A stretch of 64,000 nt of DNA from Bacteriovoracaceae bacterium (GTDB lineage Bacteria > Bdellovibrionota > UBA1018): positions 211,911 through 275,910 of the forward strand of contig CANFJX010000001.1 of NCBI GenBank assembly GCA_947447665.1. Reading direction: 5' to 3'. Positions 1 to 64,000 of the stretch are shown piece by piece. Made by a program: the position numbers and the translations under genes. How positions within the stretch are numbered: position 1 is the first letter of the stretch; each line of letters opens with the position of its first letter. The notes under the pieces were generated by a model. That model was given only the letters and a program-made list of their open reading frames with translations, had not been told where the DNA came from and searched no databases.

Positions 1-1156
1 CACCGGATGCGCAATCCACACCGAACATGGCGACGATATCGCCTGCCTGAGCTTCGTCGATATCGTTCATCTCATCCGCATGCATTTGTGCCAAACGAGG
101 GATCTTTACTTTTTTGTCGTTGGTCGAGTTAAAAATCACATCGCCCTTACGAACGCGGCCTTGGTAAATTCTCATATACGTCAGCTGACCGTACCGACCT
201 TCGTCCAACTTAAAAGCAAGACCGACAAACGGGAGATTTGCATCTGACTTGAGTATCACTTTTGCTTCGGCATTGTTTTGGTCGAGAGCAATGTTTTCTT
301 TTTCTGCTGGGCTAGGAAGGTAATAAGTCACTGCGTCTAATAAAAGCTGAACGCCCTTATTCTTATAAGCAGAACCCGTCATCACTGGAGTAAAGTTCAA
401 TGACAGAGTAGCCTTACGGATCGCAGTCCGAAGCTCATCAACTGTCGGGGCCTGGCCCTCGAGATACTTATTTCCAACTACTTCGTCAAATTCACCGACC
501 GCAGCAATCAGATTCTCGCGGTACTTAGTGCACTCGTCTAAGATATCGGCTGGAATTTCTTCTTCGCGAATCTTTTCGCCATTATCGCCGTCAAAGTAGA
601 AGGCCTTCATGGTCACCAAATCGACCATGCCTTTGAACTGGTCTTCAGCGCCGATTGGGTAGGTAATCAGATGTGCATTGTGGGCAAGCTTTTCACGAAG
701 CATCGTGACGCCTCGGAATGGGTTCGCCCCAGCTCGGTCCATCTTATTAATGAAACAAATTCTTGGCACTTTATAGCGCTTCATTTGTCGATCGACGGTG
801 ATCGACTGCGATTGGACGCCTGCTACGGAGCAGAGAACCAAAATAGCACCATCGAGAACGCGCAGAGAGCGCTCCACTTCAATCGTGAAATCGACGTGGC
901 CAGGAGTATCAATTAAGTTGACGTTATAGTCTTTCCACTCACAGTAGGTCGCGGCAGACTGGATGGTAATCCCCTTCTCGCGCTCCAAATCCATGAAATC
1001 CATGGTTGCGCCCACACCCGACTTCCCTTTAACTTCCTCAATCTTGTGAATTCTCTTCGTATAAAAAAGAATACGCTCCGAGAGGGTGGTCTTTCCAGAG
1101 TCAATGTGCGCCGAAACTCCAATGTTACGAACTTTATCTAACGAAATGCGAGCCAT
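1..1156 (-). CDS. Elongation factor G family GTPase, 5' part; C-terminus lies beyond the window start
   Basis: The minus-strand translation starts at ATG complement(1154..1156): [33 protein letters not shown]...[25 protein letters not shown]...[10 protein letters not shown]. This matches the EF-G G-domain motifs (G1 [18 protein letters not shown]). It is divergent from canonical FusA, so likely an EF-G paralog. The ORF track shows no intact ORF because the gene runs off the window edge. Confidence 0.8.
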
Positions 1157-1274
1157 GAAACATCTCTCCTTGCTAAAACGTGTGCCATACTCTAGCCAAA
1201 AATGATCGATTTAATCAAGTGATTTCTTTGAAAACTTTCGAAACTCGCCTATACTCCCAGGATAGGAGATCAGC

Positions 1275-1832
1275 ATGGCAAAACGTTTTTTTTGGGTCGA
1301 CCTCGAAATGACCGGGCTAGATGACGCAGTCGACTCAATTCTCGAGGTGGCTGTCGTCATAACTGACCTCAATTTCAATACTTTAGAAGAATACCATAGC
1401 GTGGTCTTCCAGCCCCAGGACGTTCTGGACAAGATGAACGACTGGTGCAAAAAGACTCATGGGCAAAGCGGCCTAACTGCGGCCGTTCCTCACGGCAAAC
1501 CCCTGGCCCAGGTCGAAACCGAACTCCTCGAGCTGGCTCGTCGCCACTTTGACATGAAGGACCGGATTGTCCTCGCCGGCAACTCAGTCGGAAATGATAA
1601 GCGCTTCATCGACCGGCAAATGCCTCAGTTTGCAAAGGTGCTTCATTATCGTCTCGTCGATGTGAGCTCCTTTAAAGAGGTGTTCCGAGAAAAGTATCAT
1701 TTGGGCTTTGAGAAGAAAAACGCTCATCGTGCAGTCGACGATATTTACGAATCGATCCGGGAGTTAAGCTTCTACCTTTCGCACGTTCAAGTTCCTGTCC
1801 AAACGGAAGCGCAGACCCAACCTAAAAAGTAA
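1275..1832 (+). CDS. orn: Oligoribonuclease (DEDDh 3'-5' exonuclease)
   Basis: The N-terminus FFWVDLEMTGLD and the C-terminal H-x4-D motif (HRAVDDI) are typical of Orn; the size is about 185 aa. Confidence 0.85.
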   Translation: MAKRFFWVDLEMTGLDDAVDSILEVAVVITDLNFNTLEEYHSVVFQPQDVLDKMNDWCKKTHGQSGLTAAVPHGKPLAQVETELLELARRHFDMKDRIVLAGNSVGNDKRFIDRQMPQFAKVLHYRLVDVSSFKEVFREKYHLGFEKKNAHRAVDDIYESIRELSFYLSHVQVPVQTEAQTQPKK

Positions 1833-1852
1833 GAACCCCAGGAGATTAGGTC

Positions 1853-2275
1853 ATGAATTCCCAGCAACGGCCGAGTTTTGAGAAAATCTATCTCGACCTC
1901 GCCTCATCCCTCGCTCAGCGATCGACCTGTCAAAGGCTTCAAGTCGGCACGGTGATCACCAGCACCGATTTTAGAAAAGTTCTAGCCGTCGGCTACAATG
2001 GAAATGCAACAGGCCTTCACAATGGTTGCGACCGCGAGGAACCTGGCAATTGTGGGTGTCTTCACTCTGAAGAAAATGCAGTCATTAATTGTGACGCACC
2101 TCGATTCATAGAAAAAATCGTTTTCGTCACCCATCTCCCCTGCGTTCAGTGCGCCAAACGGTTGATCAATCTAGGAAATGTAAAAAAACTTTTCTATGGT
2201 CATGAATATCGAGTCAAGGACTCAATTGAATTACTAAAAAGAGTGGGCATTCCGGTTGAAATCCTGAAGAATTAG
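1853..2275 (+). CDS. dCMP/cytidine deaminase family protein
   Basis: The zinc-binding motifs HSEENA and PCxxC (HLPCVQCAKRL) are present; the protein is 140 aa. Confidence 0.75.
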   Translation: MNSQQRPSFEKIYLDLASSLAQRSTCQRLQVGTVITSTDFRKVLAVGYNGNATGLHNGCDREEPGNCGCLHSEENAVINCDAPRFIEKIVFVTHLPCVQCAKRLINLGNVKKLFYGHEYRVKDSIELLKRVGIPVEILKN

Positions 2276-2306
2276 TCGCAAGATCGAGAAACTGGAGAAC
2301 TACTCA

Positions 2307-5069
2307 ATGACTCGACCTTTTATCACTCTGGGCTACTCAATTCTGTCGCTTTCTCTACTCACCCACGTCAGCTGCTCCAGCAGCTTCAAGCAACAAAAAC
2401 TAGGAACAAATCTGGAATCCAAGAGGGGACGTGGAGCTACCGAACCAGGCCCCCGATTGAGTCGAGAGCAGGCGGTCATCCGCTCAAAAATAGTCACCCA
2501 AGTGAACTATGCCCTAGACGTTGATTTGACAAAAAGTGCCGACGAATTTGAAGCGCGGGCTATCCTCCTTTTTGACCTCAAACCCAAGGCAAAAGACACT
2601 CAACAACCCCTACTCATAGATCTCGAGGGTGGAAAAATTTCCTCGATCCAACTCAACGGCCAATCCCTGAGCGACTTAGACCGCCCCGAGCGATTGGACG
2701 GCCATCACGTTTACTTTAACTTATCTGAGCTCAAGCCCTCAGCAAACCGGATTGAAATTACTTACACACACCCATTTAGCCATGATGGTCGAGGTCTCCA
2801 CCGATTCCAGGATCCTGTCGACGGTAATCCCTATCTTTTCACCCACTTCGAACCCTACGACGCCCACCGGATGTTCCCTTGTTTTGATCAGCCCGACCTC
2901 AAGGCCTCCTACGAATTAATGGTCACGGCTCCATCCAGCTGGGAGGTCATCTCCAACACCTTACCCAAGACGGTGGTTGAGAAGGGCAAAAGCAAGTTCT
3001 GGTCTTTCCCCAAATCTCAGATCTTTAGTACCTATCTCTTTGCCCTTCACGCGGGTCCTTATTCGGTATGGAAGGGCGAGGCAGATACGATCCCGATTCG
3101 CCTTTTTGCTCGAAAGTCTTTAGCAAAGTACGTAGATCATCAGGAGTGGCTAAAGATCACTGAGCAAGGACTTGATTACTACGGCACCCAATTTGATTAT
3201 CCATATCCATTCGGGAAATATGATCAGGTCCTCGTCCCAGATTTCAACTCCGGGGCCATGGAAAACGTCGGCGCCGTCACCTTTTCAGAATCTTTTGTTT
3301 TCCGATCTCGGGTTACTCAAGACCAAAAACGCAGGCGAGCAGACACTATTCTCCATGAAATGGCTCATATGTGGTTTGGGGATTTAGTGACTATGAAATG
3401 GTGGAATGGCCTTTGGCTCAACGAGAGCTTTGCCACATTTATGGCCGCTCGAGCCGTAGACCAGGCTACGGAATTTAAAGGCTCTTGGCAGGACTTTTTC
3501 TCTGGCAATAAACAATGGGCCTACTGGGAAGATCAAATGATCACCACCCACCCAATTGAAAATCCTGTAGCAGATACAGATCGAGCCGAATCGATTTTCG
3601 ATGGAATTACCTATGGAAAAGGTGCTTCGGTTCTAAAACAATTGCAATCTTTTCTAGGCGAAGATGAATTTAGGGAGGGGCTCCAACGCTACTTCCAAAA
3701 ATATGCTTACAAAAATACAACTCTAAACGATTTCTTCAAAAAACTATCAGAGGCTTCAGGAGAGGATCTAGTTGCATGGGAGAAGGCATGGCTCCAAACA
3801 CCCGGCGTCAACACGCTCAAGGCTGACTGGGAATGCCAACTCAATCCAGACACCGAGCAATCTACCCTCACAAAGTTCGACCTCATTCAGACGTCTACCA
3901 ATCAAGAACTCCGCTCTCACCATACTCAGATCGGTCTTTTTGATTTAGCTAAAGCGCCGAAAAGACACAAACACAACTTAACCGCAGATTCGACTCCGTT
4001 GGAGGTCAATTATACTGGCCCAAAAACTTCAATAGCAGGACTCATTGGAAAACCTTGTCCAACCCTCGTATTTCCCAATTATAACGATTACGATTACGTG
4101 AAGATCGAGCTAGATCCGACGAGTTTACATGAAACTCTTGCCTCCATGACGTCAGTCCAAGATCCACTCACCCGTCAAATGCTCTGGCATACCCTTTGGG
4201 AGATGGTCACTGATGGAAAGCTCCGAGCCCAGGACTACGCTGAAGCCGTCCTGAAACATGCAGGTCAGGAAAAAGACACTCTCATTCTATCAAAAATTCT
4301 TCAACACCTGGCTCAGCGCTCTCTGCAATCCCCTTCAGTCATTAAATTCCTCGAGGGCGAAATGCGAAAAGAGTATCAGAAAAAATTTGAAAAGTTTGCT
4401 GAAAATCAACTTTTCAAAGCTCCTGCTGGAAGCGATCTTCAGCTGATCTGGTACCGAGCCTTTTTAAACTCAGCGGTTTCGGAGCAGGCCCTCTCTACGT
4501 TGAAAAAAATAATCGAGGGCAAGACCAAAATTCCTTCATTTAAAGTAGATCAAGAAAGACGTTGGGAGATCATTGCGACACTGGCGAGCAAAAAGGCGCC
4601 AGAAATCGAAAAACTCATTCAATCAGAACTCAACGATGATCCGACAGATCTTGGACAGAAGTCGGCAATTACTGCTGAAACATCTCTACCTGACCCGATA
4701 GTAAAGCGAAAATGGGCAAATCTGTTTACTGAGGAAAATCCATCACTCCCGATCTCAAAACTCAGAGTTGCGATGCGCAACTTTTATCTGATCGACCAGG
4801 AGACACTCTCTGAGGATACTGCGGACTTTTTCTTCGAAACACTTCCTAAGCTAGCGCAAAGAAATAAAATCGAGGGTGATGAGCTCATTAAAAACTTTGC
4901 GCACTCAATGTTTCCCTCTCTCTGTGATCCAAAGATTGTCAAAAAGGCAACCCTGCTTTTGGAGGCTCACCCAGAATTCCCCGCCGGGGTCATAAAGAGT
5001 TTAAAAGTCCACCGACAGGAGGAAGAACGCTGCATTCAGGCTAGAGCTCAGTCCAGGAAATCGGGCTAA
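2307..5069 (+). CDS. pepN: Aminopeptidase N (M1 zinc metallopeptidase), secreted
   Basis: The GAMEN motif and HEMAHMWFGDLVTMKWWNGLWLNESFA (HExxH-18-E) are present. The N-terminus has a signal peptide/lipobox-like sequence (LSLSLLTHVSCSS). Confidence 0.85.
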   Translation: MTRPFITLGYSILSLSLLTHVSCSSSFKQQKLGTNLESKRGRGATEPGPRLSREQAVIRSKIVTQVNYALDVDLTKSADEFEARAILLFDLKPKAKDTQQPLLIDLEGGKISSIQLNGQSLSDLDRPERLDGHHVYFNLSELKPSANRIEITYTHPFSHDGRGLHRFQDPVDGNPYLFTHFEPYDAHRMFPCFDQPDLKASYELMVTAPSSWEVISNTLPKTVVEKGKSKFWSFPKSQIFSTYLFALHAGPYSVWKGEADTIPIRLFARKSLAKYVDHQEWLKITEQGLDYYGTQFDYPYPFGKYDQVLVPDFNSGAMENVGAVTFSESFVFRSRVTQDQKRRRADTILHEMAHMWFGDLVTMKWWNGLWLNESFATFMAARAVDQATEFKGSWQDFFSGNKQWAYWEDQMITTHPIENPVADTDRAESIFDGITYGKGASVLKQLQSFLGEDEFREGLQRYFQKYAYKNTTLNDFFKKLSEASGEDLVAWEKAWLQTPGVNTLKADWECQLNPDTEQSTLTKFDLIQTSTNQELRSHHTQIGLFDLAKAPKRHKHNLTADSTPLEVNYTGPKTSIAGLIGKPCPTLVFPNYNDYDYVKIELDPTSLHETLASMTSVQDPLTRQMLWHTLWEMVTDGKLRAQDYAEAVLKHAGQEKDTLILSKILQHLAQRSLQSPSVIKFLEGEMRKEYQKKFEKFAENQLFKAPAGSDLQLIWYRAFLNSAVSEQALSTLKKIIEGKTKIPSFKVDQERRWEIIATLASKKAPEIEKLIQSELNDDPTDLGQKSAITAETSLPDPIVKRKWANLFTEENPSLPISKLRVAMRNFYLIDQETLSEDTADFFFETLPKLAQRNKIEGDELIKNFAHSMFPSLCDPKIVKKATLLLEAHPEFPAGVIKSLKVHRQEEERCIQARAQSRKSG

Positions 5070-5079
5070 ATTAATCAGT

Positions 5080-6330
5080 CTAAAGCAGAGAGAGGTCTAT
5101 TTTTTTTACCTCATCGGAGGCCTCAATCAACCAATTCTGATAGAGCTCAAAAGTCTGGATAAAATTTGAACGATTTTTTTTCGAAACCCAACGGAGCCGT
5201 TCCTCCTGAGTTTTACTTGCCAGCCGTTGTCTTGCTCGTTCTAATTTTTTTGAGTATTCTAAAAGACTTTTATTGAAGTCCACTAACGATGGCTCAAAAT
5301 CCATGGCTCTGACACGCTCAAACTCTCCAGGCCAACCCCAGGGTCGGTGGTGCTCAACAAACGCCAAGTTACCATAGGAACGAAAAGGGAATATCTCCCA
5401 AAGATTCCCATAATGAAGCGGAAGACGACCAAACTCGAGCAATGAATCGCGGAACCGCTTTTTATTAAAAACCTTCTCAATCGTTGGAATCTCTCCATTC
5501 ACCTGCTTCCCGATTCGAACGAGGGTATCAATGGGGAAAATTTTCGGCAGATGAAGCAGATTCCACGCCCCCTGATAAACAGGGCTCAAAATCTTTGCTG
5601 CAGATAAAATTCCGACGACTAAATGGTTGCAGTTGGCGGTCAAGAAATTCCAACGATACGGCTTCAAGTTGAGGTCATTTGCATAATTCACCATGGCTTC
5701 CATCTGCTTTTTGTTCACAGGAATTTTCCAACAACTGGCGCTTCTTGCCAAGGTAAGCGCAAAGTCCGTCCCAAAACCTTCAGCCAAGAGGTATTCTTCC
5801 TCCGACCTACCCAAGTTTTGCTCGAATTGGATTTGGGCTGAAGGAACCAACTTTAAGCCATCATAAGCCTTTGTCGCCAGAACTCTTCCCCAAACGGCCT
5901 TCATTTCGGCTGTGTCGTATCTTTTATCAGCGGGAACTCCCCCGCTCATCGCCAAGTTCTTTCCAGGAATAGCAATCCAATGAGAATTAGACACCTTGGC
6001 ATTAGCACTTAAAAGGACCCCCCTCTCCAATTTTTCAGTCACTGCAGAGGTCGATACATCTTCGATCGGATCCGCATCATCGCAAATTTTAAGCCTCCAA
6101 GGAGCACTGGGCTCCGAATGGGACTCAAGAACCTCGCTTGGCGCTCGAGTTCGACAGACTCCCTTCAGGTAAATCACGGCATGGCCCCAGGAATTCCCGA
6201 CAGTCTCCTTAGAAACTCCACAAACCTCAGCAGAATAATTAAAAATATCCTGAAAAATTGCAGCTTTTGAGTTTTCGGATGGACTAAGCGCAAAAAAAGA
6301 TAAACCGAACAAAAACGTCTCTTTCTTCAT
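5080..6330 (-). CDS. Hypothetical secreted protein (416 aa)
   Basis: The long ORF has an N-terminal signal peptide (MKKETFLFGLSFFALS). I recognised no family motif. Confidence 0.4.
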   Translation of the reverse strand: MKKETFLFGLSFFALSPSENSKAAIFQDIFNYSAEVCGVSKETVGNSWGHAVIYLKGVCRTRAPSEVLESHSEPSAPWRLKICDDADPIEDVSTSAVTEKLERGVLLSANAKVSNSHWIAIPGKNLAMSGGVPADKRYDTAEMKAVWGRVLATKAYDGLKLVPSAQIQFEQNLGRSEEEYLLAEGFGTDFALTLARSASCWKIPVNKKQMEAMVNYANDLNLKPYRWNFLTANCNHLVVGILSAAKILSPVYQGAWNLLHLPKIFPIDTLVRIGKQVNGEIPTIEKVFNKKRFRDSLLEFGRLPLHYGNLWEIFPFRSYGNLAFVEHHRPWGWPGEFERVRAMDFEPSLVDFNKSLLEYSKKLERARQRLASKTQEERLRWVSKKNRSNFIQTFELYQNWLIEASDEVKKIDLSLL

Positions 6331-6406
6331 TTATTTCCTCCCACACTTATTCAATTAGCACGAACTGCAATCAACAGAGCATCGAGAGTGCCTACAGAAA
6401 CTAAGC

Positions 6407-7981
6407 TTAGTCTCTTAGACCAACTAAGATCTCTGATAGTACTCGTCCCTCCGAGGAGCTCGGCGGAATGACCCCTGCCAAAAAAGCAAGTGTCGGAGCA
6501 ATATCGATCACCTCAGCAGAATTAGCATAAATTCCTTGATTAATATGCATTCCGGAAAATAAAATAGGCACAGTCTGATCGTATGAGTATCCTGTTATAT
6601 GATTAGTTGCCTTTGAAGTCGACATAGCAGGAATGACAAAGGGTTGAGGGATCAGTACCAAATTGCCGCTTCTTTTCCAAAAGTGGCTATGCAGAATTTG
6701 TCTCTCAAATTTACCAGGTGGAAGTCGCCCTGCCAAGTAATCCGTTGAAGTGAAAACGTGAGCAACGCCAGGGATCGAACTCAAAAACTCCTTAGCGAGC
6801 CCTTCTATTTTTGCTAACTCAATCCCTTGAGCTTTGATCTCAGGTTGATTGAGATAAAATTGAAAATCCATCTCGGCAATGACCCATGACCCTGAACTTG
6901 GCTTACCAAATTGTGAAACAAGATAAGAATTGAGCCGATCCTTAGCATCACTCGTATTTATTTTTCCGTAAGGAAGATGAATCAACTTAGACCAGTCTTC
7001 GTTTGGAGCCACACCGTGATCTCCAGACAGAACGATCACTACGTCCTTCAATCCACCTGGAGTCGCCTTCTGAATCGCGTTCAAAATCCTTGAAATCGAG
7101 CGATCATCAGACAGCGTCATGGCTTCCATTTCAGGACTATTCGGACCATAGAGATGTCCTGCAACATCATGGCTTGATAAACTCACTGCGAACAGATCAG
7201 TCGCTTTGCCTCGGCCAAGCCCCAAAGACCTAAAGGCGATCTCGACTGCATCCGCGGTCATGGCATTGCCTACCGGCGAGGCGATCGTGCCGCCGGGATC
7301 CTGCCCATTTAAGGGCTTCAATAGGGCTTGAGTCTTTTGATTCAAATCATTGACCCAAGATGGGAGCTTTTTGGACGGGAGATAATACTCGCTGCTCGTC
7401 CACTTTCGTGACTTTTTATTAAACCACAGAGCAAGGTCTGCCGTATGTCCGGCCAGCAAGATCGCGGCTCGATCCTTAAGCGCCAAGCTCACCGTTCGAG
7501 ATCCTACGAAAGAAAGCTTCAGTTGATCACCAATAGTCGAGCCAATCAGCCTTTTTGGCGACCTACCCTCTTCTGGGTCATGGGATTCATCCTGGATGAG
7601 AGGGGCTTTTGAATCCTCAGCGCAATAGACTACTTTTTTTTCTTCCCGATCATACCATTCATTATTTACGATTCCAGACTGATAGGGGTAGGAGCCCGTA
7701 GAAACCGTCATGTGCCCCACCGATGTAACCGACTGAAGGACATCATATTTTCCCTGGGGATAATAGGCACCCTTCGACATCAAATAGCGAAAACCTCCCA
7801 GCTTTCCATTTTTTTGAATCGGTGGCAAAAACTGGGATTTAAACCGGCTCAGGTAATCTGCACGAAACTGATCCACTACGATCAGAACAAGAAGCTTGGG
7901 TCGTTCAAACCCAAATGCCTCTGAAGTCGAAATTAAAACCCAGAGAATAAACGCGAATTTGCCGATTTTCTTTTCAAACAT
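6407..7981 (-). CDS. Alkaline phosphatase / nucleotide pyrophosphatase-phosphodiesterase family protein, secreted
   Basis: It has a signal peptide, VVDQFRADYL (metal-binding Asp), TGxxPxxSGIV and LSGDHG motifs typical of the type I phosphodiesterase/AP superfamily. Confidence 0.6.
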   Translation of the reverse strand: MFEKKIGKFAFILWVLISTSEAFGFERPKLLVLIVVDQFRADYLSRFKSQFLPPIQKNGKLGGFRYLMSKGAYYPQGKYDVLQSVTSVGHMTVSTGSYPYQSGIVNNEWYDREEKKVVYCAEDSKAPLIQDESHDPEEGRSPKRLIGSTIGDQLKLSFVGSRTVSLALKDRAAILLAGHTADLALWFNKKSRKWTSSEYYLPSKKLPSWVNDLNQKTQALLKPLNGQDPGGTIASPVGNAMTADAVEIAFRSLGLGRGKATDLFAVSLSSHDVAGHLYGPNSPEMEAMTLSDDRSISRILNAIQKATPGGLKDVVIVLSGDHGVAPNEDWSKLIHLPYGKINTSDAKDRLNSYLVSQFGKPSSGSWVIAEMDFQFYLNQPEIKAQGIELAKIEGLAKEFLSSIPGVAHVFTSTDYLAGRLPPGKFERQILHSHFWKRSGNLVLIPQPFVIPAMSTSKATNHITGYSYDQTVPILFSGMHINQGIYANSAEVIDIAPTLAFLAGVIPPSSSEGRVLSEILVGLRD

Positions 7982-8046
7982 GACCTAAGTTATCTGCCGT
8001 TCAATTCAAATAATCAAGGTGGTTCGATCTTCTCGGATTCACTCCC

Positions 8047-8811
8047 TCAATCGCGAAGCTCCATGACAACAGGACAATGATCCGAGCCCATCACTTTGGG
8101 CTGATGCTCAACTGATTTTAATCGGTCTTTAAAGTCTTGATTCACAACAAAATAGTCCAAACGCCAACCTATATTTTTTTCTCTCACACCTGGGCGATAG
8201 CTCCACCATGTGTAATGGCCCGGATCAGGGTTAAAATGTCTAAACCCATCCACATAGCCGCGACTGATGAAGCTTTCCATCCAGGCCCTTTCCTCTGGGA
8301 GAAATCCGGCATTATTTTCATTCGATTTTGGATTTTTAAGATCAATTGCTCGATGGGCAATATTGAAATCTCCACAAACAATGATGTGCTTTTGCTTAGA
8401 CCGCAGGCTCTCCAAGTAATCATATATTTGGGCACAGAATTTCAATTTATATCCGAGTCGGGCCCCCTCCCGTTGACTATTGGGAAAGTAAGCATTAACG
8501 AGAAAAAAGTCCGAGAACTCAGCAGTAATGACTCGACCCTCGAGGTCAAATTCGGGGACATTCAATCCCATCGAAACTGTGAGTGGCTCTTTCTTCGAGT
8601 AAATTGAAACTCCACTATAACCGGCTTTTTCGGCTGAATGCCAATAAGAATGGTACCCAAATGGATTCCGCAACTCGTCCGTCAATTGATCTGGAGTGGC
8701 TTTTGATTCTTGAACACAAACGATGTCAGGTCCAAAATTCTGCATCCAAACTAGAAAATCTTTTCGAGCAGCCGCTCGAATTCCATTCACATTCCAACTA
8801 GTGATCTTCAT
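8047..8811 (-). CDS. xth: Exodeoxyribonuclease III
   Basis: MKITSWNVNGIRA...VCVQESK...GDFNIAH...SDHCPV matches the ExoIII/AP endonuclease motifs. Confidence 0.85.
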   Translation of the reverse strand: MKITSWNVNGIRAAARKDFLVWMQNFGPDIVCVQESKATPDQLTDELRNPFGYHSYWHSAEKAGYSGVSIYSKKEPLTVSMGLNVPEFDLEGRVITAEFSDFFLVNAYFPNSQREGARLGYKLKFCAQIYDYLESLRSKQKHIIVCGDFNIAHRAIDLKNPKSNENNAGFLPEERAWMESFISRGYVDGFRHFNPDPGHYTWWSYRPGVREKNIGWRLDYFVVNQDFKDRLKSVEHQPKVMGSDHCPVVMELRD

Positions 8812-8835
8812 AATTAACCCCTCATTAAGACGCCT

Positions 8836-10098
8836 TTAATCAGCTCGATTAAGATCAAAACCTCGATGAAGACACTCCACGGCTTGCTTCGTTTTTTCTG
8901 CCGCAATTAGGCAAGAAATTTTGATCTCGGAGGTCGTGATCAGTTTAATATTAATATCGGCATCCGCCAGAAGCTGAAACATTTTAGAAGCCACGCCCGG
9001 GTGGTGTTGCATCCCGACTCCAACGACACTCACCTTAGCAAGATCGCTCTCTTCTGCGATCCGGAGGGAGGAAAAGGTCTTGGCTTTTAACTCGTCTAAA
9101 ACTTGGCGAGCCTTGAGATGATCTGAACGCCCTACCGTAAAACTAATCGTAAGCATACCATTTGAGGGGATATCCTGAACAATCACATCAACTACGATCG
9201 ATGCCCGAGAAAGTGCACCGAAAATTTGAGCCACTACTCCTGGACCATCAGTAATATTTTGCAAAGTCAATTTCACTTGGGCGCCATCAGCAGCCACCCC
9301 TGCCACCACGACCTGCTCCATCTGCCCACCTAATAACTCTTGAGAAACCACTCGCGTACCCTCCACAGGATTAAAACTCGAACGAACATGCAAAGGTAGT
9401 CGATATTTGGCGGCCAACTCGACTGAGCGAATTTGCAGTACCTTGGCACCTAGACTCGCGAGTTCCATCATTTCTTCATATGAAATTCGACTCATTTTCC
9501 TGGCTTCCCGACACAGCCTCGGATCAGTCGTATAAACACCATCCACATCGGTATAGATCTCACAATCGTCAGCCTTCAGGGCTGCGGCAATAGCTACGGC
9601 ACTTGTATCCGAACCGCCTCGCCCCAAAGTAGTGATGTTACTCTCTGAGTCAACCCCCTGAAAGCCTGCGATGACTGGAATGATTTGATTGGAAATCAAA
9701 CTTTTCAAACGAGTCGTATCAATTCCCTGAATTCGCGCTTTTGAGAAAATATTATCCGTAAAAATGCCCACCTGATACCCTAACAAGCCCTTGGCTGCGA
9801 GCTGACCTTTCTTAAGACTCCCCCGTTTCTCGGCTTCCGTATTGATTGCGAGCGTGACTAGCCCGACGGCCACCTGCTCTCCACTTGCAATCAGAAGGTC
9901 ATATTCGTGAGAATCCGGCATGGGATGAATTTGCTTGGCCAATTCAACCAAACGGTTCGTTTCCCCGGACATCGCTGAAACGACTAGAACAATATCATTT
10001 CCGCGAGCCTGAGAATCTAGAGCCCACCGAGCCACATGCTGAATTCTTTCAATGGTTCCTACGGAGGTACCACCAAATTTTTGAACGACGAGAGCCAT
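8836..10098 (-). CDS. lysC: Aspartate kinase
   Basis: MALVVQKFGGTSVG...VVSAM is present, with two C-terminal ACT-like regions; 420 aa. Confidence 0.85.
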   Translation of the reverse strand: MALVVQKFGGTSVGTIERIQHVARWALDSQARGNDIVLVVSAMSGETNRLVELAKQIHPMPDSHEYDLLIASGEQVAVGLVTLAINTEAEKRGSLKKGQLAAKGLLGYQVGIFTDNIFSKARIQGIDTTRLKSLISNQIIPVIAGFQGVDSESNITTLGRGGSDTSAVAIAAALKADDCEIYTDVDGVYTTDPRLCREARKMSRISYEEMMELASLGAKVLQIRSVELAAKYRLPLHVRSSFNPVEGTRVVSQELLGGQMEQVVVAGVAADGAQVKLTLQNITDGPGVVAQIFGALSRASIVVDVIVQDIPSNGMLTISFTVGRSDHLKARQVLDELKAKTFSSLRIAEESDLAKVSVVGVGMQHHPGVASKMFQLLADADINIKLITTSEIKISCLIAAEKTKQAVECLHRGFDLNRAD

Positions 10099-10229
10099 AG
10101 ATGTAAACCCACCTCGTGCTCAACCTAATATTTTTTATCGAAAAAGTAACTATCACATCGAAAGAAAATCACTCTTGCATTCCAATTCTTGCCAGGCTTA
10201 TAAAACCGGTAAGAAAATTAAGGAGAATT

Positions 10230-11015
10230 ATGTCCATTCTATCTGGAAAACCCTTCGAAGGTAAAAAAGCCCTCATTTTGGGCGTAGCCAACGAGAGAAG
10301 TCTTGCTTGGTCAATCGCTCAGCATCTTCATGAGGGAGGCGCCCAACTCGGCTTCAACTTCTTGGGAGAAGCACTTGAAAGGCGCGTCCGCCCGCTCGCC
10401 GAATCCGTTCAGGCCGAGATCGTCGCACCTTGTAACGTTTCGGATGACCAGCAATTAGACTCATTTTTTCAGCTGGCCAAAGACCAATGGGGACACCTAG
10501 ACATTCTTATCCATTCCGTCGCCTATGCGAATCGCGAAGATCTCGATGGCCGCTTCGTGAATACTTCTCGTGAAGGTTTTAGGACCGCTCTCGACATTAG
10601 CGCCTACAGCTTGATTGCAGCTGCCAAGAGAGCAGAACCCCTGATGGAAGGAAGAAACGGCTCGATCGTCACTCTCTCCTACTACGGTGCCGAAAAAGTA
10701 GTCCCCAACTATAACGTCATGGGCGTCGCAAAAGCAGCATTAGAGGCTTCGGTGCGATACTTGGCGTATGACCTTGGGAGCAAAAAAATTCGTGTCAATG
10801 CCATCTCTGCTGGACCTGTAAAAACCCTGGCAGCCGCAGGAATTCGGGACTTTAGAACGATGCTCGCAGCCGCCGAGCAGAAGACACCCCTGCATGAGAA
10901 TATCTCTGGCGAGGATGTGGGTGCCCTCGCTGCATTCCTTTGCTCGCCCCTGGGCAAACATATTACGGGTAGCACCCTTTATGTAGATAGCGGCGCCCAT
11001 ATTATGGGAGCCTAG
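10230..11015 (+). CDS. fabI: Enoyl-[acyl-carrier-protein] reductase (NADH) FabI
   Basis: [20 protein letters not shown]... matches the SDR fold with the Y-x6-K region. The ATG at 10230 is preceded by AGGAGA; the longer GTG-initiated ORF from 10116 is probably not used. Confidence 0.85.
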
Positions 11016-11195
11016 TTCGAGAGAGGGGAAGTTTAAATTTAATGAATTAACTACTTTCAGAAAGAGCGAAGTTTTTTTATTTTTTTCCTTGCGTCTCTTT
11101 CTTACCGGTTATACAACATTTTCACAATTTGACGTTTTCCACGGGTGCCCCACTTCCCCCCCCCCACACACACTGAATGAGGTTCCCGTGGCTGT

Positions 11196-11236
11196 AAAGG
11201 ACCCAAAGGCTCTGCCTTAGGGTCCTTTATTGTTTT
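11196..11236 (+). terminator. Rho-independent terminator-like hairpin in the fabI 3' region (aaaggaccc-N15-gggtccttt followed by a T-tract)
   Basis: A perfect 9-bp inverted repeat is followed by ATTGTTTT on the + strand. It sits about 180 nt after the fabI stop, convergent with the minus-strand regulator gene. Confidence 0.4.
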
Positions 11237-11308
11237 AATAACCATAATTAAATTACTGACGCCTAATTCATATCCCAAGATCAATATTGGAACAGAAGAC
11301 CAAGCAGT

Positions 11309-12052
11309 CTAGGCCGCCATCTTTGCGCGATAAGCCTCTGCTTTGAGTCCGTACTTTCTCAGCAACCTCAAAAAATTACTCCGATCGAGGCGTGCTTCGC
11401 GAGCAGCAGCGGAGACATTTCCACTATGGAGATTAAGCAGCTGAGCGAGATAATCTACCTCAAACGTCTCAATCCACTTCCGTTTCATATGAGTGTAGCT
11501 AGGCCCTAAAGGGGCGGCAGATACTGACTCAACTTCTAAATTCTCAGGGGAAATCTCAGGATTTGAATCCGAGCTCACGAGCCTCAAATGAGGTCCAACA
11601 GGAAGTGAGGGCCGAGGAATCTCGGGGGAATGCACGCGAGTCTCATTTCTCGGCAAAGAAATCACTTGAGCTAACCCCTGTAATTTCTCAACCACAGTGT
11701 TGACCGCAGCTTTGAGTTCATCGATCGGCAAAGGTTTTTCAAAGTAGTCGGTGACTCCCAATCGCAGAGCATTGACTAATTCAGCTTTGCCCGCGTCTTG
11801 GCTCAGTAAAATAAACTGGGTTCTTGGGTCACGCTGCCGGCACTCCTGAATCAATGCAAAAGCCCCTTTGCCAGGCAGCCAAGCATTGAGAATAATTAAT
11901 GCCCAGCGTTTTCTTTGCACGAGCGTCTCTACGGCACCTTCTGCAGACGAACTTAAATGAAGCTCAATCCTTCCATCCAACTCTAAAGCAGCTTTCAACT
12001 GATCTCGGGTGGTTTGTTCGGGGTCGATCACCAAAATTTGAATAGGTTCCAT
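11309..12052 (-). CDS. Response regulator: receiver domain plus C-terminal Fis-type HTH (NtrC-like but without an AAA+ domain)
   Basis: The N-terminal CheY-like receiver (LVIDPEQ...D...ILNAWLPG) and the C-terminal SNFLRLLRKYGL Fis/HTH_8 motif are present. At 247 aa it is too short to hold a sigma-54 ATPase domain. Confidence 0.7.
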   Translation of the reverse strand: MEPIQILVIDPEQTTRDQLKAALELDGRIELHLSSSAEGAVETLVQRKRWALIILNAWLPGKGAFALIQECRQRDPRTQFILLSQDAGKAELVNALRLGVTDYFEKPLPIDELKAAVNTVVEKLQGLAQVISLPRNETRVHSPEIPRPSLPVGPHLRLVSSDSNPEISPENLEVESVSAAPLGPSYTHMKRKWIETFEVDYLAQLLNLHSGNVSAAAREARLDRSNFLRLLRKYGLKAEAYRAKMAA

Positions 12053-12203
12053 CGTTTATTCCTCACTTTCCTGATCGGCAGACGGCGATGATTACTTGAT
12101 TAAATAGTACAACTAAAGAGTGTCTTTTTCAACCTGGCGCCCCGAAGTCCCGATTGAGCTATTACTTCGGGACCTTACACTTAATAAGCTAAATCAATTG
12201 ATA

Positions 12204-12215
12204 GTGTGTGTGTGT
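12204..12215. repeat. (GT)6 dinucleotide microsatellite in a divergent promoter region
   Basis: gtgtgtgtgtgt lies between the minus-strand regulator (11309..12052) and the plus-strand kamA-like gene. Confidence 0.6.
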
Positions 12216-12285
12216 TTAGGTCCACTTGTCTTCAATGGCAGAATCTGGCACTCTTAAAACCGAATAGATTGAGGAGGGATTCAGC

Positions 12286-13437
12286 ATGGCTTTCAACATT
12301 ATCACTAAAAATACCGTTCGAGATCGCTTCAAGAGTGCTCCGCGCCCTGAGATTTGGAAGGATGCCGATCCTAAGGATTGGAATAATTGGGTCTGGCAGC
12401 AGCAAAAGCGACTCAAATCGATGGATCAGCTTGAAAAAGTGATTCAGGTTGCTCCCGAGGAGCGAGAAGCTTTCGCCCAATCGCATGAAATGTTCAATAT
12501 GGGAATTACTCCCTATTACGCCTCTCTCATCGATCCAAATGATCCCAATTGTCCCATCCGGCTGCAATCCGTTCCAAAGCCCGGAGAACTCATCATTTTA
12601 CCGACCGATTTAGAGGACCCCCTGGCTGAAGAGCGTGACATGCCCGTCCCTGGCATCACTCATCGCTACCCGGATCGAGTCCTCTTCTACACCACCCACA
12701 ACTGCCCGGTTTACTGTCGGCATTGTACCCGTAAACGAAAAGTATCCGACCCATCTTCTTCGGCTGCTAATAAGCAGCTAGAAGAATCCCTGGCCTATAT
12801 AGAGTCCCACAAAGAAATCCGGGACGTGGTGATCTCGGGCGGCGATCCGCTCTCCAATTCCGATGACCGCTTAGAATATATTCTCTCTAGATTGAGAGGC
12901 ATGGAACATATCGAAGTATTCAGAATTGGAACTCGAAACTTAGTGACTCTTCCGCAGCGAATTACCCAGAGTTTTGCTGACATGCTCAAAAAGTATCACC
13001 CCGTTTTTGTTCACACGCATTTCAACCACCCAAAAGAATGCACGTTAGAAGCCTTTGATGCTTGCGCACGACTAGCTGATGCTGGATGCGTTCTTCATAA
13101 TCAAATGGTTTTACTTAAAGGAATCAACGATGATCCTCAGATCGTCAAGGAACTCAATCACAAGCTTTTGATGATGAGAGTTCGCCCCTACTATATTTAC
13201 CAATGCGATCTTTCCCAAGGAATTAGTCATTTCCGCACACCAGTAGAAACTGGCTTAAATATTATCGAACATCTCCGAGGATGGACGAGCGGGATGGCAG
13301 TTCCTCACTTCGTTATCGATGCACCTGGCGGTGGGGGAAAAATTCCACTTCTGCCCGAGTATGTCGTGAAACACGAAGGGAAAAAATGGATTCTGCGAAA
13401 TTTCAGGAAGCAAGAGTTTGAATACATCGAACCTTAG
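12286..13437 (+). CDS. KamA-family radical SAM lysine 2,3-aminomutase (or EF-P beta-lysylation EpmB-like)
   Basis: The CPVYCRHCTRKRK radical-SAM cysteine motif and overall KamA-family architecture are present; 383 aa. Confidence 0.8.
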   Translation: MAFNIITKNTVRDRFKSAPRPEIWKDADPKDWNNWVWQQQKRLKSMDQLEKVIQVAPEEREAFAQSHEMFNMGITPYYASLIDPNDPNCPIRLQSVPKPGELIILPTDLEDPLAEERDMPVPGITHRYPDRVLFYTTHNCPVYCRHCTRKRKVSDPSSSAANKQLEESLAYIESHKEIRDVVISGGDPLSNSDDRLEYILSRLRGMEHIEVFRIGTRNLVTLPQRITQSFADMLKKYHPVFVHTHFNHPKECTLEAFDACARLADAGCVLHNQMVLLKGINDDPQIVKELNHKLLMMRVRPYYIYQCDLSQGISHFRTPVETGLNIIEHLRGWTSGMAVPHFVIDAPGGGGKIPLLPEYVVKHEGKKWILRNFRKQEFEYIEP

Positions 13438-13888
13438 GGGTTTTGCTATTGCTTTGATTTCGCTCAACACCGCTTGCGGCTCGATTCCGCAGGCGAAATA
13501 CGAATCTTTTGAATTCCCCTCAAATCTCGCTTTCGTCAACAAAATCAATCGGCCATTTCAGTCCCTAGGATGGGTTCGTGCCAAGGTCAACTTCCAATCC
13601 CTTGACCCCAATCACGAAGAGTTAGCCCTTTGCAGAAATTATTACCATAAGGCCATCCGACAGCTCGTCGACATGGCAAAGAAAAAAGGGGCTGACGCGG
13701 TGGTGGAGGTGAAGTCGATCGTTTTTCTTGAGGATGGCCGTCGGGAAGCCTACCCAACACCCGAGTGCTCAGATGACGGATTTGAAGGTCAGATTTTAGT
13801 TCAAGGGATCGCAGTTCAGTGGCAAAAGGAAAATGACCCGCAAAAATCGCTTACTCAGACTTTACTCCCCACGAACTCTCCACGATAA
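13418..13888 (+). CDS. Hypothetical lipoprotein (156 aa)
   Basis: It has a signal peptide with a lipobox (ISLNTAC). No motif was recognised. It overlaps the kamA end by 20 nt. Confidence 0.4.
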   Translation: MNTSNLRGFAIALISLNTACGSIPQAKYESFEFPSNLAFVNKINRPFQSLGWVRAKVNFQSLDPNHEELALCRNYYHKAIRQLVDMAKKKGADAVVEVKSIVFLEDGRREAYPTPECSDDGFEGQILVQGIAVQWQKENDPQKSLTQTLLPTNSPR

Positions 13889-14583
13889 GAAAACTGGATC
13901 TCTGGATGCTCGGAAAGAAACTCAGCGACTCCTTCATTTCTGAGCTGGCAAGCAGGGCAGTGCCCGCATCCCTTTTTAGGGATTCCCTCGTAGCAGGTGA
14001 TCGTCTCCTCCAAGAGAAACTCAAGAATTCCAAGCCGGTGGGCACAACCCAGAGTTTCCCGCTTGGTCATAAAAACGAGAGGAGTTCGAATCTCAAAAGA
14101 CGAATCAGCTAAATCCATCCTAAGAATCTCTTCCATTTTATCCATATAAAGCCGCGAGCAGTCCCGATATCCTGAATTGGCGGACTCGACTTCGATCACT
14201 CCCATATAAATGACCTGAGCGCCCAGAGAATCAGCGTGAATTGCGGCCAAGCGCGCCATTAAACCATTTCGACCCAAAACCAAGCTATTAGGCGGCTCCC
14301 CTGGCTTCGCCTCGATCGGCAGCGAGTGACGAGTGAGCGAGTTCTCTGTGATCTGGGTGAGACAAGACAAATCAATCTCTACATGATCCACCTGCCAACG
14401 ATCGCAAATCAATCTCGCTTGCTTTATCTCGCTCGAATGACGTTGCTGGTAAGAAAAGGTTAGACCTAAAACGTTCTCCCGCCCGAAATCCTGGATTGCC
14501 TGGGCAAGACAAATGCTTGAATCCATCCCGCCAGAATGGACAACCACTGCACGCTTTTTCAATGAACCACTTAATTCTCGCAT
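13855..14583 (-). CDS. queC: 7-cyano-7-deazaguanine synthase QueC
   Basis: The KRAVVVHSGGMDSS PP-loop and the C-terminal CGHCPAC zinc motif are present. The likely start is the internal Met (MRELSG...), not the longer ORF to 14652. Confidence 0.8.
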   Translation of the reverse strand: MRELSGSLKKRAVVVHSGGMDSSICLAQAIQDFGRENVLGLTFSYQQRHSSEIKQARLICDRWQVDHVEIDLSCLTQITENSLTRHSLPIEAKPGEPPNSLVLGRNGLMARLAAIHADSLGAQVIYMGVIEVESANSGYRDCSRLYMDKMEEILRMDLADSSFEIRTPLVFMTKRETLGCAHRLGILEFLLEETITCYEGIPKKGCGHCPACQLRNEGVAEFLSEHPEIQFSYRGEFVGSKV

Positions 14584-14758
14584 TGACCACATCCCGAGCG
14601 GCGCCACCGAACTCGCATAGCCCACTTGACTCGTCCTTTTTTGAGCAACCACAGAGAGAGGGGCATAGAAATCTGGGTCCTATAAAATCGAGACAGAATC
14701 CAGATGAGGTTAAATCCTACAATCACAAAAACAATCAACTCTTGCACGCTCAGCGTCC

Positions 14759-16693
14759 TCAACCTAGACCCAGGTAAGAGGCCAATTGGTAGGTCAGAAA
14801 CGAGCCCAAATAAGCCAGTGAGGTCATATAAATTAACATTACCGCTGGCCAACGCCAGGAGTTGGTCTCTCGCCGGGTAACCGCTAAAGTTGATAGGCAC
14901 TGACAAGCCAGAACGTACCAAACCAACAAACTCAGCGCCGTTGCCAAACTCCAATCCCTGAACAGCCGATCTCCGAGAAGCTCCGTGCTCCCCTCTTTTT
15001 GTTCTCCCACAGCATAGACGGTAGCTAAGGAGCCAATCATCACTTCTCTTGCCGCAAAACTCGGAATCAGGGCCACAGCAATTTTCCAGTTAAACCCGAT
15101 AGGTCTCACCAGGGGCTCTAAGCCCTTCCCGATTTTTCCAGCAAAACTATAAGAAATCGCAGGTTCCATCGCTCCCTGCGGCGGCTTCGGATATGTGGAT
15201 AAGAACCACAAAAGAATAGAAACCGACAGAATCACCGTACCCGCGCGGGCAACAAAAAGTCGTGCTCTTTCGAAAAGGCCCAGAGCAACACTCTTTGCAT
15301 CAGGCCACTTATAGGTGGGTAGCTCCATTAAGAGAATCGGTTTCGGACCGCGGAAAAAAGTGGACCGAAGCAGCAGGGCCACCAAAAGTGCTGCTAAAAC
15401 ACCAAAGAGATAGAGTCCAAACATGACTAATCCCTGCAATCGCAGCGGTCCCAGTACAGCTCGATTGGGAATAAATGCAGCAATCAACATAGAATAAACT
15501 GGCAAACGAGCTGAACAAGTCATCAGAGGCGCGACTAAAATGGTAGTCAGCCGATCTCGTCGATTTTCGATAGTTCGAGTCGCCATAATACCAGGGACTG
15601 CACAAGCGAAGGAGGAAAGAAGTGGAATAAATGCTCGCCCATGTAAGCCCACTTTGCCCATCCATTTATCCATCAAAAATGCGGCTCTGGGCATATAACC
15701 ACAATCCTCTAAAAACAAGATAAACAAGAAGAGTAAACTAATCTGAGGCAAGAAAACAATTACTGAGCCCACCCCAGCAATCACTCCATCCGCCAGTAGA
15801 CTTCTCAGAGGACCAGGGGCCATAACTTCATACAATACTGACGAAAGAACTCGAATCTGGGACTCAATCCAATCCTTCGGAATCTCTGCCCAATTAAAAA
15901 TTGCCTGAAACATCAAACCAAAGACGCAGAATAAAATGAGACTACCCCAAAGAGGATGCAGTACTACACGATCCACGCGATCAGTCCAAATCGTTGGTGA
16001 CGAACTCTTACGAGTCGCAAGTCTGAGAATTCGATCGACCTCAGAAAATCGGCCTCGAATTTCTTCGGGGCTGGTTTGAATCCAAACAGAAGGAGCGACT
16101 GCAACCTCATTGTTTAATTTTTTTTCCACCTCGGAGAGCAATTCAACTACACCCTCTTGCCTAGGGGCAACCGTCGGAACCACAGGAATTCCTAGCTCCT
16201 TAGAAAGCACATCTAGATCCAGATCTAGACCTCGCTGCTTGGCGATGTCCATCATATTGAGAGCCAAAACAGTGGGCCTGCCTAGTTTTCGAAGCTCAAG
16301 CACGAGCCCCAGATTTCGCTCAAGCTGAGTCGCATCTGCTACAGCGATCAAGAGGTCAGGGGATTTTTCAACTGTCTGATCAAATCCAAAAAGAACATCC
16401 CGAGTAATCAACTCGTCGGGGGTTTTTGCGTCTAAACTATAGGTCCCGGGGAGGTCAACAATTCTTAGTTCCGTTCCAGATGAAGTGCGAACTCGACCTT
16501 CTTTTCTCTCTACCGTAACTCCGGGATAATTTCCGACCTTGGCTTTCCCGCCCGTAATGGCATTGAAAAGCGCAGTTTTTCCGCAGTTAGGATTCCCAGC
16601 AAGTGCAACCGTTTTCAAGGCGGGAGATTTCGATCGAGTTGGATTCAGCCCCTCGGGAAGGAAGACTTTCTGTAAAACTTCAGTTTCATTCAT
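14759..16693 (-). CDS. feoB: Ferrous iron transport protein B
   Basis: The N-terminal G-domain GNPNCGKTALFNAITG is followed by a polytopic membrane region; 644 aa. Confidence 0.9.
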   Translation of the reverse strand: MNETEVLQKVFLPEGLNPTRSKSPALKTVALAGNPNCGKTALFNAITGGKAKVGNYPGVTVERKEGRVRTSSGTELRIVDLPGTYSLDAKTPDELITRDVLFGFDQTVEKSPDLLIAVADATQLERNLGLVLELRKLGRPTVLALNMMDIAKQRGLDLDLDVLSKELGIPVVPTVAPRQEGVVELLSEVEKKLNNEVAVAPSVWIQTSPEEIRGRFSEVDRILRLATRKSSSPTIWTDRVDRVVLHPLWGSLILFCVFGLMFQAIFNWAEIPKDWIESQIRVLSSVLYEVMAPGPLRSLLADGVIAGVGSVIVFLPQISLLFLFILFLEDCGYMPRAAFLMDKWMGKVGLHGRAFIPLLSSFACAVPGIMATRTIENRRDRLTTILVAPLMTCSARLPVYSMLIAAFIPNRAVLGPLRLQGLVMFGLYLFGVLAALLVALLLRSTFFRGPKPILLMELPTYKWPDAKSVALGLFERARLFVARAGTVILSVSILLWFLSTYPKPPQGAMEPAISYSFAGKIGKGLEPLVRPIGFNWKIAVALIPSFAAREVMIGSLATVYAVGEQKEGSTELLGDRLFRDWSLATALSLLVWYVLACQCLSTLAVTRRETNSWRWPAVMLIYMTSLAYLGSFLTYQLASYLGLG

Positions 16694-16935
16694 ACCGGGA
16701 TAACCTCAATGGTATTGGCTTCCTGACGCCTTAGGGCCAGAAGAGTTCCTCGCACTCGAACGGCCAAAGGATCGCCACCAAACGGCGCCTCGTGGACTAC
16801 TTCTGCAATCGAACCCTCCAAAAACCCCATCGCCATGAGCCGCTGAACCCAATCAGCGGAATCAGAGCCCACCCCCACTCGCACAATTCGTCCCCTTTGA
16901 CCCACCTGAAGTTGCCCCAGTTTGAGTGTCTTCAC
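16690..16935 (-). CDS. feoA: Ferrous iron transport protein A
   Basis: This small SH3-like protein (GQRGRIVRV) is directly upstream of feoB and overlaps it. Confidence 0.7.
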   Translation of the reverse strand: MKTLKLGQLQVGQRGRIVRVGVGSDSADWVQRLMAMGFLEGSIAEVVHEAPFGGDPLAVRVRGTLLALRRQEANTIEVIPV

Positions 16936-17270
16936 ATCAACTCCTCGACGTGCTCCATTCCCTCCTGCAGAAGACGATCGATATGTCGATCATCTAAAGC
17001 ATAGAACGAAGTTCTGCCATCCCGGCGAACCTTGACTAACCGGAGCTGCCTCAGAGTTCGAAGGTGATGACTAACTGCAGGCTGACTCATTGATAGAACG
17101 TGGGCTAACTCCCCGACTTTGTATTCTTTTTGAGAAAGATACCAAACAATCCGAACCCGACTGGAATCTCCTAATGCCTGGAATGTTTGGGCAAGGAGCG
17201 CAAATTTTTTATGCTCCTGATCGGGCTCGTGAACAAGGGTGGACTGGTGGAATGGGCTGTGCAAAAGCAT
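16932..17270 (-). CDS. ArsR/SmtB-family metalloregulator (first gene of the feoAB operon)
   Basis: It carries a winged HTH (ELAHVLSMSQPAVSHHLRTLRQLRLV); 112 aa. Confidence 0.75.
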   Translation of the reverse strand: MLLHSPFHQSTLVHEPDQEHKKFALLAQTFQALGDSSRVRIVWYLSQKEYKVGELAHVLSMSQPAVSHHLRTLRQLRLVKVRRDGRTSFYALDDRHIDRLLQEGMEHVEELM

Positions 17271-17900
17271 AAACGATTGCTTATATGTTTACACGCGGAG
17301 TGTCAAGTGAAAACCCCTTCCTGGGAGCAGCTCAAACAAGGCGTCAGCTACTTCTTCCTTAACTTGGCCACCCCGGTTACCTTCTACTGGGCGTTCCACG
17401 AATGGGGGCCCAAAGCTGCCATTGGGTTCGCCGTCGGAGTATCAATCCTACAACTCCTGACTCATGTGGTTTTTCGAGTTCGTCCGTCACCAATTTTCAT
17501 CTTCGCTTCGGGGTTCACCGTCGTTTTCGGCGGCATTGATCTTTGGATTAAAACCCCGCAATTCTACCGCTTCGAGCCGTTTGCCCAAAACTTTGGGGTG
17601 GCCACTTTTTTTCTCTTCGCAACTTGGGCTGGCCTCCCCCTGGCCTATGAGGTCGCCAAAGCACTCCCCAAACCGGTCCAACCCAAGTTCCGAACGCCCG
17701 ATGACCCAGCCCTTAAACGTCTCACTTGGATCTGGATTGTCTACCTCTACCTCAAGTCTGGATTCTACCTGTTCCTTGCCTTCCGCGTGGACCTGGCAAA
17801 TCTGATTTTACTGAGAACCCTAATAGGGGGAGGAAGCATGGCTGTGATGATTTTAGCTGTTCCCTTCAACCTGCTTCGAAAAAAAAATAGAGATGAATGA
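17187..17900 (+). CDS. Polytopic inner-membrane protein (possibly YciB/IspZ septation-protein-like); start uncertain
   Basis: It has five or more hydrophobic helices. The 5' end overlaps the arsR start, so the true start may be an internal GTG near 17306. Confidence 0.45.
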   Translation: MGKERKFFMLLIGLVNKGGLVEWAVQKHKRLLICLHAECQVKTPSWEQLKQGVSYFFLNLATPVTFYWAFHEWGPKAAIGFAVGVSILQLLTHVVFRVRPSPIFIFASGFTVVFGGIDLWIKTPQFYRFEPFAQNFGVATFFLFATWAGLPLAYEVAKALPKPVQPKFRTPDDPALKRLTWIWIVYLYLKSGFYLFLAFRVDLANLILLRTLIGGGSMAVMILAVPFNLLRKKNRDE

Positions 17901-17972
17901 ATCGATTATCCCGCAAACCGAGCAGCTGGAATTGGCTCTAGCATTATTCCAAAAAGAGTCTAACCTAAAAAA

Positions 17973-18617
17973 ATGAGGCTAATCAATAAGCAGATTATGC
18001 TCATCGATGATGATGACGTACTACTCAAACTACTCACTCGCACACTAGAAACTCGAGGCTGCATCGTTCACTCCTGCAATCACATCAGAGAAGCTTTAAA
18101 GCTCATCACGGACCATGTTCCGGACTTAATCATACTAGATCTCAACATGCCTCAATTTGACGGCTTTACTTTTTTAAAGTTCAGACAAAAAAACGAACTT
18201 ATTTCGACCATCCCTGTTCTCGTTTTAAGTGGAACGAAGAGCCAAGAAGAGGCACAAAAAGCTCTAGAACTCGGCGCAGCCCACTTTATTTCTAAGCCTT
18301 TTGAAAGTCGAATTATTCTACAAAAAGTAAGATCTATTTTTCAATCAAAGGAACGCCTATCGTATCAATTTCCGGCCAGCGCCCAACCATTAGCCACAGC
18401 AGAAATCCAAGCATCTATTATTGAACAGGGCCATAGTCAAATCAAGATCGAGAGTCAGGTTAAATTCTGCGCCGGAAAATCAGTCGTCCTTATGTCAGAT
18501 GAATATCCTGGAAATAGTGAAGGTCCATCTCAATTTAAAATTGATGACAGCCCGGCCGAACTCAACCAAGGTCTTTTTAAAACATTACTAACGAGTCTAG
18601 GTATTGACACCCGATGA
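17973..18617 (+). CDS. Response regulator receiver protein with a C-terminal extension
   Basis: MLIDDDDVLLKLL...DLIILDLNMPQFDG...K matches the CheY-like phospho-acceptor pattern. Confidence 0.7.
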   Translation: MRLINKQIMLIDDDDVLLKLLTRTLETRGCIVHSCNHIREALKLITDHVPDLIILDLNMPQFDGFTFLKFRQKNELISTIPVLVLSGTKSQEEAQKALELGAAHFISKPFESRIILQKVRSIFQSKERLSYQFPASAQPLATAEIQASIIEQGHSQIKIESQVKFCAGKSVVLMSDEYPGNSEGPSQFKIDDSPAELNQGLFKTLLTSLGIDTR

Positions 18618-18919
18618 ACGCTTGTAAACAGAAAGTAAAAATTAATTTTCAAGTTACAATCGAATCCGTCCACCCGAACGAAATTCATGTTATTTCAGAC
18701 CACTTAATCAAAAAAGGTGCATCCTTTTACCTGAGCGGCCCAGAGTTAAAGAAAATCACTCCTCATAGCGAAAAAATATTCGTAAGAGTCACTCGATCCA
18801 ATGCGACGCTAATTTCTGAACAAAAGAAATACCAAATCGAACTAGAAATCGATGGAGGACAGGCAATAGCACTAGGAGAAATTCGACTTTTTTTAAGCAA
18901 TTCAAAAAACGGATTTTGA
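18614..18919 (+). CDS. Hypothetical small protein, possibly PilZ-like
   Basis: The 101-aa ORF is translationally coupled to the upstream receiver gene. It has a weak DxSxxG-like segment (SDHLIKKGAS) but no clear RxxxR motif. Confidence 0.3.
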   Translation: MNACKQKVKINFQVTIESVHPNEIHVISDHLIKKGASFYLSGPELKKITPHSEKIFVRVTRSNATLISEQKKYQIELEIDGGQAIALGEIRLFLSNSKNGF

Positions 18920-18927
18920 TGCGATCT

Positions 18928-21900
18928 TTAAGCTTTTTCTCGCCTCTCTCTAAACTTGATCAACCCCTCACAGGTGTATTTATAACTATTTCGCATTGAT
19001 TCAAGCATCGGTTCAAGTTCTACTCTATTTTTTTCTCGAATAAGATCTTCAACTTTAATTAAAAGATCCCCTAGCTCAAAGGCACCTAGTGTCAGTGCTC
19101 CTGACTTCAAAGTGTGGACCTCACGTGCAGCACCCTCCAAATCATTGATCTTTAGACCTCTCTCAAGAGCATCTAATCTCTGCCTTGATTGGCTCAAAAA
19201 AGAGTTAATAATCTCAATAAGGATATCAGGTTTGCCTTCCATTTGTAGTTCATCAAACCGATTGAGCACTTCCTTACTAAGTTCAAAGCTCTTCCTTTCG
19301 TCGGTCGATTGGACCAGGTACCTCTTTAAAACTACCTCAAGCTCCTGCCTGTCAACCGGCTTCGAGAGGTAACCGTCCATTCCTGCCTCTCGACACTTCG
19401 TTTCATCACCCGAGACGGCATTCGCAGTCAAAGCAACGATTGGGATATTGCGCTCAGCTGAGGCTTTCTGTCTGATGATCCGAGTCGCCGTATAACCATC
19501 CATTTCTGGCATCTGGCAATCCATTAAAATTAAATCGTAATGGGCATAGCGCAAGGAATCGATCACCTCGTTACCGTTTGCCACTAGGTGATACTTACAA
19601 CCCCACTTATCTAAGACTCTGGAGATCACTAATTGATTAGTCGAGTTATCCTCGGCTACTAACACCCGACCCTCAAAAGATGGAGTTGGAGTTGGACTTG
19701 GCCTGAACTTTTGACTCTCACTGTGGCGCTCCAGCCTTCCACCCGTCTGCAGGCTTAAGGTGACTTTAAATGCTGCACCCTTTCCAAACTCACTGTCAAA
19801 GGTGATTTCTCCACCCATCATTTCCACGAGCCGCTTAGAAATAAAAAGCCCCAGCCCAGTGCCTCCGAATTTTCGACTGGTCGTTTTTTCTGCCTGAGAA
19901 AAGGCTTGGAACATTCTTGCCTTCGCCTCATCAGGAATACCAGTGCCGGTATCGCAAACAGTGATACAAATCTGAGTTCGACCTCTGTCTCCCTTTAATA
20001 CGGCAGACACTGCGACGCTTCCCTTTTCTGTGAACTTGATCGCATTGGAAACTAGGTTGTTGACTACTTGACCAATTTTCCCATCATCCCCAAGCACAGC
20101 GTAGTGATATGGAGTACAGTCGACGGATAGGCTAATCTTCTTTTTTTGAACGGAGTACTGAAATGGCTTTAAAAGCTCATGAAGATAGGTTGAAAAGTCA
20201 AACTCTGTCCCCTCAATTTCCATTTTTCCTGCTTCAATTTTAGAGAAATCTAAAATATCGTTAATGATCGTGAGCAAAGCCTTACCCGAGGCACAAATAG
20301 TATCGACACAATCTCTTTGCTCAGCATCCAGTTGGGTTTCTTCAAGTAATCCCGTCATACCGATAATGCCATTCAAAGGCGTCCGAATCTCGTGGCTCAT
20401 TGTGTACAAGAAATCAGACTTTGTGCTCGTTGCTTTTTCGGCTCGATCATAGGCCGCAGCAAGCTCTAACTGTTGAACTTTTTCTGCAGTAATGTCGCGT
20501 CTAACGGCAATATATTTCTCAATTTTTCCAGAGGAACCAACAAACGGGATAATCGTCGTGTCCACCCAGTAGTAAGTTCCTTTTTTGCTAAGATTGCAGA
20601 TCTCCCCATGCCAGGTAGTTCCAGACGAGATTGCTTTCCACATGGACCTAAAGAAGTTTTTGCCCATCCTACCAGAGTTTAAGAGGCGATGATCTTGTCC
20701 AATGAGCTCTGCTTCCGAGTAACCTGAAATTTCACAAAACTTCTCGTTAACGTATGTGATTTTCCCCGATTTATCCGTAAGCGCTAAAATGGCCGCTTTA
20801 TCCATGGCTAGCTTATAAAATGTATTCAGCTCTTCGGCCGACTTCAATGATGTTTTCAGTCTTTGCTCTAGTTCGATCTGATTTTTCTGAACATTGGTTA
20901 TATCGGAAAACGTACACATGACCCCCGAAGGTCTATCTGTGCCGGGAATTAAAATCGGCACAGCATTGATCAAAATTAGGCTTGGGCCTCCGTTTGGTTT
21001 TTGTACGATCATAGGAACATTGAGTTGAGGCTTGCCTGTCTTCAGACATAAAACAGATGGGTGCTCTGCCCCAGGAAATGCGCTCCCATCGGGCCTCTTT
21101 GTGACCCACTTTGGATCTAAAGTAGTTCGACCTGAGAGCTCGTCGGCGGAGAGACCAAGAATCTGAATTGCAGCGCGATTGAATTTGGAAATCTTGGTTT
21201 TCCCGTCTTGAAGCACAACTCCTTCTCTCATGCTTTCAAAGAGTTGCTCTAACTCAGCTGATCTTGATTCGGCGAGCGCCTTGGCCTCCTCAGTTTCAAT
21301 CTCTAACAACTTGAGTTCGGAGATGTCCTCAACCGCGGAGAGAAGAGAGAAGTCCTCAGTGCCTGGAATCGGAATCGGTCTGCTGGATACCTGCACCCAA
21401 ATCTCTCGGCCCTCTTTGGTGATATACCTCTTTTGAAATAGAGAAAGCTTAAAGTCTAAGTTCTTAAAATCGAGAGCAGTATCCTTCGTTTTTTTTAAAT
21501 CGTCTGGATGGGTGATTTCATAGACTGACATACTCTTGAGTTCTTCTTGTGTATACCCAAGCATTTTAGCAAAAGTAGGGTTCACTTCTAAGAATCGCAA
21601 TTTCGAATCCAGGTGAATCAGACCTATAGGCATGTAATCGAAAACTGTGCGGAATTTTAAGTCGTTTTGCGCTCGCCGACGAAGCTCCAGTTGACTCACC
21701 ACCTGCTTCGCCAAGATCTGTAAGGCGGCCGTCTGATCTGTGCTTAAATTGCGAGGATGCCTATCGATTACACAAAGGGTCCCGATCGTTTGACCTGTGA
21801 GCGTCTGCAATGGAGCCCCTGCATAAAAGCGAACCTGAGGTGCACCAATCACGAGTGGATTGTCATGAAACCGATCATCCTTGAGCGAGTCAGGAACAAT

Positions 21901-22164
21901 GAAAACATCTTTTTGTAAAATCGCATGAGCGCAGAAGGCGAAATCCCGCGGGGTTTCACTCACATCAAGTCCTACCTTAGACTTGAACCACTGCCGATTT
22001 TCATCGATGAGACTAATCAGCGCAATCGGAGCCCCACAAATTTTAGCGGCGAGATCCGTGAGATCATCGAAAACCTGCTCGGCCCGGGTATCGAGCACAT
22101 CATAGGACCGAAGGGCTTGCAATCGCTCAATTTCGTGAGTTGGGATATTCGCAGTTTTCATCAA
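18928..22164 (-). CDS. Hybrid sensor histidine kinase (GAF - multiple PAS - HisKA - HATPase - REC - HPt), cytoplasmic
   Basis: It has an N-terminal GAF domain, three PAS-like segments, the H-box [20 protein letters not shown] and a G-box GTGLGL. The receiver is [13 protein letters not shown]...[12 protein letters not shown] and the C-terminus has an HPt domain ([11 protein letters not shown]). Confidence 0.85.
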
Positions 22165-22229
22165 TCTGCTTCGTCATTTCGCGCCAAAGCCTTGAGTTTT
22201 CGAGGAAAATCTCATAGAAAGACTCATCT

Positions 22230-24059
22230 ATGAGCGCAAATTCAAATCCAACTGTTTCAGACTCTCTTTATCGTATTCGACATAGCCTGGCCCACATCAT
22301 GGCTGAGGCCGTAATGGAACTCAGGCCAGGAACCAAGCTTGGATTTGGTCCCCCCATTGACGATGGATTTTACTACGACTTTATTCTCCCCTCGCCAATT
22401 ACAGAAGAAGATTTCCCTGAGATTGAGAAGAAAATGCGCCGATTGATCCAGGATGGTCACCGTTTTGATCGGGAAGAACTCCCCAAAGAGCAAGCCCTAG
22501 CAAGACTCGATGAAATGGGCGAGCCCTACAAGCGGCAATACGCCGAGGAGTTAATTGAAAAGCGAGGGCTCCAGAACCTCACCTTCTACAAGACGGGTCC
22601 TTTCATGGACATGTGCGACGGCCCCCACGTAGAAACCAGTCGTAACCTCCCGGTTCAAGGCTTCAAACTCAGAAGCCTTGCGGGAGCCTACTGGCGAGGC
22701 GATTCAAGAAACGCCATGATGACGAGGATCTACGCCTGGGCGTTTGAAAGCAAAGCCGAGCTCGACGCCTACGCCAAGGCATTCAAAGAAGCTCAAGAGC
22801 GGGATCACAAGAAACTCGGCAAGGAGCTAGACATTTTTGTCATCGATGACTCAATCGGCAAAGGCCTTCCTCTCTGGCTACCGAACGGCACGATTATCCG
22901 AGACGAGCTCGAGAAGCTGATGAAGGAGCTCGAATTTAAAGGAGGCTACCAACGCGTCGTCACTCCTCACCTAGCCAAGACTGACCTGTACCATCAGACA
23001 GGGCACCTTCCCTACTATGCCGCCCATATGTTTCCCTTCATGGAAATCAAAGAACACCAACCGGCTGGTACACCGGACGACGGATCCGAAGTAAAAGAGA
23101 CCTACTGCTTGAAGCCAATGAACTGCCCACACCACCACAAGATTTTCTCATCTCGAATGAGGAGCTACCGAGACCTGCCGCTTCGGCTTGCTGAATACGG
23201 GCAGGTTTACCGATTCGAGGACTCCGGCGCTCTTTCAGGCCTGCTTCGAGTCCGCGGGATGTGCATGAATGATGGTCACATCTATTGCACTGAGGACCAG
23301 ATTAAGAAAGAATTCCTATCGGTGATGAATATGCACAAAGAGGTCTATGAGATCTTGAACATCACCTCCTACTCCATGCGCTTTTCCACCTGGGACCCAG
23401 AAGATCCGAAAGGGAAAGAAAAATATATCGATAATCCCAGAGCTTGGGAGTGGACCCAGAAGCTCGTTTACGAGGCCATGATTGAAAGTGGTCTACCTTT
23501 CAAAGAAGGAAAGGGAGAGGCAGCATTTTATGGGCCAAAGATCGACTTTCAATTTAAGACGGTGACCGGACGAGAAGAAACTGCCAGTACGAATCAACTA
23601 GATTTTGGTATCGCCGAGAGATTGGACCTCAAGTACGTCGGTGTCGACAATCAGGAGCATCGCCCTTACATTATCCACCGAGCTCCGTTGGGAACTCATG
23701 AGCGATTCGTTGCATTTTTGATCGAACACTACGGCGGGGCGTTCCCAACTTGGCTTGCACCCGTGCAAGTTCGAGCCATTACGGTCAGTGATAAGTTCAA
23801 TGAGTACGCGGAGAAAATTGTTTCAGCCCTCCGCTCCAATCTAGTGCGAGCAGAGCTAGAACAATCCCCTGACACGATGGGGAAAAAAATCCGAAACGCC
23901 TCCAAGCAGAAAATCCCCAATCTCCTCATCATCGGAGAGCGGGAACAAGCGGACGGAACCGTGACGCTTAGAAAATTCGGACAGGAAGCCCAAGTCTCGA
24001 TGACCGTGGCTGAATTTGAGAAATGGATTCTCGAGCAAATCAAAAACCGAGCACGTTGA
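22230..24059 (+). CDS. thrS: Threonyl-tRNA synthetase lacking the N-terminal TGS (N1) domain
   Basis: The editing-domain HxxxH (RHSLAHIMAEAV) sits near residue 20 rather than about 70. Class II motifs and the anticodon-binding domain are present; 609 aa. Confidence 0.9.
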   Translation: MSANSNPTVSDSLYRIRHSLAHIMAEAVMELRPGTKLGFGPPIDDGFYYDFILPSPITEEDFPEIEKKMRRLIQDGHRFDREELPKEQALARLDEMGEPYKRQYAEELIEKRGLQNLTFYKTGPFMDMCDGPHVETSRNLPVQGFKLRSLAGAYWRGDSRNAMMTRIYAWAFESKAELDAYAKAFKEAQERDHKKLGKELDIFVIDDSIGKGLPLWLPNGTIIRDELEKLMKELEFKGGYQRVVTPHLAKTDLYHQTGHLPYYAAHMFPFMEIKEHQPAGTPDDGSEVKETYCLKPMNCPHHHKIFSSRMRSYRDLPLRLAEYGQVYRFEDSGALSGLLRVRGMCMNDGHIYCTEDQIKKEFLSVMNMHKEVYEILNITSYSMRFSTWDPEDPKGKEKYIDNPRAWEWTQKLVYEAMIESGLPFKEGKGEAAFYGPKIDFQFKTVTGREETASTNQLDFGIAERLDLKYVGVDNQEHRPYIIHRAPLGTHERFVAFLIEHYGGAFPTWLAPVQVRAITVSDKFNEYAEKIVSALRSNLVRAELEQSPDTMGKKIRNASKQKIPNLLIIGEREQADGTVTLRKFGQEAQVSMTVAEFEKWILEQIKNRAR

Positions 24060-24796
24060 ATAGTCGTTCGGATTGGAAATCGTTTGAAGGTTGGATTCAA
24101 GCCTTAGAACATCGTCTCGACGCGGAGCTACCTGAAGCCCAGGCGAGGATTTTCTTTACTGCACTCAAAGCAGAGACTCAGCGTGCTCCAAGCTTGCTTA
24201 CTCGTCTTCGCTCTGAGATTGAAGTACACCCTGAGTTTTTCGAAATGGGTGGACATGTTGCACCTGAGATTCAGTTTTTTCTGAGCCAGCCTGAGGTTTG
24301 GACCGAAAAACACCTCCCCGCTCTGCAGCGACGCACAGAGTGGATTACAGGACGTTTGGCAATTTTAAATTGTCTGGCCCGAAGCTCCAGCACTGGTTCG
24401 AGCGCAGATGCTCAGCTCTCTTTTCGATCCTCAGTGACGCATTCGGATGGTCATGTCATTGCCTGCGGGTCGCGATCTAAAAATGGCCTAGGCATCGATC
24501 TTGAACGAACCTCGAGAAATATCTCAACCGCCGCAGTTCACCGGATTGCTTCAGAAGCAGAACGAGGCCTCGGTCTCACTCCCATTGAACTCTGGACCAT
24601 TAAGGAGGCTTCATTTAAAGCTCTGCAACTTCAACCTCCTGCGACTATAAGCCAGATCGTAGTGAATTCGATCCGCGGCGCTAAAACCGGAGAGAGCAGC
24701 CACCTCACGAAAACTTGCCGCTACTGGATTCAATCGAGCCGCAATTGGACGGTTTGCGTTGCTTTTGAGGTCAAACCAGACACAGTGTCAGTTTGA
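24023..24796 (+). CDS. 4'-phosphopantetheinyl transferase superfamily protein (Sfp-like); start uncertain
   Basis: GIDLERTSR...(W)TIKEASFKALQ matches the PPTase GxD(I/V)E and WxxKEAxxKA motifs. The ORF overlaps the thrS stop in another frame. Confidence 0.5.
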   Translation: MDSRANQKPSTLNSRSDWKSFEGWIQALEHRLDAELPEAQARIFFTALKAETQRAPSLLTRLRSEIEVHPEFFEMGGHVAPEIQFFLSQPEVWTEKHLPALQRRTEWITGRLAILNCLARSSSTGSSADAQLSFRSSVTHSDGHVIACGSRSKNGLGIDLERTSRNISTAAVHRIASEAERGLGLTPIELWTIKEASFKALQLQPPATISQIVVNSIRGAKTGESSHLTKTCRYWIQSSRNWTVCVAFEVKPDTVSV

Positions 24797-24893
24797 AAAA
24801 AATCGCAGAAATAAGCCTAAAAATTAATTTTTTAAACAATCGGTCGCTTTATCACCGTTGTTTTTGTACTATTTTAGATAGGACGTTTTACAA

Positions 24894-26060
24894 ATGAAAG
24901 TTGTTCGGAAGAAAAATTTAGGTTCGAAACGCAGTCGAATCCCGTGGTTTTTCATCGTCAGCGCAATCTCTCTCCAGTGCTCTTGCAGCGCCTCCAAACA
25001 GACGGGGAGTACTCTTGATGCTTTTAAAATTGAGCAATCGAAATCCAAAACGATCACTCGAGCAGCCGACCTTGGATCAGGTGATCATACCTCCTTCTCC
25101 CGCCCCACGGGAGTCGCGGCCGAAAGCGGGCGACTTGCTGTGGCTGACACTGACCACAACCGTGTCCTAATCTGGAAAGCCATTCCAACCATTTCAACTC
25201 ATGAAAATACTAAAACCCCACCTCCTGAACTTATTTTGGGCCAAACTCAAACCGATCAGCTTGGCCCAACTGCAACGTCGCTTAATGGGCCCTCGGATGT
25301 AAAATTCAATAACGAACAGATACTCGTATCGGACTCCCTAAATAACCGCGTTCTAATTTGGAATCACTTGCCCTCGACAGATGGACAGGCCCCCGACCTC
25401 GTCATTGGCCAAAAAGACTTAAACTCGAGCACGCCTGGGTCGACTGCAAAATCTCTGCTCTCTCCCTCTGGCATTGCAGTTGATCCTGATGGAGATCTCT
25501 TTATTGCCGATCAGCTGAACAATCGCGTTCTTTACTACCAAGGAATTCCCACTTCCGACTACGCGGCCGCCACTTTCGTCATTGGGCAAAACTCTTTTGG
25601 GGCGACTGAGGCATCCATTGGCCCGAATGGACTTAATAACCCCAGAGGAGTTGCAGCGGCAAATGGAAGGCTTGCCGTTGCTGACACTGACAACCAGAGG
25701 GTTTTGATCTACCATTTTCCGCCCACAACCAATGGATCGGCGGCCATTCGCGTCTTAGGGCAGCCTGACTTTTTCAGCAAAGGGTATGATTGCTCAGCCA
25801 CAGGACTCAATTCACCTTGGTCTGTAGCCTTTAAGGGTAACTCTCTGTACGTGGCCGATACAAATAATCATCGGGTTCTCGTCTGGAACGACGTCAGCTC
25901 AATCCAAGACAACCAGCCTGCCGATCGGGTTTTTGGGCAATCCGACCTCTCAAGTTGCGGTCAAACTTCTATCGGTAGAATTTTTGGCCTGTCTGTAGAC
26001 TCGCAAAACTACCTATGGCTCTCTGATTCGGATAACAACCTAGTGTATCCAACTCACTGA
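24894..26060 (+). CDS. Secreted NHL-repeat (beta-propeller) protein
   Basis: It has a signal peptide and six repeats of the ...AD..NNRVLIW.. type (NHL repeats). Confidence 0.65.
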   Translation: MKVVRKKNLGSKRSRIPWFFIVSAISLQCSCSASKQTGSTLDAFKIEQSKSKTITRAADLGSGDHTSFSRPTGVAAESGRLAVADTDHNRVLIWKAIPTISTHENTKTPPPELILGQTQTDQLGPTATSLNGPSDVKFNNEQILVSDSLNNRVLIWNHLPSTDGQAPDLVIGQKDLNSSTPGSTAKSLLSPSGIAVDPDGDLFIADQLNNRVLYYQGIPTSDYAAATFVIGQNSFGATEASIGPNGLNNPRGVAAANGRLAVADTDNQRVLIYHFPPTTNGSAAIRVLGQPDFFSKGYDCSATGLNSPWSVAFKGNSLYVADTNNHRVLVWNDVSSIQDNQPADRVFGQSDLSSCGQTSIGRIFGLSVDSQNYLWLSDSDNNLVYPTH

Positions 26061-26100
26061 AAACTAGGGACTGGCAGCTAAGATGATGGGAAATGTAAAA

Positions 26101-26190
26101 TGGCGGAGAGAGTGGGATTCGAACCCACGTTAGACTTTCATCTAAACACGCTTTCCAAGCGTGCGCCTTCAGCCACTCGGCCATCTCTCC
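26101..26190 (-). tRNA. tRNA-Ser (anticodon GGA)
   Basis: The reverse complement folds as a class II tRNA: acceptor GGAGAGA/TCTCTCC, anticodon stem CACGC/GCGTG with loop TTGGAAA (GGA), a long variable arm, T-arm GTGGGTTCGAATCCCAC and a 3' CCA. Confidence 0.85.
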
Positions 26191-26244
26191 GTTGAATTGT
26201 AGGCGAAATAGTACGATCTCACCCGCCTGCTGTCAACAGCTTAT

Positions 26245-26994
26245 CTAGGCCGCACGTCCGTTTCTCGCAGAGCAATCTTCCATCAGCTTGGCGGCCTCAG
26301 CCTCGATGGCAGCTTTAAGAATTTCACCTACCCAGGCGCTCGCCTGTTTTTTAACTTCATCCCGAATGAGCTGACTTAAGAAGGTATCCTTCAGTTCAGA
26401 GAAAACCTGGGTGGCAATCCCTTCGGCCTGCCGCTTCATTGAGGTCTGCAAGATATCAAACGCGAGCTGATCAACCCGACCACTCAAGCTTACGTCCTTA
26501 AATTCGGAGGTAACGACCCTAGAGGCCACTGCATCATCTACCTGAACTTGTTCAAATTCTTCCATCATCCCGTCCATCATTCCTTCTTTCATCAAATTTG
26601 AGACTAACTGATAAGTGGCCATCCAAGTGTCCTGAAGCTCTTGTGTCCAATTGTCCGAGTAAAAGTAGGCGAGAGTACCAATGAGCGCCTTACCGACCCA
26701 TTCTAAATGCTCAGTTTTAGCTCCGTATTCAATATGACGCATGCCCATATTTTTTAAATAAATTTCTAATTTTTTTGTATTTTCAATGTTCTCAACTATA
26801 AATGCTAGTGATTCGGCCAGAGCCATTTTTTGAATCGAGAATGACTCGACAGAAAAAAGTTTCCTGAGCTCAGAGTGCTCACTCAAAAGAACTTCATAGA
26901 AATGATCGACAAAGTCGTCTGCTATACTAAGAATTGGCTGAAAGGATCGCTTAAGCAAAGAGGGATTAATCGACATACTCATCATCCTTGTCAA
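26245..26994 (-). CDS. Single-domain bacterial haemoglobin (3/3 globin, Vitreoscilla-Hb-like) with a roughly 100-aa C-terminal extension
   Basis: It aligns by eye to VHb: FYEVLLSEHSELRKLF, the IENTKKL region, proximal-His region MRHIEYGAKTEHLEWVGKAL. No FNR-type reductase domain is present. Confidence 0.65.
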   Translation of the reverse strand: MTRMMSMSINPSLLKRSFQPILSIADDFVDHFYEVLLSEHSELRKLFSVESFSIQKMALAESLAFIVENIENTKKLEIYLKNMGMRHIEYGAKTEHLEWVGKALIGTLAYFYSDNWTQELQDTWMATYQLVSNLMKEGMMDGMMEEFEQVQVDDAVASRVVTSEFKDVSLSGRVDQLAFDILQTSMKRQAEGIATQVFSELKDTFLSQLIRDEVKKQASAWVGEILKAAIEAEAAKLMEDCSARNGRAA

Positions 26995-27145
26995 GTTTTG
27001 AAGGCCAAATCATTCTGATTTGTCCAACAAATTGATCGGACTTCCAAGCACTACCCTTTAATTACTTTGAGTGAAAATTATCGAATATTCCAAGATGGCA
27101 CTTTCCATTTAGAATTTATTTACCTAGTATATAAAGAAATACAAA

Positions 27146-29887
27146 ATGAGCGAATTATTAACCCCAGAATCCTATCAAGAATTTTATGCCGAGTGCGAAG
27201 AAATCATCGCTCGGGTCTCCCAATACCTGACCGAGATGGACAAAAACAAGCAAAACGCTACCCTAATCGATTCAGTTTACCGAGACATTCACACCATTAA
27301 AGGTTCAGCTCAGCTTTTTGGCTTTTCAGAAATTGGCAAAATCGCACACGCAATGGAAGCGTCTCTTGAGCCAGCGCGCCGAAGAAATATCCCACTCAGC
27401 CCTGACTGGATGGATTGCCTCCTCTCGTGCCTGGATCTAATCGAGCGGCTAATTAAAGCCAAAAAGGACCCCATCCTCGGGTATAAAATCGACCAGGATA
27501 CCATCTATCTCACCGTTAGCCATCTCATCGAAGCAGCTACGAGAAACTTTAAAACTGACCTTTTCGTCACTAAGGATTTTTTTGTGCCGATTGAAACACC
27601 CGACAGAAGGCAAATTTCACAATCAAGCGAATCTCTGCTCTCCGACCATTCGCTCCTATCTCCAGAAACCCAGACTCACTCTCAGAACTCCGCTCAGTCT
27701 CGAGAAAAAGAAGAGACCTCCAGCACCAATAAGGAGTCTGCATCGACCATTCGGGTGCAAGTCACTCTTCTAGACCGACTCATGAACTTGGTAGGAGAAA
27801 TGGTTCTAGTTCGAAACCAAGTTCTTCAATACTCTCATGATCATGAAGATTTCACTCTCCTGAACCTGAGTCAAAAGCTTGATCTCGTCACCAGTGAACT
27901 TCAAGAGGAGGTGATGAAGACTAGAATGCAACCGATCGGCACCATTCTCTCGAAATTCACACGTTTCGTCCGAGATCTAGCCCGAGATCTCAACAAGACC
28001 ATCGAAATTTCAATCGAGGGTGCTGAAACAGAACTAGACAAAACCCTGATCGAAGCCATTAAAGATCCGCTCACCCACATCATTCGGAATGCCTGCGACC
28101 ACGGGATTGAGGATGCCGAGGAGCGGAGAAAGTTTAGCAAAGCTCCGACTGGAAAAATATTGGTCAGTTCGCTCCAAGAAAGCGGCCAAGTCGTCGTAGA
28201 AATCCTTGATGATGGAAGGGGTCTCGATCCAAAAAAGCTACTCAGCAAAGCGATTGAGAAAAAATTTATCTCACAGGAGCAGGCCCAGCTCCTCTCAGAT
28301 CGTGAAATTTTTCAGCTTATTTTCATACCTGGATTTTCAACTGCCGATAAAGTAAATCCTGTATCGGGACGCGGCGTCGGGATGGACGTCGTAAAAACAA
28401 ACATTGAGAAGATCGGTGGCACGGTTGAAATAAAGAGCGAACTCAATCGCGGAACTTGTATTCGTCTTAGAATTCCCCTCACCCTGGCCATCGTCCCGGC
28501 GCTCATCGTCCGCTTCAAAAACAATCGATTTGCCATCCCTCAAGTCAAGCTCCTAGAACTGGTACGAGTCGACGCATCAGAGACCCAAAACAAGCTTGAG
28601 TTTCTCCAAGGAAAGCCCGTTTTTAGGTTAAGGGGAAATTTACTTCCTCTCGTATCGCTAGATGAAATCATCGAAGAAAAATCCGCAGACGCATCACAAG
28701 AAAGCTTAAAACGACAAACAGAAAACGGCGTCAATATCATTGTGCTTGCGACTGACTCTGGCCCTTTTGGCTTGATCGTTGACGAAATTTTGGACACAGC
28801 TGACATCGTTGTTAAGCCGTTAGCTAAGTTTTTTAGAAAGCTGATGATTTATTCTGGTGCAACTATCATGGGCGATGGAAGTGTGTCTTTGATTTTTGAC
28901 GTACTTGGCATTGCCGCAAAAGCGAATCTCAATCAAAATCGGAGTCGCAACCAGGAGCTGGGTACTCGAATCCAAACTAGAGGCTCTCAAAACCAGCCAG
29001 AAACGCAGGAGATGCTTTTATTCTCACTAAAATCAGATGGAAACTTTACCATCCCTCTTTGCCTCGTGCAGCGACTCGAGGAATTCTCAAGGCAAGAAAT
29101 TGAGGTTTCTGGGCGGCACCGAATTGTGCAGTATCGAGACGCCGTGCTTCCCCTCATCTCGCTCAATCAAGTTTTGGGCTTCAGTGCACCCGAAGGCGAA
29201 TCACCACCCACAGCCCAAGCAGAATCCGAGAAGGTGCCTATCATTGTTATCCAAAAGCGAAATCGACTCTACGGGATCGAGGTAGACCGAATCATTGACA
29301 TTTTCCTTGCCGATCGCGAAATCGAAGACCCGATTAGGGAAACTCCAGGAATCTTGGGCAACATCATTCTTGGAAATGAAGTTTCTACCGTAATTGACGT
29401 ACTGAGCGTCATTGACTTAATGACCGGACAGGTAGATTCTAAAAAAGAAAGTCACGCAAGAGAAGCGCCTCAGGCTTTAAAAGAACTGATGACGTCAAAA
29501 CCTCTTCGCATTCTCTTTGCTGAAGATACGATATTTTTTGTCAAGCAGGTCAGTAAAATCCTCACCTCGCAAGGGCATCATGTAACTCACGCAGGAGATG
29601 GAGCCCAAGCGCTCGAAATTCTTGAGAAGTCTCGGCCAGGTGAATTCGACTTAGTTCTGTCGGATATTGAAATGCCTAAGCTCAATGGATTTCAGCTCGC
29701 TCAAAAGATTAGATCCCTCAAGGAATTTTCGGGTATTCCCATGATTGCACTAACAACGCGAATGAGAGAATCCGATATCGAGCGCGGGAAAAACGTTGGA
29801 TTTAACCGGTACATTGAAAAACTAAAAAGCGATCAACTCATCGAAGCCATTCAGGAGATCTCTCATGAGCGAACCCTCTCTCACTAG
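27146..29887 (+). CDS. cheA: Hybrid chemotaxis histidine kinase CheA (HPt - dimerisation - HATPase - CheW-like x2-3 - REC)
   Basis: It has the HPt motif HTIKGSAQLFG, a Ser/Thr-rich linker, HATPase (IRNACDHGIE..., GRGVGMDVV), CheW-like segments and a C-terminal receiver (ILFAEDTIFF...LSDIEMPKLNGF). Confidence 0.85.
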   Translation: MSELLTPESYQEFYAECEEIIARVSQYLTEMDKNKQNATLIDSVYRDIHTIKGSAQLFGFSEIGKIAHAMEASLEPARRRNIPLSPDWMDCLLSCLDLIERLIKAKKDPILGYKIDQDTIYLTVSHLIEAATRNFKTDLFVTKDFFVPIETPDRRQISQSSESLLSDHSLLSPETQTHSQNSAQSREKEETSSTNKESASTIRVQVTLLDRLMNLVGEMVLVRNQVLQYSHDHEDFTLLNLSQKLDLVTSELQEEVMKTRMQPIGTILSKFTRFVRDLARDLNKTIEISIEGAETELDKTLIEAIKDPLTHIIRNACDHGIEDAEERRKFSKAPTGKILVSSLQESGQVVVEILDDGRGLDPKKLLSKAIEKKFISQEQAQLLSDREIFQLIFIPGFSTADKVNPVSGRGVGMDVVKTNIEKIGGTVEIKSELNRGTCIRLRIPLTLAIVPALIVRFKNNRFAIPQVKLLELVRVDASETQNKLEFLQGKPVFRLRGNLLPLVSLDEIIEEKSADASQESLKRQTENGVNIIVLATDSGPFGLIVDEILDTADIVVKPLAKFFRKLMIYSGATIMGDGSVSLIFDVLGIAAKANLNQNRSRNQELGTRIQTRGSQNQPETQEMLLFSLKSDGNFTIPLCLVQRLEEFSRQEIEVSGRHRIVQYRDAVLPLISLNQVLGFSAPEGESPPTAQAESEKVPIIVIQKRNRLYGIEVDRIIDIFLADREIEDPIRETPGILGNIILGNEVSTVIDVLSVIDLMTGQVDSKKESHAREAPQALKELMTSKPLRILFAEDTIFFVKQVSKILTSQGHHVTHAGDGAQALEILEKSRPGEFDLVLSDIEMPKLNGFQLAQKIRSLKEFSGIPMIALTTRMRESDIERGKNVGFNRYIEKLKSDQLIEAIQEISHERTLSH

Positions 29888-30347
29888 TAATCAAGAAGCA
29901 CCGAAATCAGCAGAAAATCGAGACACTGTCCAGTTTTCTACTTTTTTTGTCTCAGGTCGGCTCTATGGAATTGACGTGAGTTCAGTCCAAGAGGTGACTA
30001 AGTCACTTCCAATCACTGAGGTCCCGCTAGCGCCGAATTATATTCACGGATTAATCAATCTCAGAGGCCAAATTGCCACGGCTGTAAGCCTGAGAGACCT
30101 TTTCGAATTGAAAGACCCAGCACCGAACGAATTTATGAACGTAGTCTGTCGTCTCGACGGAGTGCTTATTTCCCTTCTGGTGGATGAAATCGGGGATGTC
30201 ATCGAACTCAGCCAAAACTCCTTTGAGCCTACACCCGACACGATATCTCCTAAGGTAGCTAAATTTATGGACGGAATTTATAAAATACCAGGTCATTTAC
30301 TCAGTATAATTGAAGTAAAAAGAGTACTTGGCGTTTTGAACGAATAG
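29865..30347 (+). CDS. cheW: Chemotaxis coupling protein CheW
   Basis: It has the single CheW domain pattern (FFVSGRLYGIDVSSVQEV); 160 aa. Confidence 0.8.
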   Translation: MSEPSLTSNQEAPKSAENRDTVQFSTFFVSGRLYGIDVSSVQEVTKSLPITEVPLAPNYIHGLINLRGQIATAVSLRDLFELKDPAPNEFMNVVCRLDGVLISLLVDEIGDVIELSQNSFEPTPDTISPKVAKFMDGIYKIPGHLLSIIEVKRVLGVLNE

Positions 30348-30381
30348 TTTATTAATTTAATAAAATAGAAGGAATATTAAA

Positions 30382-31968
30382 ATGCAAGAGACAGAAATAG
30401 GTACTAAAAGAGCTAGCGTTTCAATGGTGGTGGATTCTGATTTTTCTTCGGCAGAAGAAATTAAGAGCCTTTTGGAAAATTCTCCTACTAATGTTATTTA
30501 TTGCGATATCCACAATAATTTTACTATTCGCTATATGAATAGAAAAAGTATCCAAACGCTTCAAAGTTTAAGTAAACACCTTCCTATCTCTCCTGACAAA
30601 ATGATAGGGGCCAGTATTGATGTCTTCCACAAGGCGCCAGAACACCAGAGGAGGATGCTTGCCAATGACAAGAACCTACCGCATCACGCCGTCATTGAGC
30701 TAGGTCCTGAAAAACTTGATCTCTTAGTCTCTCCGATCTATGACGGCAAAGGAAAATATGTGGGGGCCATGCTCACTTGGGACATCATCACAAAAAGGCT
30801 TGAGGTCGAGAGCAATCTCGCCCGAATTGAGTCGATGATGGAGAATGCTCCCGTCAATACGCTACTTGCAGACCGGGATTTAAAACTCGTCTACATGAAT
30901 AAGAAAAGTCGGGAGACCCTCCAAAGACTCGAGAAGTTCCTGCCCAAACCGGTCAATCAGCTCATTGGTCAATCGATTGACATCTTTCACAAAAATCCAG
31001 CTCATCAGCGAAAAATGCTCGCAGATGACCGGCTCTTGCCCCACAAGGCGAGGATTCAGGTAGGTGATCAAATCCTTGAGCTTTTAGTCTCAGGAATTTA
31101 TGATCAGAATCGAACTTATCTAGGCCCTATGGTCACTTGGGACATTATCACGGAGAAAGTAGCCCTTGCTAAAACTCTAGAGAGCACGGCCAATGAACTG
31201 GGAGCTGCAGCCAATGCGCTGTTTTCTACAGCCACCCGACTTTCGGAAAACTCTGAGCTTACCGCTAGTCAATCGATTCTGGCAGCCGCCAATACGGAGG
31301 AAGTGTCCAAGGGCGTCCAAACAGTTGCAACGAACACCGAAGAGATGGTGGCATCGATCAAGGAGATCGCGCGAAACTCTTCTGAAGGAGCCAACCTTTC
31401 TCGGGACACTCTAGCAAAAGCCCAAGAAACGAACAAGACGATCACCCAGCTCGGTCTCAGCAGCCAGGAGATTGGGAATGTAATTAAGGTAATTAGTTCG
31501 ATTGCTCAACAGACCAACCTATTAGCGCTCAATGCGACGATCGAGGCAGCTCGCGCCGGAGATGCAGGAAAGGGGTTCGCGGTTGTCGCCAATGAGGTCA
31601 AGGAACTCGCTAAGCAGACCGCCAAAGCAACCGAGGATATCACTAATCGAATTGGTGCAATTCAAAAGGACTCCCAAGGTGCTGTCGCTGCCATTGGCGG
31701 AATCTCAAACGTCATCGAGAAACTAAATAGCATCTCTATGGCTATTGCAGCTTCGATTGAGGAACAGACTGCGACGACTAATGAGGTCGCTCGGGTGGTC
31801 AAGGTCTCCAATCAAGGCGTCGATGGGATCGCAGAAGTCGTGAAATCAGTATCTTCAGCGGCGAAGCAAAGCTCTGCCGGAGCCTCCCAAACGATGGAAG
31901 CCGCCAAAAGTTTGGCCAGCCTTGCAGATCGTCTGAAAAAGCTCGTAAATAGTGTGCAAGCTGAATGA
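30382..31968 (+). CDS. Cytoplasmic methyl-accepting chemotaxis protein with two tandem PAS-like sensing modules
   Basis: There is no TM segment. Two roughly 120-aa repeats ([25 protein letters not shown]... and [25 protein letters not shown]...) are followed by the MCP signalling domain ([31 protein letters not shown]). Confidence 0.85.
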
Positions 31969-33056
31969 AGGTACTTATTGTTGACGACTCGGTCGTATTT
32001 AGATCCCAAATCGCTGCTGCACTGACAGGCACCCCCCAAATCGAGGTCGTCGGATCAGCTCCGAATGGGAGCATTGCGCTTCAGAAGCTTGATCAGCTCT
32101 CGGTGGATCTAGTGACCCTGGATATGGAGATGCCAGACATGGACGGCATCGCTGTACTAAAGGCGATTCGAGAACGCAAACATAAGGTACGAGTCATCAT
32201 ATTTTCTGCCCAAACGATCCGAGGCGCAGAAAAGGCGCTTCAGGCGTTGAAGGCGGGAGCAGACGACGTGATCTCAAAGCCGTCCAGCAGCGAAGAGGCG
32301 ACGGATTACAAATCCCCTCAAGAGCGAATTCGGGAAATTCTAGTGCCAAAAATTCACCAATTCCTAGAAAAACGGGAGAAAACTTCGCTTACTCCAGAAC
32401 GCCGCGAAGAAAAACTCGAACTATTTCCCAAAACTCCCCCTCTAGGAGCATTCGAAAAACTCCCTCTGACGGGATTTCAGCCCTCAGCTGTGGTCATTGC
32501 TTCTTCGACCGGAGGCCCGACTGCCCTTGAAACCATTTTTACGCAAATCCCACAATCATTAGAGATCCCTATAATCATAGCCCAACACATGCCACCCGTT
32601 TTTACACAAATACTAGCCAAGAGACTAGGGGACCTCTCGAAGAAGCCATGCAACGAGGCTAAACATGGCGATATTTTAAAGCCTGGTCACATTTATGTCG
32701 CACCTGGAGACTACCACCTCCAAGTAGCCCACTCCTCAGGTGAAGTCGTACTGGAACTCAATCAAGGCCCGCAAAGGAACTCTGTTAGACCAGCTGCCGA
32801 TTATCTTTTTGAATCTGCGGCGGCGGTTTTTAGAAATCGGCTTTTAGGAATCGTACTTACCGGAATGGGGCAAGATGGTCTACAGGGCTCTATTGCCATT
32901 AAGCAAGCCGGGGGCCGCATCCTGATCCAGGACGAACCATCGTGTGTCGTCTTTGGCATGCCGGGAGCGGTATTCAAAGCCAATTGCTATGATGGAATGG
33001 GAGATCTCCAGATGATTTCCGGCGTACTACAAAAGTTATCGGAAAACCTACATTAA
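31965..33056 (+). CDS. cheB: Chemotaxis response regulator protein-glutamate methylesterase CheB
   Basis: The receiver ([11 protein letters not shown]...[10 protein letters not shown]) is followed by a methylesterase domain ([16 protein letters not shown]). Confidence 0.85.
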
Positions 33057-33072
33057 ACTAAGGGGGGAACTG

Positions 33073-33459
33073 ATGAAAAACTTTGGACAATTCCTAGTTG
33101 AAAAAAAAATTCTCTCCAAGGAGCATCTACTCGACTGTTTTTTAGAGCAGCTCTCCTCAATGCCAGCGATTTGTCAACTAGCAAGAGATAAAAACATTTT
33201 AAGCACAGACCAAATTCTCCAGGCTCTCGAGCTTCAGTCAAAAAATGAAATCGGATTTAAAGAGGCATGCCTGAATTTAGGACTTTGGAGCAATGAGACT
33301 GATACAGCCGTCAAAAAAGAGCTATCATTGATCCGTACGCCCCTTGGAAATATCCTACTCAAACGCGGTTTGATCAGCCTCCATGATCTCACCAGGGCTC
33401 TGGACGAATTTTTCTCTGATGATAGTCATTTATCATCTATTCCTAATTCCTCTTCTTGA
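33073..33459 (+). CDS. Standalone T2SSE_N/MshEN-like domain protein (putative c-di-GMP-binding)
   Basis: The 128-aa protein has repeated segments fitting the MshEN consensus RLGxxLLxxGLIxxxxLxxALxxQ. These are FGQFLVEKKILSKEHLLDCFLEQ, KNILSTDQILQALELQ and LGNILLKRGLISLHDLTRALDEFF. Confidence 0.45.
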   Translation: MKNFGQFLVEKKILSKEHLLDCFLEQLSSMPAICQLARDKNILSTDQILQALELQSKNEIGFKEACLNLGLWSNETDTAVKKELSLIRTPLGNILLKRGLISLHDLTRALDEFFSDDSHLSSIPNSSS

Positions 33460-33513
33460 ATTCCACCCGAAAAATGCCATAATTAGAGCATAGAAGGCTG
33501 GAAATTAAATACG

Positions 33514-34353
33514 ATGGAATTCTCTCAAGAAAAAATCCGATTTTTTGCAAAATATATCGAAAAAGAACTGGGAATTGTCTATTCAGACTCCAACTACTTC
33601 CAACTCGAACACAGACTGAGCGATATCACTTCTCAGCTAGGACTTAAAAGTCTCGAGGACCTCTGGATGAGGGCGACCTCAGGAATCGATACTCAACTCA
33701 AGGAACTCCTTCTAGACATTGCAACTAATAACGAAACCAGTTTTTTCAGAGACCCTTCCCTATTTGTCGGTCTCGTAAAATCGATTGTCCCCGAGCTTTT
33801 GTCGGCTAACCCCCAACTGAAGGAACTTCGAATCTGGAGCGCTGCCTGCAGTAATGGCCAAGAGCCCTACTCGATTGCAATGGCCTTAGATGAGGCTCGA
33901 TCTGAAAATCCAAATTTTCCCAATTATAAAATCCTTGCCACCGATTTTTCTGAGCGGGTTCTTTCTCGAACCAAAGCAAGAACGTATTCCCAATTGGAGT
34001 TGCAGCGAGGACTTTCGGCTTCTCGTCTACAAAGATATTTTGATCCCGGATCAGCGCCTAACACTTGGGTACTCAATAGCCGAATTCCGCCCTCAAACTT
34101 TCAGTTTCAACAACTCAACCTTCTCGATCCCTGGAATTTTGACCATAATTTTCATATCGTGTTTTGTCGTAACGTTCTCATTTACCAAAACGTCGACAAT
34201 AAAATTCGAGTGATCGACAAGATTTTAAAAGTTTTTGAGAAGGATGCTTATCTTGCCCTGGGAGCTGCCGAGAGTCTACTAGGTATCTCAGACTTGTTTG
34301 AACAGGTGCATTTCGAAAATTCCGTTTTTTATCGAAAAAAGCGGTCGAATTAA
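33514..34353 (+). CDS. cheR: Chemotaxis protein methyltransferase CheR
   Basis: The SAM-binding region IWSAACSNGQEPYSIAM and the CheR N-terminal helical domain are present. Confidence 0.85.
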   Translation: MEFSQEKIRFFAKYIEKELGIVYSDSNYFQLEHRLSDITSQLGLKSLEDLWMRATSGIDTQLKELLLDIATNNETSFFRDPSLFVGLVKSIVPELLSANPQLKELRIWSAACSNGQEPYSIAMALDEARSENPNFPNYKILATDFSERVLSRTKARTYSQLELQRGLSASRLQRYFDPGSAPNTWVLNSRIPPSNFQFQQLNLLDPWNFDHNFHIVFCRNVLIYQNVDNKIRVIDKILKVFEKDAYLALGAAESLLGISDLFEQVHFENSVFYRKKRSN

Positions 34354-37067
34354 GCTGCAACAAGCTCCTCTGGATCAATGACGGTAATTGTTCTACCCCC
34401 CAGGACAAGATTGCCTTGAATACCTCGCTGGTCCGCTATAGGAGGTTCTAAGTTACCGTTTGAACTCGCGATATCTATGATTTGCTTCACTTTGAAAGCA
34501 AGATACCTCTGATGACTCGCCATGACGATGACTTGAATTCGACTTCCGGTCGAGGCATTCACTTCCATCGCCGAACCTAAAAGCTCACTCATATTTAAGA
34601 TGGGTAAGATTTGTTTGCGATAAGGAATCACATTAAAATTACCGGACTTCTGAATTGAGTCAGCATCAAACTCCTCAAGCCTAAACACTGAATTTCTAGG
34701 AATGGCAAAAACCCCTGGAATGCTGAGCTCAAAAAGTAACCAGTCCGCGCTCTGAGTTGACCCATTTTGTAATTGAGTTTGTAACTTCTTCTCTTTACTT
34801 TTGAACAGTTCGGTCCGTATGTGAGCGATCTTCGCGATGCCATCAACACTCAAAAGAAGGCCAATGGTTCCATCCGATAAGAAGGTTGCTCCAGAATATG
34901 CGTCTAGTTTTTTTAGACTCGGCGCAAGCTCCCGCACGACTGCATCTTCAAAGTCACGAATCTCGTCCACAATGAGTCCAAAATTTTTACCGCCCTCAGC
35001 TTTCACAACCACTACCGTGAACTGACTCGGAAGAACCGACAGCTGAGAAGAAAACAGAACAGCTCCAAGCGAGACAAGCGGAACTGACTCCGCTTCGCTT
35101 TCTCGGAGTAAAATCCCCCCCTCAAGTTCACAAATGAGTTGTTTTCGGACCTGCTCGTCGATCTGAATAAGCCGGACAATTTGATCTTGAGCCACTCCAA
35201 ATTCCTGTCCCCCTGCCATTACGAAAAGACAGTTCTTAATATGAACTGACTTCGGGATCGGCAACTCCAAAACAAAACAGGTCCCCTTTGATTTTTCAGT
35301 TTCAATTCGGATTCGCCCGCCAATACCCTCGACACTCGTTTTTACAGCACTGGTACCCACGCCACGACCAGAAATCTCCGTAGTCTGTGCTGCAGTACTG
35401 AATCCCGACTCAAAAATAAATCCATAGACTTCAGCATCCGGCATTAGAGCAGCTGCGGCCTCAGTCCTCATCCCCTTGCTCACAATTTTTTTTCGGATCG
35501 CCTCTACATCGATGCCCTTACCATCGTCGCGGACTTCGACCATGACGTGGTCATTCTTGAGAAAGGCCCGGACCAAGAGCATCCCTTTTTCACTTTTACC
35601 TAATCTCACTCGCTCCTCTGGAGTCTCGATCCCGTGATCAATACTGTTACGAAGCAAATGACTCATCGATGCGTTGAGAACTTCAGAAATGGAACTATCC
35701 ACTAGTAAATCTTCGCCTTCTATACGAAGCGAGCAGGATTTTTTGGTTTTTTCGGTTACGTCTCGCACCAGCCGTGGCAAAGTTTTAAAGACATTTTTTA
35801 ATGAGACTTTTCTGACCTCGGTAATTTTTCCCTGCACCATGGCGTTTACTTTGTGAAGCTCGTCGAGCAAGTCTCCGAGTTGGGTTACATCTTTGTCGGA
35901 CGAGTATCGCTTCTCGAGCGTTAAGACTGACTTATTGACCATATTCCTCACGACGGTCATCTCGCCAGAGGCGCGCAGTAACTGATCTAAAAGCTGAATA
36001 TCGATTTTAATACTGTTTTCTTTCACAGGGTGCGCGGTGCTCGCATTGGCGCTCGAGTCAGCTTCTTGTGCAGCTTCTTGTGTATCCGAGGGTGGTTCAA
36101 TATTGCCACCTCCTAAGATCACAGCGTCTGAAAAAACCTGGCAAAGATCCTCTAAATTATGTTCTTGCTGGATCTGCGTATCAAACTCTTTCAACAGTCC
36201 TCTAGAAATATCGACTACCTTGAGAGTGGCGGAGATAAAGGGTTGAGAAATTTTCAGGGTATTACCTTGGACCCGCTTCAAGACATCTTCGAAGCGATGG
36301 TAAAATCGATGGAGAGTTTGAGGCTGAAAAAAACTACTGGCCCCCTTGATTGTATGAACTATTCCAAAAAGGCTATTGAGCAATTCCTTCTTGGTAGGGT
36401 TCTGCTCCAACTCAAGAGCGAGGCTTTCAATCTGCTCAAAGCATCCCTTGGTTTCCTCAATAAAAGCGCAGAGTAGCTCCAAATCTTCGTAAATCGAGGC
36501 AATCCTTTTAATCAACTCGCCTGATAGCACCGAGGCGAGAGCCCCTCGATCGAAAGGCTTCTCTAAAAGCCCTACTTGGCTGAGGGGTTCGATTTTAGAT
36601 AGCAGTTCGGCTCGTTGACTATCCGCTAAAATGAGAAGTGGAACGACCTCTAAGGCTTTTGTGAATTCTGATCGAAATGCCAAAGCACTCATGTCTCCAA
36701 GCTCGGCGGGACAGATGACCAATAATATTCGAGAATGGTCTTGCCGTAAGCGTTGAAGAGCCTCTGCTCCAGAATGAGCCCTGACAATTTCAATACCCCA
36801 GTCGGCGCTGAGAAGCTCGGCCTGGTTAGTCGACTCCGGATCTAATGCGCAAATTAAAACGGTCGGTTTTATTTTCGGGTTAGCAGTCTTGAGCGGTAAA
36901 GTTCTGGACTCAATTTCTTTACAAAGATTGGCCCAGCTCATCCCTGCGTCAGGTGATTGATTCATCTGAGCAGACCTCGTACCATCAGAATTTGTAGGTT
37001 CATGACTCAATTTACTTCCTATGTTCCCTTTCGGAACAGAAGGATAGAAACTTGAGTCGAGAGGCAC
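34350..37067 (-). CDS. Second hybrid CheA-like histidine kinase (degenerate N-terminal REC-like - HPt - HATPase - CheW-like x2)
   Basis: It has the HPt motif HTIKGASSFF and HATPase motifs (LRNSIDHGIE, GRGVGTSAV), followed by two CheW-like segments. It is convergent with cheR. Confidence 0.8.
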   Translation of the reverse strand: MPLDSSFYPSVPKGNIGSKLSHEPTNSDGTRSAQMNQSPDAGMSWANLCKEIESRTLPLKTANPKIKPTVLICALDPESTNQAELLSADWGIEIVRAHSGAEALQRLRQDHSRILLVICPAELGDMSALAFRSEFTKALEVVPLLILADSQRAELLSKIEPLSQVGLLEKPFDRGALASVLSGELIKRIASIYEDLELLCAFIEETKGCFEQIESLALELEQNPTKKELLNSLFGIVHTIKGASSFFQPQTLHRFYHRFEDVLKRVQGNTLKISQPFISATLKVVDISRGLLKEFDTQIQQEHNLEDLCQVFSDAVILGGGNIEPPSDTQEAAQEADSSANASTAHPVKENSIKIDIQLLDQLLRASGEMTVVRNMVNKSVLTLEKRYSSDKDVTQLGDLLDELHKVNAMVQGKITEVRKVSLKNVFKTLPRLVRDVTEKTKKSCSLRIEGEDLLVDSSISEVLNASMSHLLRNSIDHGIETPEERVRLGKSEKGMLLVRAFLKNDHVMVEVRDDGKGIDVEAIRKKIVSKGMRTEAAAALMPDAEVYGFIFESGFSTAAQTTEISGRGVGTSAVKTSVEGIGGRIRIETEKSKGTCFVLELPIPKSVHIKNCLFVMAGGQEFGVAQDQIVRLIQIDEQVRKQLICELEGGILLRESEAESVPLVSLGAVLFSSQLSVLPSQFTVVVVKAEGGKNFGLIVDEIRDFEDAVVRELAPSLKKLDAYSGATFLSDGTIGLLLSVDGIAKIAHIRTELFKSKEKKLQTQLQNGSTQSADWLLFELSIPGVFAIPRNSVFRLEEFDADSIQKSGNFNVIPYRKQILPILNMSELLGSAMEVNASTGSRIQVIVMASHQRYLAFKVKQIIDIASSNGNLEPPIADQRGIQGNLVLGGRTITVIDPEELVAA

Positions 37068-37088
37068 TAGGGGCTAGAGGGCAGGTGA

Positions 37089-37373
37089 CTAACGCTTGCC
37101 GCCTTTTTGCATCTGCTGAAGCATGTCCATGGCAGCCCGAAGCTGAGCATCCATCTGCTGTCCGCCTCCTCGAGCTGCGCCCTTCATGGGGCCTCGGTTC
37201 ATACCGCCCATCATCTGCTGCATTCGACCCATGGCCTCATTCATGTTCTTGGCACCAGGAAAGGCCATCTTCATCATCTGCTCACTGGCCTGCTTAAGCT
37301 TGAAGAAGACAAAGACATTAATTGCAGTTAAAACGATGACCAAAATCCAACTCAAAATAATCCAAAATGACAT
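37089..37373 (-). CDS. Small membrane protein with a Met/Gln/Gly-rich low-complexity tail (94 aa)
   Basis: It has an N-terminal TM helix (FWIILSWILVIVLTAINVFVFF) and a GAGG-like RBS about 13 nt upstream. It lies 22 nt upstream of, and co-oriented with, cheA2. Confidence 0.4.
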   Translation of the reverse strand: MSFWIILSWILVIVLTAINVFVFFKLKQASEQMMKMAFPGAKNMNEAMGRMQQMMGGMNRGPMKGAARGGGQQMDAQLRAAMDMLQQMQKGGKR

Positions 37374-37498
37374 GGCGGCAACTTACCTCAGGACCCATTG
37401 AATTTCCACCGGTTTTGGCCAAAGTCCGACTTCAAGGCGGACCATCTTGAATTCTCAAGCAAAAGACAGAGTTCTGACGTTCAGCTCAGACGTGTTTT

Positions 37499-38290
37499 TT
37501 GCACTGCACCGGTGGCCTTATGACTATCCATCCTTTGAATGCCCCCTCTCTAGCTACTCTCCTATCCCAAGAAAAACCTCGAGAGCGATGTTTAGAAACG
37601 GGCCCCGCCTGTCTCAGCCTACGAGAATGTTTGGCTCTCATTTTGGGCTCAGGTCCCCCTGGATCGGGATGTCTCGGATTAGCACATCGAATCCTATCTC
37701 GCCCAGGCGAAGGCTTAGACCCTACAGAAGAGGAGCGTGCGTTTTTTATGGGGATGGAGTCCTGCGGTCGATCCCATCTGATCGAAATCAGGGGTTTAGG
37801 ACCCGCCGGCCAGGCCAGAATCCTCGCGGCCATGGAAATTGGTCGACGCTATGCCCTATTTCGGACCTCTCATGAGCGAGTCAAGCGGGGTAGATCCAGT
37901 TCTGACGTAGGCAACTCGCCCGCTCGACTCGCTCTTCAGGCTCTTCAGAGAGTTTCCGATCGCCTGAGATTTGAATCCCAAGAGTGGTTCGGATTTGTGC
38001 CCGTACACAGAACTGGGGAGGTCGGGCAGCTTTGCCTGGTTGAGAAAGGAAGCAGAACGCACGTAAACCTTGATCCGGTTGAGATTTTTGCACGCCTTCT
38101 TTCCCTGCGTCCTCAGGGATTCTTTTTGTTTCATAACCACCCATCTGGCTCACCCCATCCTTCGCAGGAGGACCGTCAACTCAGCCAACAGATCGATCGA
38201 GTCTCTCGTACCTTCGATATCCGCCTTCTCGGCCACTGGATTGTCAGCCCCCAAGAGGAATCCTGGATTTCCCCGGCGGCGATGTGTTAG
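37499..38290 (+). CDS. radC: RadC-family JAB/MPN domain protein
   Basis: It has the N-terminal RadC helix-hairpin-helix (LSLRECLALILGSG...IRGLGPAGQARILAAMEIGRR) and the C-terminal JAMM-like motif HNHPSGSPHPSQED. An alternative start lies at 37520. Confidence 0.7.
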   Translation: MHCTGGLMTIHPLNAPSLATLLSQEKPRERCLETGPACLSLRECLALILGSGPPGSGCLGLAHRILSRPGEGLDPTEEERAFFMGMESCGRSHLIEIRGLGPAGQARILAAMEIGRRYALFRTSHERVKRGRSSSDVGNSPARLALQALQRVSDRLRFESQEWFGFVPVHRTGEVGQLCLVEKGSRTHVNLDPVEIFARLLSLRPQGFFLFHNHPSGSPHPSQEDRQLSQQIDRVSRTFDIRLLGHWIVSPQEESWISPAAMC

Positions 38291-38302
38291 TACTCATCAC
38301 CT

Positions 38303-38935
38303 ATGATCACCCTCTGCGAAAAATGTTTATTGCCCGAAGGCCGGTGCATTTGCCCACACCTCAAGTCCGTTGAGACCCGACTTCAAGTTCTCATCCTGCA
38401 GCACCCCCAAGAGCCGGGGCACGACTTAGGAAGTGCGCAACTCGTCAAGCTCACCCTACCCAAGGCACAAATACGTACGGGTCTTTCATGGGCTAACTTA
38501 AAATCTGCTCTGGGAGGTCAGGAGGTTCAGCCCTCTCGCTGGGTGGTGCTCTATCTCGGGAGTGGCGTAAAAGGCACTGATCCCAAGGCGCAACCGAGCG
38601 TTTCCCCGCTCCGATTTGTATCAAACAAGGGAATACCAGTGAAAGCTCCTGCGTTCGAGGAGTTAGATGGGGTAGTCATCCTCGATGGAACCTGGAGTCA
38701 GGCTAAAACTTTGTGGTGGCGAAACGCGTGGCTACTCAAACTTAAGAGAGCCATCCTTAACCCGAAGGAAAAATCTCTCTACGGGAAACTCCGAAAAGAA
38801 CCCCGACGCGAATGTCTCTCCACACTCGAGTCCGCAGCAGAGGCGCTCGTGGCTCTGGGAGAACCGCCGGAAGCGAGTCAGCAGCTCAAAGATATTTTTA
38901 AAACCTTCCTCAACGCGAGCACTCAGAATAATTAG
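38303..38935 (+). CDS. DTW-domain protein (tRNA-uridine aminocarboxypropyltransferase TapT/TuaA family)
   Basis: The N-terminal CxxC...CxC cluster and the ILDGTW motif are present; 210 aa. It is probably in an operon with radC. Confidence 0.7.
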   Translation: MITLCEKCLLPEGRCICPHLKSVETRLQVLILQHPQEPGHDLGSAQLVKLTLPKAQIRTGLSWANLKSALGGQEVQPSRWVVLYLGSGVKGTDPKAQPSVSPLRFVSNKGIPVKAPAFEELDGVVILDGTWSQAKTLWWRNAWLLKLKRAILNPKEKSLYGKLRKEPRRECLSTLESAAEALVALGEPPEASQQLKDIFKTFLNASTQNN

Positions 38936-39069
38936 GAACTCGGACCGACCTACGCTCAAGCCAACCTCATCGCAGGCATAGAGATTGCACAAGCCGACGC
39001 CCATCAGCGTGGCTATTTTTTGCCCCGTTTAATGTGATCTCAATTTTTCTGTCTGAAGGAGGATTCTCA

Positions 39070-40038
39070 ATGCGTAGCGCGCTTATTGCAATCTCTGCAT
39101 TTTGTATCGGCACGACCATCGTGGGCTGTACCAAAAACAATTCCAATCAAGATTTATTAGGAGGCTCGGGTGCGGACCGCACCTCAACGAGCGGTAATGG
39201 AGGAAGCACCGAAGCAGTGGGCTGGACTCTGAAATTGGCATCAAAATGTGCTGATACAGTAAGTGCAACTGACTGCATCGGATACTATGGATTTTCTATT
39301 GATGAGCTAGGGCACTACCAAGTAGGCCCTGGTCCAACCGGTGAAGTAAGAACGGGAACACTCAAAGCGGAAGACATGACTGCCTTGAACACACTTCTCC
39401 ACGGCACGGTCTCGGGCGGCTCTGATCAGAGTGGAGGTCTCTCTCTACTAGGAACAGAAGACCACATTAGCCTCGAGTCTGCAACGCCATCGGAAGACTT
39501 GATTACGCTCTCCAACACGGCTACACAAGGGCAGAAACTTCTTCGCACTTCGGGCCTCAACTTGTACTTCACGTTGAAATCTGCCGACGAGGCAAAAGCC
39601 CTTTATGCGAGCGTTCGTAAACTTGCAGAGGTTTATTACGCCCCGATGCCTTTTCCTGATTCTTGTGAAGATGGCATCAACTCACTTCAAAACCTAGTTG
39701 CCAGTGTGACAAGCTGTAAAGCAGACAGTGAGTGTGGATATTTTGATTCCAAACTGACTTTAGTTGCGCCAGATACTCAGGGTTTCATTCTGGCCGATAA
39801 CTGTGCGCGGGTACTCCCCTTATCGGTAGGAAACATTGAGGCCATCAAGACCAACAAAGCTAAGATTGAGGAAACCTGGTCACAGGTAACCCAGGCCTGC
39901 GGCGAAAAGTTCAAAAGAACTGATTGCACTCAAACCCAGGGCTTCAACCTCAACCGCGTCGCAGCAGTTTGTCAACAAGGTGTTTGCACGAGACCCAACT
40001 CCTTGGTCCTCACTACCGGAACTGCGTCTTTCCTTTAA
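39070..40038 (+). CDS. Cys-rich hypothetical lipoprotein
   Basis: The ATG at 39070 is preceded by GAAGGAGGA and followed by a lipobox (TTIVGC). The mature part contains about 12 Cys; no motif was recognised. Confidence 0.45.
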   Translation: MRSALIAISAFCIGTTIVGCTKNNSNQDLLGGSGADRTSTSGNGGSTEAVGWTLKLASKCADTVSATDCIGYYGFSIDELGHYQVGPGPTGEVRTGTLKAEDMTALNTLLHGTVSGGSDQSGGLSLLGTEDHISLESATPSEDLITLSNTATQGQKLLRTSGLNLYFTLKSADEAKALYASVRKLAEVYYAPMPFPDSCEDGINSLQNLVASVTSCKADSECGYFDSKLTLVAPDTQGFILADNCARVLPLSVGNIEAIKTNKAKIEETWSQVTQACGEKFKRTDCTQTQGFNLNRVAAVCQQGVCTRPNSLVLTTGTASFL

Positions 40039-40140
40039 GCTAGCCTCATCGATTACGGATTGAACCAGGATTGGGGAACTCCAATCCTGGTTTTTTTTTC
40101 TGGCATTTGGGTTGCAGCTTAGTTCGGCACGGGGGTTAAG

Positions 40141-40785
40141 ATGCATCCAATTTCTAAAAAAAGCTTTTCATACCTACTCAGTTCTTTATCACTCATCCTT
40201 GGCACTTGCCTCGCGGGTGCCTCTCTCTCGGCCTGCATCGAGGCAGATCACGAGCTGAACTCAGGCGAGAATCAAAACTACCCGTCATCAGGATTTGACC
40301 CTGATGAAAATGCGACTCCCGATAGTTTAGCAGAAGGGTGGAGTCAGCTGATCATGATTGCGAATTATGCAAAAACGACTTTAGACTCAATGGCCCACTT
40401 CAATACTTCAAGAAATGCTTGCGGAAAAGATGCCTACGGAGCCATCCAATCCAGTGAACTTTGGAATCAGATGGTCGAATACATCAACGCGGCCATTCAA
40501 GCGCAGCCGCGTTCTGAAGCCTACTGCACCCCTAACAGCCAGGAGCTAGACGCCAATGGTTACTACAAAAAATCGATGGACGGCAATGTCGAGATCAAAC
40601 TAGCTGATGGCAGTAAACGCCAACTATTTGAAACAAGAGGGTCAGATATTTGTACCCTCATTCAAGATCCAGCCTTAGCTAAAGGTCTCTTAAGTGTTTT
40701 GAATCAGCTCGTCCTCATTGCCGATAAGGAAGATTGTCCCCACGGTTGGGGCTCAGCTCTCGGATCAAATCACGGAAGATCATGA
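40141..40785 (+). CDS. Hypothetical secreted/lipoprotein (214 aa)
   Basis: It has a signal peptide with a lipobox-like LSAC sequence; no motif was recognised. Confidence 0.4.
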   Translation: MHPISKKSFSYLLSSLSLILGTCLAGASLSACIEADHELNSGENQNYPSSGFDPDENATPDSLAEGWSQLIMIANYAKTTLDSMAHFNTSRNACGKDAYGAIQSSELWNQMVEYINAAIQAQPRSEAYCTPNSQELDANGYYKKSMDGNVEIKLADGSKRQLFETRGSDICTLIQDPALAKGLLSVLNQLVLIADKEDCPHGWGSALGSNHGRS

Positions 40786-40836
40786 GTGACCTCGATTGGG
40801 AGAACTCACTCATTCACCGACGGCCAAGGACGGCCA

Positions 40837-42198
40837 TTATTCTAATCCGTATCGCCTTCTCTTCCGCCAGAGTGTACTCAGATTAATTCCCAAAATTCCG
40901 GCAGCCTCCTCGAGTGTGGTCGCTGTCGACAAAACATGGCGGATATGTTGCTTCTCGATATCCTCGAGGCTGATGTCACTTTGAGTGAGAGCAGCCAGGG
41001 GAAGTTGACTCGGAAATCCAGACTGAGTGTGCTCTAAAACTCGATCAGGGAGATCCTCGATCGTAACTTGATCTCCAGTGCAGAGAATTGCGGCTCTTTC
41101 GAGGGCATTTTTGAGCTCGCGAATATTACCCGGCCAGCCGTAACCTTGGATCGCCTGCTTAGCTGCATCATTTAACGGTCGGGCTTTTCGCCCTGTCGAA
41201 ACAAAGGAGCGCGCAAGCAATTGGTCTGCGAGGGTTAAGATATCCTCTGGGCGCTGCCTCAGAGAAGGCATATGTAAATCAATCACGTTCAAGCGAAAAT
41301 AGAGATCCTCACGAAATCTTCCTGCTTTCACTTCTTTTTCTAGATCTTTATTAGTGGCAGCAATAATTCTGACGTCCACTCGTATTGTTTTCGTATCTCC
41401 GACGCGTTCGAATTCACGGTCCTGCAAGAAACGAAGAAGTTTAGTTTGGAGATTAGGCGAAACCTCTCCGATTTCATCCAGAAAGACAGTGCCCGTATCA
41501 GCAACTTGCAACCGCCCCATCTTATCCTTGACCGCACCCGTGAAGGCACCCCTCACATGACCGAAGAGCTCGCTTTCGAGGAGGTTCTCAGAAAGCGTTG
41601 CACAATTCACTACAGCGAATGGTCCTTTAGTTCTTGGACTGGCATCGTGCATGAGTTTCGCCAAGAGGGTTTTCCCTGTCCCGCTTTCGCCCGTAATTAA
41701 AATCGTTGAGTCCGTCACTGCAACTTTTTTTGCTGTATCCAGGACCTTGTGCATTCGTGCATTTTGCGTAGCGATCGACGAGGGCTCCGACAGCGCATCG
41801 ACCTGATCTCTGAGCTTTGTATTCTCTTCTCTGAGCTTGCGATAATCCTCGATCCTCTCAACGAGGTGCTCCAGCTGATCCGGGGTGAAAGGCTTGACCA
41901 AGTAGTCGTAAGCTCCGCTTTTGATCGCCGCAACTGCAGTATCAATCGTCCCATAAGCCGTCATCATAACTACGGTGGCAGCCGGGAAATATTCCCTGGC
42001 TTTTCCGAGGAGGTCGAGTCCACTCATCCCGTCCATTCGCAAGTCAGTAAGAATAATATCAGGGACTGATTTTCTCATCAAAGTGATGGCCATCTCCCCA
42101 CTTTCCGCTAACTCAACCTGATGCCCGATGTGCTTCAAAGCAGCTTCAATAGTAGTGAGAATACTTTTTTCGTCATCAACAACCAGAATACGTGCCAC
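40837..42198 (-). CDS. Sigma-54-dependent response regulator (NtrC family)
   Basis: It has REC, AAA+ (GESGTGKTLLAKLMH, GAFTGA, ESELFGH) and a C-terminal Fis HTH. Confidence 0.85.
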   Translation of the reverse strand: MARILVVDDEKSILTTIEAALKHIGHQVELAESGEMAITLMRKSVPDIILTDLRMDGMSGLDLLGKAREYFPAATVVMMTAYGTIDTAVAAIKSGAYDYLVKPFTPDQLEHLVERIEDYRKLREENTKLRDQVDALSEPSSIATQNARMHKVLDTAKKVAVTDSTILITGESGTGKTLLAKLMHDASPRTKGPFAVVNCATLSENLLESELFGHVRGAFTGAVKDKMGRLQVADTGTVFLDEIGEVSPNLQTKLLRFLQDREFERVGDTKTIRVDVRIIAATNKDLEKEVKAGRFREDLYFRLNVIDLHMPSLRQRPEDILTLADQLLARSFVSTGRKARPLNDAAKQAIQGYGWPGNIRELKNALERAAILCTGDQVTIEDLPDRVLEHTQSGFPSQLPLAALTQSDISLEDIEKQHIRHVLSTATTLEEAAGILGINLSTLWRKRRRYGLE

Positions 42199-42233
42199 AA
42201 GATCTCCCTTCCAAAATAGAATTCCCTACTCCA

Positions 42234-43610
42234 CTAAAGACAGTTTTTAACCCCAGTCGCGGACCGTGCCAGGCTGCCATCACGATAGCCAGGGTTAAAC
42301 TCTGCTCTGCCTGCTTTTTGAGTGATCGGTAACCTAAACCCGAACTCAGCTCCCGATCCCGGCTGACTGGAAACCCAAATTTCCCCTCCATGGGACGTAA
42401 CAATCTCTTTGGCAATGGCAAGACCTGCACCCACCACTCCAGATCGAGCCACACGGAGATCATAATAAGGATTAAATTTTTCAAAAACTCTCTCTTGTCG
42501 ATGAAGCTCGATTCCAGGCCCCGTATCTTTCACTCGAATTTGTGCCCAATCATTTGCAGTATCGAGATAGACCCCAACCCTGCCCCCCCTTGGCGTGTGC
42601 CGCAAGGCATTGGTTAGTAAATTAGACAGTGCCCATGCAATCTTCGTAGCATCGATTGTAATCATTAAATTTTTACGGGTCCCTACACTATCGGTAGGAA
42701 GCGCGATCGACTGAGTCAGCTGAATCTCTTTTTCCTCTGCTTGCATTCGGAAGGACTGTACAGCATGACTCAGAAGCTTTCCAAGATCAATTTTTTGAAG
42801 TTCGAGTCGCTGAGCTAAGATATCAAATCGAGAAACCGTCATTAAATCATCAAGAAGTCCACGAAGGCGATCGACATCTTGAGCGCAGGTCGAGATCAAA
42901 TTCTGGTGCGTTAAATCGGGAAATTGATCTTTCGATTTATCAAGAAGGTGAATCGCCATCGTTAAACTGGTGACAGGGGTCTTAACTTCGTGAGACAGGG
43001 TTCCAAGAAAATGTGCTTTGGCCTCCTGGCTCTCTTTCAAAAGTGTCACATCCTGGGCTAAAATGAGAAGATTAGGCTCCACGTTTTCCAGCTGGAGTTT
43101 GTCCACTCCTTTCAGATCGAAAGCCACAGGACAAGACTGAACCAAAAAGTATTGTTTCCGATCCTTCCTCTGAAAAACAAACTCCACAGGCAAGCTGCTC
43201 GTCAGCGCCTTCACCACGGCCCCAGCACCAGCCGTCAAGGCACTCTGACCCTGGCGGTCAAACCTAAATCCCACAACCGGGGTTTTTGAAGGCAGATCAA
43301 GAATCCGCTCAGCAATGGGATTTGCATAGAGAACTTCCTGGCCCCTCAGCAGCAGAATACCGTCCGAAATCGATGCTGCAATTAAATCGGCCCTTTGTTT
43401 TTCGACTAAGAGCTTCCCATAGTTGACTAAATAATTTAACTTACTTTGGGCTGCCGCTTTTTTGTGAGAAATGAACCAAACGATGATTACTACACAGCTT
43501 ATCAAGCCGAACTGAATCAGTAAGGCATGCCCGCGAAAAATGATCAGCAACAATCCAATGATCAAGATTTCTGCTAGTGCAAGTAAAAATCGGAACCTGC
43601 TCAACGCCAA
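42234..43610 (-). CDS. Membrane sensor histidine kinase (partner of the NtrC-like regulator)
   Basis: It has two N-terminal TM helices, the H-box LSHEVKTPVTSL, and HATPase N/G boxes. Confidence 0.8.
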   Translation of the reverse strand: MALSRFRFLLALAEILIIGLLLIIFRGHALLIQFGLISCVVIIVWFISHKKAAAQSKLNYLVNYGKLLVEKQRADLIAASISDGILLLRGQEVLYANPIAERILDLPSKTPVVGFRFDRQGQSALTAGAGAVVKALTSSLPVEFVFQRKDRKQYFLVQSCPVAFDLKGVDKLQLENVEPNLLILAQDVTLLKESQEAKAHFLGTLSHEVKTPVTSLTMAIHLLDKSKDQFPDLTHQNLISTCAQDVDRLRGLLDDLMTVSRFDILAQRLELQKIDLGKLLSHAVQSFRMQAEEKEIQLTQSIALPTDSVGTRKNLMITIDATKIAWALSNLLTNALRHTPRGGRVGVYLDTANDWAQIRVKDTGPGIELHRQERVFEKFNPYYDLRVARSGVVGAGLAIAKEIVTSHGGEIWVSSQPGSGAEFGFRLPITQKAGRAEFNPGYRDGSLARSATGVKNCL

Positions 43611-43726
43611 CTCGCATACCCCCTAAAGTTGCGCGAATAATAGACTATAAATGATATGAATTGCAAAGCTTAATCACTTGAAGTGTGAAGTTCCGGATTA
43701 TTTTTTTCGCCTGCAATTTGCACTGG

Positions 43727-44107
43727 CTAGCGAGCGGAGGCTCCAGATAATCGACTTCGTGTGGTCTGCTTTTCTTCAAATGCCTGACAACTGGCGCACA
43801 GCCTAGCCTCTGGCAGTACGAGCAGACGCCTTGCTGGAATTTCCTCGACGCACTCTTCGCAAACACCAAAATTTCCCGAGGACATCTTAGCCAAGGCTCT
43901 CTCGATCGCAAGTAACTCGCGACGTTCGACCTCCCTTAAGGAGGCGTCTCGTCCTAGCTGCTCCAGGCTCTGAGCGATATCGATGATTTCAGCATGGGCA
44001 GACTGAAGGTCCTCTTGTTGCTCAAAATCACGAACAACGTGTTTTTCAATTTTTCGCCACTTCTCAAGAAGAGAGTCACGAATCTGTTCCAGTGTTTTTC
44101 CGTCCAT
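43727..44107 (-). CDS. DksA/TraR-family C4 zinc-finger protein
   Basis: It has the C-terminal CEEC...CASC motif and a coiled-coil N-terminus. The start at complement(44105..44107) is preceded by AGGAGG; the longer ORF to 44212 is probably not used. Confidence 0.6.
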   Translation of the reverse strand: MDGKTLEQIRDSLLEKWRKIEKHVVRDFEQQEDLQSAHAEIIDIAQSLEQLGRDASLREVERRELLAIERALAKMSSGNFGVCEECVEEIPARRLLVLPEARLCASCQAFEEKQTTRSRLSGASAR

Positions 44108-44245
44108 AGGACCTCCTAAAGACAGCCAAACTCTGCGAATTTCGTTCCATATTTGTCTACAATCAGAATTTACACACTCCAGTGCGTCGAGACAACATGA
44201 GCAGCTCGTCAAATAAATTTGACTCTTCCGGGGGTTTATTCCTCT

Positions 44246-44953
44246 CTAGATCGACTCGAGCGCATTCAGCATTTTACTTCGTGTCGCTTCGGCCAGTTGA
44301 TCCACCTGGTCTTCCTCGAGATTGAGCGTAGAAATAGGAGGAAGCACTCGGACCTTAAGCACCCCACCCGATAACCGACGCTCTCTCCAGCTCACCAAAC
44401 GAAGCAGAGGCGAAGACACTATCGGAATAATTGGCACACGAGCCTGAACTGCAACATAAAACGCTCCCTTTTTGAAGGGTAACAGCGCTTTTCCGCTCCA
44501 ATTCCGAGTGCCTTCGGGAAAAATCCAGATCGAAACTCGCTTCTGCTGGATCGTTTGAACCACCTGACCCAGTCCAGCTACAGCTTGAACTGTTTTCTTC
44601 CGATCAATAAGGACGTTTCGACCCAAAAGGTAGATCCAACCAAAAACAGGAATCCAGGCTACTTCTTTTTTCCCGATCACAATGGTATTTTTTGGAAATA
44701 AACCTCCAAAAGTTACTAAATCAAAGCCGCTCTGGTGATTCACTACGTACACGACAGGATCTTGAGCCTCCAGGTGATGGAGGCCCTCGACCTCTACCCG
44801 AATCCTCAGTATCCTTAGGATCCCCCAAGACAAGAGCCGGCCAAAGTCTCGATTAATATCCCGAGCCCGCCAGATCGCAAAAGGGAGAAGCAATGAGCCC
44901 AGAGAAGCGATGAGAAACCATAAAAAAATAAGTAAAAACTTTAAATAAAACAC
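44246..44953 (-). CDS. plsC: 1-acyl-sn-glycerol-3-phosphate acyltransferase
   Basis: It has the HxxxxD motif (NHQSGFD) and FPEGTR, plus an N-terminal TM. Confidence 0.75.
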   Translation of the reverse strand: MFYLKFLLIFLWFLIASLGSLLLPFAIWRARDINRDFGRLLSWGILRILRIRVEVEGLHHLEAQDPVVYVVNHQSGFDLVTFGGLFPKNTIVIGKKEVAWIPVFGWIYLLGRNVLIDRKKTVQAVAGLGQVVQTIQQKRVSIWIFPEGTRNWSGKALLPFKKGAFYVAVQARVPIIPIVSSPLLRLVSWRERRLSGGVLKVRVLPPISTLNLEEDQVDQLAEATRSKMLNALESI

Positions 44954-44956
44954 GCC

Positions 44957-45904
44957 TTACTCACAGTTTGACTTCAAAAAAGCTTGGACGTAACGACTGG
45001 TAATCGGTCGCTTCAGCTTTCTGGCCATTTTCACACTGATACGACATAAAGATTCCAGATCAATCCCCGTTTTAACATTCATACCATGAAGCATGTAGAC
45101 CAAATCCTCAGTGGACAGATTACCCGCGGCGCCTGGAGCAAATGGGCATCCACCCAAACCGCCGAAAGAACTATCAATGGTTCGAACGCCCAAATCTAGA
45201 GCCCTCAGACTATTTGCAAGCGCAGTACCCCGAGTATCATGAAAATGAACAGCAATTTTCGTAGCACCGAACTCTTGAACCGCTGGCCCAACTAATTCCT
45301 GAACGGATCTAGGATGAGCCACTCCAATGGTGTCTCCGATCGAGATTTGATCGACTGACAGATCAGCCAACGCACGAATCACTTTCAAAGACTTTTTAGC
45401 CGAAACAGTTCCCTCAAAAGGACAACCAAAGGCAGTCGAAACGTATCCCCTTACTTTGAATTGAGAGCCCAATTCACTCCGCGCTAAATCAAGAGTTGCC
45501 TTGAACTCAAGGAGAGACTCCCGAATCGACATGCCAAGATTATTCTGAGCAAATTCATTGGTAGCCGCAGTAAAAATAGCAAAATTTCTGGCGCCGACGG
45601 CCAATGCTCGCTCCAAGCCTGTCCGATTTGGAATCAAACACCAAGCCCGCGCTAAGTGTAAATCGAGTCTTTTCTTCTGAATCGCTGCAAAGAGGCGATC
45701 GGAGTCCGCCATCTGAGGCACTCGATCGGGTCTGACAAAAGCTCCTAGCTCCAAATCTCTCACACCTGAGCTAATCAGCTGATTTGCAAATGCAATTTTG
45801 TCCGATAGATGGAGAACTTGAGATTCATTTTGAAGTCCATCCCGCAAGCCGACCTCAAAAATTTTAACCTGATCTCTCATCCTTTCTTCCCCCCGGAAAT
45901 CCAT
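44957..45904 (-). CDS. Hydroxymethylglutaryl-CoA lyase
   Basis: VGLRDGLQNE and the TIM-barrel HMGL-like family pattern are present; 315 aa. Confidence 0.8.
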   Translation of the reverse strand: MDFRGEERMRDQVKIFEVGLRDGLQNESQVLHLSDKIAFANQLISSGVRDLELGAFVRPDRVPQMADSDRLFAAIQKKRLDLHLARAWCLIPNRTGLERALAVGARNFAIFTAATNEFAQNNLGMSIRESLLEFKATLDLARSELGSQFKVRGYVSTAFGCPFEGTVSAKKSLKVIRALADLSVDQISIGDTIGVAHPRSVQELVGPAVQEFGATKIAVHFHDTRGTALANSLRALDLGVRTIDSSFGGLGGCPFAPGAAGNLSTEDLVYMLHGMNVKTGIDLESLCRISVKMARKLKRPITSRYVQAFLKSNCE

Positions 45905-46692
45905 CCTGGCTTTCGTTTCTCCAAAAATGCACGAAGACCCTCCTGTCCCTCTTCAGACACCCTCAGATCCGAGAGAGTTCTAGAAATGTAAGACAAATAG
46001 TCTTTGAGCTCATTTCTCCTTTCAGGCCAAGAAAGGTCTAAAATGAGCTGTTTTGCAACTGCAACCGCATTCGGGCTTGCCTGAAGCATGTGAGTCAAAT
46101 GTGAGTCTAAACTTGCTTGAAGGTCAGCCTCACTTGGAACCACCTCATGAACCAGTCCAATTTCTTGAGCCCGAGAAGCGGAAAACCTCTCTGCACTCAA
46201 AAAATAACGTCGGGCCTGGGAGGGGCCAATTTTAGCAAGCACGAAGGGTCCGATACAGGCAGGTACAATCCCTAAGCGAACCTCACTCAAACTAAAAAGA
46301 GTTTCTGACGAGGCTATGACAAAATCACAAACACTCACCAATCCTACACCGCCTCCAATCGCGGCTCCATGGATGACTCCAATCACAGGCTTGGGGCATT
46401 CATTCATTAATGCAAAGAGCGAAGACAGTCTCAGAGTATCATCCAGGTTTTCCTCATAAGAGTAGTTGACCGCCTTTTTCATCCAATTCAGATCACCCCC
46501 AGCACAGAAGACAGGCCCCTCACCACGGAGAACAATGATTCTCACATCTTTTTTGACCGTTTCTTGAGCGAAAACTTGAGTCAGCTCGGAAATCACCTCC
46601 TCATTAAACGCGTTTCTAAGATCTGGGCGATTGAGATGAATCGATAAAACACCTCGGGAATCCTGCTGAACTTTGAGCGTACGATAGGTCAT
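45877..46692 (-). CDS. Enoyl-CoA hydratase/isomerase (likely methylglutaconyl-CoA hydratase)
   Basis: It has the crotonase fold motif VFCAGGDLNWM. It overlaps the HMG-CoA lyase start. Confidence 0.75.
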   Translation of the reverse strand: MTYRTLKVQQDSRGVLSIHLNRPDLRNAFNEEVISELTQVFAQETVKKDVRIIVLRGEGPVFCAGGDLNWMKKAVNYSYEENLDDTLRLSSLFALMNECPKPVIGVIHGAAIGGGVGLVSVCDFVIASSETLFSLSEVRLGIVPACIGPFVLAKIGPSQARRYFLSAERFSASRAQEIGLVHEVVPSEADLQASLDSHLTHMLQASPNAVAVAKQLILDLSWPERRNELKDYLSYISRTLSDLRVSEEGQEGLRAFLEKRKPGWISGGKKG

Positions 46693-46885
46693 GATCTCTC
46701 CCCTTCCTGGTCTATGCCATAAAGTATATCATTTTATTTGACAACCGACTTAATTTGCAGCAAAAGATTTAATCTCAATTCTCATATCGACTATTAATCA
46801 ATCTCGAAACCCGCAGTCTAGAGTAGTCTACTGCATTGGTGAGAATTTGCGGGTTTTAACTCTTGAGTGAGGAGCTGTACTCAAA

Positions 46886-47197
46886 ATGAAATCTTTTAAC
46901 ACACGGGAAATCTCACATAGAACTTGCCATATTATTCGGGATGAACGACGTTCTCGCGATCTAACTCAGATTGAAATGGCCCAGGAGCTCGGAATTTCTC
47001 AATCCGCCCTCTCAAAAATTGAAAATTTGGCCATGATGCCTACACTACTGCCTTGGCTCAAATTTTGCTCGACCTTTGGCCTCCCTGCCAATCTCCCATT
47101 GGACGAAAAACTGTATAAAGGATGGATGAAGGAATTAGAGAAAAAAAGCTCTAAACCCATCCGTAACAAAGGTACCAAGACCTACCTTAATAGTTAA
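46886..47197 (+). CDS. XRE-family HTH transcriptional regulator
   Basis: The HTH is LTQIEMAQELGISQSALSKIE. It is transcribed divergently from the hydratase/lyase genes and upstream of the MCC beta gene. Confidence 0.6.
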   Translation: MKSFNTREISHRTCHIIRDERRSRDLTQIEMAQELGISQSALSKIENLAMMPTLLPWLKFCSTFGLPANLPLDEKLYKGWMKELEKKSSKPIRNKGTKTYLNS

Positions 47198-47210
47198 TTC
47201 TTTGTCGGAG

Positions 47211-47272
47211 TTCTAGAAAATGCTTTAGGGTTTTAAGGATCAGATCCCCACGCACTAAAACATTTTCTAGAA
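47211..47272 (+). promoter_or_regulatory. Long inverted repeat (about 17/18 bp arms, 26-nt loop) followed by a T-rich tract, between the XRE gene and the carboxyltransferase gene
   Basis: The arms are ttctagaaaatgctttag and ctaaaacattttctagaa. The repeat sits immediately after the XRE stop and could be a terminator, attenuator or operator. Confidence 0.4.
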
Positions 47273-47349
47273 TTCTCTCTTGCTCCTCAGAACAGCAACC
47301 AGCCTGACATAAATTCCCCTCATCGTCTTGATTCTCTTGATTCTTTGCT

Positions 47350-48981
47350 TTGATAATGATCCAGATAATGATCATGCAAACTCTCAAGTCGCAGGTCAAA
47401 GTCCACTCGGAAGAATTCAAATCTAACTCAGAAAGAAACCGCCAGCTCACCCAAGAGCTAGAATCCAAAATTCTTCGAGCTCAAGAAGGAGGCGGACGAG
47501 AGGCAAGACTTCGCCATGAAAAGCGGGGTAAATTATTCGTCAGAGATCGAGTCCAGAAACTGATCGATCCCGGTACTACTTTTTTAGAACTCTCTCCCCT
47601 TGCAGCCCATGGGATATATGACGATACAGCACCCTCAGCAGGGCTGGTCACCGGAATCGGCGTAGTCCATGGTAGGGAAATCATGATTGTCGCTAACGAC
47701 GCCACAGTCAAAGGGGGCACCTATTTTCCACTCACTGTGAAGAAACACTTGAGGGCTCAAGAGATTGCCAAAGAAAATCACCTTCCCTGCGTCTACCTCG
47801 TCGACTCAGGTGGGGCTTTTTTACCGCTCCAAGCCGAGGTTTTTCCGGATCGGGACCATTTTGGAAGAATTTTCTATAACCAAGCTCAAATGTCGAGTTT
47901 AGGTATTCCACAAGTCGCGGTAGTAATGGGATCATGCACGGCAGGGGGCGCCTACGTCCCAGCGATGGCAGACGAGACCATCATTGTCAGGAATCAAGGT
48001 ACGATCTTCTTAGGGGGCCCCCCCCTCGTAAAAGCAGCAACGGGTGAAATCGTCACGGCTGAGGATCTCGGCGGGGCCGAAGTCCACACTCAAATCTCGG
48101 GCGTTGCCGATCACCTCGCGGAGAATGACGAACATGCACTAGAAATTGCCCGGGATGTTCTGTTCAATATGAATCGAGCCAAGCCCACTCAAATTGAAAG
48201 AAACCCCATCGAAGCGCCCCTTTATGACCCTATGGAATTAGCTGGAATCATTCCATCAGACCTCAGAAAGGGTTACGACATCCGTGAAGTCATTGCCCGG
48301 ATCGTAGATGGATCCCGATTCCATGAGTTCAAGCCCCTATATGGAAACACTCTCGTCTGCGGTTTTGCTCATCTTTGGGGTTATCCCGTAGGAATTTTGG
48401 GGAATCACGGAGTCCTCCTCAGCGAAAGCGCGCTCAAGGCTACTCACTTTATCGAGCTTTGCGCGCAAAGAAAAATTCCACTCATCTTTCTTCAAAATAT
48501 CACCGGATTTATGGTGGGCAGAAAGTACGAATCGGGTGGAATCGCCAAAGACGGAGCCAAGATGGTCACTGCGGTGTCCAATGCAAGCGTACCTAAATTT
48601 ACGGTGATTGTAGGTGGGAGCTTTGGAGCAGGAAACTACGGAATGTGCGGACGAGCCTATCAACCTCGTTTCTTATGGACCTGGCCCAACTCCCGAATCT
48701 CAGTCATGGGCGGCGAACAAGCTGCAGGCGTTCTCTCCCAAGTAAAAATGGAGCAACTTGAAGCTCAAGGTAAGAAGCTTTCCGCTGAAGAAATTGAGAA
48801 AATTAAAGCACCCATCCGAGACCAGTACGATCGAGAAGGAAGCCCCTACACGAGTACAGCTCGACTCTGGGATGATGGAATCATTGCACCTTGGAAAACC
48901 CGTGAGGTTCTCGCACTCGGACTGTCCTCGGCCTATAACGCCCCGATCATTCAAACTCGTTTTGGCGTTTTTAGAATGTAG
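47350..48981 (+). CDS. Methylcrotonyl-CoA / acyl-CoA carboxylase beta subunit (carboxyltransferase)
   Basis: It has two carboxyltransferase domains (AccD/PccB family) and biotin-carboxyl-carrier interaction regions. It may start at an internal Met near 47374. Confidence 0.85.
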
Positions 48982-49012
48982 AATTGCTCAAAGCAAAGAA
49001 GTGAATTGAGGC

Positions 49013-49849
49013 TCAGGTCAACGTTGAGCCGCGCCTCCTCATAGGGCCAAAAAAGAGGGAAACTGCTACCCAGGTCACCGCGACCATCAAAGTCGATAAA
49101 GCGTTGATTTCTGGCGTCACGCCAAATTTAATCATCGAGTAAATTTTGAGCGGAAGGGTATCTGATCCAGAACCGGCAGTGAAGTAGGTAATCAAAAAAT
49201 CATCAAACGAAAGCGTAAAAGCCATCAAGGCTCCTGAAGTTATCCCAGGTAAAATCAGCGGAAAGGTCACTCTCCAAAAAGACTGCCAAGGAGAAGCTCC
49301 AAGATCACGAGCAGCCTCTAATAGGGCTCCATCAAATCCATCTAATCGGGTCTTCACCGTCATCAAAACATAAGAGGTACTGAACGTGATGTGAGCCAGA
49401 ATCACGGAGACCAAGCCTAATGTCAGATTCAGCAAAACAAACCAGGTGAGAAGCGCCAAACCGAGGACGATTTCTGGCAGCACCAACGGCACATAGGTCA
49501 AAATAGAAAATGCCTTTTTCCCCGGAAAATGCCCCCAACTCAGCGCTAAGGCGGCGCTCGTTCCGAGGAATGTCGCACCTAGGGTACTCCAAAAGCCGAC
49601 TACCCAACTCACCTCGAACGCTTCGAGAATCGCAGGATCAGCGAAAAGCCTGCGGTACCACTCGAGAGTTAAACCGCCTGATGCCCCACTGCCCGAAATC
49701 AACACTCCTGGAACAAAGGAACCCCAGACGAGAGCAGCGATGGGAGCATAAAGTAGAAAAAACCCGAATCCAGCTATTATAGCGCTCGAACGTGAAAAAG
49801 GAAAACTAAGTCGATCCTTAGTCTGCATAAGAAATCGGATCTCCTTCAT
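49013..49849 (-). CDS. ABC transporter permease (PotC/CysW-like)
   Basis: It has six TM helices and the EAA-like loop (LEAARDLGAS). Confidence 0.75.
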   Translation of the reverse strand: MKEIRFLMQTKDRLSFPFSRSSAIIAGFGFFLLYAPIAALVWGSFVPGVLISGSGASGGLTLEWYRRLFADPAILEAFEVSWVVGFWSTLGATFLGTSAALALSWGHFPGKKAFSILTYVPLVLPEIVLGLALLTWFVLLNLTLGLVSVILAHITFSTSYVLMTVKTRLDGFDGALLEAARDLGASPWQSFWRVTFPLILPGITSGALMAFTLSFDDFLITYFTAGSGSDTLPLKIYSMIKFGVTPEINALSTLMVAVTWVAVSLFFGPMRRRGSTLT

Positions 49850-50639
49850 CGCTCCCCTGGAAATGAAAATAAAGAATCAAACTCAGTATTACCATCAGGA
49901 TTAAAACCAGAGAAAGAGAAGAACCAAAGGGCCAATCACGAGTCTTAAGGAACTGCTCCGTAATCAAATTACCAATCAACATCGTTCGTGCCCCGCCGAG
50001 TAAATCCGGGATCACGAACTCACCTAGGGCTGGAGTGAAAACTAAAATTACCCCAGTAACAATCCCCCTTTTTGTTAATGGTAAAAGTACCGACCTAAGC
50101 AACTGCACTCTGGATGCGCCCAAATCCTTGGCTGCCTCCAAGAGTGTAAAATCAAATTTCTCAATCGATACATAAAGCGGCAGGATCATGAAAGGAAGGT
50201 AGTTGGTGACCATCCCCACGAGTACGATCCACGGGCCTGAACTCAGCCCCCCAAACAGCAATTTGGTCGCATACGCTCTCACAACAAAATTAGTCCAGAA
50301 CGGAATCACTACTAAAATTAGGAGCATCGATCTCGTCCGAGGAAGTGAGGTTGCCATCAAGTAAGCCATCGGATACCCCAAGAGGAGACAAAACACTGCA
50401 GTCATAGCTGCCAGCAGGACGCTATTCCCCAAAACTCGCAGGTAGATCCACTCCACGGTCCGTGCATAATTACTAAAACTCCAAGAATAAACTACCCCGC
50501 CGTATAATCCCTTGGTGGCAAAACTGTACGCAATGACGATTCCTAGAGGGATGATTAAAAACCAAAACAACCACCCTACCGTAGGTATGGCAAACCCAGC
50601 GGAGGTCTTCCAATTACCCAAGAGGCGAGTTTGACTCAC
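49818..50639 (-). CDS. ABC transporter permease (PotB/CysT-like)
   Basis: It has six TM helices and the EAA loop (LEAAKDLGAS). Confidence 0.75.
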   Translation of the reverse strand: MSQTRLLGNWKTSAGFAIPTVGWLFWFLIIPLGIVIAYSFATKGLYGGVVYSWSFSNYARTVEWIYLRVLGNSVLLAAMTAVFCLLLGYPMAYLMATSLPRTRSMLLILVVIPFWTNFVVRAYATKLLFGGLSSGPWIVLVGMVTNYLPFMILPLYVSIEKFDFTLLEAAKDLGASRVQLLRSVLLPLTKRGIVTGVILVFTPALGEFVIPDLLGGARTMLIGNLITEQFLKTRDWPFGSSLSLVLILMVILSLILYFHFQGSDEGDPISYAD

Positions 50640-51756
50640 TCTGGCCTCCGATTCCCTGAGATCTCAAAAGAATTCCGTCCTCGGGCAGCCAAGAGATGAA
50701 AACACGCTCACCGAGCTGAAATATTTTCTTTGCGGTCGCTGCCGTATTCGGCTGCTCCACCATCCAAGTAAGTCCACCTTCTCTTGACGAAACAAGAAAT
50801 CGAGTCATCGCCCCTTGGTAGAGAATTTCCTTGAGTACGCCCTCCAGACAATTCACTTCTGGGCCAGGTTGAGTCTTTAAAACCTTTAATTTTTCAGGCC
50901 GAACCATCAGTTTAGCTGAGTCAAGAGGAGTAAGCCGAGGCAAAGGCCTCAAGCCGTCACTGGGTGGTCTAACTGCCAACGGTTTTTTAGAGCATCCCGC
51001 CAAAGAGATCTCGCCTTCTCGAACCTCATGGACACTACCCGCGAAAGTATTCATCGAGCCAATAAACTCAGCCACAAACTCAGTTTTGGGCGATTCGTAT
51101 ATTTCCTGAGGTGTTCCAATTTGCTCGATGACTCCGGAATTCATCACAGCAATGCGATCCGAAAGGGTCAATGCCTCCTCCTGGTCGTGGGTGACAAAGA
51201 TAAAGGTGAGATTAAGACGACGCTGTAATGCCAACAGCTCAACTTGCATTTGTCGTCTCAATTTTAGATCGAGAGCCGAGAGCGGCTCATCTAAAAGCAG
51301 GATCTTGGGTCGATTCACAATGGCCCGCGCCAGCGCGACGCGTTGCTGTTGGCCTCCGGAAAGAGTCGAGACCTCTCGCTCAAAGAAAGTGTCCATTTGA
51401 ACCAAGACTAGTGCCTCAGAAACGCGCTCGGTTAGCTCCCGGGTCTCAACCTTCTTCATTCTTAAGCCGAAGGCCACATTTTCCCAAACATTAAGATGCG
51501 GAAAAAGCGCGTAACGTTGAAACACCGTATTGAACTGGCGCCGATGCGGAGGGAGGCGATCGATTCGCGATCCATCTTGCCAAACCTCTCCTGTGGTAGG
51601 ATCTTCAAATCCGGCCAGGAGACGCAGGAGGGTCGTCTTTCCACAGCCGCTGGGACCCAGCAGAGAGAAAAACTCCCCCGATGACACAGACATTTGGATC
51701 TCTTTTAAAACCCAGTGTTGATCGTATTTCTTGCCGAGACTCTTAACTTCTAACAT
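50614..51756 (-). CDS. ABC transporter ATP-binding protein (PotA/FbpC-like)
   Basis: It has Walker A (GPSGCGKTT), the signature LSGGQQQRVALARA, Walker B and a C-terminal TOBE-like domain. Confidence 0.8.
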   Translation of the reverse strand: MLEVKSLGKKYDQHWVLKEIQMSVSSGEFFSLLGPSGCGKTTLLRLLAGFEDPTTGEVWQDGSRIDRLPPHRRQFNTVFQRYALFPHLNVWENVAFGLRMKKVETRELTERVSEALVLVQMDTFFEREVSTLSGGQQQRVALARAIVNRPKILLLDEPLSALDLKLRRQMQVELLALQRRLNLTFIFVTHDQEEALTLSDRIAVMNSGVIEQIGTPQEIYESPKTEFVAEFIGSMNTFAGSVHEVREGEISLAGCSKKPLAVRPPSDGLRPLPRLTPLDSAKLMVRPEKLKVLKTQPGPEVNCLEGVLKEILYQGAMTRFLVSSREGGLTWMVEQPNTAATAKKIFQLGERVFISWLPEDGILLRSQGIGGQSESNSPLG

Positions 51757-51809
51757 TCCAACAAGAAAGCCTATGGGGGTCCTAGAAAAAAATCAATTCA
51801 ATTCAGGTC

Positions 51810-52055
51810 TTACTTACCCTTATTGGATTTAGACGGAGAAGCTACCTTGCTAGCGGAAACTGTGTCACTCACGACACTCTTGCCTGTAACATCAGAACCA
51901 GCCGCGCAATCGGGCTCGCCGCTCTGCCCTGTCCCAACTTGCCCTGCCGCTTCAGAATCACCGGATAGCCTTGAATTCTCTGCTGCGAAACCTGGGGCAC
52001 TCAGGGCTGAAATTAAAACCAAGCTCAAACCAGAAATTTTAATAAAGTTTTTCAT
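51810..52055 (-). CDS. Small secreted Gly/Ser-rich, likely disordered protein (Bdellovibrio hit-locus Bd0108-like by position)
   Basis: It has a signal peptide (LVLISALSAPGFAAE) and a low-complexity mature region. It lies immediately upstream of the YD-repeat gene and the Tad cluster. Confidence 0.45.
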   Translation of the reverse strand: MKNFIKISGLSLVLISALSAPGFAAENSRLSGDSEAAGQVGTGQSGEPDCAAGSDVTGKSVVSDTVSASKVASPSKSNKGK

Positions 52056-52090
52056 AAAATCCTCTCATACATATTTTATGTTTATATATA

Positions 52091-53800
52091 TCAAAAAGCA
52101 AGACTTACTCCAGCCGGCCTAATGATATCTAGAAGACCCTGAAACGAGGTCGTCACCTGGGCAGCCACCTTTTTTCCGGCCTGACTGCTCACTTCCTTGA
52201 TCCCACCACTATTGTTGTAAGTAACTGTAATTGAGCCCAAAGCTGGGTCAGAAATTTCGATTGGCTTTGAGATCTCATTATACTTAAAATTGATCTGCTC
52301 TTTATTTTGATCAATCAGCGTTCGAATTCGACCTAGACCATCGTAAATCAACTTAACACCTTTACCTTCTGAGTTTTTAGCGAATGATAAATTCCCCTTA
52401 GAATCGTATTGAAACTCAGACCAAATTGATTTCTTCTTATCTTTGACAGGATACTTGACCACGCGATCTACCTTATTAGCTTTCTGATCGTAGTGCAGCT
52501 CCGTCACTTCATAGGGCGTTGTCTTCTTGGTGACATGCCCCTTAGCATCATAGACGAACTGAGTCTCATCGCTCCCCTGCTTAATCACCAGAGGCAACCC
52601 GCAACACTCGCTATAGGTGGTCTCCACCTTATCCCCATCAAAATCAGCAATCAACTTATAGGTCCACTCCTCACCCGTTGGCTTGACCTTGGTCAGATAC
52701 TGATACTTACTCTGCGACAGGACTTCCGATCCCTTCTTACTTACAACAGAAACTGAACTATTACCCTTATTTGCTGAGTTACTCCCGTAATCATACTCAG
52801 TCACAGTTCCATCACGATCTTTAACTCTCAGAACGTTCTCCTGCCGATCCATTCCATAATAACTAATGTTCATTGCAGTTTTGTCGACGTACCCAATCTC
52901 AATCATATTATGACGCCGTTGATCATCATAACGATAGCTATAGCTGTTACCGTCGACGTCCTTGCTCTGAGTGAGCTCGCCACCAGCGTTATAAGTGTAA
53001 ACAGCTGACTTCCCGCCCTCGCCGTCCATCTGAGAGACTAAACCCTGACTATTGTATGAAAAAAACATTTTCCGATTTAAGTTATCGACCAATTTTTTTA
53101 GATGTCCGTCGGCGCCGTATTCAAAGGCAATGTAATTTCCGTTTTTATCTGAAATTTTTGATAAATGTCCTTGATTATTAAATTTCTCAACCCGACCCGA
53201 ATCGGCCAAATTCCGCACATAACCGTCGCTCGTTTTAGTTATGTACTGATAGTTAAAACGATTGGACTGCAACTGAGTCCCCGTAGCAAGTTCCCGCGCC
53301 TTGATCTTTCCCTGAGCTTTAAATGCTTCCCACTGCTGATTTCTAAAGGAGGCATCGGCTCGCAGCCGACTCTTGTAATCGACTAATTGTGCTGCAGTGC
53401 CCAAGGTTCCCTCCTGCTGAGCCACCTTGGCAAGGCTATCGACTGCTTTCTCTAGCTCAGAGGCACTGAAGGCGAGGGGATTAAACCGATTCTCAGCCCC
53501 TCCGCCATATTCATGAACCACCACGCTGCCATCGGCAGATACGGTTAGATAAACCTCGAACTCATTACCCCAACCCCACCCAAACATTCCACGATAGGGA
53601 CTTTTTGAGTTATAAACACGCTCCAGTTTGGTTTCAAATCCACCGCTATAGATGGCGTCGGTATAGGCGATGAAAAAATTTCCATTCTTCAAGCTAACAT
53701 TTGCCTGCAAATCTTGCCCACCAAAAAAAACACCCAGAGTCACCAACATGGTGATGCCAAAATTTAATTTCATTGCGTGAATACCCCCAAAAAAGAACAA
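52091..53800 (-). CDS. Secreted YD-repeat (RHS-family repeat) protein without a recognisable C-terminal toxin domain
   Basis: It has a signal peptide and multiple YD repeats (YDAKGHVTKKT, YRYDDQRR, YTYNAGGELTQSKDVDGN); 569 aa. Confidence 0.7.
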   Translation of the reverse strand: MFFFGGIHAMKLNFGITMLVTLGVFFGGQDLQANVSLKNGNFFIAYTDAIYSGGFETKLERVYNSKSPYRGMFGWGWGNEFEVYLTVSADGSVVVHEYGGGAENRFNPLAFSASELEKAVDSLAKVAQQEGTLGTAAQLVDYKSRLRADASFRNQQWEAFKAQGKIKARELATGTQLQSNRFNYQYITKTSDGYVRNLADSGRVEKFNNQGHLSKISDKNGNYIAFEYGADGHLKKLVDNLNRKMFFSYNSQGLVSQMDGEGGKSAVYTYNAGGELTQSKDVDGNSYSYRYDDQRRHNMIEIGYVDKTAMNISYYGMDRQENVLRVKDRDGTVTEYDYGSNSANKGNSSVSVVSKKGSEVLSQSKYQYLTKVKPTGEEWTYKLIADFDGDKVETTYSECCGLPLVIKQGSDETQFVYDAKGHVTKKTTPYEVTELHYDQKANKVDRVVKYPVKDKKKSIWSEFQYDSKGNLSFAKNSEGKGVKLIYDGLGRIRTLIDQNKEQINFKYNEISKPIEISDPALGSITVTYNNSGGIKEVSSQAGKKVAAQVTTSFQGLLDIIRPAGVSLAF

Positions 53801-53809
53801 AAATTAAAA

Positions 53810-54670
53810 TCAAACGTCAATCTTAACCACTCTCATGATGACAAAGAAACCCGCAATTTCCAATACTATAATTACCAAAATACATAACCACCCTAGAGGA
53901 GTGGTAAAGAGGGGCCTCATCAGATCTGGGTCAGATTGATTCAGTATAAAGCCCAGAATCGGTGGAAGTGACATGACCAGAACCCCTTGATAAAATCCCT
54001 GGGCGGTCAGTGCCGCAATCTTATTCTCGACCTTAATTCGCTCTCGAATCGTAGTCACAATCGTATCAAAGGTCTCCGCCAAGTTTCCGCCGGTCTCCCT
54101 CAAGATATTTACCGAAGTCACAAACATTTCCACATCATCTGCGGGTATTCGTTTGGCAAGGCTCAAAAATGCATCCTCGATGGAAACACCCAACTTATTT
54201 TCACTCAGCACCAAGTTAAACTCCTGCTGAATCGGATTCGGCATTTCTTGACTCACGAGAGCCAAAGATTGGACCACTGATAGCCCCGACTTAAGCCCAT
54301 TAGACATCAAACTCAGACCGTCAACCATTTGAAGTACAAATCGATTCACTCTCCTTAAGTAATACCAATCGACTACCGGTTTAGGCGCCTTCCACCCAAT
54401 TACAGTCGTAACAATCGCGATTGGCAACCCTGGAATAATATTAGGTAAGAATGAAATAAATACAATTGATCCGAGACCGAAACTAAGTAAGAAGAGCCCG
54501 ATCAGAATCCTTTCAGAGGGCACTTCTATGAACATCATTGCCAGCTTCTCTACAATATAGTCACGAGTCCCAAGAGACTGAAATCGGAGCCAATCGAAAA
54601 ATCGGTTGCTATAGTGGTAAGCAAATAAAAAGCATGAAATTCCAAAAAGTAAGATTCCTATTAACTTCAT
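53810..54670 (-). CDS. tadC: Tad/Flp pilus assembly inner-membrane platform protein (TadB/TadC, T2SS-F family)
   Basis: It has the polytopic GspF-like domain and lies in the Tad cluster. Confidence 0.7.
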   Translation of the reverse strand: MKLIGILLFGISCFLFAYHYSNRFFDWLRFQSLGTRDYIVEKLAMMFIEVPSERILIGLFLLSFGLGSIVFISFLPNIIPGLPIAIVTTVIGWKAPKPVVDWYYLRRVNRFVLQMVDGLSLMSNGLKSGLSVVQSLALVSQEMPNPIQQEFNLVLSENKLGVSIEDAFLSLAKRIPADDVEMFVTSVNILRETGGNLAETFDTIVTTIRERIKVENKIAALTAQGFYQGVLVMSLPPILGFILNQSDPDLMRPLFTTPLGWLCILVIIVLEIAGFFVIMRVVKIDV

Positions 54671-54691
54671 TTTTAGCTCATTTCTAAAAAA

Positions 54692-56851
54692 TTATTTGGA
54701 GGCAAAGAGTCCTCTTGAAATTTTCATTCCCTTGGCTTCCATTTCTTCTACAAACTTTGGAATAAACCCTGTTGGAACAAATCTTCCGATAATCTTACGC
54801 TTCTTATCGAGCCCTTCTTGTTTGAAAACAAAAATATCCTGAAGGCTCACAACCTCGCCTTGCATCCCTACCACTTCAGTTATATAGGTTACCTTTCTGG
54901 CGCCGTCTCCCAGCCGAGACTGCTGAATAATCAAGCCGACAGCCGAAGCAATGTTTTCACGAATCGCCTTAGGAGACAAACCCAACCCTGCCATCATCAC
55001 TAGGGTCTCTAGCCTTGCTAGGCATTCCCTAGGATTATTAGAGTGAAGGGTTGTCAATGATCCGGAATGACCGGTGTTCATAGCCGATAGCATATCCAAT
55101 GCCTCACCACCTCGGCACTCTCCAACCACAATTCGATCTGGTCGCATTCGGAGGCAGCACTTAATCAGATCACGAATGCTCACCTCGCCCTCACCCTCAA
55201 TATTTTTAGGACGAGTCTCCAATCGAACCACATGCTCCTGACCCAGCTGGAGCTCAGCTGAGTCCTCGACGGTGATAATTCTCTCGGTGGAGGGAATAAA
55301 GTTAGACAACACGTTCAACAACGTGGTCTTACCAGAGCCAGTGCCTCCCGACACCACAATATTGAGCTTGGCCTCAACGCAACACCGAAGAAAATCCGCA
55401 ATTTCTTCGGTAATCGAACCAAACTGAATTAAATCCTTATACTCGATCCGCTTCTTTGGAAATTTTCGAATCGTGATGGTAGGGCCCCGGAGCGCTAAGG
55501 GCGGGATAATCACATGAACTCGCGAGCCGTCTTGAAGGCGAGCATCCACGTAGGGAACCTTCTCATCTACCCTCCGTCCGAGCGGAGTCACGATTCGCTC
55601 GATGACATTCATCATTTGACTCTCGCTCGAGAAATTGACCTTAGACATCTGAGGCTTTCCGCCTTTTTCAATATAGATTTGGTCCCGGGCGTTCACCATG
55701 ATTTCAGTGACACTATCATCGGCTAGCAAGTCCTCAAGCGGCCCAAGTCCGAGAGCCTCATCGAGGACTTCCTTCAACATTTGAGCCTTGAGCTCCCGAC
55801 TACTAAGTAAAGCATTCGTATCTTCTTTACCTAAAATATCTAAGACTGCCTTCTGAGTCCTCTCACGAAGTACCGCACGCTGCTTAGAGTCGCTCGTATC
55901 GGTATTCATCTTTTTAAGATCCATTTGATCCACTAATGCCTTATGGATCCTCAGCTTCATTGCCGTCCACGGGTCGAGCTGAGCTGCTGAACTCCGACCA
56001 AAAGGACTCCCGCCTCCATCCTTATTAGAGAGAGCAACAGATTCTTGTCCCACGCCCTGTGCCTTGGCAACAACACCGGTCGGCTTTTTGAGCCGACCTA
56101 GTGTCTCAAGGAGGTTACTCTGTTGCATCTTTCGAACAATGTCATGGTAAGCTCTTGCGATCGGCGTCCCAGCGGCTGAGATACAAAGGGGAGTACTCTT
56201 GGCGAGCGAGCCCTCGCACGTCCCAACGTCATCAGGGAGAGCCGCGTAGATAGGCCTACCAAGATTTTTTTGAATCATCTGAGGATTAACGAAATTATTT
56301 TGGGAATACCTATTAATGATGACTTGCACCATCTCGGGAGGGAAGAGTAGCTCCTGAATTTTTGTAAGTATTCTCCTGGTTTGATTGATTACGATTAAGT
56401 CGGGAGAAGTAACGACAAAAATGAGAGTCGCAAACTCAAAGGTCTTAAACGCCGCCGCCTCGGTCCCATTCCCGCAATCAATCACAACGTAATTGAAAAC
56501 CTGGGTAATCGCCTTGAGAAACCTCCCTAACCCGTCCAGATCAATATCTCGAGCTACAATGGCATCTCTAGGCGCCCCAATGTAGCTATAACCCGCTGCT
56601 GTATTCACCATAAAAGGGGCAAGCGTCTTTGGATCGACAGGGCCTGGTGGCATTTTAGAAACGTCAACAATGTTCTTCTGAGGGTTTTGACCAAGAATAA
56701 TATTCTGATCCCCCAGACTCGCCAAATCGAGATCCACAATCAGAGGCCTCTGCTTAAACTCGAGCAAGTGAGATATCGCGAGGTTCGCTGCAAAGACGCT
56801 CTTTCCAACTCCCCCCTTACCTCCTACAACAGCTATAATGTGTCCAGCCAT
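54692..56851 (-). CDS. Fused TadZ/CpaE-like ParA/MinD ATPase plus TadA/CpaF secretion ATPase
   Basis: The N-terminal 270 aa carry the deviant Walker [12 protein letters not shown] (MinD/ParA/CpaE type). The C-terminal 400 aa carry the CpaF Walker [18 protein letters not shown], Walker B and His box. Confidence 0.8.
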
Positions 56852-56869
56852 GAAATTCCGACCCCCAAT

Positions 56870-58573
56870 TCAGTTAACTTTTACTCTGAAATTTTTCTTT
56901 AGATCCTCGGTCCCATCAGATGCGTTCTCTATAATCTGTGGGGTAACAAAAATAACAAAGTTACTCTTATTTTTTCGATACGCCTTAGAATGCAGCAAAT
57001 TAAATAAGGGAACCGTGGTATTGCTTGATGTTCCGGAAGCGCCCCCAGTTGGGTCGTCCTTGTTAAATTCCGTCGCGACGTTCTGACCGTTTACCCCAGC
57101 AATGGCTGCACTTTCATTCGACTTAACGTAAACCTTGGTATTCACTTTATGGGTGGCAGTCACAGGCGCACCACCACTTGTAGAAGCCTGACCCACTAAG
57201 TCTGTCTGATCAAGTTCCATATCCATTTGAATATCTTCACTTTGTCCTAGGATCTGCGGAGTCACTGCCACGGAGAGCCCGACTGCCTTGCTTTGGCTAG
57301 TCATTTGGCCATTTTGGCCAGCAACCAGAAATGGATACTCCGTCTGCTCTTTTAGGGTGGCGGGCTGCCCGCTACGAACCACCAAGGTCCCCGTTTTAAG
57401 AACTCTTGCATATCCAGCAGTCTGAAGACTACTTAACTTCGGAAGCAGACTTGAGACAGTCCCCCCGAAAGATGCCGCATTAGCACTACTACCGGCTGCG
57501 CCCGCGGCATTCTGGCCAATAGTAATATAGGGGTCAGAGGTAAATCCAGGCTGCCACTTAAATCCAAAAACTTTATTATAATCCTTGGCTAACTCTACGA
57601 AGTGGACTGTTACACGAACGAGTTTTTCATTTTTCCTAGGCGGCGCTGGTAGCACCATAATAAAATTTTGTACTAAATTTCGTTGAGCAACCCGCTGAGC
57701 AGTCAAGTCCTTCTCTAAAAGAGTACTCGGCTTGATCTCAGGAAGATAAAGGGAGGCAATCTGGGCAGCTCGTTTCGCCTCATCTAATGAATTGGTCGTG
57801 CCCTCTAAAAAAATCATCCCGTTCACCACTCGAGTTCTCACGTTGGGGGCGAATGCAGAAATATCACCTTGAATTCGATTGGCTAAGAACTGCATCGCCA
57901 AGGGCGATAGCACCGTTAGATTCATAACAAAATCGAGATAGGTTTTATCTGAGATCACTGCATAAAGGCGGCCGTAATCGGCAGGAACCAAAACCTCACC
58001 TTCGATCACAATTTTAGGACCTACGATTCTGATAGTAATACCTTCAATATCTCGGAGTAGGTCCGTGACTTCGGCCTTAATCCTGAGCAAGTTGCTCCCA
58101 GTAACCCGAACCACAAATATAATGCCAATATTGCCTTCTTCATCTCTGATCGTCACAGTCGTTTCGCCAGCCTTCAGAGGCTTCAATACCACCTGCTTCC
58201 GATCCCCAATCTTAGCTAGAGTTGCTGTCACAACGAGAGGATTTCCATAGCTAATACCAGCGGGTGTCATGTTCGCGTCGAAATTTAGATCGACCGCTTT
58301 ATCCTCCCCTGTCGTTAACAAGAGCCGACGCCTATCGGCAACCTCCTCAGACTGATCGTAGGTAACTCGAGACTTCCTATATTTTTTCTGCAGTGGTCCG
58401 GACGCACTAGGGTCAGCGGATTGAGCAGGAGCACTCCGTGGTCTGTCCGAAGCGGCTGGCTGGCCTGCTACCACTCCAGACTGAGCGTCTTCAGCCCGAG
58501 CAAAACCCATGAACGAAGTAAAAATAACTAAAGTCGCTGAAATCAAAATAGTGATTGTATATTTAGTCTTCAA
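56870..58573 (-). CDS. cpaC: Tad pilus secretin CpaC/RcpA
   Basis: It has a signal peptide and a C-terminal secretin domain (...TVPLFNLLHSKAYRKNKSNFVIFVTPQII). Confidence 0.8.
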   Translation of the reverse strand: MKTKYTITILISATLVIFTSFMGFARAEDAQSGVVAGQPAASDRPRSAPAQSADPSASGPLQKKYRKSRVTYDQSEEVADRRRLLLTTGEDKAVDLNFDANMTPAGISYGNPLVVTATLAKIGDRKQVVLKPLKAGETTVTIRDEEGNIGIIFVVRVTGSNLLRIKAEVTDLLRDIEGITIRIVGPKIVIEGEVLVPADYGRLYAVISDKTYLDFVMNLTVLSPLAMQFLANRIQGDISAFAPNVRTRVVNGMIFLEGTTNSLDEAKRAAQIASLYLPEIKPSTLLEKDLTAQRVAQRNLVQNFIMVLPAPPRKNEKLVRVTVHFVELAKDYNKVFGFKWQPGFTSDPYITIGQNAAGAAGSSANAASFGGTVSSLLPKLSSLQTAGYARVLKTGTLVVRSGQPATLKEQTEYPFLVAGQNGQMTSQSKAVGLSVAVTPQILGQSEDIQMDMELDQTDLVGQASTSGGAPVTATHKVNTKVYVKSNESAAIAGVNGQNVATEFNKDDPTGGASGTSSNTTVPLFNLLHSKAYRKNKSNFVIFVTPQIIENASDGTEDLKKNFRVKVN

Positions 58574-59406
58574 CGCTTTACTCCCTGACTCTTAGCCTTC
58601 GCGATCGCTTCTGCGCCAACCACATCAACCAAGCCTGCCATTGGAAGCGGAACACGCTCTAAATCATCGTTATTCCTCAGTGCCACCGAAAGTGCGTTAT
58701 CACCATTATTAATCAAAATCGCGAGAGTCTGAACCTGAGCCGGCTCAACCTCGACTGTTACGGTGGAAAAAGTAAAGTCATCAGCCAGCGACTTAACTCG
58801 CTCTTTCCCGCCCATGGGATCGATCTCGACACTTCGGGCCACATTATTCGTGATATAGTGTCCAGTTGCCAATACAACCAGATCTTGCAACACGGTCTTG
58901 GCAACCTTGTTTTCCTTTCCTGCACCCACATCGACCACCGCAACTAGATCGATTCGATCCCCGGGCTTAATCAACTTAGACACCCCAGTCAGGTCATTAA
59001 TAGGGATTGAGTAGGCTCGTTTACCTGGAGTTACCTGCGTCGAAAGGCCTGTTCGAGTTCCAGGCTCAGTCATTTTATTGTAGGTAATCTGCTCACCCTT
59101 CTTAATAGGAACCACTGCAATGCTCCCGGCGATTCCCCTCAGGGTCTTGGAAGTCTCCTTCTCGTCTTCCTTCTTTTCTAGGGAAATAGAGGATGGCTCT
59201 AAGTACCTTTTTGGAATGGGCTTAAACTCGAGCATCGGCTCGTTTATCGTCTCCATCTCAAGAATATCTTTTTTAGCAACTAGCACTAAAACCTCTGAGC
59301 CATTTCGCTTCTTAGCTTCATCCTCAATACTCGACACGTAGCTGTTCATAAAAATGACTGCTATGATGGCAAATAGGGCAGCAAATCTAACTGTTTTGTT
59401 ATTCAT
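58570..59406 (-). CDS. cpaB: Flp pilus assembly protein CpaB/RcpC
   Basis: It has an N-terminal TM followed by SAF-like domains. It is translationally coupled to cpaC. Confidence 0.7.
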   Translation of the reverse strand: MNNKTVRFAALFAIIAVIFMNSYVSSIEDEAKKRNGSEVLVLVAKKDILEMETINEPMLEFKPIPKRYLEPSSISLEKKEDEKETSKTLRGIAGSIAVVPIKKGEQITYNKMTEPGTRTGLSTQVTPGKRAYSIPINDLTGVSKLIKPGDRIDLVAVVDVGAGKENKVAKTVLQDLVVLATGHYITNNVARSVEIDPMGGKERVKSLADDFTFSTVTVEVEPAQVQTLAILINNGDNALSVALRNNDDLERVPLPMAGLVDVVGAEAIAKAKSQGVKR

Positions 59407-59420
59407 TCTTCACCTTCTCC

Positions 59421-60053
59421 CTAGGGACCATCGACCAAATATTTCAGTTTACTTCCACAATAACTTGCCAACGAACTTCCACTCGCAATCGAAGACATCG
59501 CCGAATATCCCATGAGCGGCGTCACCGGAAATGGTCCGCGTGGATTGTTAAATCCAACCTGATAATTCTGAGTGCAAAGAGTCACAGTGTTTCGAATCCG
59601 AACGTTTGCTCGAGATGCCTTGGGTTCCGATTGAGCCTCATTCGAAGCCTGCAATGCTCGGGGGTTGCTCGGACTTCGGGCGACGTTTTGCACGGTTGCC
59701 TCTGGAGAATAGGAACTATCCCCTGATGAATCTAAGTTCCCTGACACACCCACTAATATCTGGTTCATTTGAAAGGTCATCAGAGTCTGCTGCTTCGATT
59801 TTTCTGGATAAAATGGGCTATTATAGGTGAGAAAAAGGGCCTGTGCCCTAGAATAATTTTGATCCACAATGGATATTTGAATCGCAGTGTTCACATGAAT
59901 CATCAAAATCGCAAGTCCCAACAAAAGGGGCATCAGCAGAACAAATTCAACCATGCTCTGACCGCTCGAATCACAATTCAAGTGAAGAAAATAATGTCTA
60001 GCAACCATTATCAAATATCCCCTTGAGAGTTCCCATTGCTGCGGTACATTCAA
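59421..60053 (-). CDS. TadE/TadG-like pseudopilin
   Basis: It has the TadE-like N-terminal motif SGQSMVEFVLLMPLLLGL. Confidence 0.5.
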   Translation of the reverse strand: MNVPQQWELSRGYLIMVARHYFLHLNCDSSGQSMVEFVLLMPLLLGLAILMIHVNTAIQISIVDQNYSRAQALFLTYNSPFYPEKSKQQTLMTFQMNQILVGVSGNLDSSGDSSYSPEATVQNVARSPSNPRALQASNEAQSEPKASRANVRIRNTVTLCTQNYQVGFNNPRGPFPVTPLMGYSAMSSIASGSSLASYCGSKLKYLVDGP

Positions 60054-60582
60054 CCTCAGATGGCTCTCTTCCTAACCAGCTCTCCGATGTCAAAGTAATC
60101 GAGCTAGGTGGGGACGCCGACGCTGAGCCACGCTTGCGCCCAATTGGAAGGGGAAATAATCTGCTCGTAAATGTGTAGCGAGCCCCGACCATCCACAAAC
60201 TATTATCATCACTCGCTTGATAGAGCCGGCCTGGGCCAAGGTCCAATCCTGGAAAGTCAGCACTCGCCCCGCCGGAACCCTTAGCAATTGAAGGAAACTT
60301 ATCTGACCTTGGTTGATAGGCCGATCTTTTCAACATATAGCCGATAACAAATTGTGCCCTTTGCTGCTGATCGGATGAGTCCGGCCCCGAGGAGAGATAG
60401 GATCGTGCTGCCATGAACGTCGCATAGTGAGCGTAGTTTCCAAATGAAAAAGCCAGAGAAGTCTGAAGCAGAAAAAAGGTAAACCCCAGAAAGAGGGTCA
60501 TTGTCAGAGCAAACTCGACTGTTGACTGCCCGTCACAATCTCTACTGAGAATATGCGCCGAAAAATATTCGGAAGTTTCCAT
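59998..60582 (-). CDS. TadE-like pseudopilin
   Basis: It has the motif DGQSTVEFALTMTLFLGF. Confidence 0.5.
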   Translation of the reverse strand: METSEYFSAHILSRDCDGQSTVEFALTMTLFLGFTFFLLQTSLAFSFGNYAHYATFMAARSYLSSGPDSSDQQQRAQFVIGYMLKRSAYQPRSDKFPSIAKGSGGASADFPGLDLGPGRLYQASDDNSLWMVGARYTFTSRLFPLPIGRKRGSASASPPSSITLTSESWLGREPSEVECTAAMGTLKGIFDNGC

Positions 60583-60823
60583 TAGAATTTATCCTCGGAT
60601 GCATCACTGCAGCACCCTCATCTGGACCAGTAGCTTTCGGATGACCATACTTATAAGCCGAAAAAAATGGACCTGATACAATGGTTAGAACCTTTTTTGA
60701 GATATTCATTTGACCAATGATTGCGGAAATCGCTACGAAGAAAGTAACAATAGCTGAAATCAGCAAAATGTACTCCGTCGTTGCCTGACCAGACGAATCA
60801 TGAACCCAACGTTTATCTATCAT
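60542..60823 (-). CDS. TadE/Flp-like minor pilin
   Basis: It has the motif SGQATTEYILLISAIVTFF. Confidence 0.45.
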   Translation of the reverse strand: MIDKRWVHDSSGQATTEYILLISAIVTFFVAISAIIGQMNISKKVLTIVSGPFFSAYKYGHPKATGPDEGAAVMHPRINSNGNFRIFFGAYSQ

Positions 60824-61359
60824 TGAAGGAGCCCTCCGTCCCTCGCTACTGTGATCATCACTGCAAGCGAAATCATCACCCCATATGGGATTTTGTCTTC
60901 AAGATCGATTGGAGAATAATGAGCCTCCAATCCAGGCACGCAAACTGATAAAATAAAATCAGTTAGTTTTCTAAAAAAATTAAATAGCCGTCCACGCAGG
61001 GCGAGAGAAACCATCGCAAAGCCTCCACCTAATAAAATGGCTAGGATACCTACATGAATGATAAACTCCGGACCACCCCAGGTACCTAGTGCCATCAAGT
61101 ACTTAACGTCTCCTCCACCCAAAAACCTGAGCCAAAACATCCAGCTCACAAGAAGAAAAGCAACCAACAGTCCACCCAACGATTGATACAAACCGCCCCA
61201 AAGTGTTAGACCGGAAAAAAAGCACGAATTGACGATACCCACCAGAGCAAGCGAAACTGTAAACCAATTAAATATTTTCCTTAAAATTAGATCTGAGAGT
61301 ATTGCTGCTACAGAGGCAAGCACTAGAAAAATAGGAGCGTGATTAATTGCTCCAAACAC
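60820..61359 (-). CDS. Prepilin peptidase (A24 family, TadV/CpaA)
   Basis: It is polytopic and carries the GGGDVKYL catalytic Asp motif. Confidence 0.7.
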   Translation of the reverse strand: MFGAINHAPIFLVLASVAAILSDLILRKIFNWFTVSLALVGIVNSCFFSGLTLWGGLYQSLGGLLVAFLLVSWMFWLRFLGGGDVKYLMALGTWGGPEFIIHVGILAILLGGGFAMVSLALRGRLFNFFRKLTDFILSVCVPGLEAHYSPIDLEDKIPYGVMISLAVMITVARDGGLLQ

Positions 61360-61567
61360 TGAGTGGAGCCCTTCCTGATTTTAGATCCTGCTCTAAGACA
61401 GCGCCAACGCGTAGAACAACAAGATCGAGGGATCCAATGATTTGACGTCCAACTTGGGAGGCTCCAACAACAACGAGAGCCACCACGAGCAGGTACTCCA
61501 CTGTGCCCTGGCCTTCTTGGCTCTTTGTGCGATTACTGAGATGTGACCGCGGAGTCAATCTGACCAC
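61343..61567 (-). CDS. flp: Flp/Fap pilin
   Basis: It has the Flp motif GQGTVEYLLVVALVVV (G/EY cleavage motif plus hydrophobic helix). Confidence 0.6.
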   Translation of the reverse strand: MVRLTPRSHLSNRTKSQEGQGTVEYLLVVALVVVGASQVGRQIIGSLDLVVLRVGAVLEQDLKSGRAPLSVWSN

Positions 61568-61733
61568 CTACAGTGCTCACGGCGTTTAATAGGCTAGATT
61601 GAAATTGCGCTTTGAACTTCAAGACGATCATCACTACGATGGCCAACATCAGAAGGTACTCGGTCATCGACTGGCCTTCTTCATCTTTCCAAAGCTTGGT
61701 TAAAAACTTTTTCATAAGCACTCTCTCTTCCAT
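61533..61733 (-). CDS. flp: Flp/Fap pilin
   Basis: It has the Flp motif EEGQSMTEYLLMLAIVVMIV. The likely start is the internal MKKFL. Confidence 0.6.
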   Translation of the reverse strand: MEERVLMKKFLTKLWKDEEGQSMTEYLLMLAIVVMIVLKFKAQFQSSLLNAVSTVGGQIDSAVTSQ

Positions 61734-61808
61734 CTCCCTCCTATTCGGAAACAGGATGGAAAACTTAAATCTAATACTATTATAATTTTATCATACACAA
61801 ACTGTCAA

Positions 61809-62570
61809 CTAAAAAATACCCAATACTATCGATAGGTTATCGTTCGAATTAGGCTCACACTTAACTAAATTAAACACTTCATTGGCCGCTTGTTCCGGCT
61901 TTAGATTTTTTTGCTTAATTTGACAAATTTGGCTCACCCATTGAGCCTCGTTGTCCACCCGAACACCGTCAGTCTGAAGAATCAACCAGTCCTGAGGCAT
62001 CAGCCTGCACTCGACAATTTCAGGTTCCAGATCCTCGTACATTCCAAGCGCCGTCAAGGGCACCTGATACTGGCTGCCATGAGATGAACCCAACAATGCC
62101 GCTGCTGGATCGACGAGGCGTCCGTAAGTCCTAGGACTCACCAAGGGCACGCCGGTACTGCCCCGAAAAAGCCAAGCCCTGCAGGATCCTATATTCGCCA
62201 GGGCGAGGAAATCTCCATCCAAGAATCCAGTCAGTACGGATGCGCCACCTCGCTCATTAATATTCCTCTTCTTATTGTCTTCAAGAATCTTTTGATTTGC
62301 ATAGATGAGTGCATTAAAAAGAACATTTCCAGCCAGAGAAATATAACTGCGTAAAACAAAGGGTAGAGTAGCGTCCATATCCCGAGAGCCTCGAAGTAGA
62401 AATGCCTCAATCAGATCGCACGCAAGTCGGGAAGTACGGGAACCGGGAGCAGGTCCTCCAAAGCCATCTGCGACAGAGAGAATTCCTCGTTCGGAGTGAA
62501 TCCTAAGTTCGTCCTCTTGCGCAGGCCTGGGCCCCTGTAGTTTAAGACTAGCAAAATAGGGTCGAGTCAT
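61809..62570 (-). CDS. PP2C-family Ser/Thr protein phosphatase
   Basis: It has ILSVADGFGG and further PPM motifs (TDGV); 253 aa. Confidence 0.65.
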   Translation of the reverse strand: MTRPYFASLKLQGPRPAQEDELRIHSERGILSVADGFGGPAPGSRTSRLACDLIEAFLLRGSRDMDATLPFVLRSYISLAGNVLFNALIYANQKILEDNKKRNINERGGASVLTGFLDGDFLALANIGSCRAWLFRGSTGVPLVSPRTYGRLVDPAAALLGSSHGSQYQVPLTALGMYEDLEPEIVECRLMPQDWLILQTDGVRVDNEAQWVSQICQIKQKNLKPEQAANEVFNLVKCEPNSNDNLSIVLGIF

Positions 62571-64000
62571 TTTGGCTGTTCTCCTCCCCCTGGTGGGGGG
62601 TTTTGAACTTGGGGTTGAACGACTGAAGCAGTAGGGTCGGCGACGACTTGGGCTGGCTCAGGAGCTGCCTCGGGTGCTGGCTGAAGCGAAACAAATTTCG
62701 TCAACTTCCTCACGGACCGGTCGTGATAAATATCATCGGGTGGAGCAATCTCGAGGCACTTTTTGAATAGTTTTTCTGCTGCATCGAAGTCACTATAATT
62801 TTCTGCGATGACGGCCTCCGTATAGACTACCTTAGCTTGATCATGAAGGGCTCCTCGAATTCGACTCATCCCATCGTACCCAGCTGGATGGTGGGAATCG
62901 ACTCGAGTTGCTTTTTGATACAACTTAAAGGCACCCATGAAGTCGCCATTTATCTCCGCATTTTTTGCTCCGGCGAGAATAGGGTCTCGCAGCTTTCGGA
63001 TCTTAATCCTGTCTTCTCCAATTCTTAAATGAGATTGCTGAAGTAATTTTTGATCGGTCACGCCGATATCCACTATTTTTTTCAAAGTAGAAATGGAACT
63101 TTGATATTTACCAGATTTTTCTTGAGCGAGACCTTGGCGATACATTCTCCAGCCTTCAGCATTAATTTCTCTTTTCACTTGATCTAATTGGATTTGAACT
63201 TTTTTCTTCTCCTCAATAGCATCGATATCTTTTCTCCAATCAGCAACAGGTCCGTTGTCGGGATCTATCGCTAGAATTTGGGTAAAAAGTTCGCGTGCCT
63301 CTTCGTACTGCTTTTCTTTCATCTTACTTCTTGCGTCTTCAACTAGTGATGCCACCCTCGACTTTAACTGTTCTTCCTCTTCTTTCTTCCTTTTCTCTTC
63401 GTCGATAGATTCCTGTTTTCTTTTACCCTCTTTTGCATAGCGCTGGATCTCCCTGGAATCCTTATAATCTGGGATAATATTGAATATTTTTTCAATTTCA
63501 AAAATTGACTTATCGAAATCTTTATTCTTATAGTAATCAAAAGCTAAAGCATGTTGATCCTCTACAAATTTTCGTTTATCAGCTGGAAGCTTCTCAAAAC
63601 TGAGATCATTGGGAACTCCGGAAGCCTGTACAGTCACCTTCTTAATGGGAGCGATCGGTTTGGCCTTCGACCCAGAGTCGTCATCTAAGAACCACCAAAT
63701 AAACATAATCGCTGCAATGACCACCACAACCTGGGTTCTACGAGGGAGGGCCTTAAATCTTTCCTCAAGCCCTTTACCTTGGGGTTTTACTGACTCCAAG
63801 CCAATGACACCACTCATGCCGGCAGAGGAGCTACCTAATGACTCAGCCGAGTCTTGTGCAAACTCCAGCGGACTATCACTCTCTAGTTGAGGCGAGTGGA
63901 AATCATCTCCAATCTCATCGGGTATGACCTCGAGCTGGGATTTCTGGGCTTCGTACTCATGGTTGATGACCTTGAATTGAAACTCAGTATCTCCAATTTG
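62567..64000 (-). CDS. FHA-domain - TM - TPR-repeat protein (5' end beyond the window)
   Basis: The ORF continues upstream of the annotated Met to the window end. That translation (…QIGDTEFQFKVINHEYEAQ…) resembles an FHA C-terminus. A single TM helix (VVVIAAIMFIWWF) and multiple TPR-like repeats follow. Confidence 0.55.
   Translation of the reverse strand, partial: QIGDTEFQFKVINHEYEAQKSQLEVIPDEIGDDFHSPQLESDSPLEFAQDSAESLGSSSAGMSGVIGLESVKPQGKGLEERFKALPRRTQVVVVIAAIMFIWWFLDDDSGSKAKPIAPIKKVTVQASGVPNDLSFEKLPADKRKFVEDQHALAFDYYKNKDFDKSIFEIEKIFNIIPDYKDSREIQRYAKEGKRKQESIDEEKRKKEEEEQLKSRVASLVEDARSKMKEKQYEEARELFTQILAIDPDNGPVADWRKDIDAIEEKKKVQIQLDQVKREINAEGWRMYRQGLAQEKSGKYQSSISTLKKIVDIGVTDQKLLQQSHLRIGEDRIKIRKLRDPILAGAKNAEINGDFMGAFKLYQKATRVDSHHPAGYDGMSRIRGALHDQAKVVYTEAVIAENYSDFDAAEKLFKKCLEIAPPDDIYHDRSVRKLTKFVSLQPAPEAAPEPAQVVADPTASVVQPQVQNPPPGGGEQPK

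Follow-up and report, generated by a model that had tools for sequence, protein, structure and literature searches.

TadZ-type and TadA/CpaF-type ATPases joined in one polypeptide in the Tad locus of a Bacteriovoracaceae genome

In the genome of an uncultured member of Bdellovibrionota (Bacteriovoracaceae), the positioning ATPase and the motor ATPase of a Tad (Flp) pilus machine are encoded by one gene, tadZA (54692..56851, minus strand), a single 719-aa ORF composed of a TadZ domain that lacks the atypical receiver domain (ARD), a linker, and a TadA/CpaF motor. All coordinates refer to the window, i.e., the whole 64,000-nucleotide stretch of DNA that was analysed. The fusion is real, was correctly interpreted and is already known: an "atypical TadZA fusion ATPase" has been described in tad locus 1 of Bdellovibrio bacteriovorus HD100 (Tesseur, Denise, Santin & Laloux, bioRxiv 10.64898/2026.07.08.737194, July 2026), and the window gene is very probably the orthologue of this component of the B. 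bacteriovorus Tad pilus machine.

The tadZA Reading Frame

The tadZA ORF begins with ATG and comprises 719 codons and a stop codon with zero internal stops; its two Walker A motifs, GGKGGVGKS and GGTGSGKTT, occupy aa 10-18 and aa 502-510, respectively. The start cannot be extended upstream because an in-frame stop codon is located six codons 5' of the ATG, and the stop codon of the preceding gene, rcpA, lies 18 nt upstream. GC3 is uniform over the three parts of the gene (0.49, 0.49, and 0.51). Pfam recognises two regions in the 719-aa protein, an N-terminal CbiA/ParA/AAA_31 match (aa 4-213, E 1e-12) and a T2SSE match further along (aa 367-644, E 5e-64); NCBIfam detects a TadA-family model at aa 333-658 (332 bits) and MinD models at aa 4-248 (about 68 bits). 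The ORF, the motifs, and the matches to both databases thus bear out the preliminary description, made from the sequence alone, in which TadZ and CpaF domains were placed in one 719-aa ORF without an intervening stop codon; the coordinates given there were exact, and the strand, which was absent from it, is minus.

One explanation for such an ORF would be a missed stop codon or frameshift that merges adjacent tadZ and tadA genes. Three database gene calls are indeed split, into products of 303 and 409 aa (locus L081), 391 and 370 aa (L082), and 250 and 499 aa (L083). Each of these splits, however, is due to a +1 frameshift: in L081 it lies in the conserved DPW..KL.IH motif, in L082 at an A8 run within the TadA domain, and in L083, on a contig of 2.8x coverage, in the last TadZ helix. 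Homology runs through each of the breaks, and we rejected these loci as examples of naturally separate tadZ and tadA genes that would represent the ancestral state; they are likely errors or pseudogenes rather than the fused form. Moreover, when the best 80 of 319 related species genomes were surveyed, all 77 complete loci were found to contain a single unbroken ORF whose two Walker A motifs are spaced by about 490 residues, the other three of the 80 being cut by contig ends, and the same TadZ-TadA architecture recurs in protein clusters of 713-746 aa, of which there are more than 120. We therefore give practically no credence to an artefactual origin of the fusion.

The Tad Locus of the Window

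The genes around tadZA are arranged as rcpC-rcpA-tadZA-tadB, after which comes the RHS gene of the hit locus, and no tadC adjoins; this is the position of a TadZA-type gene. The upstream genes code for the RcpA secretin (56870..58573, minus strand; Pfam Secretin, E 7e-18) and for RcpC/CpaB (58570..59406, minus strand; Pfam RcpC and 138 bits with TIGR03177 vs. a cut-off of 71). The T2SSF platform protein gene tadB (53810..54670, minus strand; Pfam T2SSF, E 4e-17) starts 21 nt downstream of tadZA and is followed by a gene for a DUF6531/RHS-repeat protein (52091..53800, minus strand; Pfam), the positional counterpart of Bd0109 from the Bdellovibrio hit locus. The locus also contains a gene for a TadV-type prepilin peptidase (Peptidase_A24; 60820..61359, minus strand; Pfam E 2e-10) and two candidate Flp-type pilin genes, both on the minus strand, with G/QSMTEY (61533..61733) and G/QGTVEY (61343..61567) in their translations; the 66-aa Flp candidate ORF matches Flp1_like with an E of 2e-6, which is under the curated cut-off. 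A Pfam scan of the window ORFs of at least 200 aa and of the smaller ORFs flanking the locus revealed no second T2SSF protein (TadC), and no TadG or RomR-like protein either, only ordinary response regulators and chemotaxis genes.

In related loci, this arrangement is invariant: RHS was found in 60 of 60, TadB in 73 of 73, RcpA in 67 of 67, and RcpC in 62 of 62. The TadV-type peptidase is present in 40 of the 54 related loci with enough flanking sequence, and in genomes labelled Bdellovibrio the locus is without it. In B. bacteriovorus, Bd0109 is an RHS protein whose gene is co-transcribed with bd0110-bd0111 (PMC3818213), and the order of genes in the window agrees with the bd0108-bd0113 order (PMC3818213, PMC5430801). 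A comparison of the fusion with the HD100 Bd0110/Bd0111 pair had been proposed in the preliminary description; these are not separate TadZ and TadA proteins, since Bd0110 is TadB and Bd0111, as HD100 TadZA is called in older papers, is the ATPase (PMC5430801). We base the orthology with HD100 TadZA on gene order, domain architecture, and the 73-75% identical homologues encoded by Bdellovibrio-labelled, TadV-less genomes. With a query from a genome that bears the label 'Bdellovibrio sp. ZAP7', none of the best 120 matches of a protein search was named B. bacteriovorus.

The TadA/CpaF Motor

Judged from its sequence, the C-terminal part of TadZA (aa 293-719 and the stop codon; 54692..55975, minus strand) is a complete CpaF/TadA motor. 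In a phmmer comparison, aa 297-706 of the window protein correspond to residues 84-486 of CpaF (PDB 8rkd/9e24; E 8e-125, 420 bits), and the next family, GspE/FlaI, scores at most 137 bits. The layout is that of the CpaF family, with an NTD1 three-helix motif, NTD2, and a RecA-like CTD, and the T2SSE core carries the catalytic boxes and the arginine fingers. The Walker A residue K508, the Asp box residue E533, the Walker B residues E578 and R580, the His box residue H603, and the arginines R438, R444, and R568 align, respectively, with K287, E312, E357, R359, H382, R217, R223, and R347 of C. crescentus CpaF, whose catalytic roles have been reported (PMC11300603). All eight are invariant among 32 orthologues. 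The genomic setting, a Tad locus with adjoining tadB, Flp pilins, RcpA, and RcpC, agrees with this assignment.

The fusion itself is not a general property of the family. The preliminary description had named as a refutation that database homologues show it to be the universal form of CpaF; this is so for the locus of the clade, in which the fusion is universal, but not across bacteria, as C. crescentus CpaF (PDB) is a 501-aa protein, and its alignment with the window protein is confined to the motor part.

The TadZ-Type Domain

The N-terminal part of the protein (aa 1-245; 56117..56851, minus strand) is supported as a TadZ-type ParA/MinD-like ATPase domain by Pfam and NCBIfam matches, AF2, and Foldseek. 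Its deviant Walker A motif is K12-G-G-V-G-K17-S18, switch I contains D40 and D42, and D125 belongs to Walker B; K12, K17, D40, D42, and D125 are invariant in an alignment of 32 orthologues. When this domain alone was modelled by AF2 with a diverse alignment, the pLDDT was 92 and the chain was ordered to about aa 260, and a Foldseek search with the model returned the ParA/MinD fold, with PDB 3ea0 as the best match (TM 0.92, rmsd 1.8 A).

The ParA/MinD fold is shared by proteins of different functions, and it could be argued that the motor was joined not to TadZ but to an independently recruited ATPase of the MinD/FlhG type engaged, for example, in membrane or division-site positioning. Solved structures lend this idea some weight: both by sequence profile and by fold the domain is closer to 3ea0 and MinD/FlhG than to the only solved TadZ, that of E. 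rectale (3fkq), which MinD, FlhG, and FleN structures outrank and which reaches only rank 38 and 44 bits with the domain profile. In NCBIfam, MinD models score slightly higher than CpaE_hom_Actino (68 vs. 50 bits), many orthologues are named 'septum site-determining protein MinD' by JGI, the Walker A motif is of the full MinD type, KGGxxKS, and the sub-second pole-to-pole redistribution observed in B. bacteriovorus is reminiscent of Min proteins (bioRxiv 10.64898/2026.07.08.737194). All of these NCBIfam scores, however, are under the models' own cut-offs, and those of the MinD family fall far below cut-offs of at least 200 bits (68 bits vs. 213 for TIGR01968 and 68 vs. 202 for TIGR01969). The domain profile scores 190-240 bits with JGI-named CpaE proteins of Tad loci (about 400 aa, Response_reg and ParA) vs. 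75-119 bits with MinD, 103 bits with FleN, and 157 bits with 3ea0, so that, solved TadZ aside, the profile scores are nearer to Tad-locus CpaE/TadZ than to MinD/ParA/FlhG. Two of the unfused CpaE genes matched by the profile are located 12-23 nt upstream of a T2SSE gene in full Tad loci (L084, L085), and the domain of the window protein is found at exactly the usual tadZ site, between rcpA and the tadA part. Three of its motifs recur in the CpaE proteins: the P-loop (KGG.G.[ST]), the switch region (D-x-D...G-D), and the aspartate of Walker B. The domain does not end in a free C-terminus with a membrane-targeting helix, and neither minC nor minE is found among the neighbouring genes. Finally, divergent fused homologues and CpaE relatives can do without the P-loop lysine, which fits the TadZ Walker A-like consensus K/RGGxGx[S/T] (bioRxiv 10.64898/2026.07.08.737194), and this consensus is matched by KGGVGKS (aa 12-18) of the window protein. 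We thus regard a MinD-derived chimera as unlikely and retain the TadZ-type assignment. The identification of TadZ/CpaE-type and TadA/CpaF-type parts in the preliminary description therefore holds, on the strength of the unfused CpaE/TadZ relatives and the 420-bit CpaF match.

A canonical feature is missing from the TadZ part. There is no N-terminal atypical receiver domain, as the Walker A motif starts at residue 10 and the in-frame stop precedes the ATG by only a few codons; of the 79 aligned relatives, 60 are extended by more than 90 aa at the N-terminus, which the window protein is not. Since the canonical receiver domain is missing, the window protein contains a TadZ-type domain and not a full canonical TadZ.

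The Inter-Domain Segment

The two ATPases are connected by a segment (aa 246-292; 55976..56116, minus strand) that begins with a short conserved stretch, LL..L..LKKP.G (aa ~247-259), and continues as a variable G/S/A/Q-rich linker (aa ~260-292); in total, a flexible tether of about 45 residues holds the two domains together. Averaged over 76 orthologues, identity is 38% at aa 251-292, compared to 69% for the TadZ part and 86% for the TadA part, and in 37 divergent fused homologues the length between the domains ranges from 49 to 92 residues. Structure prediction of the linker, recommended in the preliminary description, gave an AF2 pLDDT of 52-56 at aa 270-292; the full-length AF2 model, made from a shallow alignment of 32 sequences with 78-89% identity, had a pLDDT of 45, which is too low for inter-domain contacts. 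The LL..L..LKKP motif is limited to the closer subfamily (roughly at least 45% identity to the window protein) and is absent from distant fused homologues; conceivably, it serves either for membrane targeting, as a helix like that of MinD, or for the binding of RomR.

A disordered, poorly conserved linker raises the question of whether the fusion is genetic only, with two separate proteins made in the cell through linker proteolysis or through internal initiation near the TadA start. Met codons are conserved at aa 298 and 310, and in L081 one gene caller set the start of TadA at the equivalent of M310. Against internal initiation, no Shine-Dalgarno-like sequence precedes any ATG, GTG, or TTG in the aa 240-345 region, the best being a 4-mer before V307, and both M298 and M310 sit in a helix that is conserved in CpaF as well. 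In B. bacteriovorus, furthermore, TadZA-msfGFP accumulates as a full-length protein and the fusion is functional (bioRxiv 10.64898/2026.07.08.737194). We consider the production of two separate proteins highly improbable and treat TadZA as one polypeptide.

Distribution of the Fusion

Fused homologues form about 60 clusters at 50% identity. The closest genome match to the window is an uncultured 'Oligoflexia' MAG (88% identity), with Bdellovibrio-labelled genomes at about 73-75% among the best 80 loci. The fusion is also found in other types of loci, such as canonical Tad loci with both TadB and TadC (L087, L088); in L086, from a MAG with the label Spirochaetota, the fused gene is an orphan. 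On balance, we lean slightly towards the view that the ARD-less TadZ-TadA fusion is old and fixed, being universal in the hit-type locus of Bdellovibrionota and present elsewhere, with a P-loop that is intact in the clade of the window and degenerate or lost in distant homologues. If true, this would mean that the nucleotide cycle of TadZ is needed in some lineages only, possibly in those with dynamic pole-to-pole behaviour.

Proposed Mechanism and Significance

By analogy with its homologues, the TadA part would form a hexamer under the TadB/TadC platform, and this hexamer may power the extension of Flp pili as well as their retraction via the RcpA secretin, as C. crescentus CpaF does (PMC11300603). 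The TadZ part, present in a 1:1 ratio with each motor subunit, would bind nucleotide and dimerise, and, together with the linker, may dock on a polar hub, RomR in the case of B. bacteriovorus, thereby bringing the motor and the machine to the pole used for prey invasion. [quoted passage not shown] A hub protein would replace in trans the receiver-like targeting module of canonical TadZ. The preliminary description proposed that pole targeting and motor functions are fused, and this reading stands, with the qualification that the canonical receiver domain for polar targeting is missing from the TadZ part. In the simplest scenario for the origin of the fusion, tadZ and tadA would have been neighbours that lost the stop codon and the short intergenic stretch separating them, and the receiver domain would have been lost as well.

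It is unusual for a hexameric pilus motor to carry a dimer-type positioning ATPase on every subunit, with the assembly site hard-wired in this way to the power source. The Tad machine is essential for prey invasion by B. bacteriovorus, and the coupling of place and power has already been argued with experiments in the model strain. The comparative analysis adds a modest amount to this: across the phylum the fusion is the rule, it is found in further types of loci, its TadZ P-loop has decayed in distant branches, relatives of Bdellovibrio retain the TadV peptidase, and the ATPase motifs of TadZ are strongly constrained in the clade of the window. These facts could guide the design of mutants and the dating of the fusion, and they open no new question.

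Comparison with Known Systems

In canonical systems, such as those of A. actinomycetemcomitans and C. crescentus and the loci L084 and L085, TadZ/CpaE and TadA/CpaF are the products of separate adjacent genes arranged in the same module order. The window protein differs from these in that no stop codon separates TadZ from TadA and in that TadZ is devoid of the N-terminal receiver-like domain. The site of the disordered NTD0 of CpaF (residues 1-79) is occupied in the window protein by the TadZ domain and the linker, and tethering TadZ at this site imposes a 1:1 stoichiometry on an ATPase of the dimer type and an ATPase of the hexamer type. The Chlorobium tepidum 'ParA family ATPase' (PDB 3ea0), a structural genomics entry that the TadZ domain matches best in both sequence and fold, is likewise a domain of about 245 aa without a receiver, but it is a stand-alone protein, unfused to TadA. 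MinD, FlhG, and FleN, which form nucleotide-dependent dimers and position other machines, share with the TadZ domain of the window protein the fold and the full deviant Walker A (KGGxxK[ST]), but the latter lacks a terminal amphipathic helix for membrane targeting, and neither Min nor flagellar partners are encoded in its vicinity.

Among predators, a Tad-type hexameric ATPase with an extra N-terminal regulatory domain is also found in Myxococcus xanthus, where it is the KilF protein of Kil, a Tad-like apparatus for predation; unlike in the window protein, this domain is FHA and not ParA/MinD, and Kil assembles at sites of contact with prey instead of being pre-positioned at a pole (PMC8460266). 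A close phylogenetic relationship between the Tad systems of Bdellovibrionales and Kil has been reported (PMC8460266). The closest counterpart is B. bacteriovorus TadZA, with which the window protein shares the ARD-less TadZ, linker, and TadA architecture, the rcpA and tadB flanks, the adjoining RHS/hit-locus genes, and a tadC that is not adjacent. The window locus differs from HD100 tad locus 1 in keeping a TadV-type prepilin peptidase, which the latter does not have.

The fused reading frame

The tadZA gene is a single open reading frame of 719 residues on the minus strand (54692-56851), which starts with ATG, has no internal stop codon and carries both Walker A motifs, GGKGGVGKS at residues 10-18 and GGTGSGKTT at residues 502-510. 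The preliminary description had placed the ends of the frame exactly, named the two motifs and left the strand unstated. The frame cannot be extended upstream because of an in-frame stop six codons 5' of the ATG, which itself follows the stop codon of the rcpA secretin gene by 18 nt. Pfam assigns residues 4-213 to CbiA/ParA/AAA_31 and residues 367-644 to T2SSE (E 5e-64), while NCBIfam gives MinD-type matches over residues 4-248 (~68 bits) and a TadA-family match over residues 333-658 (332 bits).

A single frame of this kind could be produced artificially if a stop or a frameshift between two genes had been missed. With each species represented by a single genome, 319 genomes were found to encode a relative. 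Among the best 80 of these (70-88% identity to the window protein), all 77 loci not cut by a contig end contain an uninterrupted frame with the two Walker A motifs ~490 residues apart, the first always 10-12 residues past the start. More than 120 clusters in the protein database (713-746 aa, 78-89% identity) have the same pair of Pfam domains. Three database gene calls do split TadZ from TadA, each through a +1 frameshift with homology running across the break: within the conserved DPW..KL.IH motif (L081:6001-8179), at an A8 run within the TadA domain (L082:6001-8272), and within the last helix of the TadZ domain on a contig of 2.8x coverage (L083:6001-8212). Such breaks probably stem from (long-read) indel errors or mark pseudogenes; natural splitting of the gene is the less likely reading. 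Given the intact loci, the protein clusters and the frameshifted nature of the split calls, the artefact explanation is rejected. Nothing in tadZA points to an internal start from which free TadA could be translated. The GC3 is equal in all three parts of the gene, and thus there is no hint of a recent splice of foreign DNA.

Identity of the N-terminal domain

The N-terminal part, modeled from a diverse alignment (pLDDT 92), is ordered up to approximately residue 260. Its best match among solved structures, by both sequence profile and fold, is 3ea0 (157 bits; TM 0.92, rmsd 1.8 Å), an uncharacterised 245-residue ParA-family ATPase of Chlorobium tepidum, followed by MinD, FlhG and FleN; the one solved TadZ, 3fkq of E. 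rectale, ranks only 38th with the domain profile (44 bits). Taken alone, this ranking would favour a MinD-like label. When the profile was compared with 5.8 billion proteins, however, besides fragments of fused proteins it matched ~400-residue Response_reg + ParA proteins, many named CpaE by JGI, at 190-240 bits, as opposed to 75-119 bits for MinD. The two CpaE-type genes that we examined lie 12-23 nt upstream of a T2SSE gene, each in a complete Tad locus with Flp, TadV, TadE, RcpC, CpaE, T2SSE and two T2SSF genes. In an alignment of 79 CpaE-type sequences, K12, G13, G14, G16, D40, G47, D48 and D125 show no or almost no variation and 23 sequences have another residue in place of the P-loop lysine K17, which fits the TadZ consensus K/RGGxGx[S/T] as given in a preprint on the B. 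bacteriovorus TadZA (bioRxiv 10.64898/2026.07.08.737194). Because of its CpaE/TadZ-like sequence, and because rcpA precedes it and the TadA part follows, we classify the domain as TadZ-type.

Motor part and linker

Residues 293-719 align with residues 84 to 486 of the C. crescentus CpaF (E 8e-125, 420 bits), a span which, in the domain layout of Hohl et al. (PMC11300603), takes in the NTD1 three-helix motif, NTD2 and the RecA-like CTD. Residues whose roles were taken from that work all have counterparts: the P-loop K287 (K508 in the window protein), the Asp box E312 (E533), the Walker B E357 and R359 (E578 and R580), the His box H382 (H603), and the arginines R217, R223 and R347 (R438, R444 and R568). 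None of the eight varies among 32 aligned sequences. In tadZA, the TadZ domain and the linker take the place of the disordered NTD0 of CpaF (residues 1-79).

Mean identity to 76 orthologues is 69% for residues 1-250, 38% for residues 251-292, 78% for residues 293-330 and 86% for residues 331-719. Residues 270-292 have a pLDDT of 52-56 in the model of the N-terminal part; the full-length protein, modeled from a shallow alignment, reached only pLDDT 45, too low for use. The inter-domain length of fused homologues varies from 49 to 92 residues, and an LL..L..LKKP motif just after the TadZ fold is found only in a closer subfamily of them. The protein, encoded within a Tad operon, has two modules for nucleotide binding, both with their catalytic signatures intact, and a flexible, fast-evolving tether between them. 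The domain assignments, the CpaF alignment and the CpaE-like profile matches uphold the proposal, made in the preliminary description, of a TadZ-type ATPase fused to a TadA/CpaF motor.

The Tad locus

All genes of the locus are on the minus strand. In the order of transcription, a TPR protein gene (62567-63817) lies directly upstream of a PP2C-like phosphatase gene (61809-62570), which directly precedes the pilin genes: two Flp candidates with the processing motifs G/QSMTEY (61533-61733) and G/QGTVEY (61343-61567). They are followed by a TadV-type Peptidase_A24 prepilin peptidase (60820-61359), a 93-aa pseudopilin-like ORF with a G/QATTEY motif (60542-60823), two TadE-like genes (59998-60582 and 59421-60053), rcpC (58570-59406), rcpA (56870-58573), tadZA, tadB (53810-54670), a DUF6531/RHS protein gene (52091-53800) and a gene for an 81-residue low-complexity protein with a signal-peptide-like N-terminus (51810-52055). 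Among the pilin and pseudopilin candidates, only the 66-aa ORF has a Flp1_like Pfam match, which is weak and below the cut-off. The TadE-like frames as listed overlap by 56 nt and the downstream one starts with TTG; its true start is probably further in. Elsewhere in the window, a chemotaxis cluster (27146-37067) with two CheA-type kinases (913 and 905 aa), an MCP, CheB and CheR, and a large hybrid GAF-PAS histidine kinase (18928-22164) are ordinary chromosomal context.

Genes bd0113 to bd0108 of B. bacteriovorus HD100 follow one another in the same order, rcpC-rcpA-ATPase-tadB-RHS-small protein (PMC5430801, PMC3818213), the RHS and 81-residue proteins being positional counterparts of Bd0109 and Bd0108 of the host-interaction (hit) locus. 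Among the related loci from the best 80 of 319 genomes, the RHS gene is present in 60 of the 60 with enough flank, tadB in 73/73, rcpA in 67/67 and rcpC in 62/62, and TadZA is the most conserved protein (77% mean identity vs 37-65% for the others). The PP2C gene recurs in 43 of 49 related loci; near the HD100 tad genes, the preprint mentions signalling proteins of the TPR and FHA kinds. No sequence match to the 81-residue ORF was detected in 58 related loci; in the three loci with split gene calls, an ORF of 82-104 aa occupies the small-protein position. A tadC (second T2SSF) gene was not found among the window ORFs scanned and, likewise, the preprint places the HD100 tadC away from the tad locus.

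By tblastn, a TadV-type peptidase is encoded in 40 of 54 related loci (among the best 80 of 319), the window included. Those without it include, among others, a group labelled 'Bdellovibrio sp. ZAP7' (L049-L053, L056, L061, L062, L070). B. bacteriovorus and all Bdellovibrio genomes were reported to have no TadV and to use PilD instead (PMC5430801). Since TadV is present in most related loci yet absent from the Bdellovibrio-labelled group, its loss there looks derived.

Wider distribution of the fusion and decay of its P-loop

When 1.84 billion cluster representatives were searched exhaustively, at least ~60 of the best 150 matches were fused (38-61% identity to the window protein), with the ParA-like domain beginning at residue 1-25 and the TadA part at ~320-720. 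The names, where given, are Bacteriovoracia, Bdellovibrionales, Bdellovibrionota and one Spirochaetota MAG. One divergent fused gene (L089) lies in a further hit-type locus, i.e., one resembling the host-interaction locus of B. bacteriovorus. The receiver-less TadZ-TadA architecture also occurs outside such loci (MAG taxonomy by label): in a complete Tad locus of the canonical kind, which has TadV, secretin, TadB and TadC and lacks an RHS gene (L088:7001-9187, GCA_040400605.1), in a Tad locus with no adjacent secretin (L087:7001-9151, GCA_043825615.1), and as an orphan gene beside kdsA/lptC/rpoN in a MAG labelled Spirochaetota (L086:7001-9139).

The TadZ Walker A motif is invariant in the window's clade. 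Distant fused homologues carry variants of it (GAKGGVGQT, GGKSGVGTS, GAQDGVGSS), and at 38-47% identity the P-loop lysine or the entire motif is lost (P0131, P0134, P0139-P0143, P0165, P0190), the whole motif in P0165 and P0190; DVGSRTNAL and GNESIVHTA are examples of such lost motifs.

Discussion

By analogy with homologues, the TadA part would hexamerise under the TadB/TadC platform and power extension and retraction of the Flp pilus, and the TadZ part would bind ATP and dimerise like other ParA/MinD proteins. Together with the linker, the TadZ part may dock on a polar hub, which would stand in, in trans, for the receiver-like module that targets canonical TadZ. We infer that the fusion would place one TadZ on each motor subunit, so that a hexamer could bear as many as three TadZ dimers on tethers of 45 residues. 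The fusion may have originated through the loss of a short tadZ-tadA intergenic gap along with the loss of the receiver domain.

Compared with canonical TadZ, of which the atypical receiver domain is a defining feature, the N-domain of the window protein has no such domain; the preprint states the same of the B. bacteriovorus TadZ region. Bdellovibrio-labelled genomes whose loci have no TadV encode proteins 73-75% identical to the window TadZA. Together with the shared architecture and gene order, this marks the window gene as a probable orthologue of the described and experimentally studied B. bacteriovorus TadZA. The fusion idea is thus correct and already published. According to the preprint, tadZA could not be deleted, and CRISPRi depletion of tadZA-tadB blocked stable prey attachment and invasion. 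The distribution, locus types, P-loop decay, linker and TadV results presented here go slightly beyond the preprint text consulted.

Follow-up and report, generated by a model that had tools for sequence, protein, structure and literature searches.

The FHA-TPR membrane protein and the PP2C-type phosphatase encoded beside the pilin genes of a Bacteriovoracaceae Tad locus raise the question of whether this pilus is controlled by threonine phosphorylation and, if so, by which components. The idea of phospho-signalling is itself already known, as are the over-representation of FHA proteins in the Kil loci of Myxococcus and the Tad loci of Bdellovibrio, the phosphothreonine-gated cyclase DgcB of Bdellovibrio bacteriovorus, and the published essentiality of the operon discussed below. 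We analyzed the 64,000-nt stretch carrying the locus (the window), its continuation, and the related loci.

As the preliminary description had reported, the FHA-TPR and PP2C genes lie directly upstream of the flp pilin genes on the strand of the Tad genes (table 1). The PP2C gene ends 75 nt before flp1. The reading frame of the FHA-TPR gene is open to base 64000, and the gene is therefore cut by the window end. Its start codon, the first FHA domain (FHA1), the linker carrying residue T166, and most of the second FHA domain (FHA2) are encoded past this point. The full protein of 734 aa (P0001; L001, positions 10001-12205) is encoded on a contig that overlaps the window over 11,434 nt with 0 mismatches, and the part encoded in the window shows 100% identity. 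It contains two FHA domains (Pfam FHA, E 2e-25, two stretches) with the beta-sandwich strands modeled by AlphaFold at pLDDT > 90. The FHA assignment, made when about 14 FHA residues were visible, was thus right for the full-length protein. The membrane helix, placed at residues 344-363 in the AlphaFold model, is hydrophobic in 28 of 28 aligned homologs, and the N-terminus is predicted to be cytoplasmic because positive charges precede the helix. The TPR-like domain is modeled at pLDDT > 90 and has only generic or designed TPR matches in PDB and NCBIfam. We rejected a TadD/PilF-type pilotin identity: the protein has no lipobox, its TPR domain follows an internal membrane helix, and no specific match was found. 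One homolog, P0005, bears the JGI label "TadD," the lone hint of this kind. Relatives are distant: the nearest species-representative one found is 50% identical, and that of the divergent split locus L064 is 26% identical.

Table 1. Features of the Tad locus in the window, in order of decreasing position.
Feature	Position (nt)	Strand	Basis and remarks
2xFHA-TM-TPR gene, 3' part (residues 258-734 of 734)	62567-64000	minus	frame open to base 64000
FHA domain 2, last beta-strands (residues 258-277, QIGDTEFQFKVI...)	63941-64000	minus	sole FHA sequence within the window
Transmembrane helix, single (residues 345-364, RTQVVVVIAAIMFIWWFLDD)	63680-63739	minus	hydropathy scan
TPR-like all-helical periplasmic domain (residues 397-696)	62684-63583	minus	Pfam TPR_2, E 1e-15
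PP2C/PPM-fold phosphatase gene (predicted)	61809-62570	minus	253 aa, without membrane segment
Sigma-70 consensus promoter (TTGACA-18 nt-TATAAT)	61779-61808	minus	12/12 match; L001 12964-12993
flp1 pilin gene	61533-61733	minus	Pfam Flp1_like; position conserved
flp2 pilin gene	61343-61567	minus	ORF as listed; the public gene call is shorter, with the prepilin motif SQEG/QGTVEY upstream of it
TadV prepilin peptidase gene	60820-61359	minus	Pfam Peptidase_A24
Three TadE/TadF-like minor pilin genes (93, 194, 210 aa ORFs)	59421-60823	minus	Pfam TadE for 2/3; hydrophobic N-terminal helices; order conserved
rcpC	58570-59406	minus	Pfam RcpC
rcpA secretin gene	56870-58573	minus	secretin label
TadZ-TadA fusion ATPase gene	54692-56851	minus	Pfam CbiA/ParA and T2SSE; NCBIfam TadA, MinD
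tadB	53810-54670	minus	T2SSF label

The 10 kb past the window end encode two further FHA proteins, a DUF192 protein, TadC, a glycosyl hydrolase, and CoA-metabolism enzymes. The two genes of the window thereby become the last of six, in the order tadC, DUF192, an FHA gene with two transmembrane segments (FHA532), an FHA gene with one (FHA334), the 2xFHA-TM-TPR gene, and the PP2C gene. The start of the PP2C gene overlaps the stop of the FHA-TPR gene by 4 nt (ATGA). Median junctions within the unit are −13, +7, −1, and −4 nt, overlapping or nearly abutting, and the median distance before flp1 is +139 nt. The FHA-TPR/PP2C pair has the same order in 57 of the 57 related loci whose contig continues past the FHA-TPR gene, so that the pairing is not due to chance. 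A 16-gene array is collinear across the related loci, and the six-gene set is collinear in more than 50 species-level genomes. The unit stays beside tadC in the split loci L014, L022, and L034 and in the 26%-identical L064, and four genomes retain the module with tadC and no pilin genes after it. Gene order and overlaps support a strictly co-inherited and translationally coupled FHA-TPR/PP2C pair inside the Tad locus.

TadC, the platform protein, and a soluble PP2C-fold enzyme are co-translated with three FHA proteins of the inner membrane. Between them, these three carry four FHA domains on the cytoplasmic side, and their TPR or sensor-like domains are periplasmic. FHA532 has a sensor-like layout (TM-periplasmic-TM-(HAMP-like)-PAS-like), and FHA334, a short FHA-TM-TPR protein, is a collinear paralog of the long one. 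A hidden kinase or other enzyme in these two upstream proteins was rejected, PDB, Pfam, and NCBIfam profiles giving only FHA and weak PAS/LOV or TPR matches. Of the six unit proteins, none was matched by an NCBIfam model at or above that model's cutoff.

On the pilin side, a sigma-70 promoter directed at flp1 begins 1 base after the PP2C stop codon. In most of 48 related loci, a TTGAC box lies some 100-150 nt before flp1, and in 45 of the 48 the gap between the PP2C gene and flp1 holds at least one TTGAC. An operator formed by the inverted repeat TTGAC-N7-GTCAA over the −35 box of flp1 is not a general feature, since only 6 of the 48 loci have it. The preliminary description had linked the FHA-TPR and PP2C genes to the pilin genes themselves. 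They do lie in the Tad locus, but they are part of the tadC operon and not of the pilin genes, flp1 having a promoter of its own that matches the consensus at 12 of 12 positions.

The FHA domains are related, by structure or sequence, to GarA, OdhI, FhaA, EmbR, Rv1747, and B. bacteriovorus DgcB, all phosphothreonine readers; in Foldseek comparisons, the P0001 FHA fold matches GarA, OdhI, and FhaA at TM 0.83-0.90 on the target. The pockets of FHA532 and FHA334 are fully canonical (G-R, S-x-x-H, S-x-N-G-T) and invariant. In P0001, the FHA2 pocket (G200-R201, S215 with the His of SxxH replaced by Asn, and S235/N237/G238/T239) is invariant or nearly so, and the FHA1 pocket has G28-R29 and S43-R-H-H and lacks the Asn of SxNGT. 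Each of the four domains has an invariant Arg and an invariant Ser for contact with the phosphate. Judging from these alignments, the FHA domains retain the residues for phosphothreonine binding. A possible ligand is T166, a Thr in 49 of 49 orthologs of P0001 within an otherwise variable linker that is disordered in the AlphaFold model (pLDDT < 50). It always lies 7-9 residues N-terminal of FHA2, in the motif [DE][DE]D[AG]xT[KRQ][VIL]. This conservation makes T166 the best candidate phosphorylation site in the module. The fixed spacing to FHA2 could instead reflect a structural cap.

The Tad-linked PP2C proteins are poorly picked up by standard domain models. Pfam PP2C_2 matches the protein of the window weakly (25.9 bits vs. 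a cutoff of 24), and a profile of the 70-sequence family searched against PDB matches the PP2C enzyme tPphA nearly over its full length (E 4e-16). The AlphaFold model (pLDDT 89.8, pTM 0.88) predicts a PPM fold, a central beta-sandwich with flanking helix pairs, and is matched by Foldseek to tPphA (TM 0.81/0.86), PppA (0.76/0.83), and PstP (0.76/0.81). Motifs 1 (R-x-x-x-E-D), 2 (D-G-x-G-G), 8 ([ST]-D-G), and 11 (D-N), which define membership in the family, are present as E19-D20, DGFGG, TDG, and DN. Among the positions of the M1/M2 metal site, E19, D20, D35, G36, G39, and N245 are each conserved in 70 of 70 homologs, D201 in 67, and D244 in 62, with Glu in four more. All the M1/M2 ligands are retained in the 27%-identical L064 protein, the range covered being 27-100% identity. 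The third-metal Asp (motif 5, G-D-S; D119 in tPphA) is absent from the 70 homologs: position 129 is A, G, V, S, or T, and the next residue is Cys in 70 of 70 (G-x-C, the Cys replacing the Ser of GDS). According to the title of PDB 2y09, tPphA requires this Asp for efficient catalysis. Because it is never present, the protein could be a weak or inactive enzyme. A disordered loop, D-x-[DE]-A-T-L-P-F, whose Thr is T68, is also invariant, and loop and Cys, both specific to these proteins, are retained down to 27% identity. By their sequences, these proteins constitute a distinct PP2C subfamily, recognizable by an invariant Cys at the position of the serine in GDS, the missing third-metal Asp, and the invariant D-x-[DE]-A-T-L-P-F loop.

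Which kinase could serve the module? The preliminary description had suggested that one may lie just past position 64000, as part of an FHA, PP2C, and Hanks kinase module. The next 10 kb, once annotated, contain no Ser/Thr kinase, and of the proposed module we found the FHA/PP2C pair and no kinase gene. A search with the kinase domain of PknB (E ≤ 10) and for a catalytic-loop/DFG pattern detected no Hanks kinase in the 64-kb window, nor in 63 loci (62 of them related loci) taken with their 10-kb flanks. The same search found a true kinase, P0223, used as positive control, at E 3e-49. Pfam labels of the genes adjoining the unit likewise include no kinase. A kinase serving this Tad-linked FHA module would have to act in trans.

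Judged by gene order, by size, and by the domains described in the literature, the unit corresponds to Bd0470-Bd0475 of B. bacteriovorus, which encode TadC, a small conserved protein, three FHA proteins, and a small hypothetical protein, Bd0475, with remote similarity to serine phosphatases (PMC6561027; PMC12034629). Bd0474 has the same layout as P0001, with FHA domains at residues 2-100 and 134-241 and an extracytoplasmic TPR domain at 363-673 (PMC12034629). Unlike the present unit, which directly abuts flp1 in a locus that also encodes a TadV peptidase, the B. bacteriovorus operon lies apart from the main tad genes. Each of its six genes is important for predation, with Tn-seq fitness values of 0.002-0.03 (PMC6561027); the effects on the upstream genes may be partly polar. 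A Bd0474 transposon mutant, which was complemented, attaches to prey and neither kills nor rounds it, unlike tadC mutants, which do not attach (PMC6561027). Direct contact between Bd0475 and Bd0473 is predicted by AlphaFold-Multimer, and Bd0474 binds the TPR/GYF-like protein Bd0075, encoded elsewhere (PMC12034629). No Bd0075-like TPR partner was found among the window ORFs scanned, including the largest (1078, 920, 913, and 905 aa). A remote-homolog profile search, in which KilD and Bd0474 were sought, returned only proteins of the same Bdellovibrionota clade and unrelated FHA proteins. The remote match that was looked up, P0216 (599 aa), is not in a Tad context.

DgcB (Bd0742) offers a precedent for phosphothreonine gating in a predator. 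Its GarA-like FHA domain is activated by a phosphothreonine tail just upstream of it (L-E-K-pT-S-I-V), binding its own pT14 (PMC6733907). It is a direct Foldseek match of P0001 (6hc1, TM 0.82), and the T166 motif shares with the tail an acidic residue at −2/−3, often a basic one at −1, and a hydrophobic one at +2. DgcB differs in being soluble with an enzymatic output, and its tail Thr lies 18 residues before the FHA domain, against 7-9 for T166.

Other systems also combine FHA proteins and a phosphatase. Threonine phosphorylation of the type VI secretion system (T6SS) involves the kinase PpkA, the PP2C PppA, and Fha1 in Pseudomonas aeruginosa, and TssL and Fha in Agrobacterium. As in the T6SS, an FHA scaffold and a PP2C are encoded here inside the locus of a trans-envelope machine, and PppA ranks with the best structural matches to the window PP2C. 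In contrast to the T6SS, the locus of the window has no kinase gene, the place of a single soluble Fha is taken by three membrane proteins with four FHA domains in all, the GDS aspartate is missing from the PP2C, and the machine is a Tad pilus without a contractile sheath. In the Mycobacterium tuberculosis fhaA-fhaB-pstP-...-pknA-pknB operon, FHA proteins are likewise co-transcribed with a PP2C, and our proteins have FhaA, FhaB, and PstP among their top matches by sequence or fold. That operon includes its kinases, and its target is cell-wall synthesis. Sulfolobus ArnA is an FHA protein that, with ArnB and under the control of a Ser/Thr kinase and a phosphatase, regulates a type IV filament, the archaellum, and its FHA domain (5a8i) is among our FHA matches. 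This FHA protein is soluble and acts on transcription of filament genes.

Also comparable is the Kil system of Myxococcus xanthus, a predatory Tad-like machine with several FHA and FHA+TPR proteins, KilD (MXAN_3108), MXAN_4648, and MXAN_4649 in particular (PMC8460266; PMC12428579). KilD is needed for killing and marks the sites of prey contact, and phospho-signalling in Kil is a proposal (PMC8460266; PMC12428579). KilD, an FHA+TPR protein, still forms foci where prey is contacted when the Tad core is missing (PMC8460266). Compared by description, the two systems also differ: KilD is predicted to be cytoplasmic, the Kil clusters have no listed phosphatase, and KilF carries an FHA domain joined to the ATPase, the fusion partner of TadA being TadZ in the present locus.

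We consider it about an even chance that the six-gene operon encodes an inner-membrane module that reads phosphothreonine and belongs to a predatory-type, Kil-like Tad pilus machine. A Hanks-type kinase encoded elsewhere would phosphorylate threonines on the module itself, T166 being the best candidate residue, just N-terminal of FHA2, or on a Tad component. The PknG-like Bd3148, the published candidate kinase for the related DgcB switch in B. bacteriovorus, might be such an enzyme; its Tn-seq fitness is 0.003 (PMC6561027). Contacts between FHA domains and phosphothreonine would hold the platform active or inactive after attachment to prey, and the PP2C would reset this state. Since flp1 has its own strong promoter, control would bear on the machine and not on pilin transcription.

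The FHA membrane proteins might instead be structural parts of the Tad ring or platform, independent of phosphorylation, with the PP2C-like protein as a catalytically impaired adaptor binding them, on the model of the FHA-fold cytoplasmic domains of SctD/PrgH in type III secretion systems. All three are anchored in the membrane with periplasmic domains, like SctD/PrgH and TagH, and all three are matched by Pfam Yop-YscD_cpl; FHA334 is a collinear paralog of the long protein, as expected of repeated structural subunits. The lack of the third-metal aspartate and of a linked kinase, and the predicted Bd0475-Bd0473 contact (PMC12034629), also fit such a scaffold. However, the invariant phosphate-contacting Arg and Ser in all four FHA domains would be unexpected without phospho-binding, the nearest FHA relatives read phosphothreonine, and all four M1/M2 ligands of the PP2C are retained over 27-100% identity. 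Membership in SctD/PrgH was rejected, the NCBIfam SctD model (TIGR02500) scoring far under its cutoff (17.4 bits vs. 86) and for FHA532 only, and the PDB profile matches of the unit FHA proteins include no SctD/PrgH chain. We regard a pure scaffold as unlikely.

It is slightly less probable still that the proteins form a prey-contact signaling hub, in which the periplasmic TPR, sensor, and PAS-like parts sense envelope contact and pilus assembly is not the regulated step, the outputs being c-di-GMP through DgcB, gliding arrest, or effector release. The sensor-type layout of FHA532 points in this direction, as do the attachment of Bd0474 mutants and its loss in tadC mutants (PMC6561027), the KilD foci that do not depend on the Tad core (PMC8460266), and the binding of Bd0474 to the separately encoded Bd0075 (PMC12034629). 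Yet translational coupling ties the operon to tadC, from which it is not parted in the split loci, and no FHA protein carries an enzymatic output domain. A cell-wide Ser/Thr phosphatase of the Stp1/PstP kind, located here by happenstance, is highly improbable. The best NCBIfam match of the PP2C is indeed the Stp1/IreP family (E 1e-16), but at 60.8 bits vs. a cutoff of 230; a dedicated role is favored by the overlap of 4 nt between its gene and the FHA-TPR gene and by the 57/57 synteny, as well as by the subfamily-specific loop and Cys kept down to 27% identity and the predation-specific fitness defect of Bd0475.

The phosphothreonine-reading module could also be one arm of a wider circuit, a reading that we consider quite doubtful: a single trans-acting kinase activated by prey contact, a relative of Bd3148, would drive both the DgcB c-di-GMP switch and the Tad module. 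T166 (D-x-x-T-[KR]-hydrophobic) and T68 of the PP2C (D-x-[DE]-A-T68-L-P-F) would then serve as FHA ligands; the FHA proteins that the phosphatase resets would both recruit it and set its timing, and its activity would be tuned or redox-gated by the unusual G-x-C variant of the active site. If true, this arrangement would constitute a self-limiting license for pilus-driven prey invasion.

Our analysis adds to what was known that the Tad-linked FHA proteins are part of a six-gene unit of fixed composition that has its own dedicated PP2C, and it provides concrete experimental handles, among them one invariant threonine, T166, open to mutation. The question on which this operon bears is how predatory bacteria pass from attachment to the killing and invasion of their prey.

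Every gene between 53.8 and 64 kb of the window lies on the minus strand. The start of the 253-aa ORF encoding a PP2C phosphatase and the stop of a longer upstream frame share 4 nt (ATGA), and this frame stays open as far as base 64000. A protein search recovered its full-length product, P0001 (734 aa), whose gene is carried by a contig, L001, identical to the window across an 11,434-nt overlap. The window covers residues 258-734 only, and this part is 100% identical. The preliminary description had placed an FHA domain in this frame from about 14 residues; full-length P0001 carries two (Pfam, E 2e-25), in addition to TPR repeats, and the AlphaFold model resolves both, with a disordered linker, a membrane helix, and a confident all-helical domain.

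Features of the locus and of P0001
Feature	Position	Strand	Source
Signalling-rich stretch	window 18928-37067		
GAF-PAS hybrid histidine kinase	window 18928-22164		
CheA-type kinases (two)	window 27146-29887 and 34350-37067		
PAS-containing MCP	window 30382-31968		
Histidine kinase + NtrC-type sigma-54 response regulator	window 40837-43610	-	
RHS/YD-repeat protein	window 52091-53800; L001 20999-22205	-	
TadZ-TadA fusion	window 54692-56851	-	
TadV-type prepilin peptidase	window 60820-61359	-	
flp2	window 61343-61567	-	
Sigma-70 consensus	window 61779-61808	-	
PP2C	window 61809-62570	-	
DUF192 gene	L001 7032-7415		
FHA532	L001 7403-9001		
FHA1	P0001 residues 1-97		AlphaFold model
Disordered linker	P0001 residues 99-169		AlphaFold model
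FHA2	P0001 residues 170-277		AlphaFold model
Membrane helix	P0001 residues 344-363		AlphaFold model
All-helical domain	P0001 residues 397-696		AlphaFold model

Upstream of P0001 are encoded, in order, a 334-aa FHA protein (FHA334), a 532-aa FHA protein (FHA532), a DUF192 protein, and a TadC-like T2SSF protein; further out lie a divergent glycosyl hydrolase and CoA-metabolism genes. FHA334 aligns collinearly with P0001 as a paralogue (hhalign E 1e-26); it has a single membrane helix, and its periplasmic part is short and TPR-like. FHA532 consists of an FHA domain, a membrane helix, ~145 periplasmic residues, a second membrane helix, and a weak PAS/LOV-like C-terminus; no output enzyme domain was found in it. 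Its layout is sensor-like, with a conserved T-L-K-P-F junction between the second helix and the C-terminus. In 48 loci, the DUF192 (COG1430) gene sits between tadC and the first FHA gene and is translationally coupled to them. The Ser/Thr kinase anticipated just past the window end is not there: neither a PknB kinase-domain search (E≤10) nor a catalytic-loop/DFG pattern, run on ~1.2 million ORF residues, found one in the window or in 63 loci. As a positive control, the sole true kinase among the fetched proteins was picked up by both methods (E 3e-49).

Screening a single genome per species yielded 62 loci (identity ≤50%), nearly all labeled as Bdellovibrionota, Oligoflexia, or Bacteriovoracaceae MAGs, and a few otherwise or unspecifically (e.g., Lysobacteraceae, Pseudomonadota). 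Wherever the contig extends far enough, a 16-gene array is collinear: tadC, DUF192, FHA532, FHA334, FHA-TPR, PP2C, flp1, flp2, tadV, three minor pilins, rcpC, rcpA, tadZA, and tadB. PP2C follows the FHA-TPR gene in 57/57 loci continuing past the latter. From DUF192 to PP2C, neighbouring genes overlap or lie almost end to end (medians -13, +7, -1, and -4 nt), and the median PP2C-flp1 gap is 139 nt. In the window, a 12/12 sigma-70 consensus (TTGACA-18-TATAAT) begins at the base directly following the PP2C stop. Of 48 related loci, most have a TTGAC box ~100-150 nt ahead of flp1, and 45 contain at least one TTGAC within the gap. Transcription of the pilins most likely starts at a promoter of their own; since no terminator is predicted in this gap of the window, read-through could also occur. 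Three genomes with enough downstream DNA (L014, L022, and L034), together with the divergent locus L064, keep tadC to PP2C followed by no pilin or other Tad genes. The junctions, the promoter, and these loci thus identify the module as the tadC operon, with pilin adjacency one arrangement among others. The proposed tie to the pilins holds by position and not by transcription.

In the rest of the array, TadZ (ParA/MinD-like) and the TadA ATPase form a single protein of 719 aa, a fusion also described in B. bacteriovorus; TadZA is the most conserved array protein (mean top-residue frequency 0.84). The TadV-type peptidase is also present in ~40 relatives. The public call of flp2 (52 aa) omits the prepilin processing motif (SQEG/QGTVEY), beginning downstream of it; the true start must lie further upstream, either the GTG at 61567 or a TTG close by, so that flp2 overlaps the flp1 3' end. 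Right after tadB, a gene for an RHS/YD-repeat protein with DUF6531 is conserved (~120-920 bits) in 29/29 related loci of sufficient length, and on this evidence seems to be a fixed 17th member of the array, not a variable toxin cassette. The histidine kinase/regulator pair lies ~10 kb downstream of the array, and a similar pair adjoins an Flp-like gene in an unrelated locus (L066).

The G-R, S-x-x-H, and S-x-N-G-T motifs are invariant or almost so in FHA532, FHA334, and FHA2; FHA1 has G-R and S-R-H-H and lacks the SxNGT Asn. Profile and fold searches ranked GarA, OdhI, FhaA, EmbR, Rv1747, and B. bacteriovorus DgcB at the top. Membership in the T3SS SctD family was rejected, the SctD model scoring far under cutoff. 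The linker between FHA1 and FHA2 (60-175 residues across orthologues) is unconserved except for one invariant residue, T166 (Thr in 49/49), within [DE][DE]D[AG]xT[KRQ][VIL] in a region of pLDDT below 50 and always 7-9 residues ahead of FHA2. T166 is a candidate phospho-acceptor; its fixed spacing to FHA2 also fits a structural role.

Single-sequence support for the PP2C assignment is weak (Pfam PP2C_2, 25.9 bits for a cutoff of 24; top PDB match, E 3e-5), and homologues mostly carry no precomputed Pfam label. Three other lines carry more weight. A 70-sequence family profile matches tPphA over its full length (E 4e-16), and the AlphaFold model (pLDDT 89.8) aligns with tPphA, PppA (a T6SS phosphatase), and PstP at TM 0.76-0.86. 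The M1/M2 ligands are kept: E19 and D20, DGFGG, and N245 in 70/70, D201 in 67/70, and D244 in 62/70. At residues 128-130, G-x-C replaces G-D-S, whose Asp is the third-metal ligand in tPphA: no family member has Asp at that position, and Cys130, where PPMs have Ser, is invariant. A loop inserted between helices 1 and 2 (residues 62-78), modeled with low confidence, contains an invariant D64-x-[DE]-A-T68-L-P70-F71. Both loop and G-x-C are present in the 27%-identical relative from L064.

By synteny, the FHA-TPR and PP2C genes, correctly observed beside the pilins, are orthologues of Bd0474 and Bd0475 in an uncultured relative. The B. bacteriovorus operon comprises Bd0470 (tadC), Bd0471, Bd0472-Bd0474 (all FHA), and Bd0475, a hypothetical protein listed as 91% serine phosphatase by Phyre2; in Tn-seq with planktonic V. 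cholerae as prey, the fitness values from Bd0470 to Bd0475 are 0.033, 0.015, 0.0021, 0.0025, 0.0036, and 0.023 (Duncan et al. 2019, PMC6561027). Bd0471, the DUF192 counterpart, is likewise a low-fitness hit. In the same study, Bd0474::tn attached to prey and did not kill or round it, a defect that was complemented, and the PknG-like kinase Bd3148 had a fitness of 0.003. Bd3148 is named as a candidate for the DgcB kinase, an enzyme expected to have multiple substrates, and the pT14 tail of DgcB is bound by its own FHA domain (Meek et al. 2019, PMC6733907). A 2025 study (PMC12034629), which nowhere mentions a phosphatase or kinase, describes Bd0474 as FHA, FHA, and extracytoplasmic TPR, shows by two-hybrid that it interacts with Bd0075, a TPR protein, and predicts that Bd0475 contacts Bd0473. 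A 2026 preprint describes the TadZA fusion as well as FHA and TPR genes in the vicinity of the HD100 tad loci; it reports no TadV in those loci, with PilD processing Flp1. Many FHA proteins also occur in the Myxococcus Kil system, where signalling has been proposed (Seef et al. 2021; 2025 review).

The phospho-checkpoint idea is reasonable and gains some new support from the conserved FHA pockets, the dedicated PP2C subfamily, the invariant linker Thr, and the strict tadC coupling. Weighing against or limiting it, the predicted flanking kinase fails, the tie to the pilins is one of position, and the PP2C departs from PPMs at its third-metal site. We put a phospho-regulated platform at about even odds. 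A scaffold acting independently of phosphorylation we consider rather improbable, and a broader contact-signalling hub appears a little less probable still. The module and its requirement in predation are already published, and novelty is modest; its mechanism is now more directly testable.
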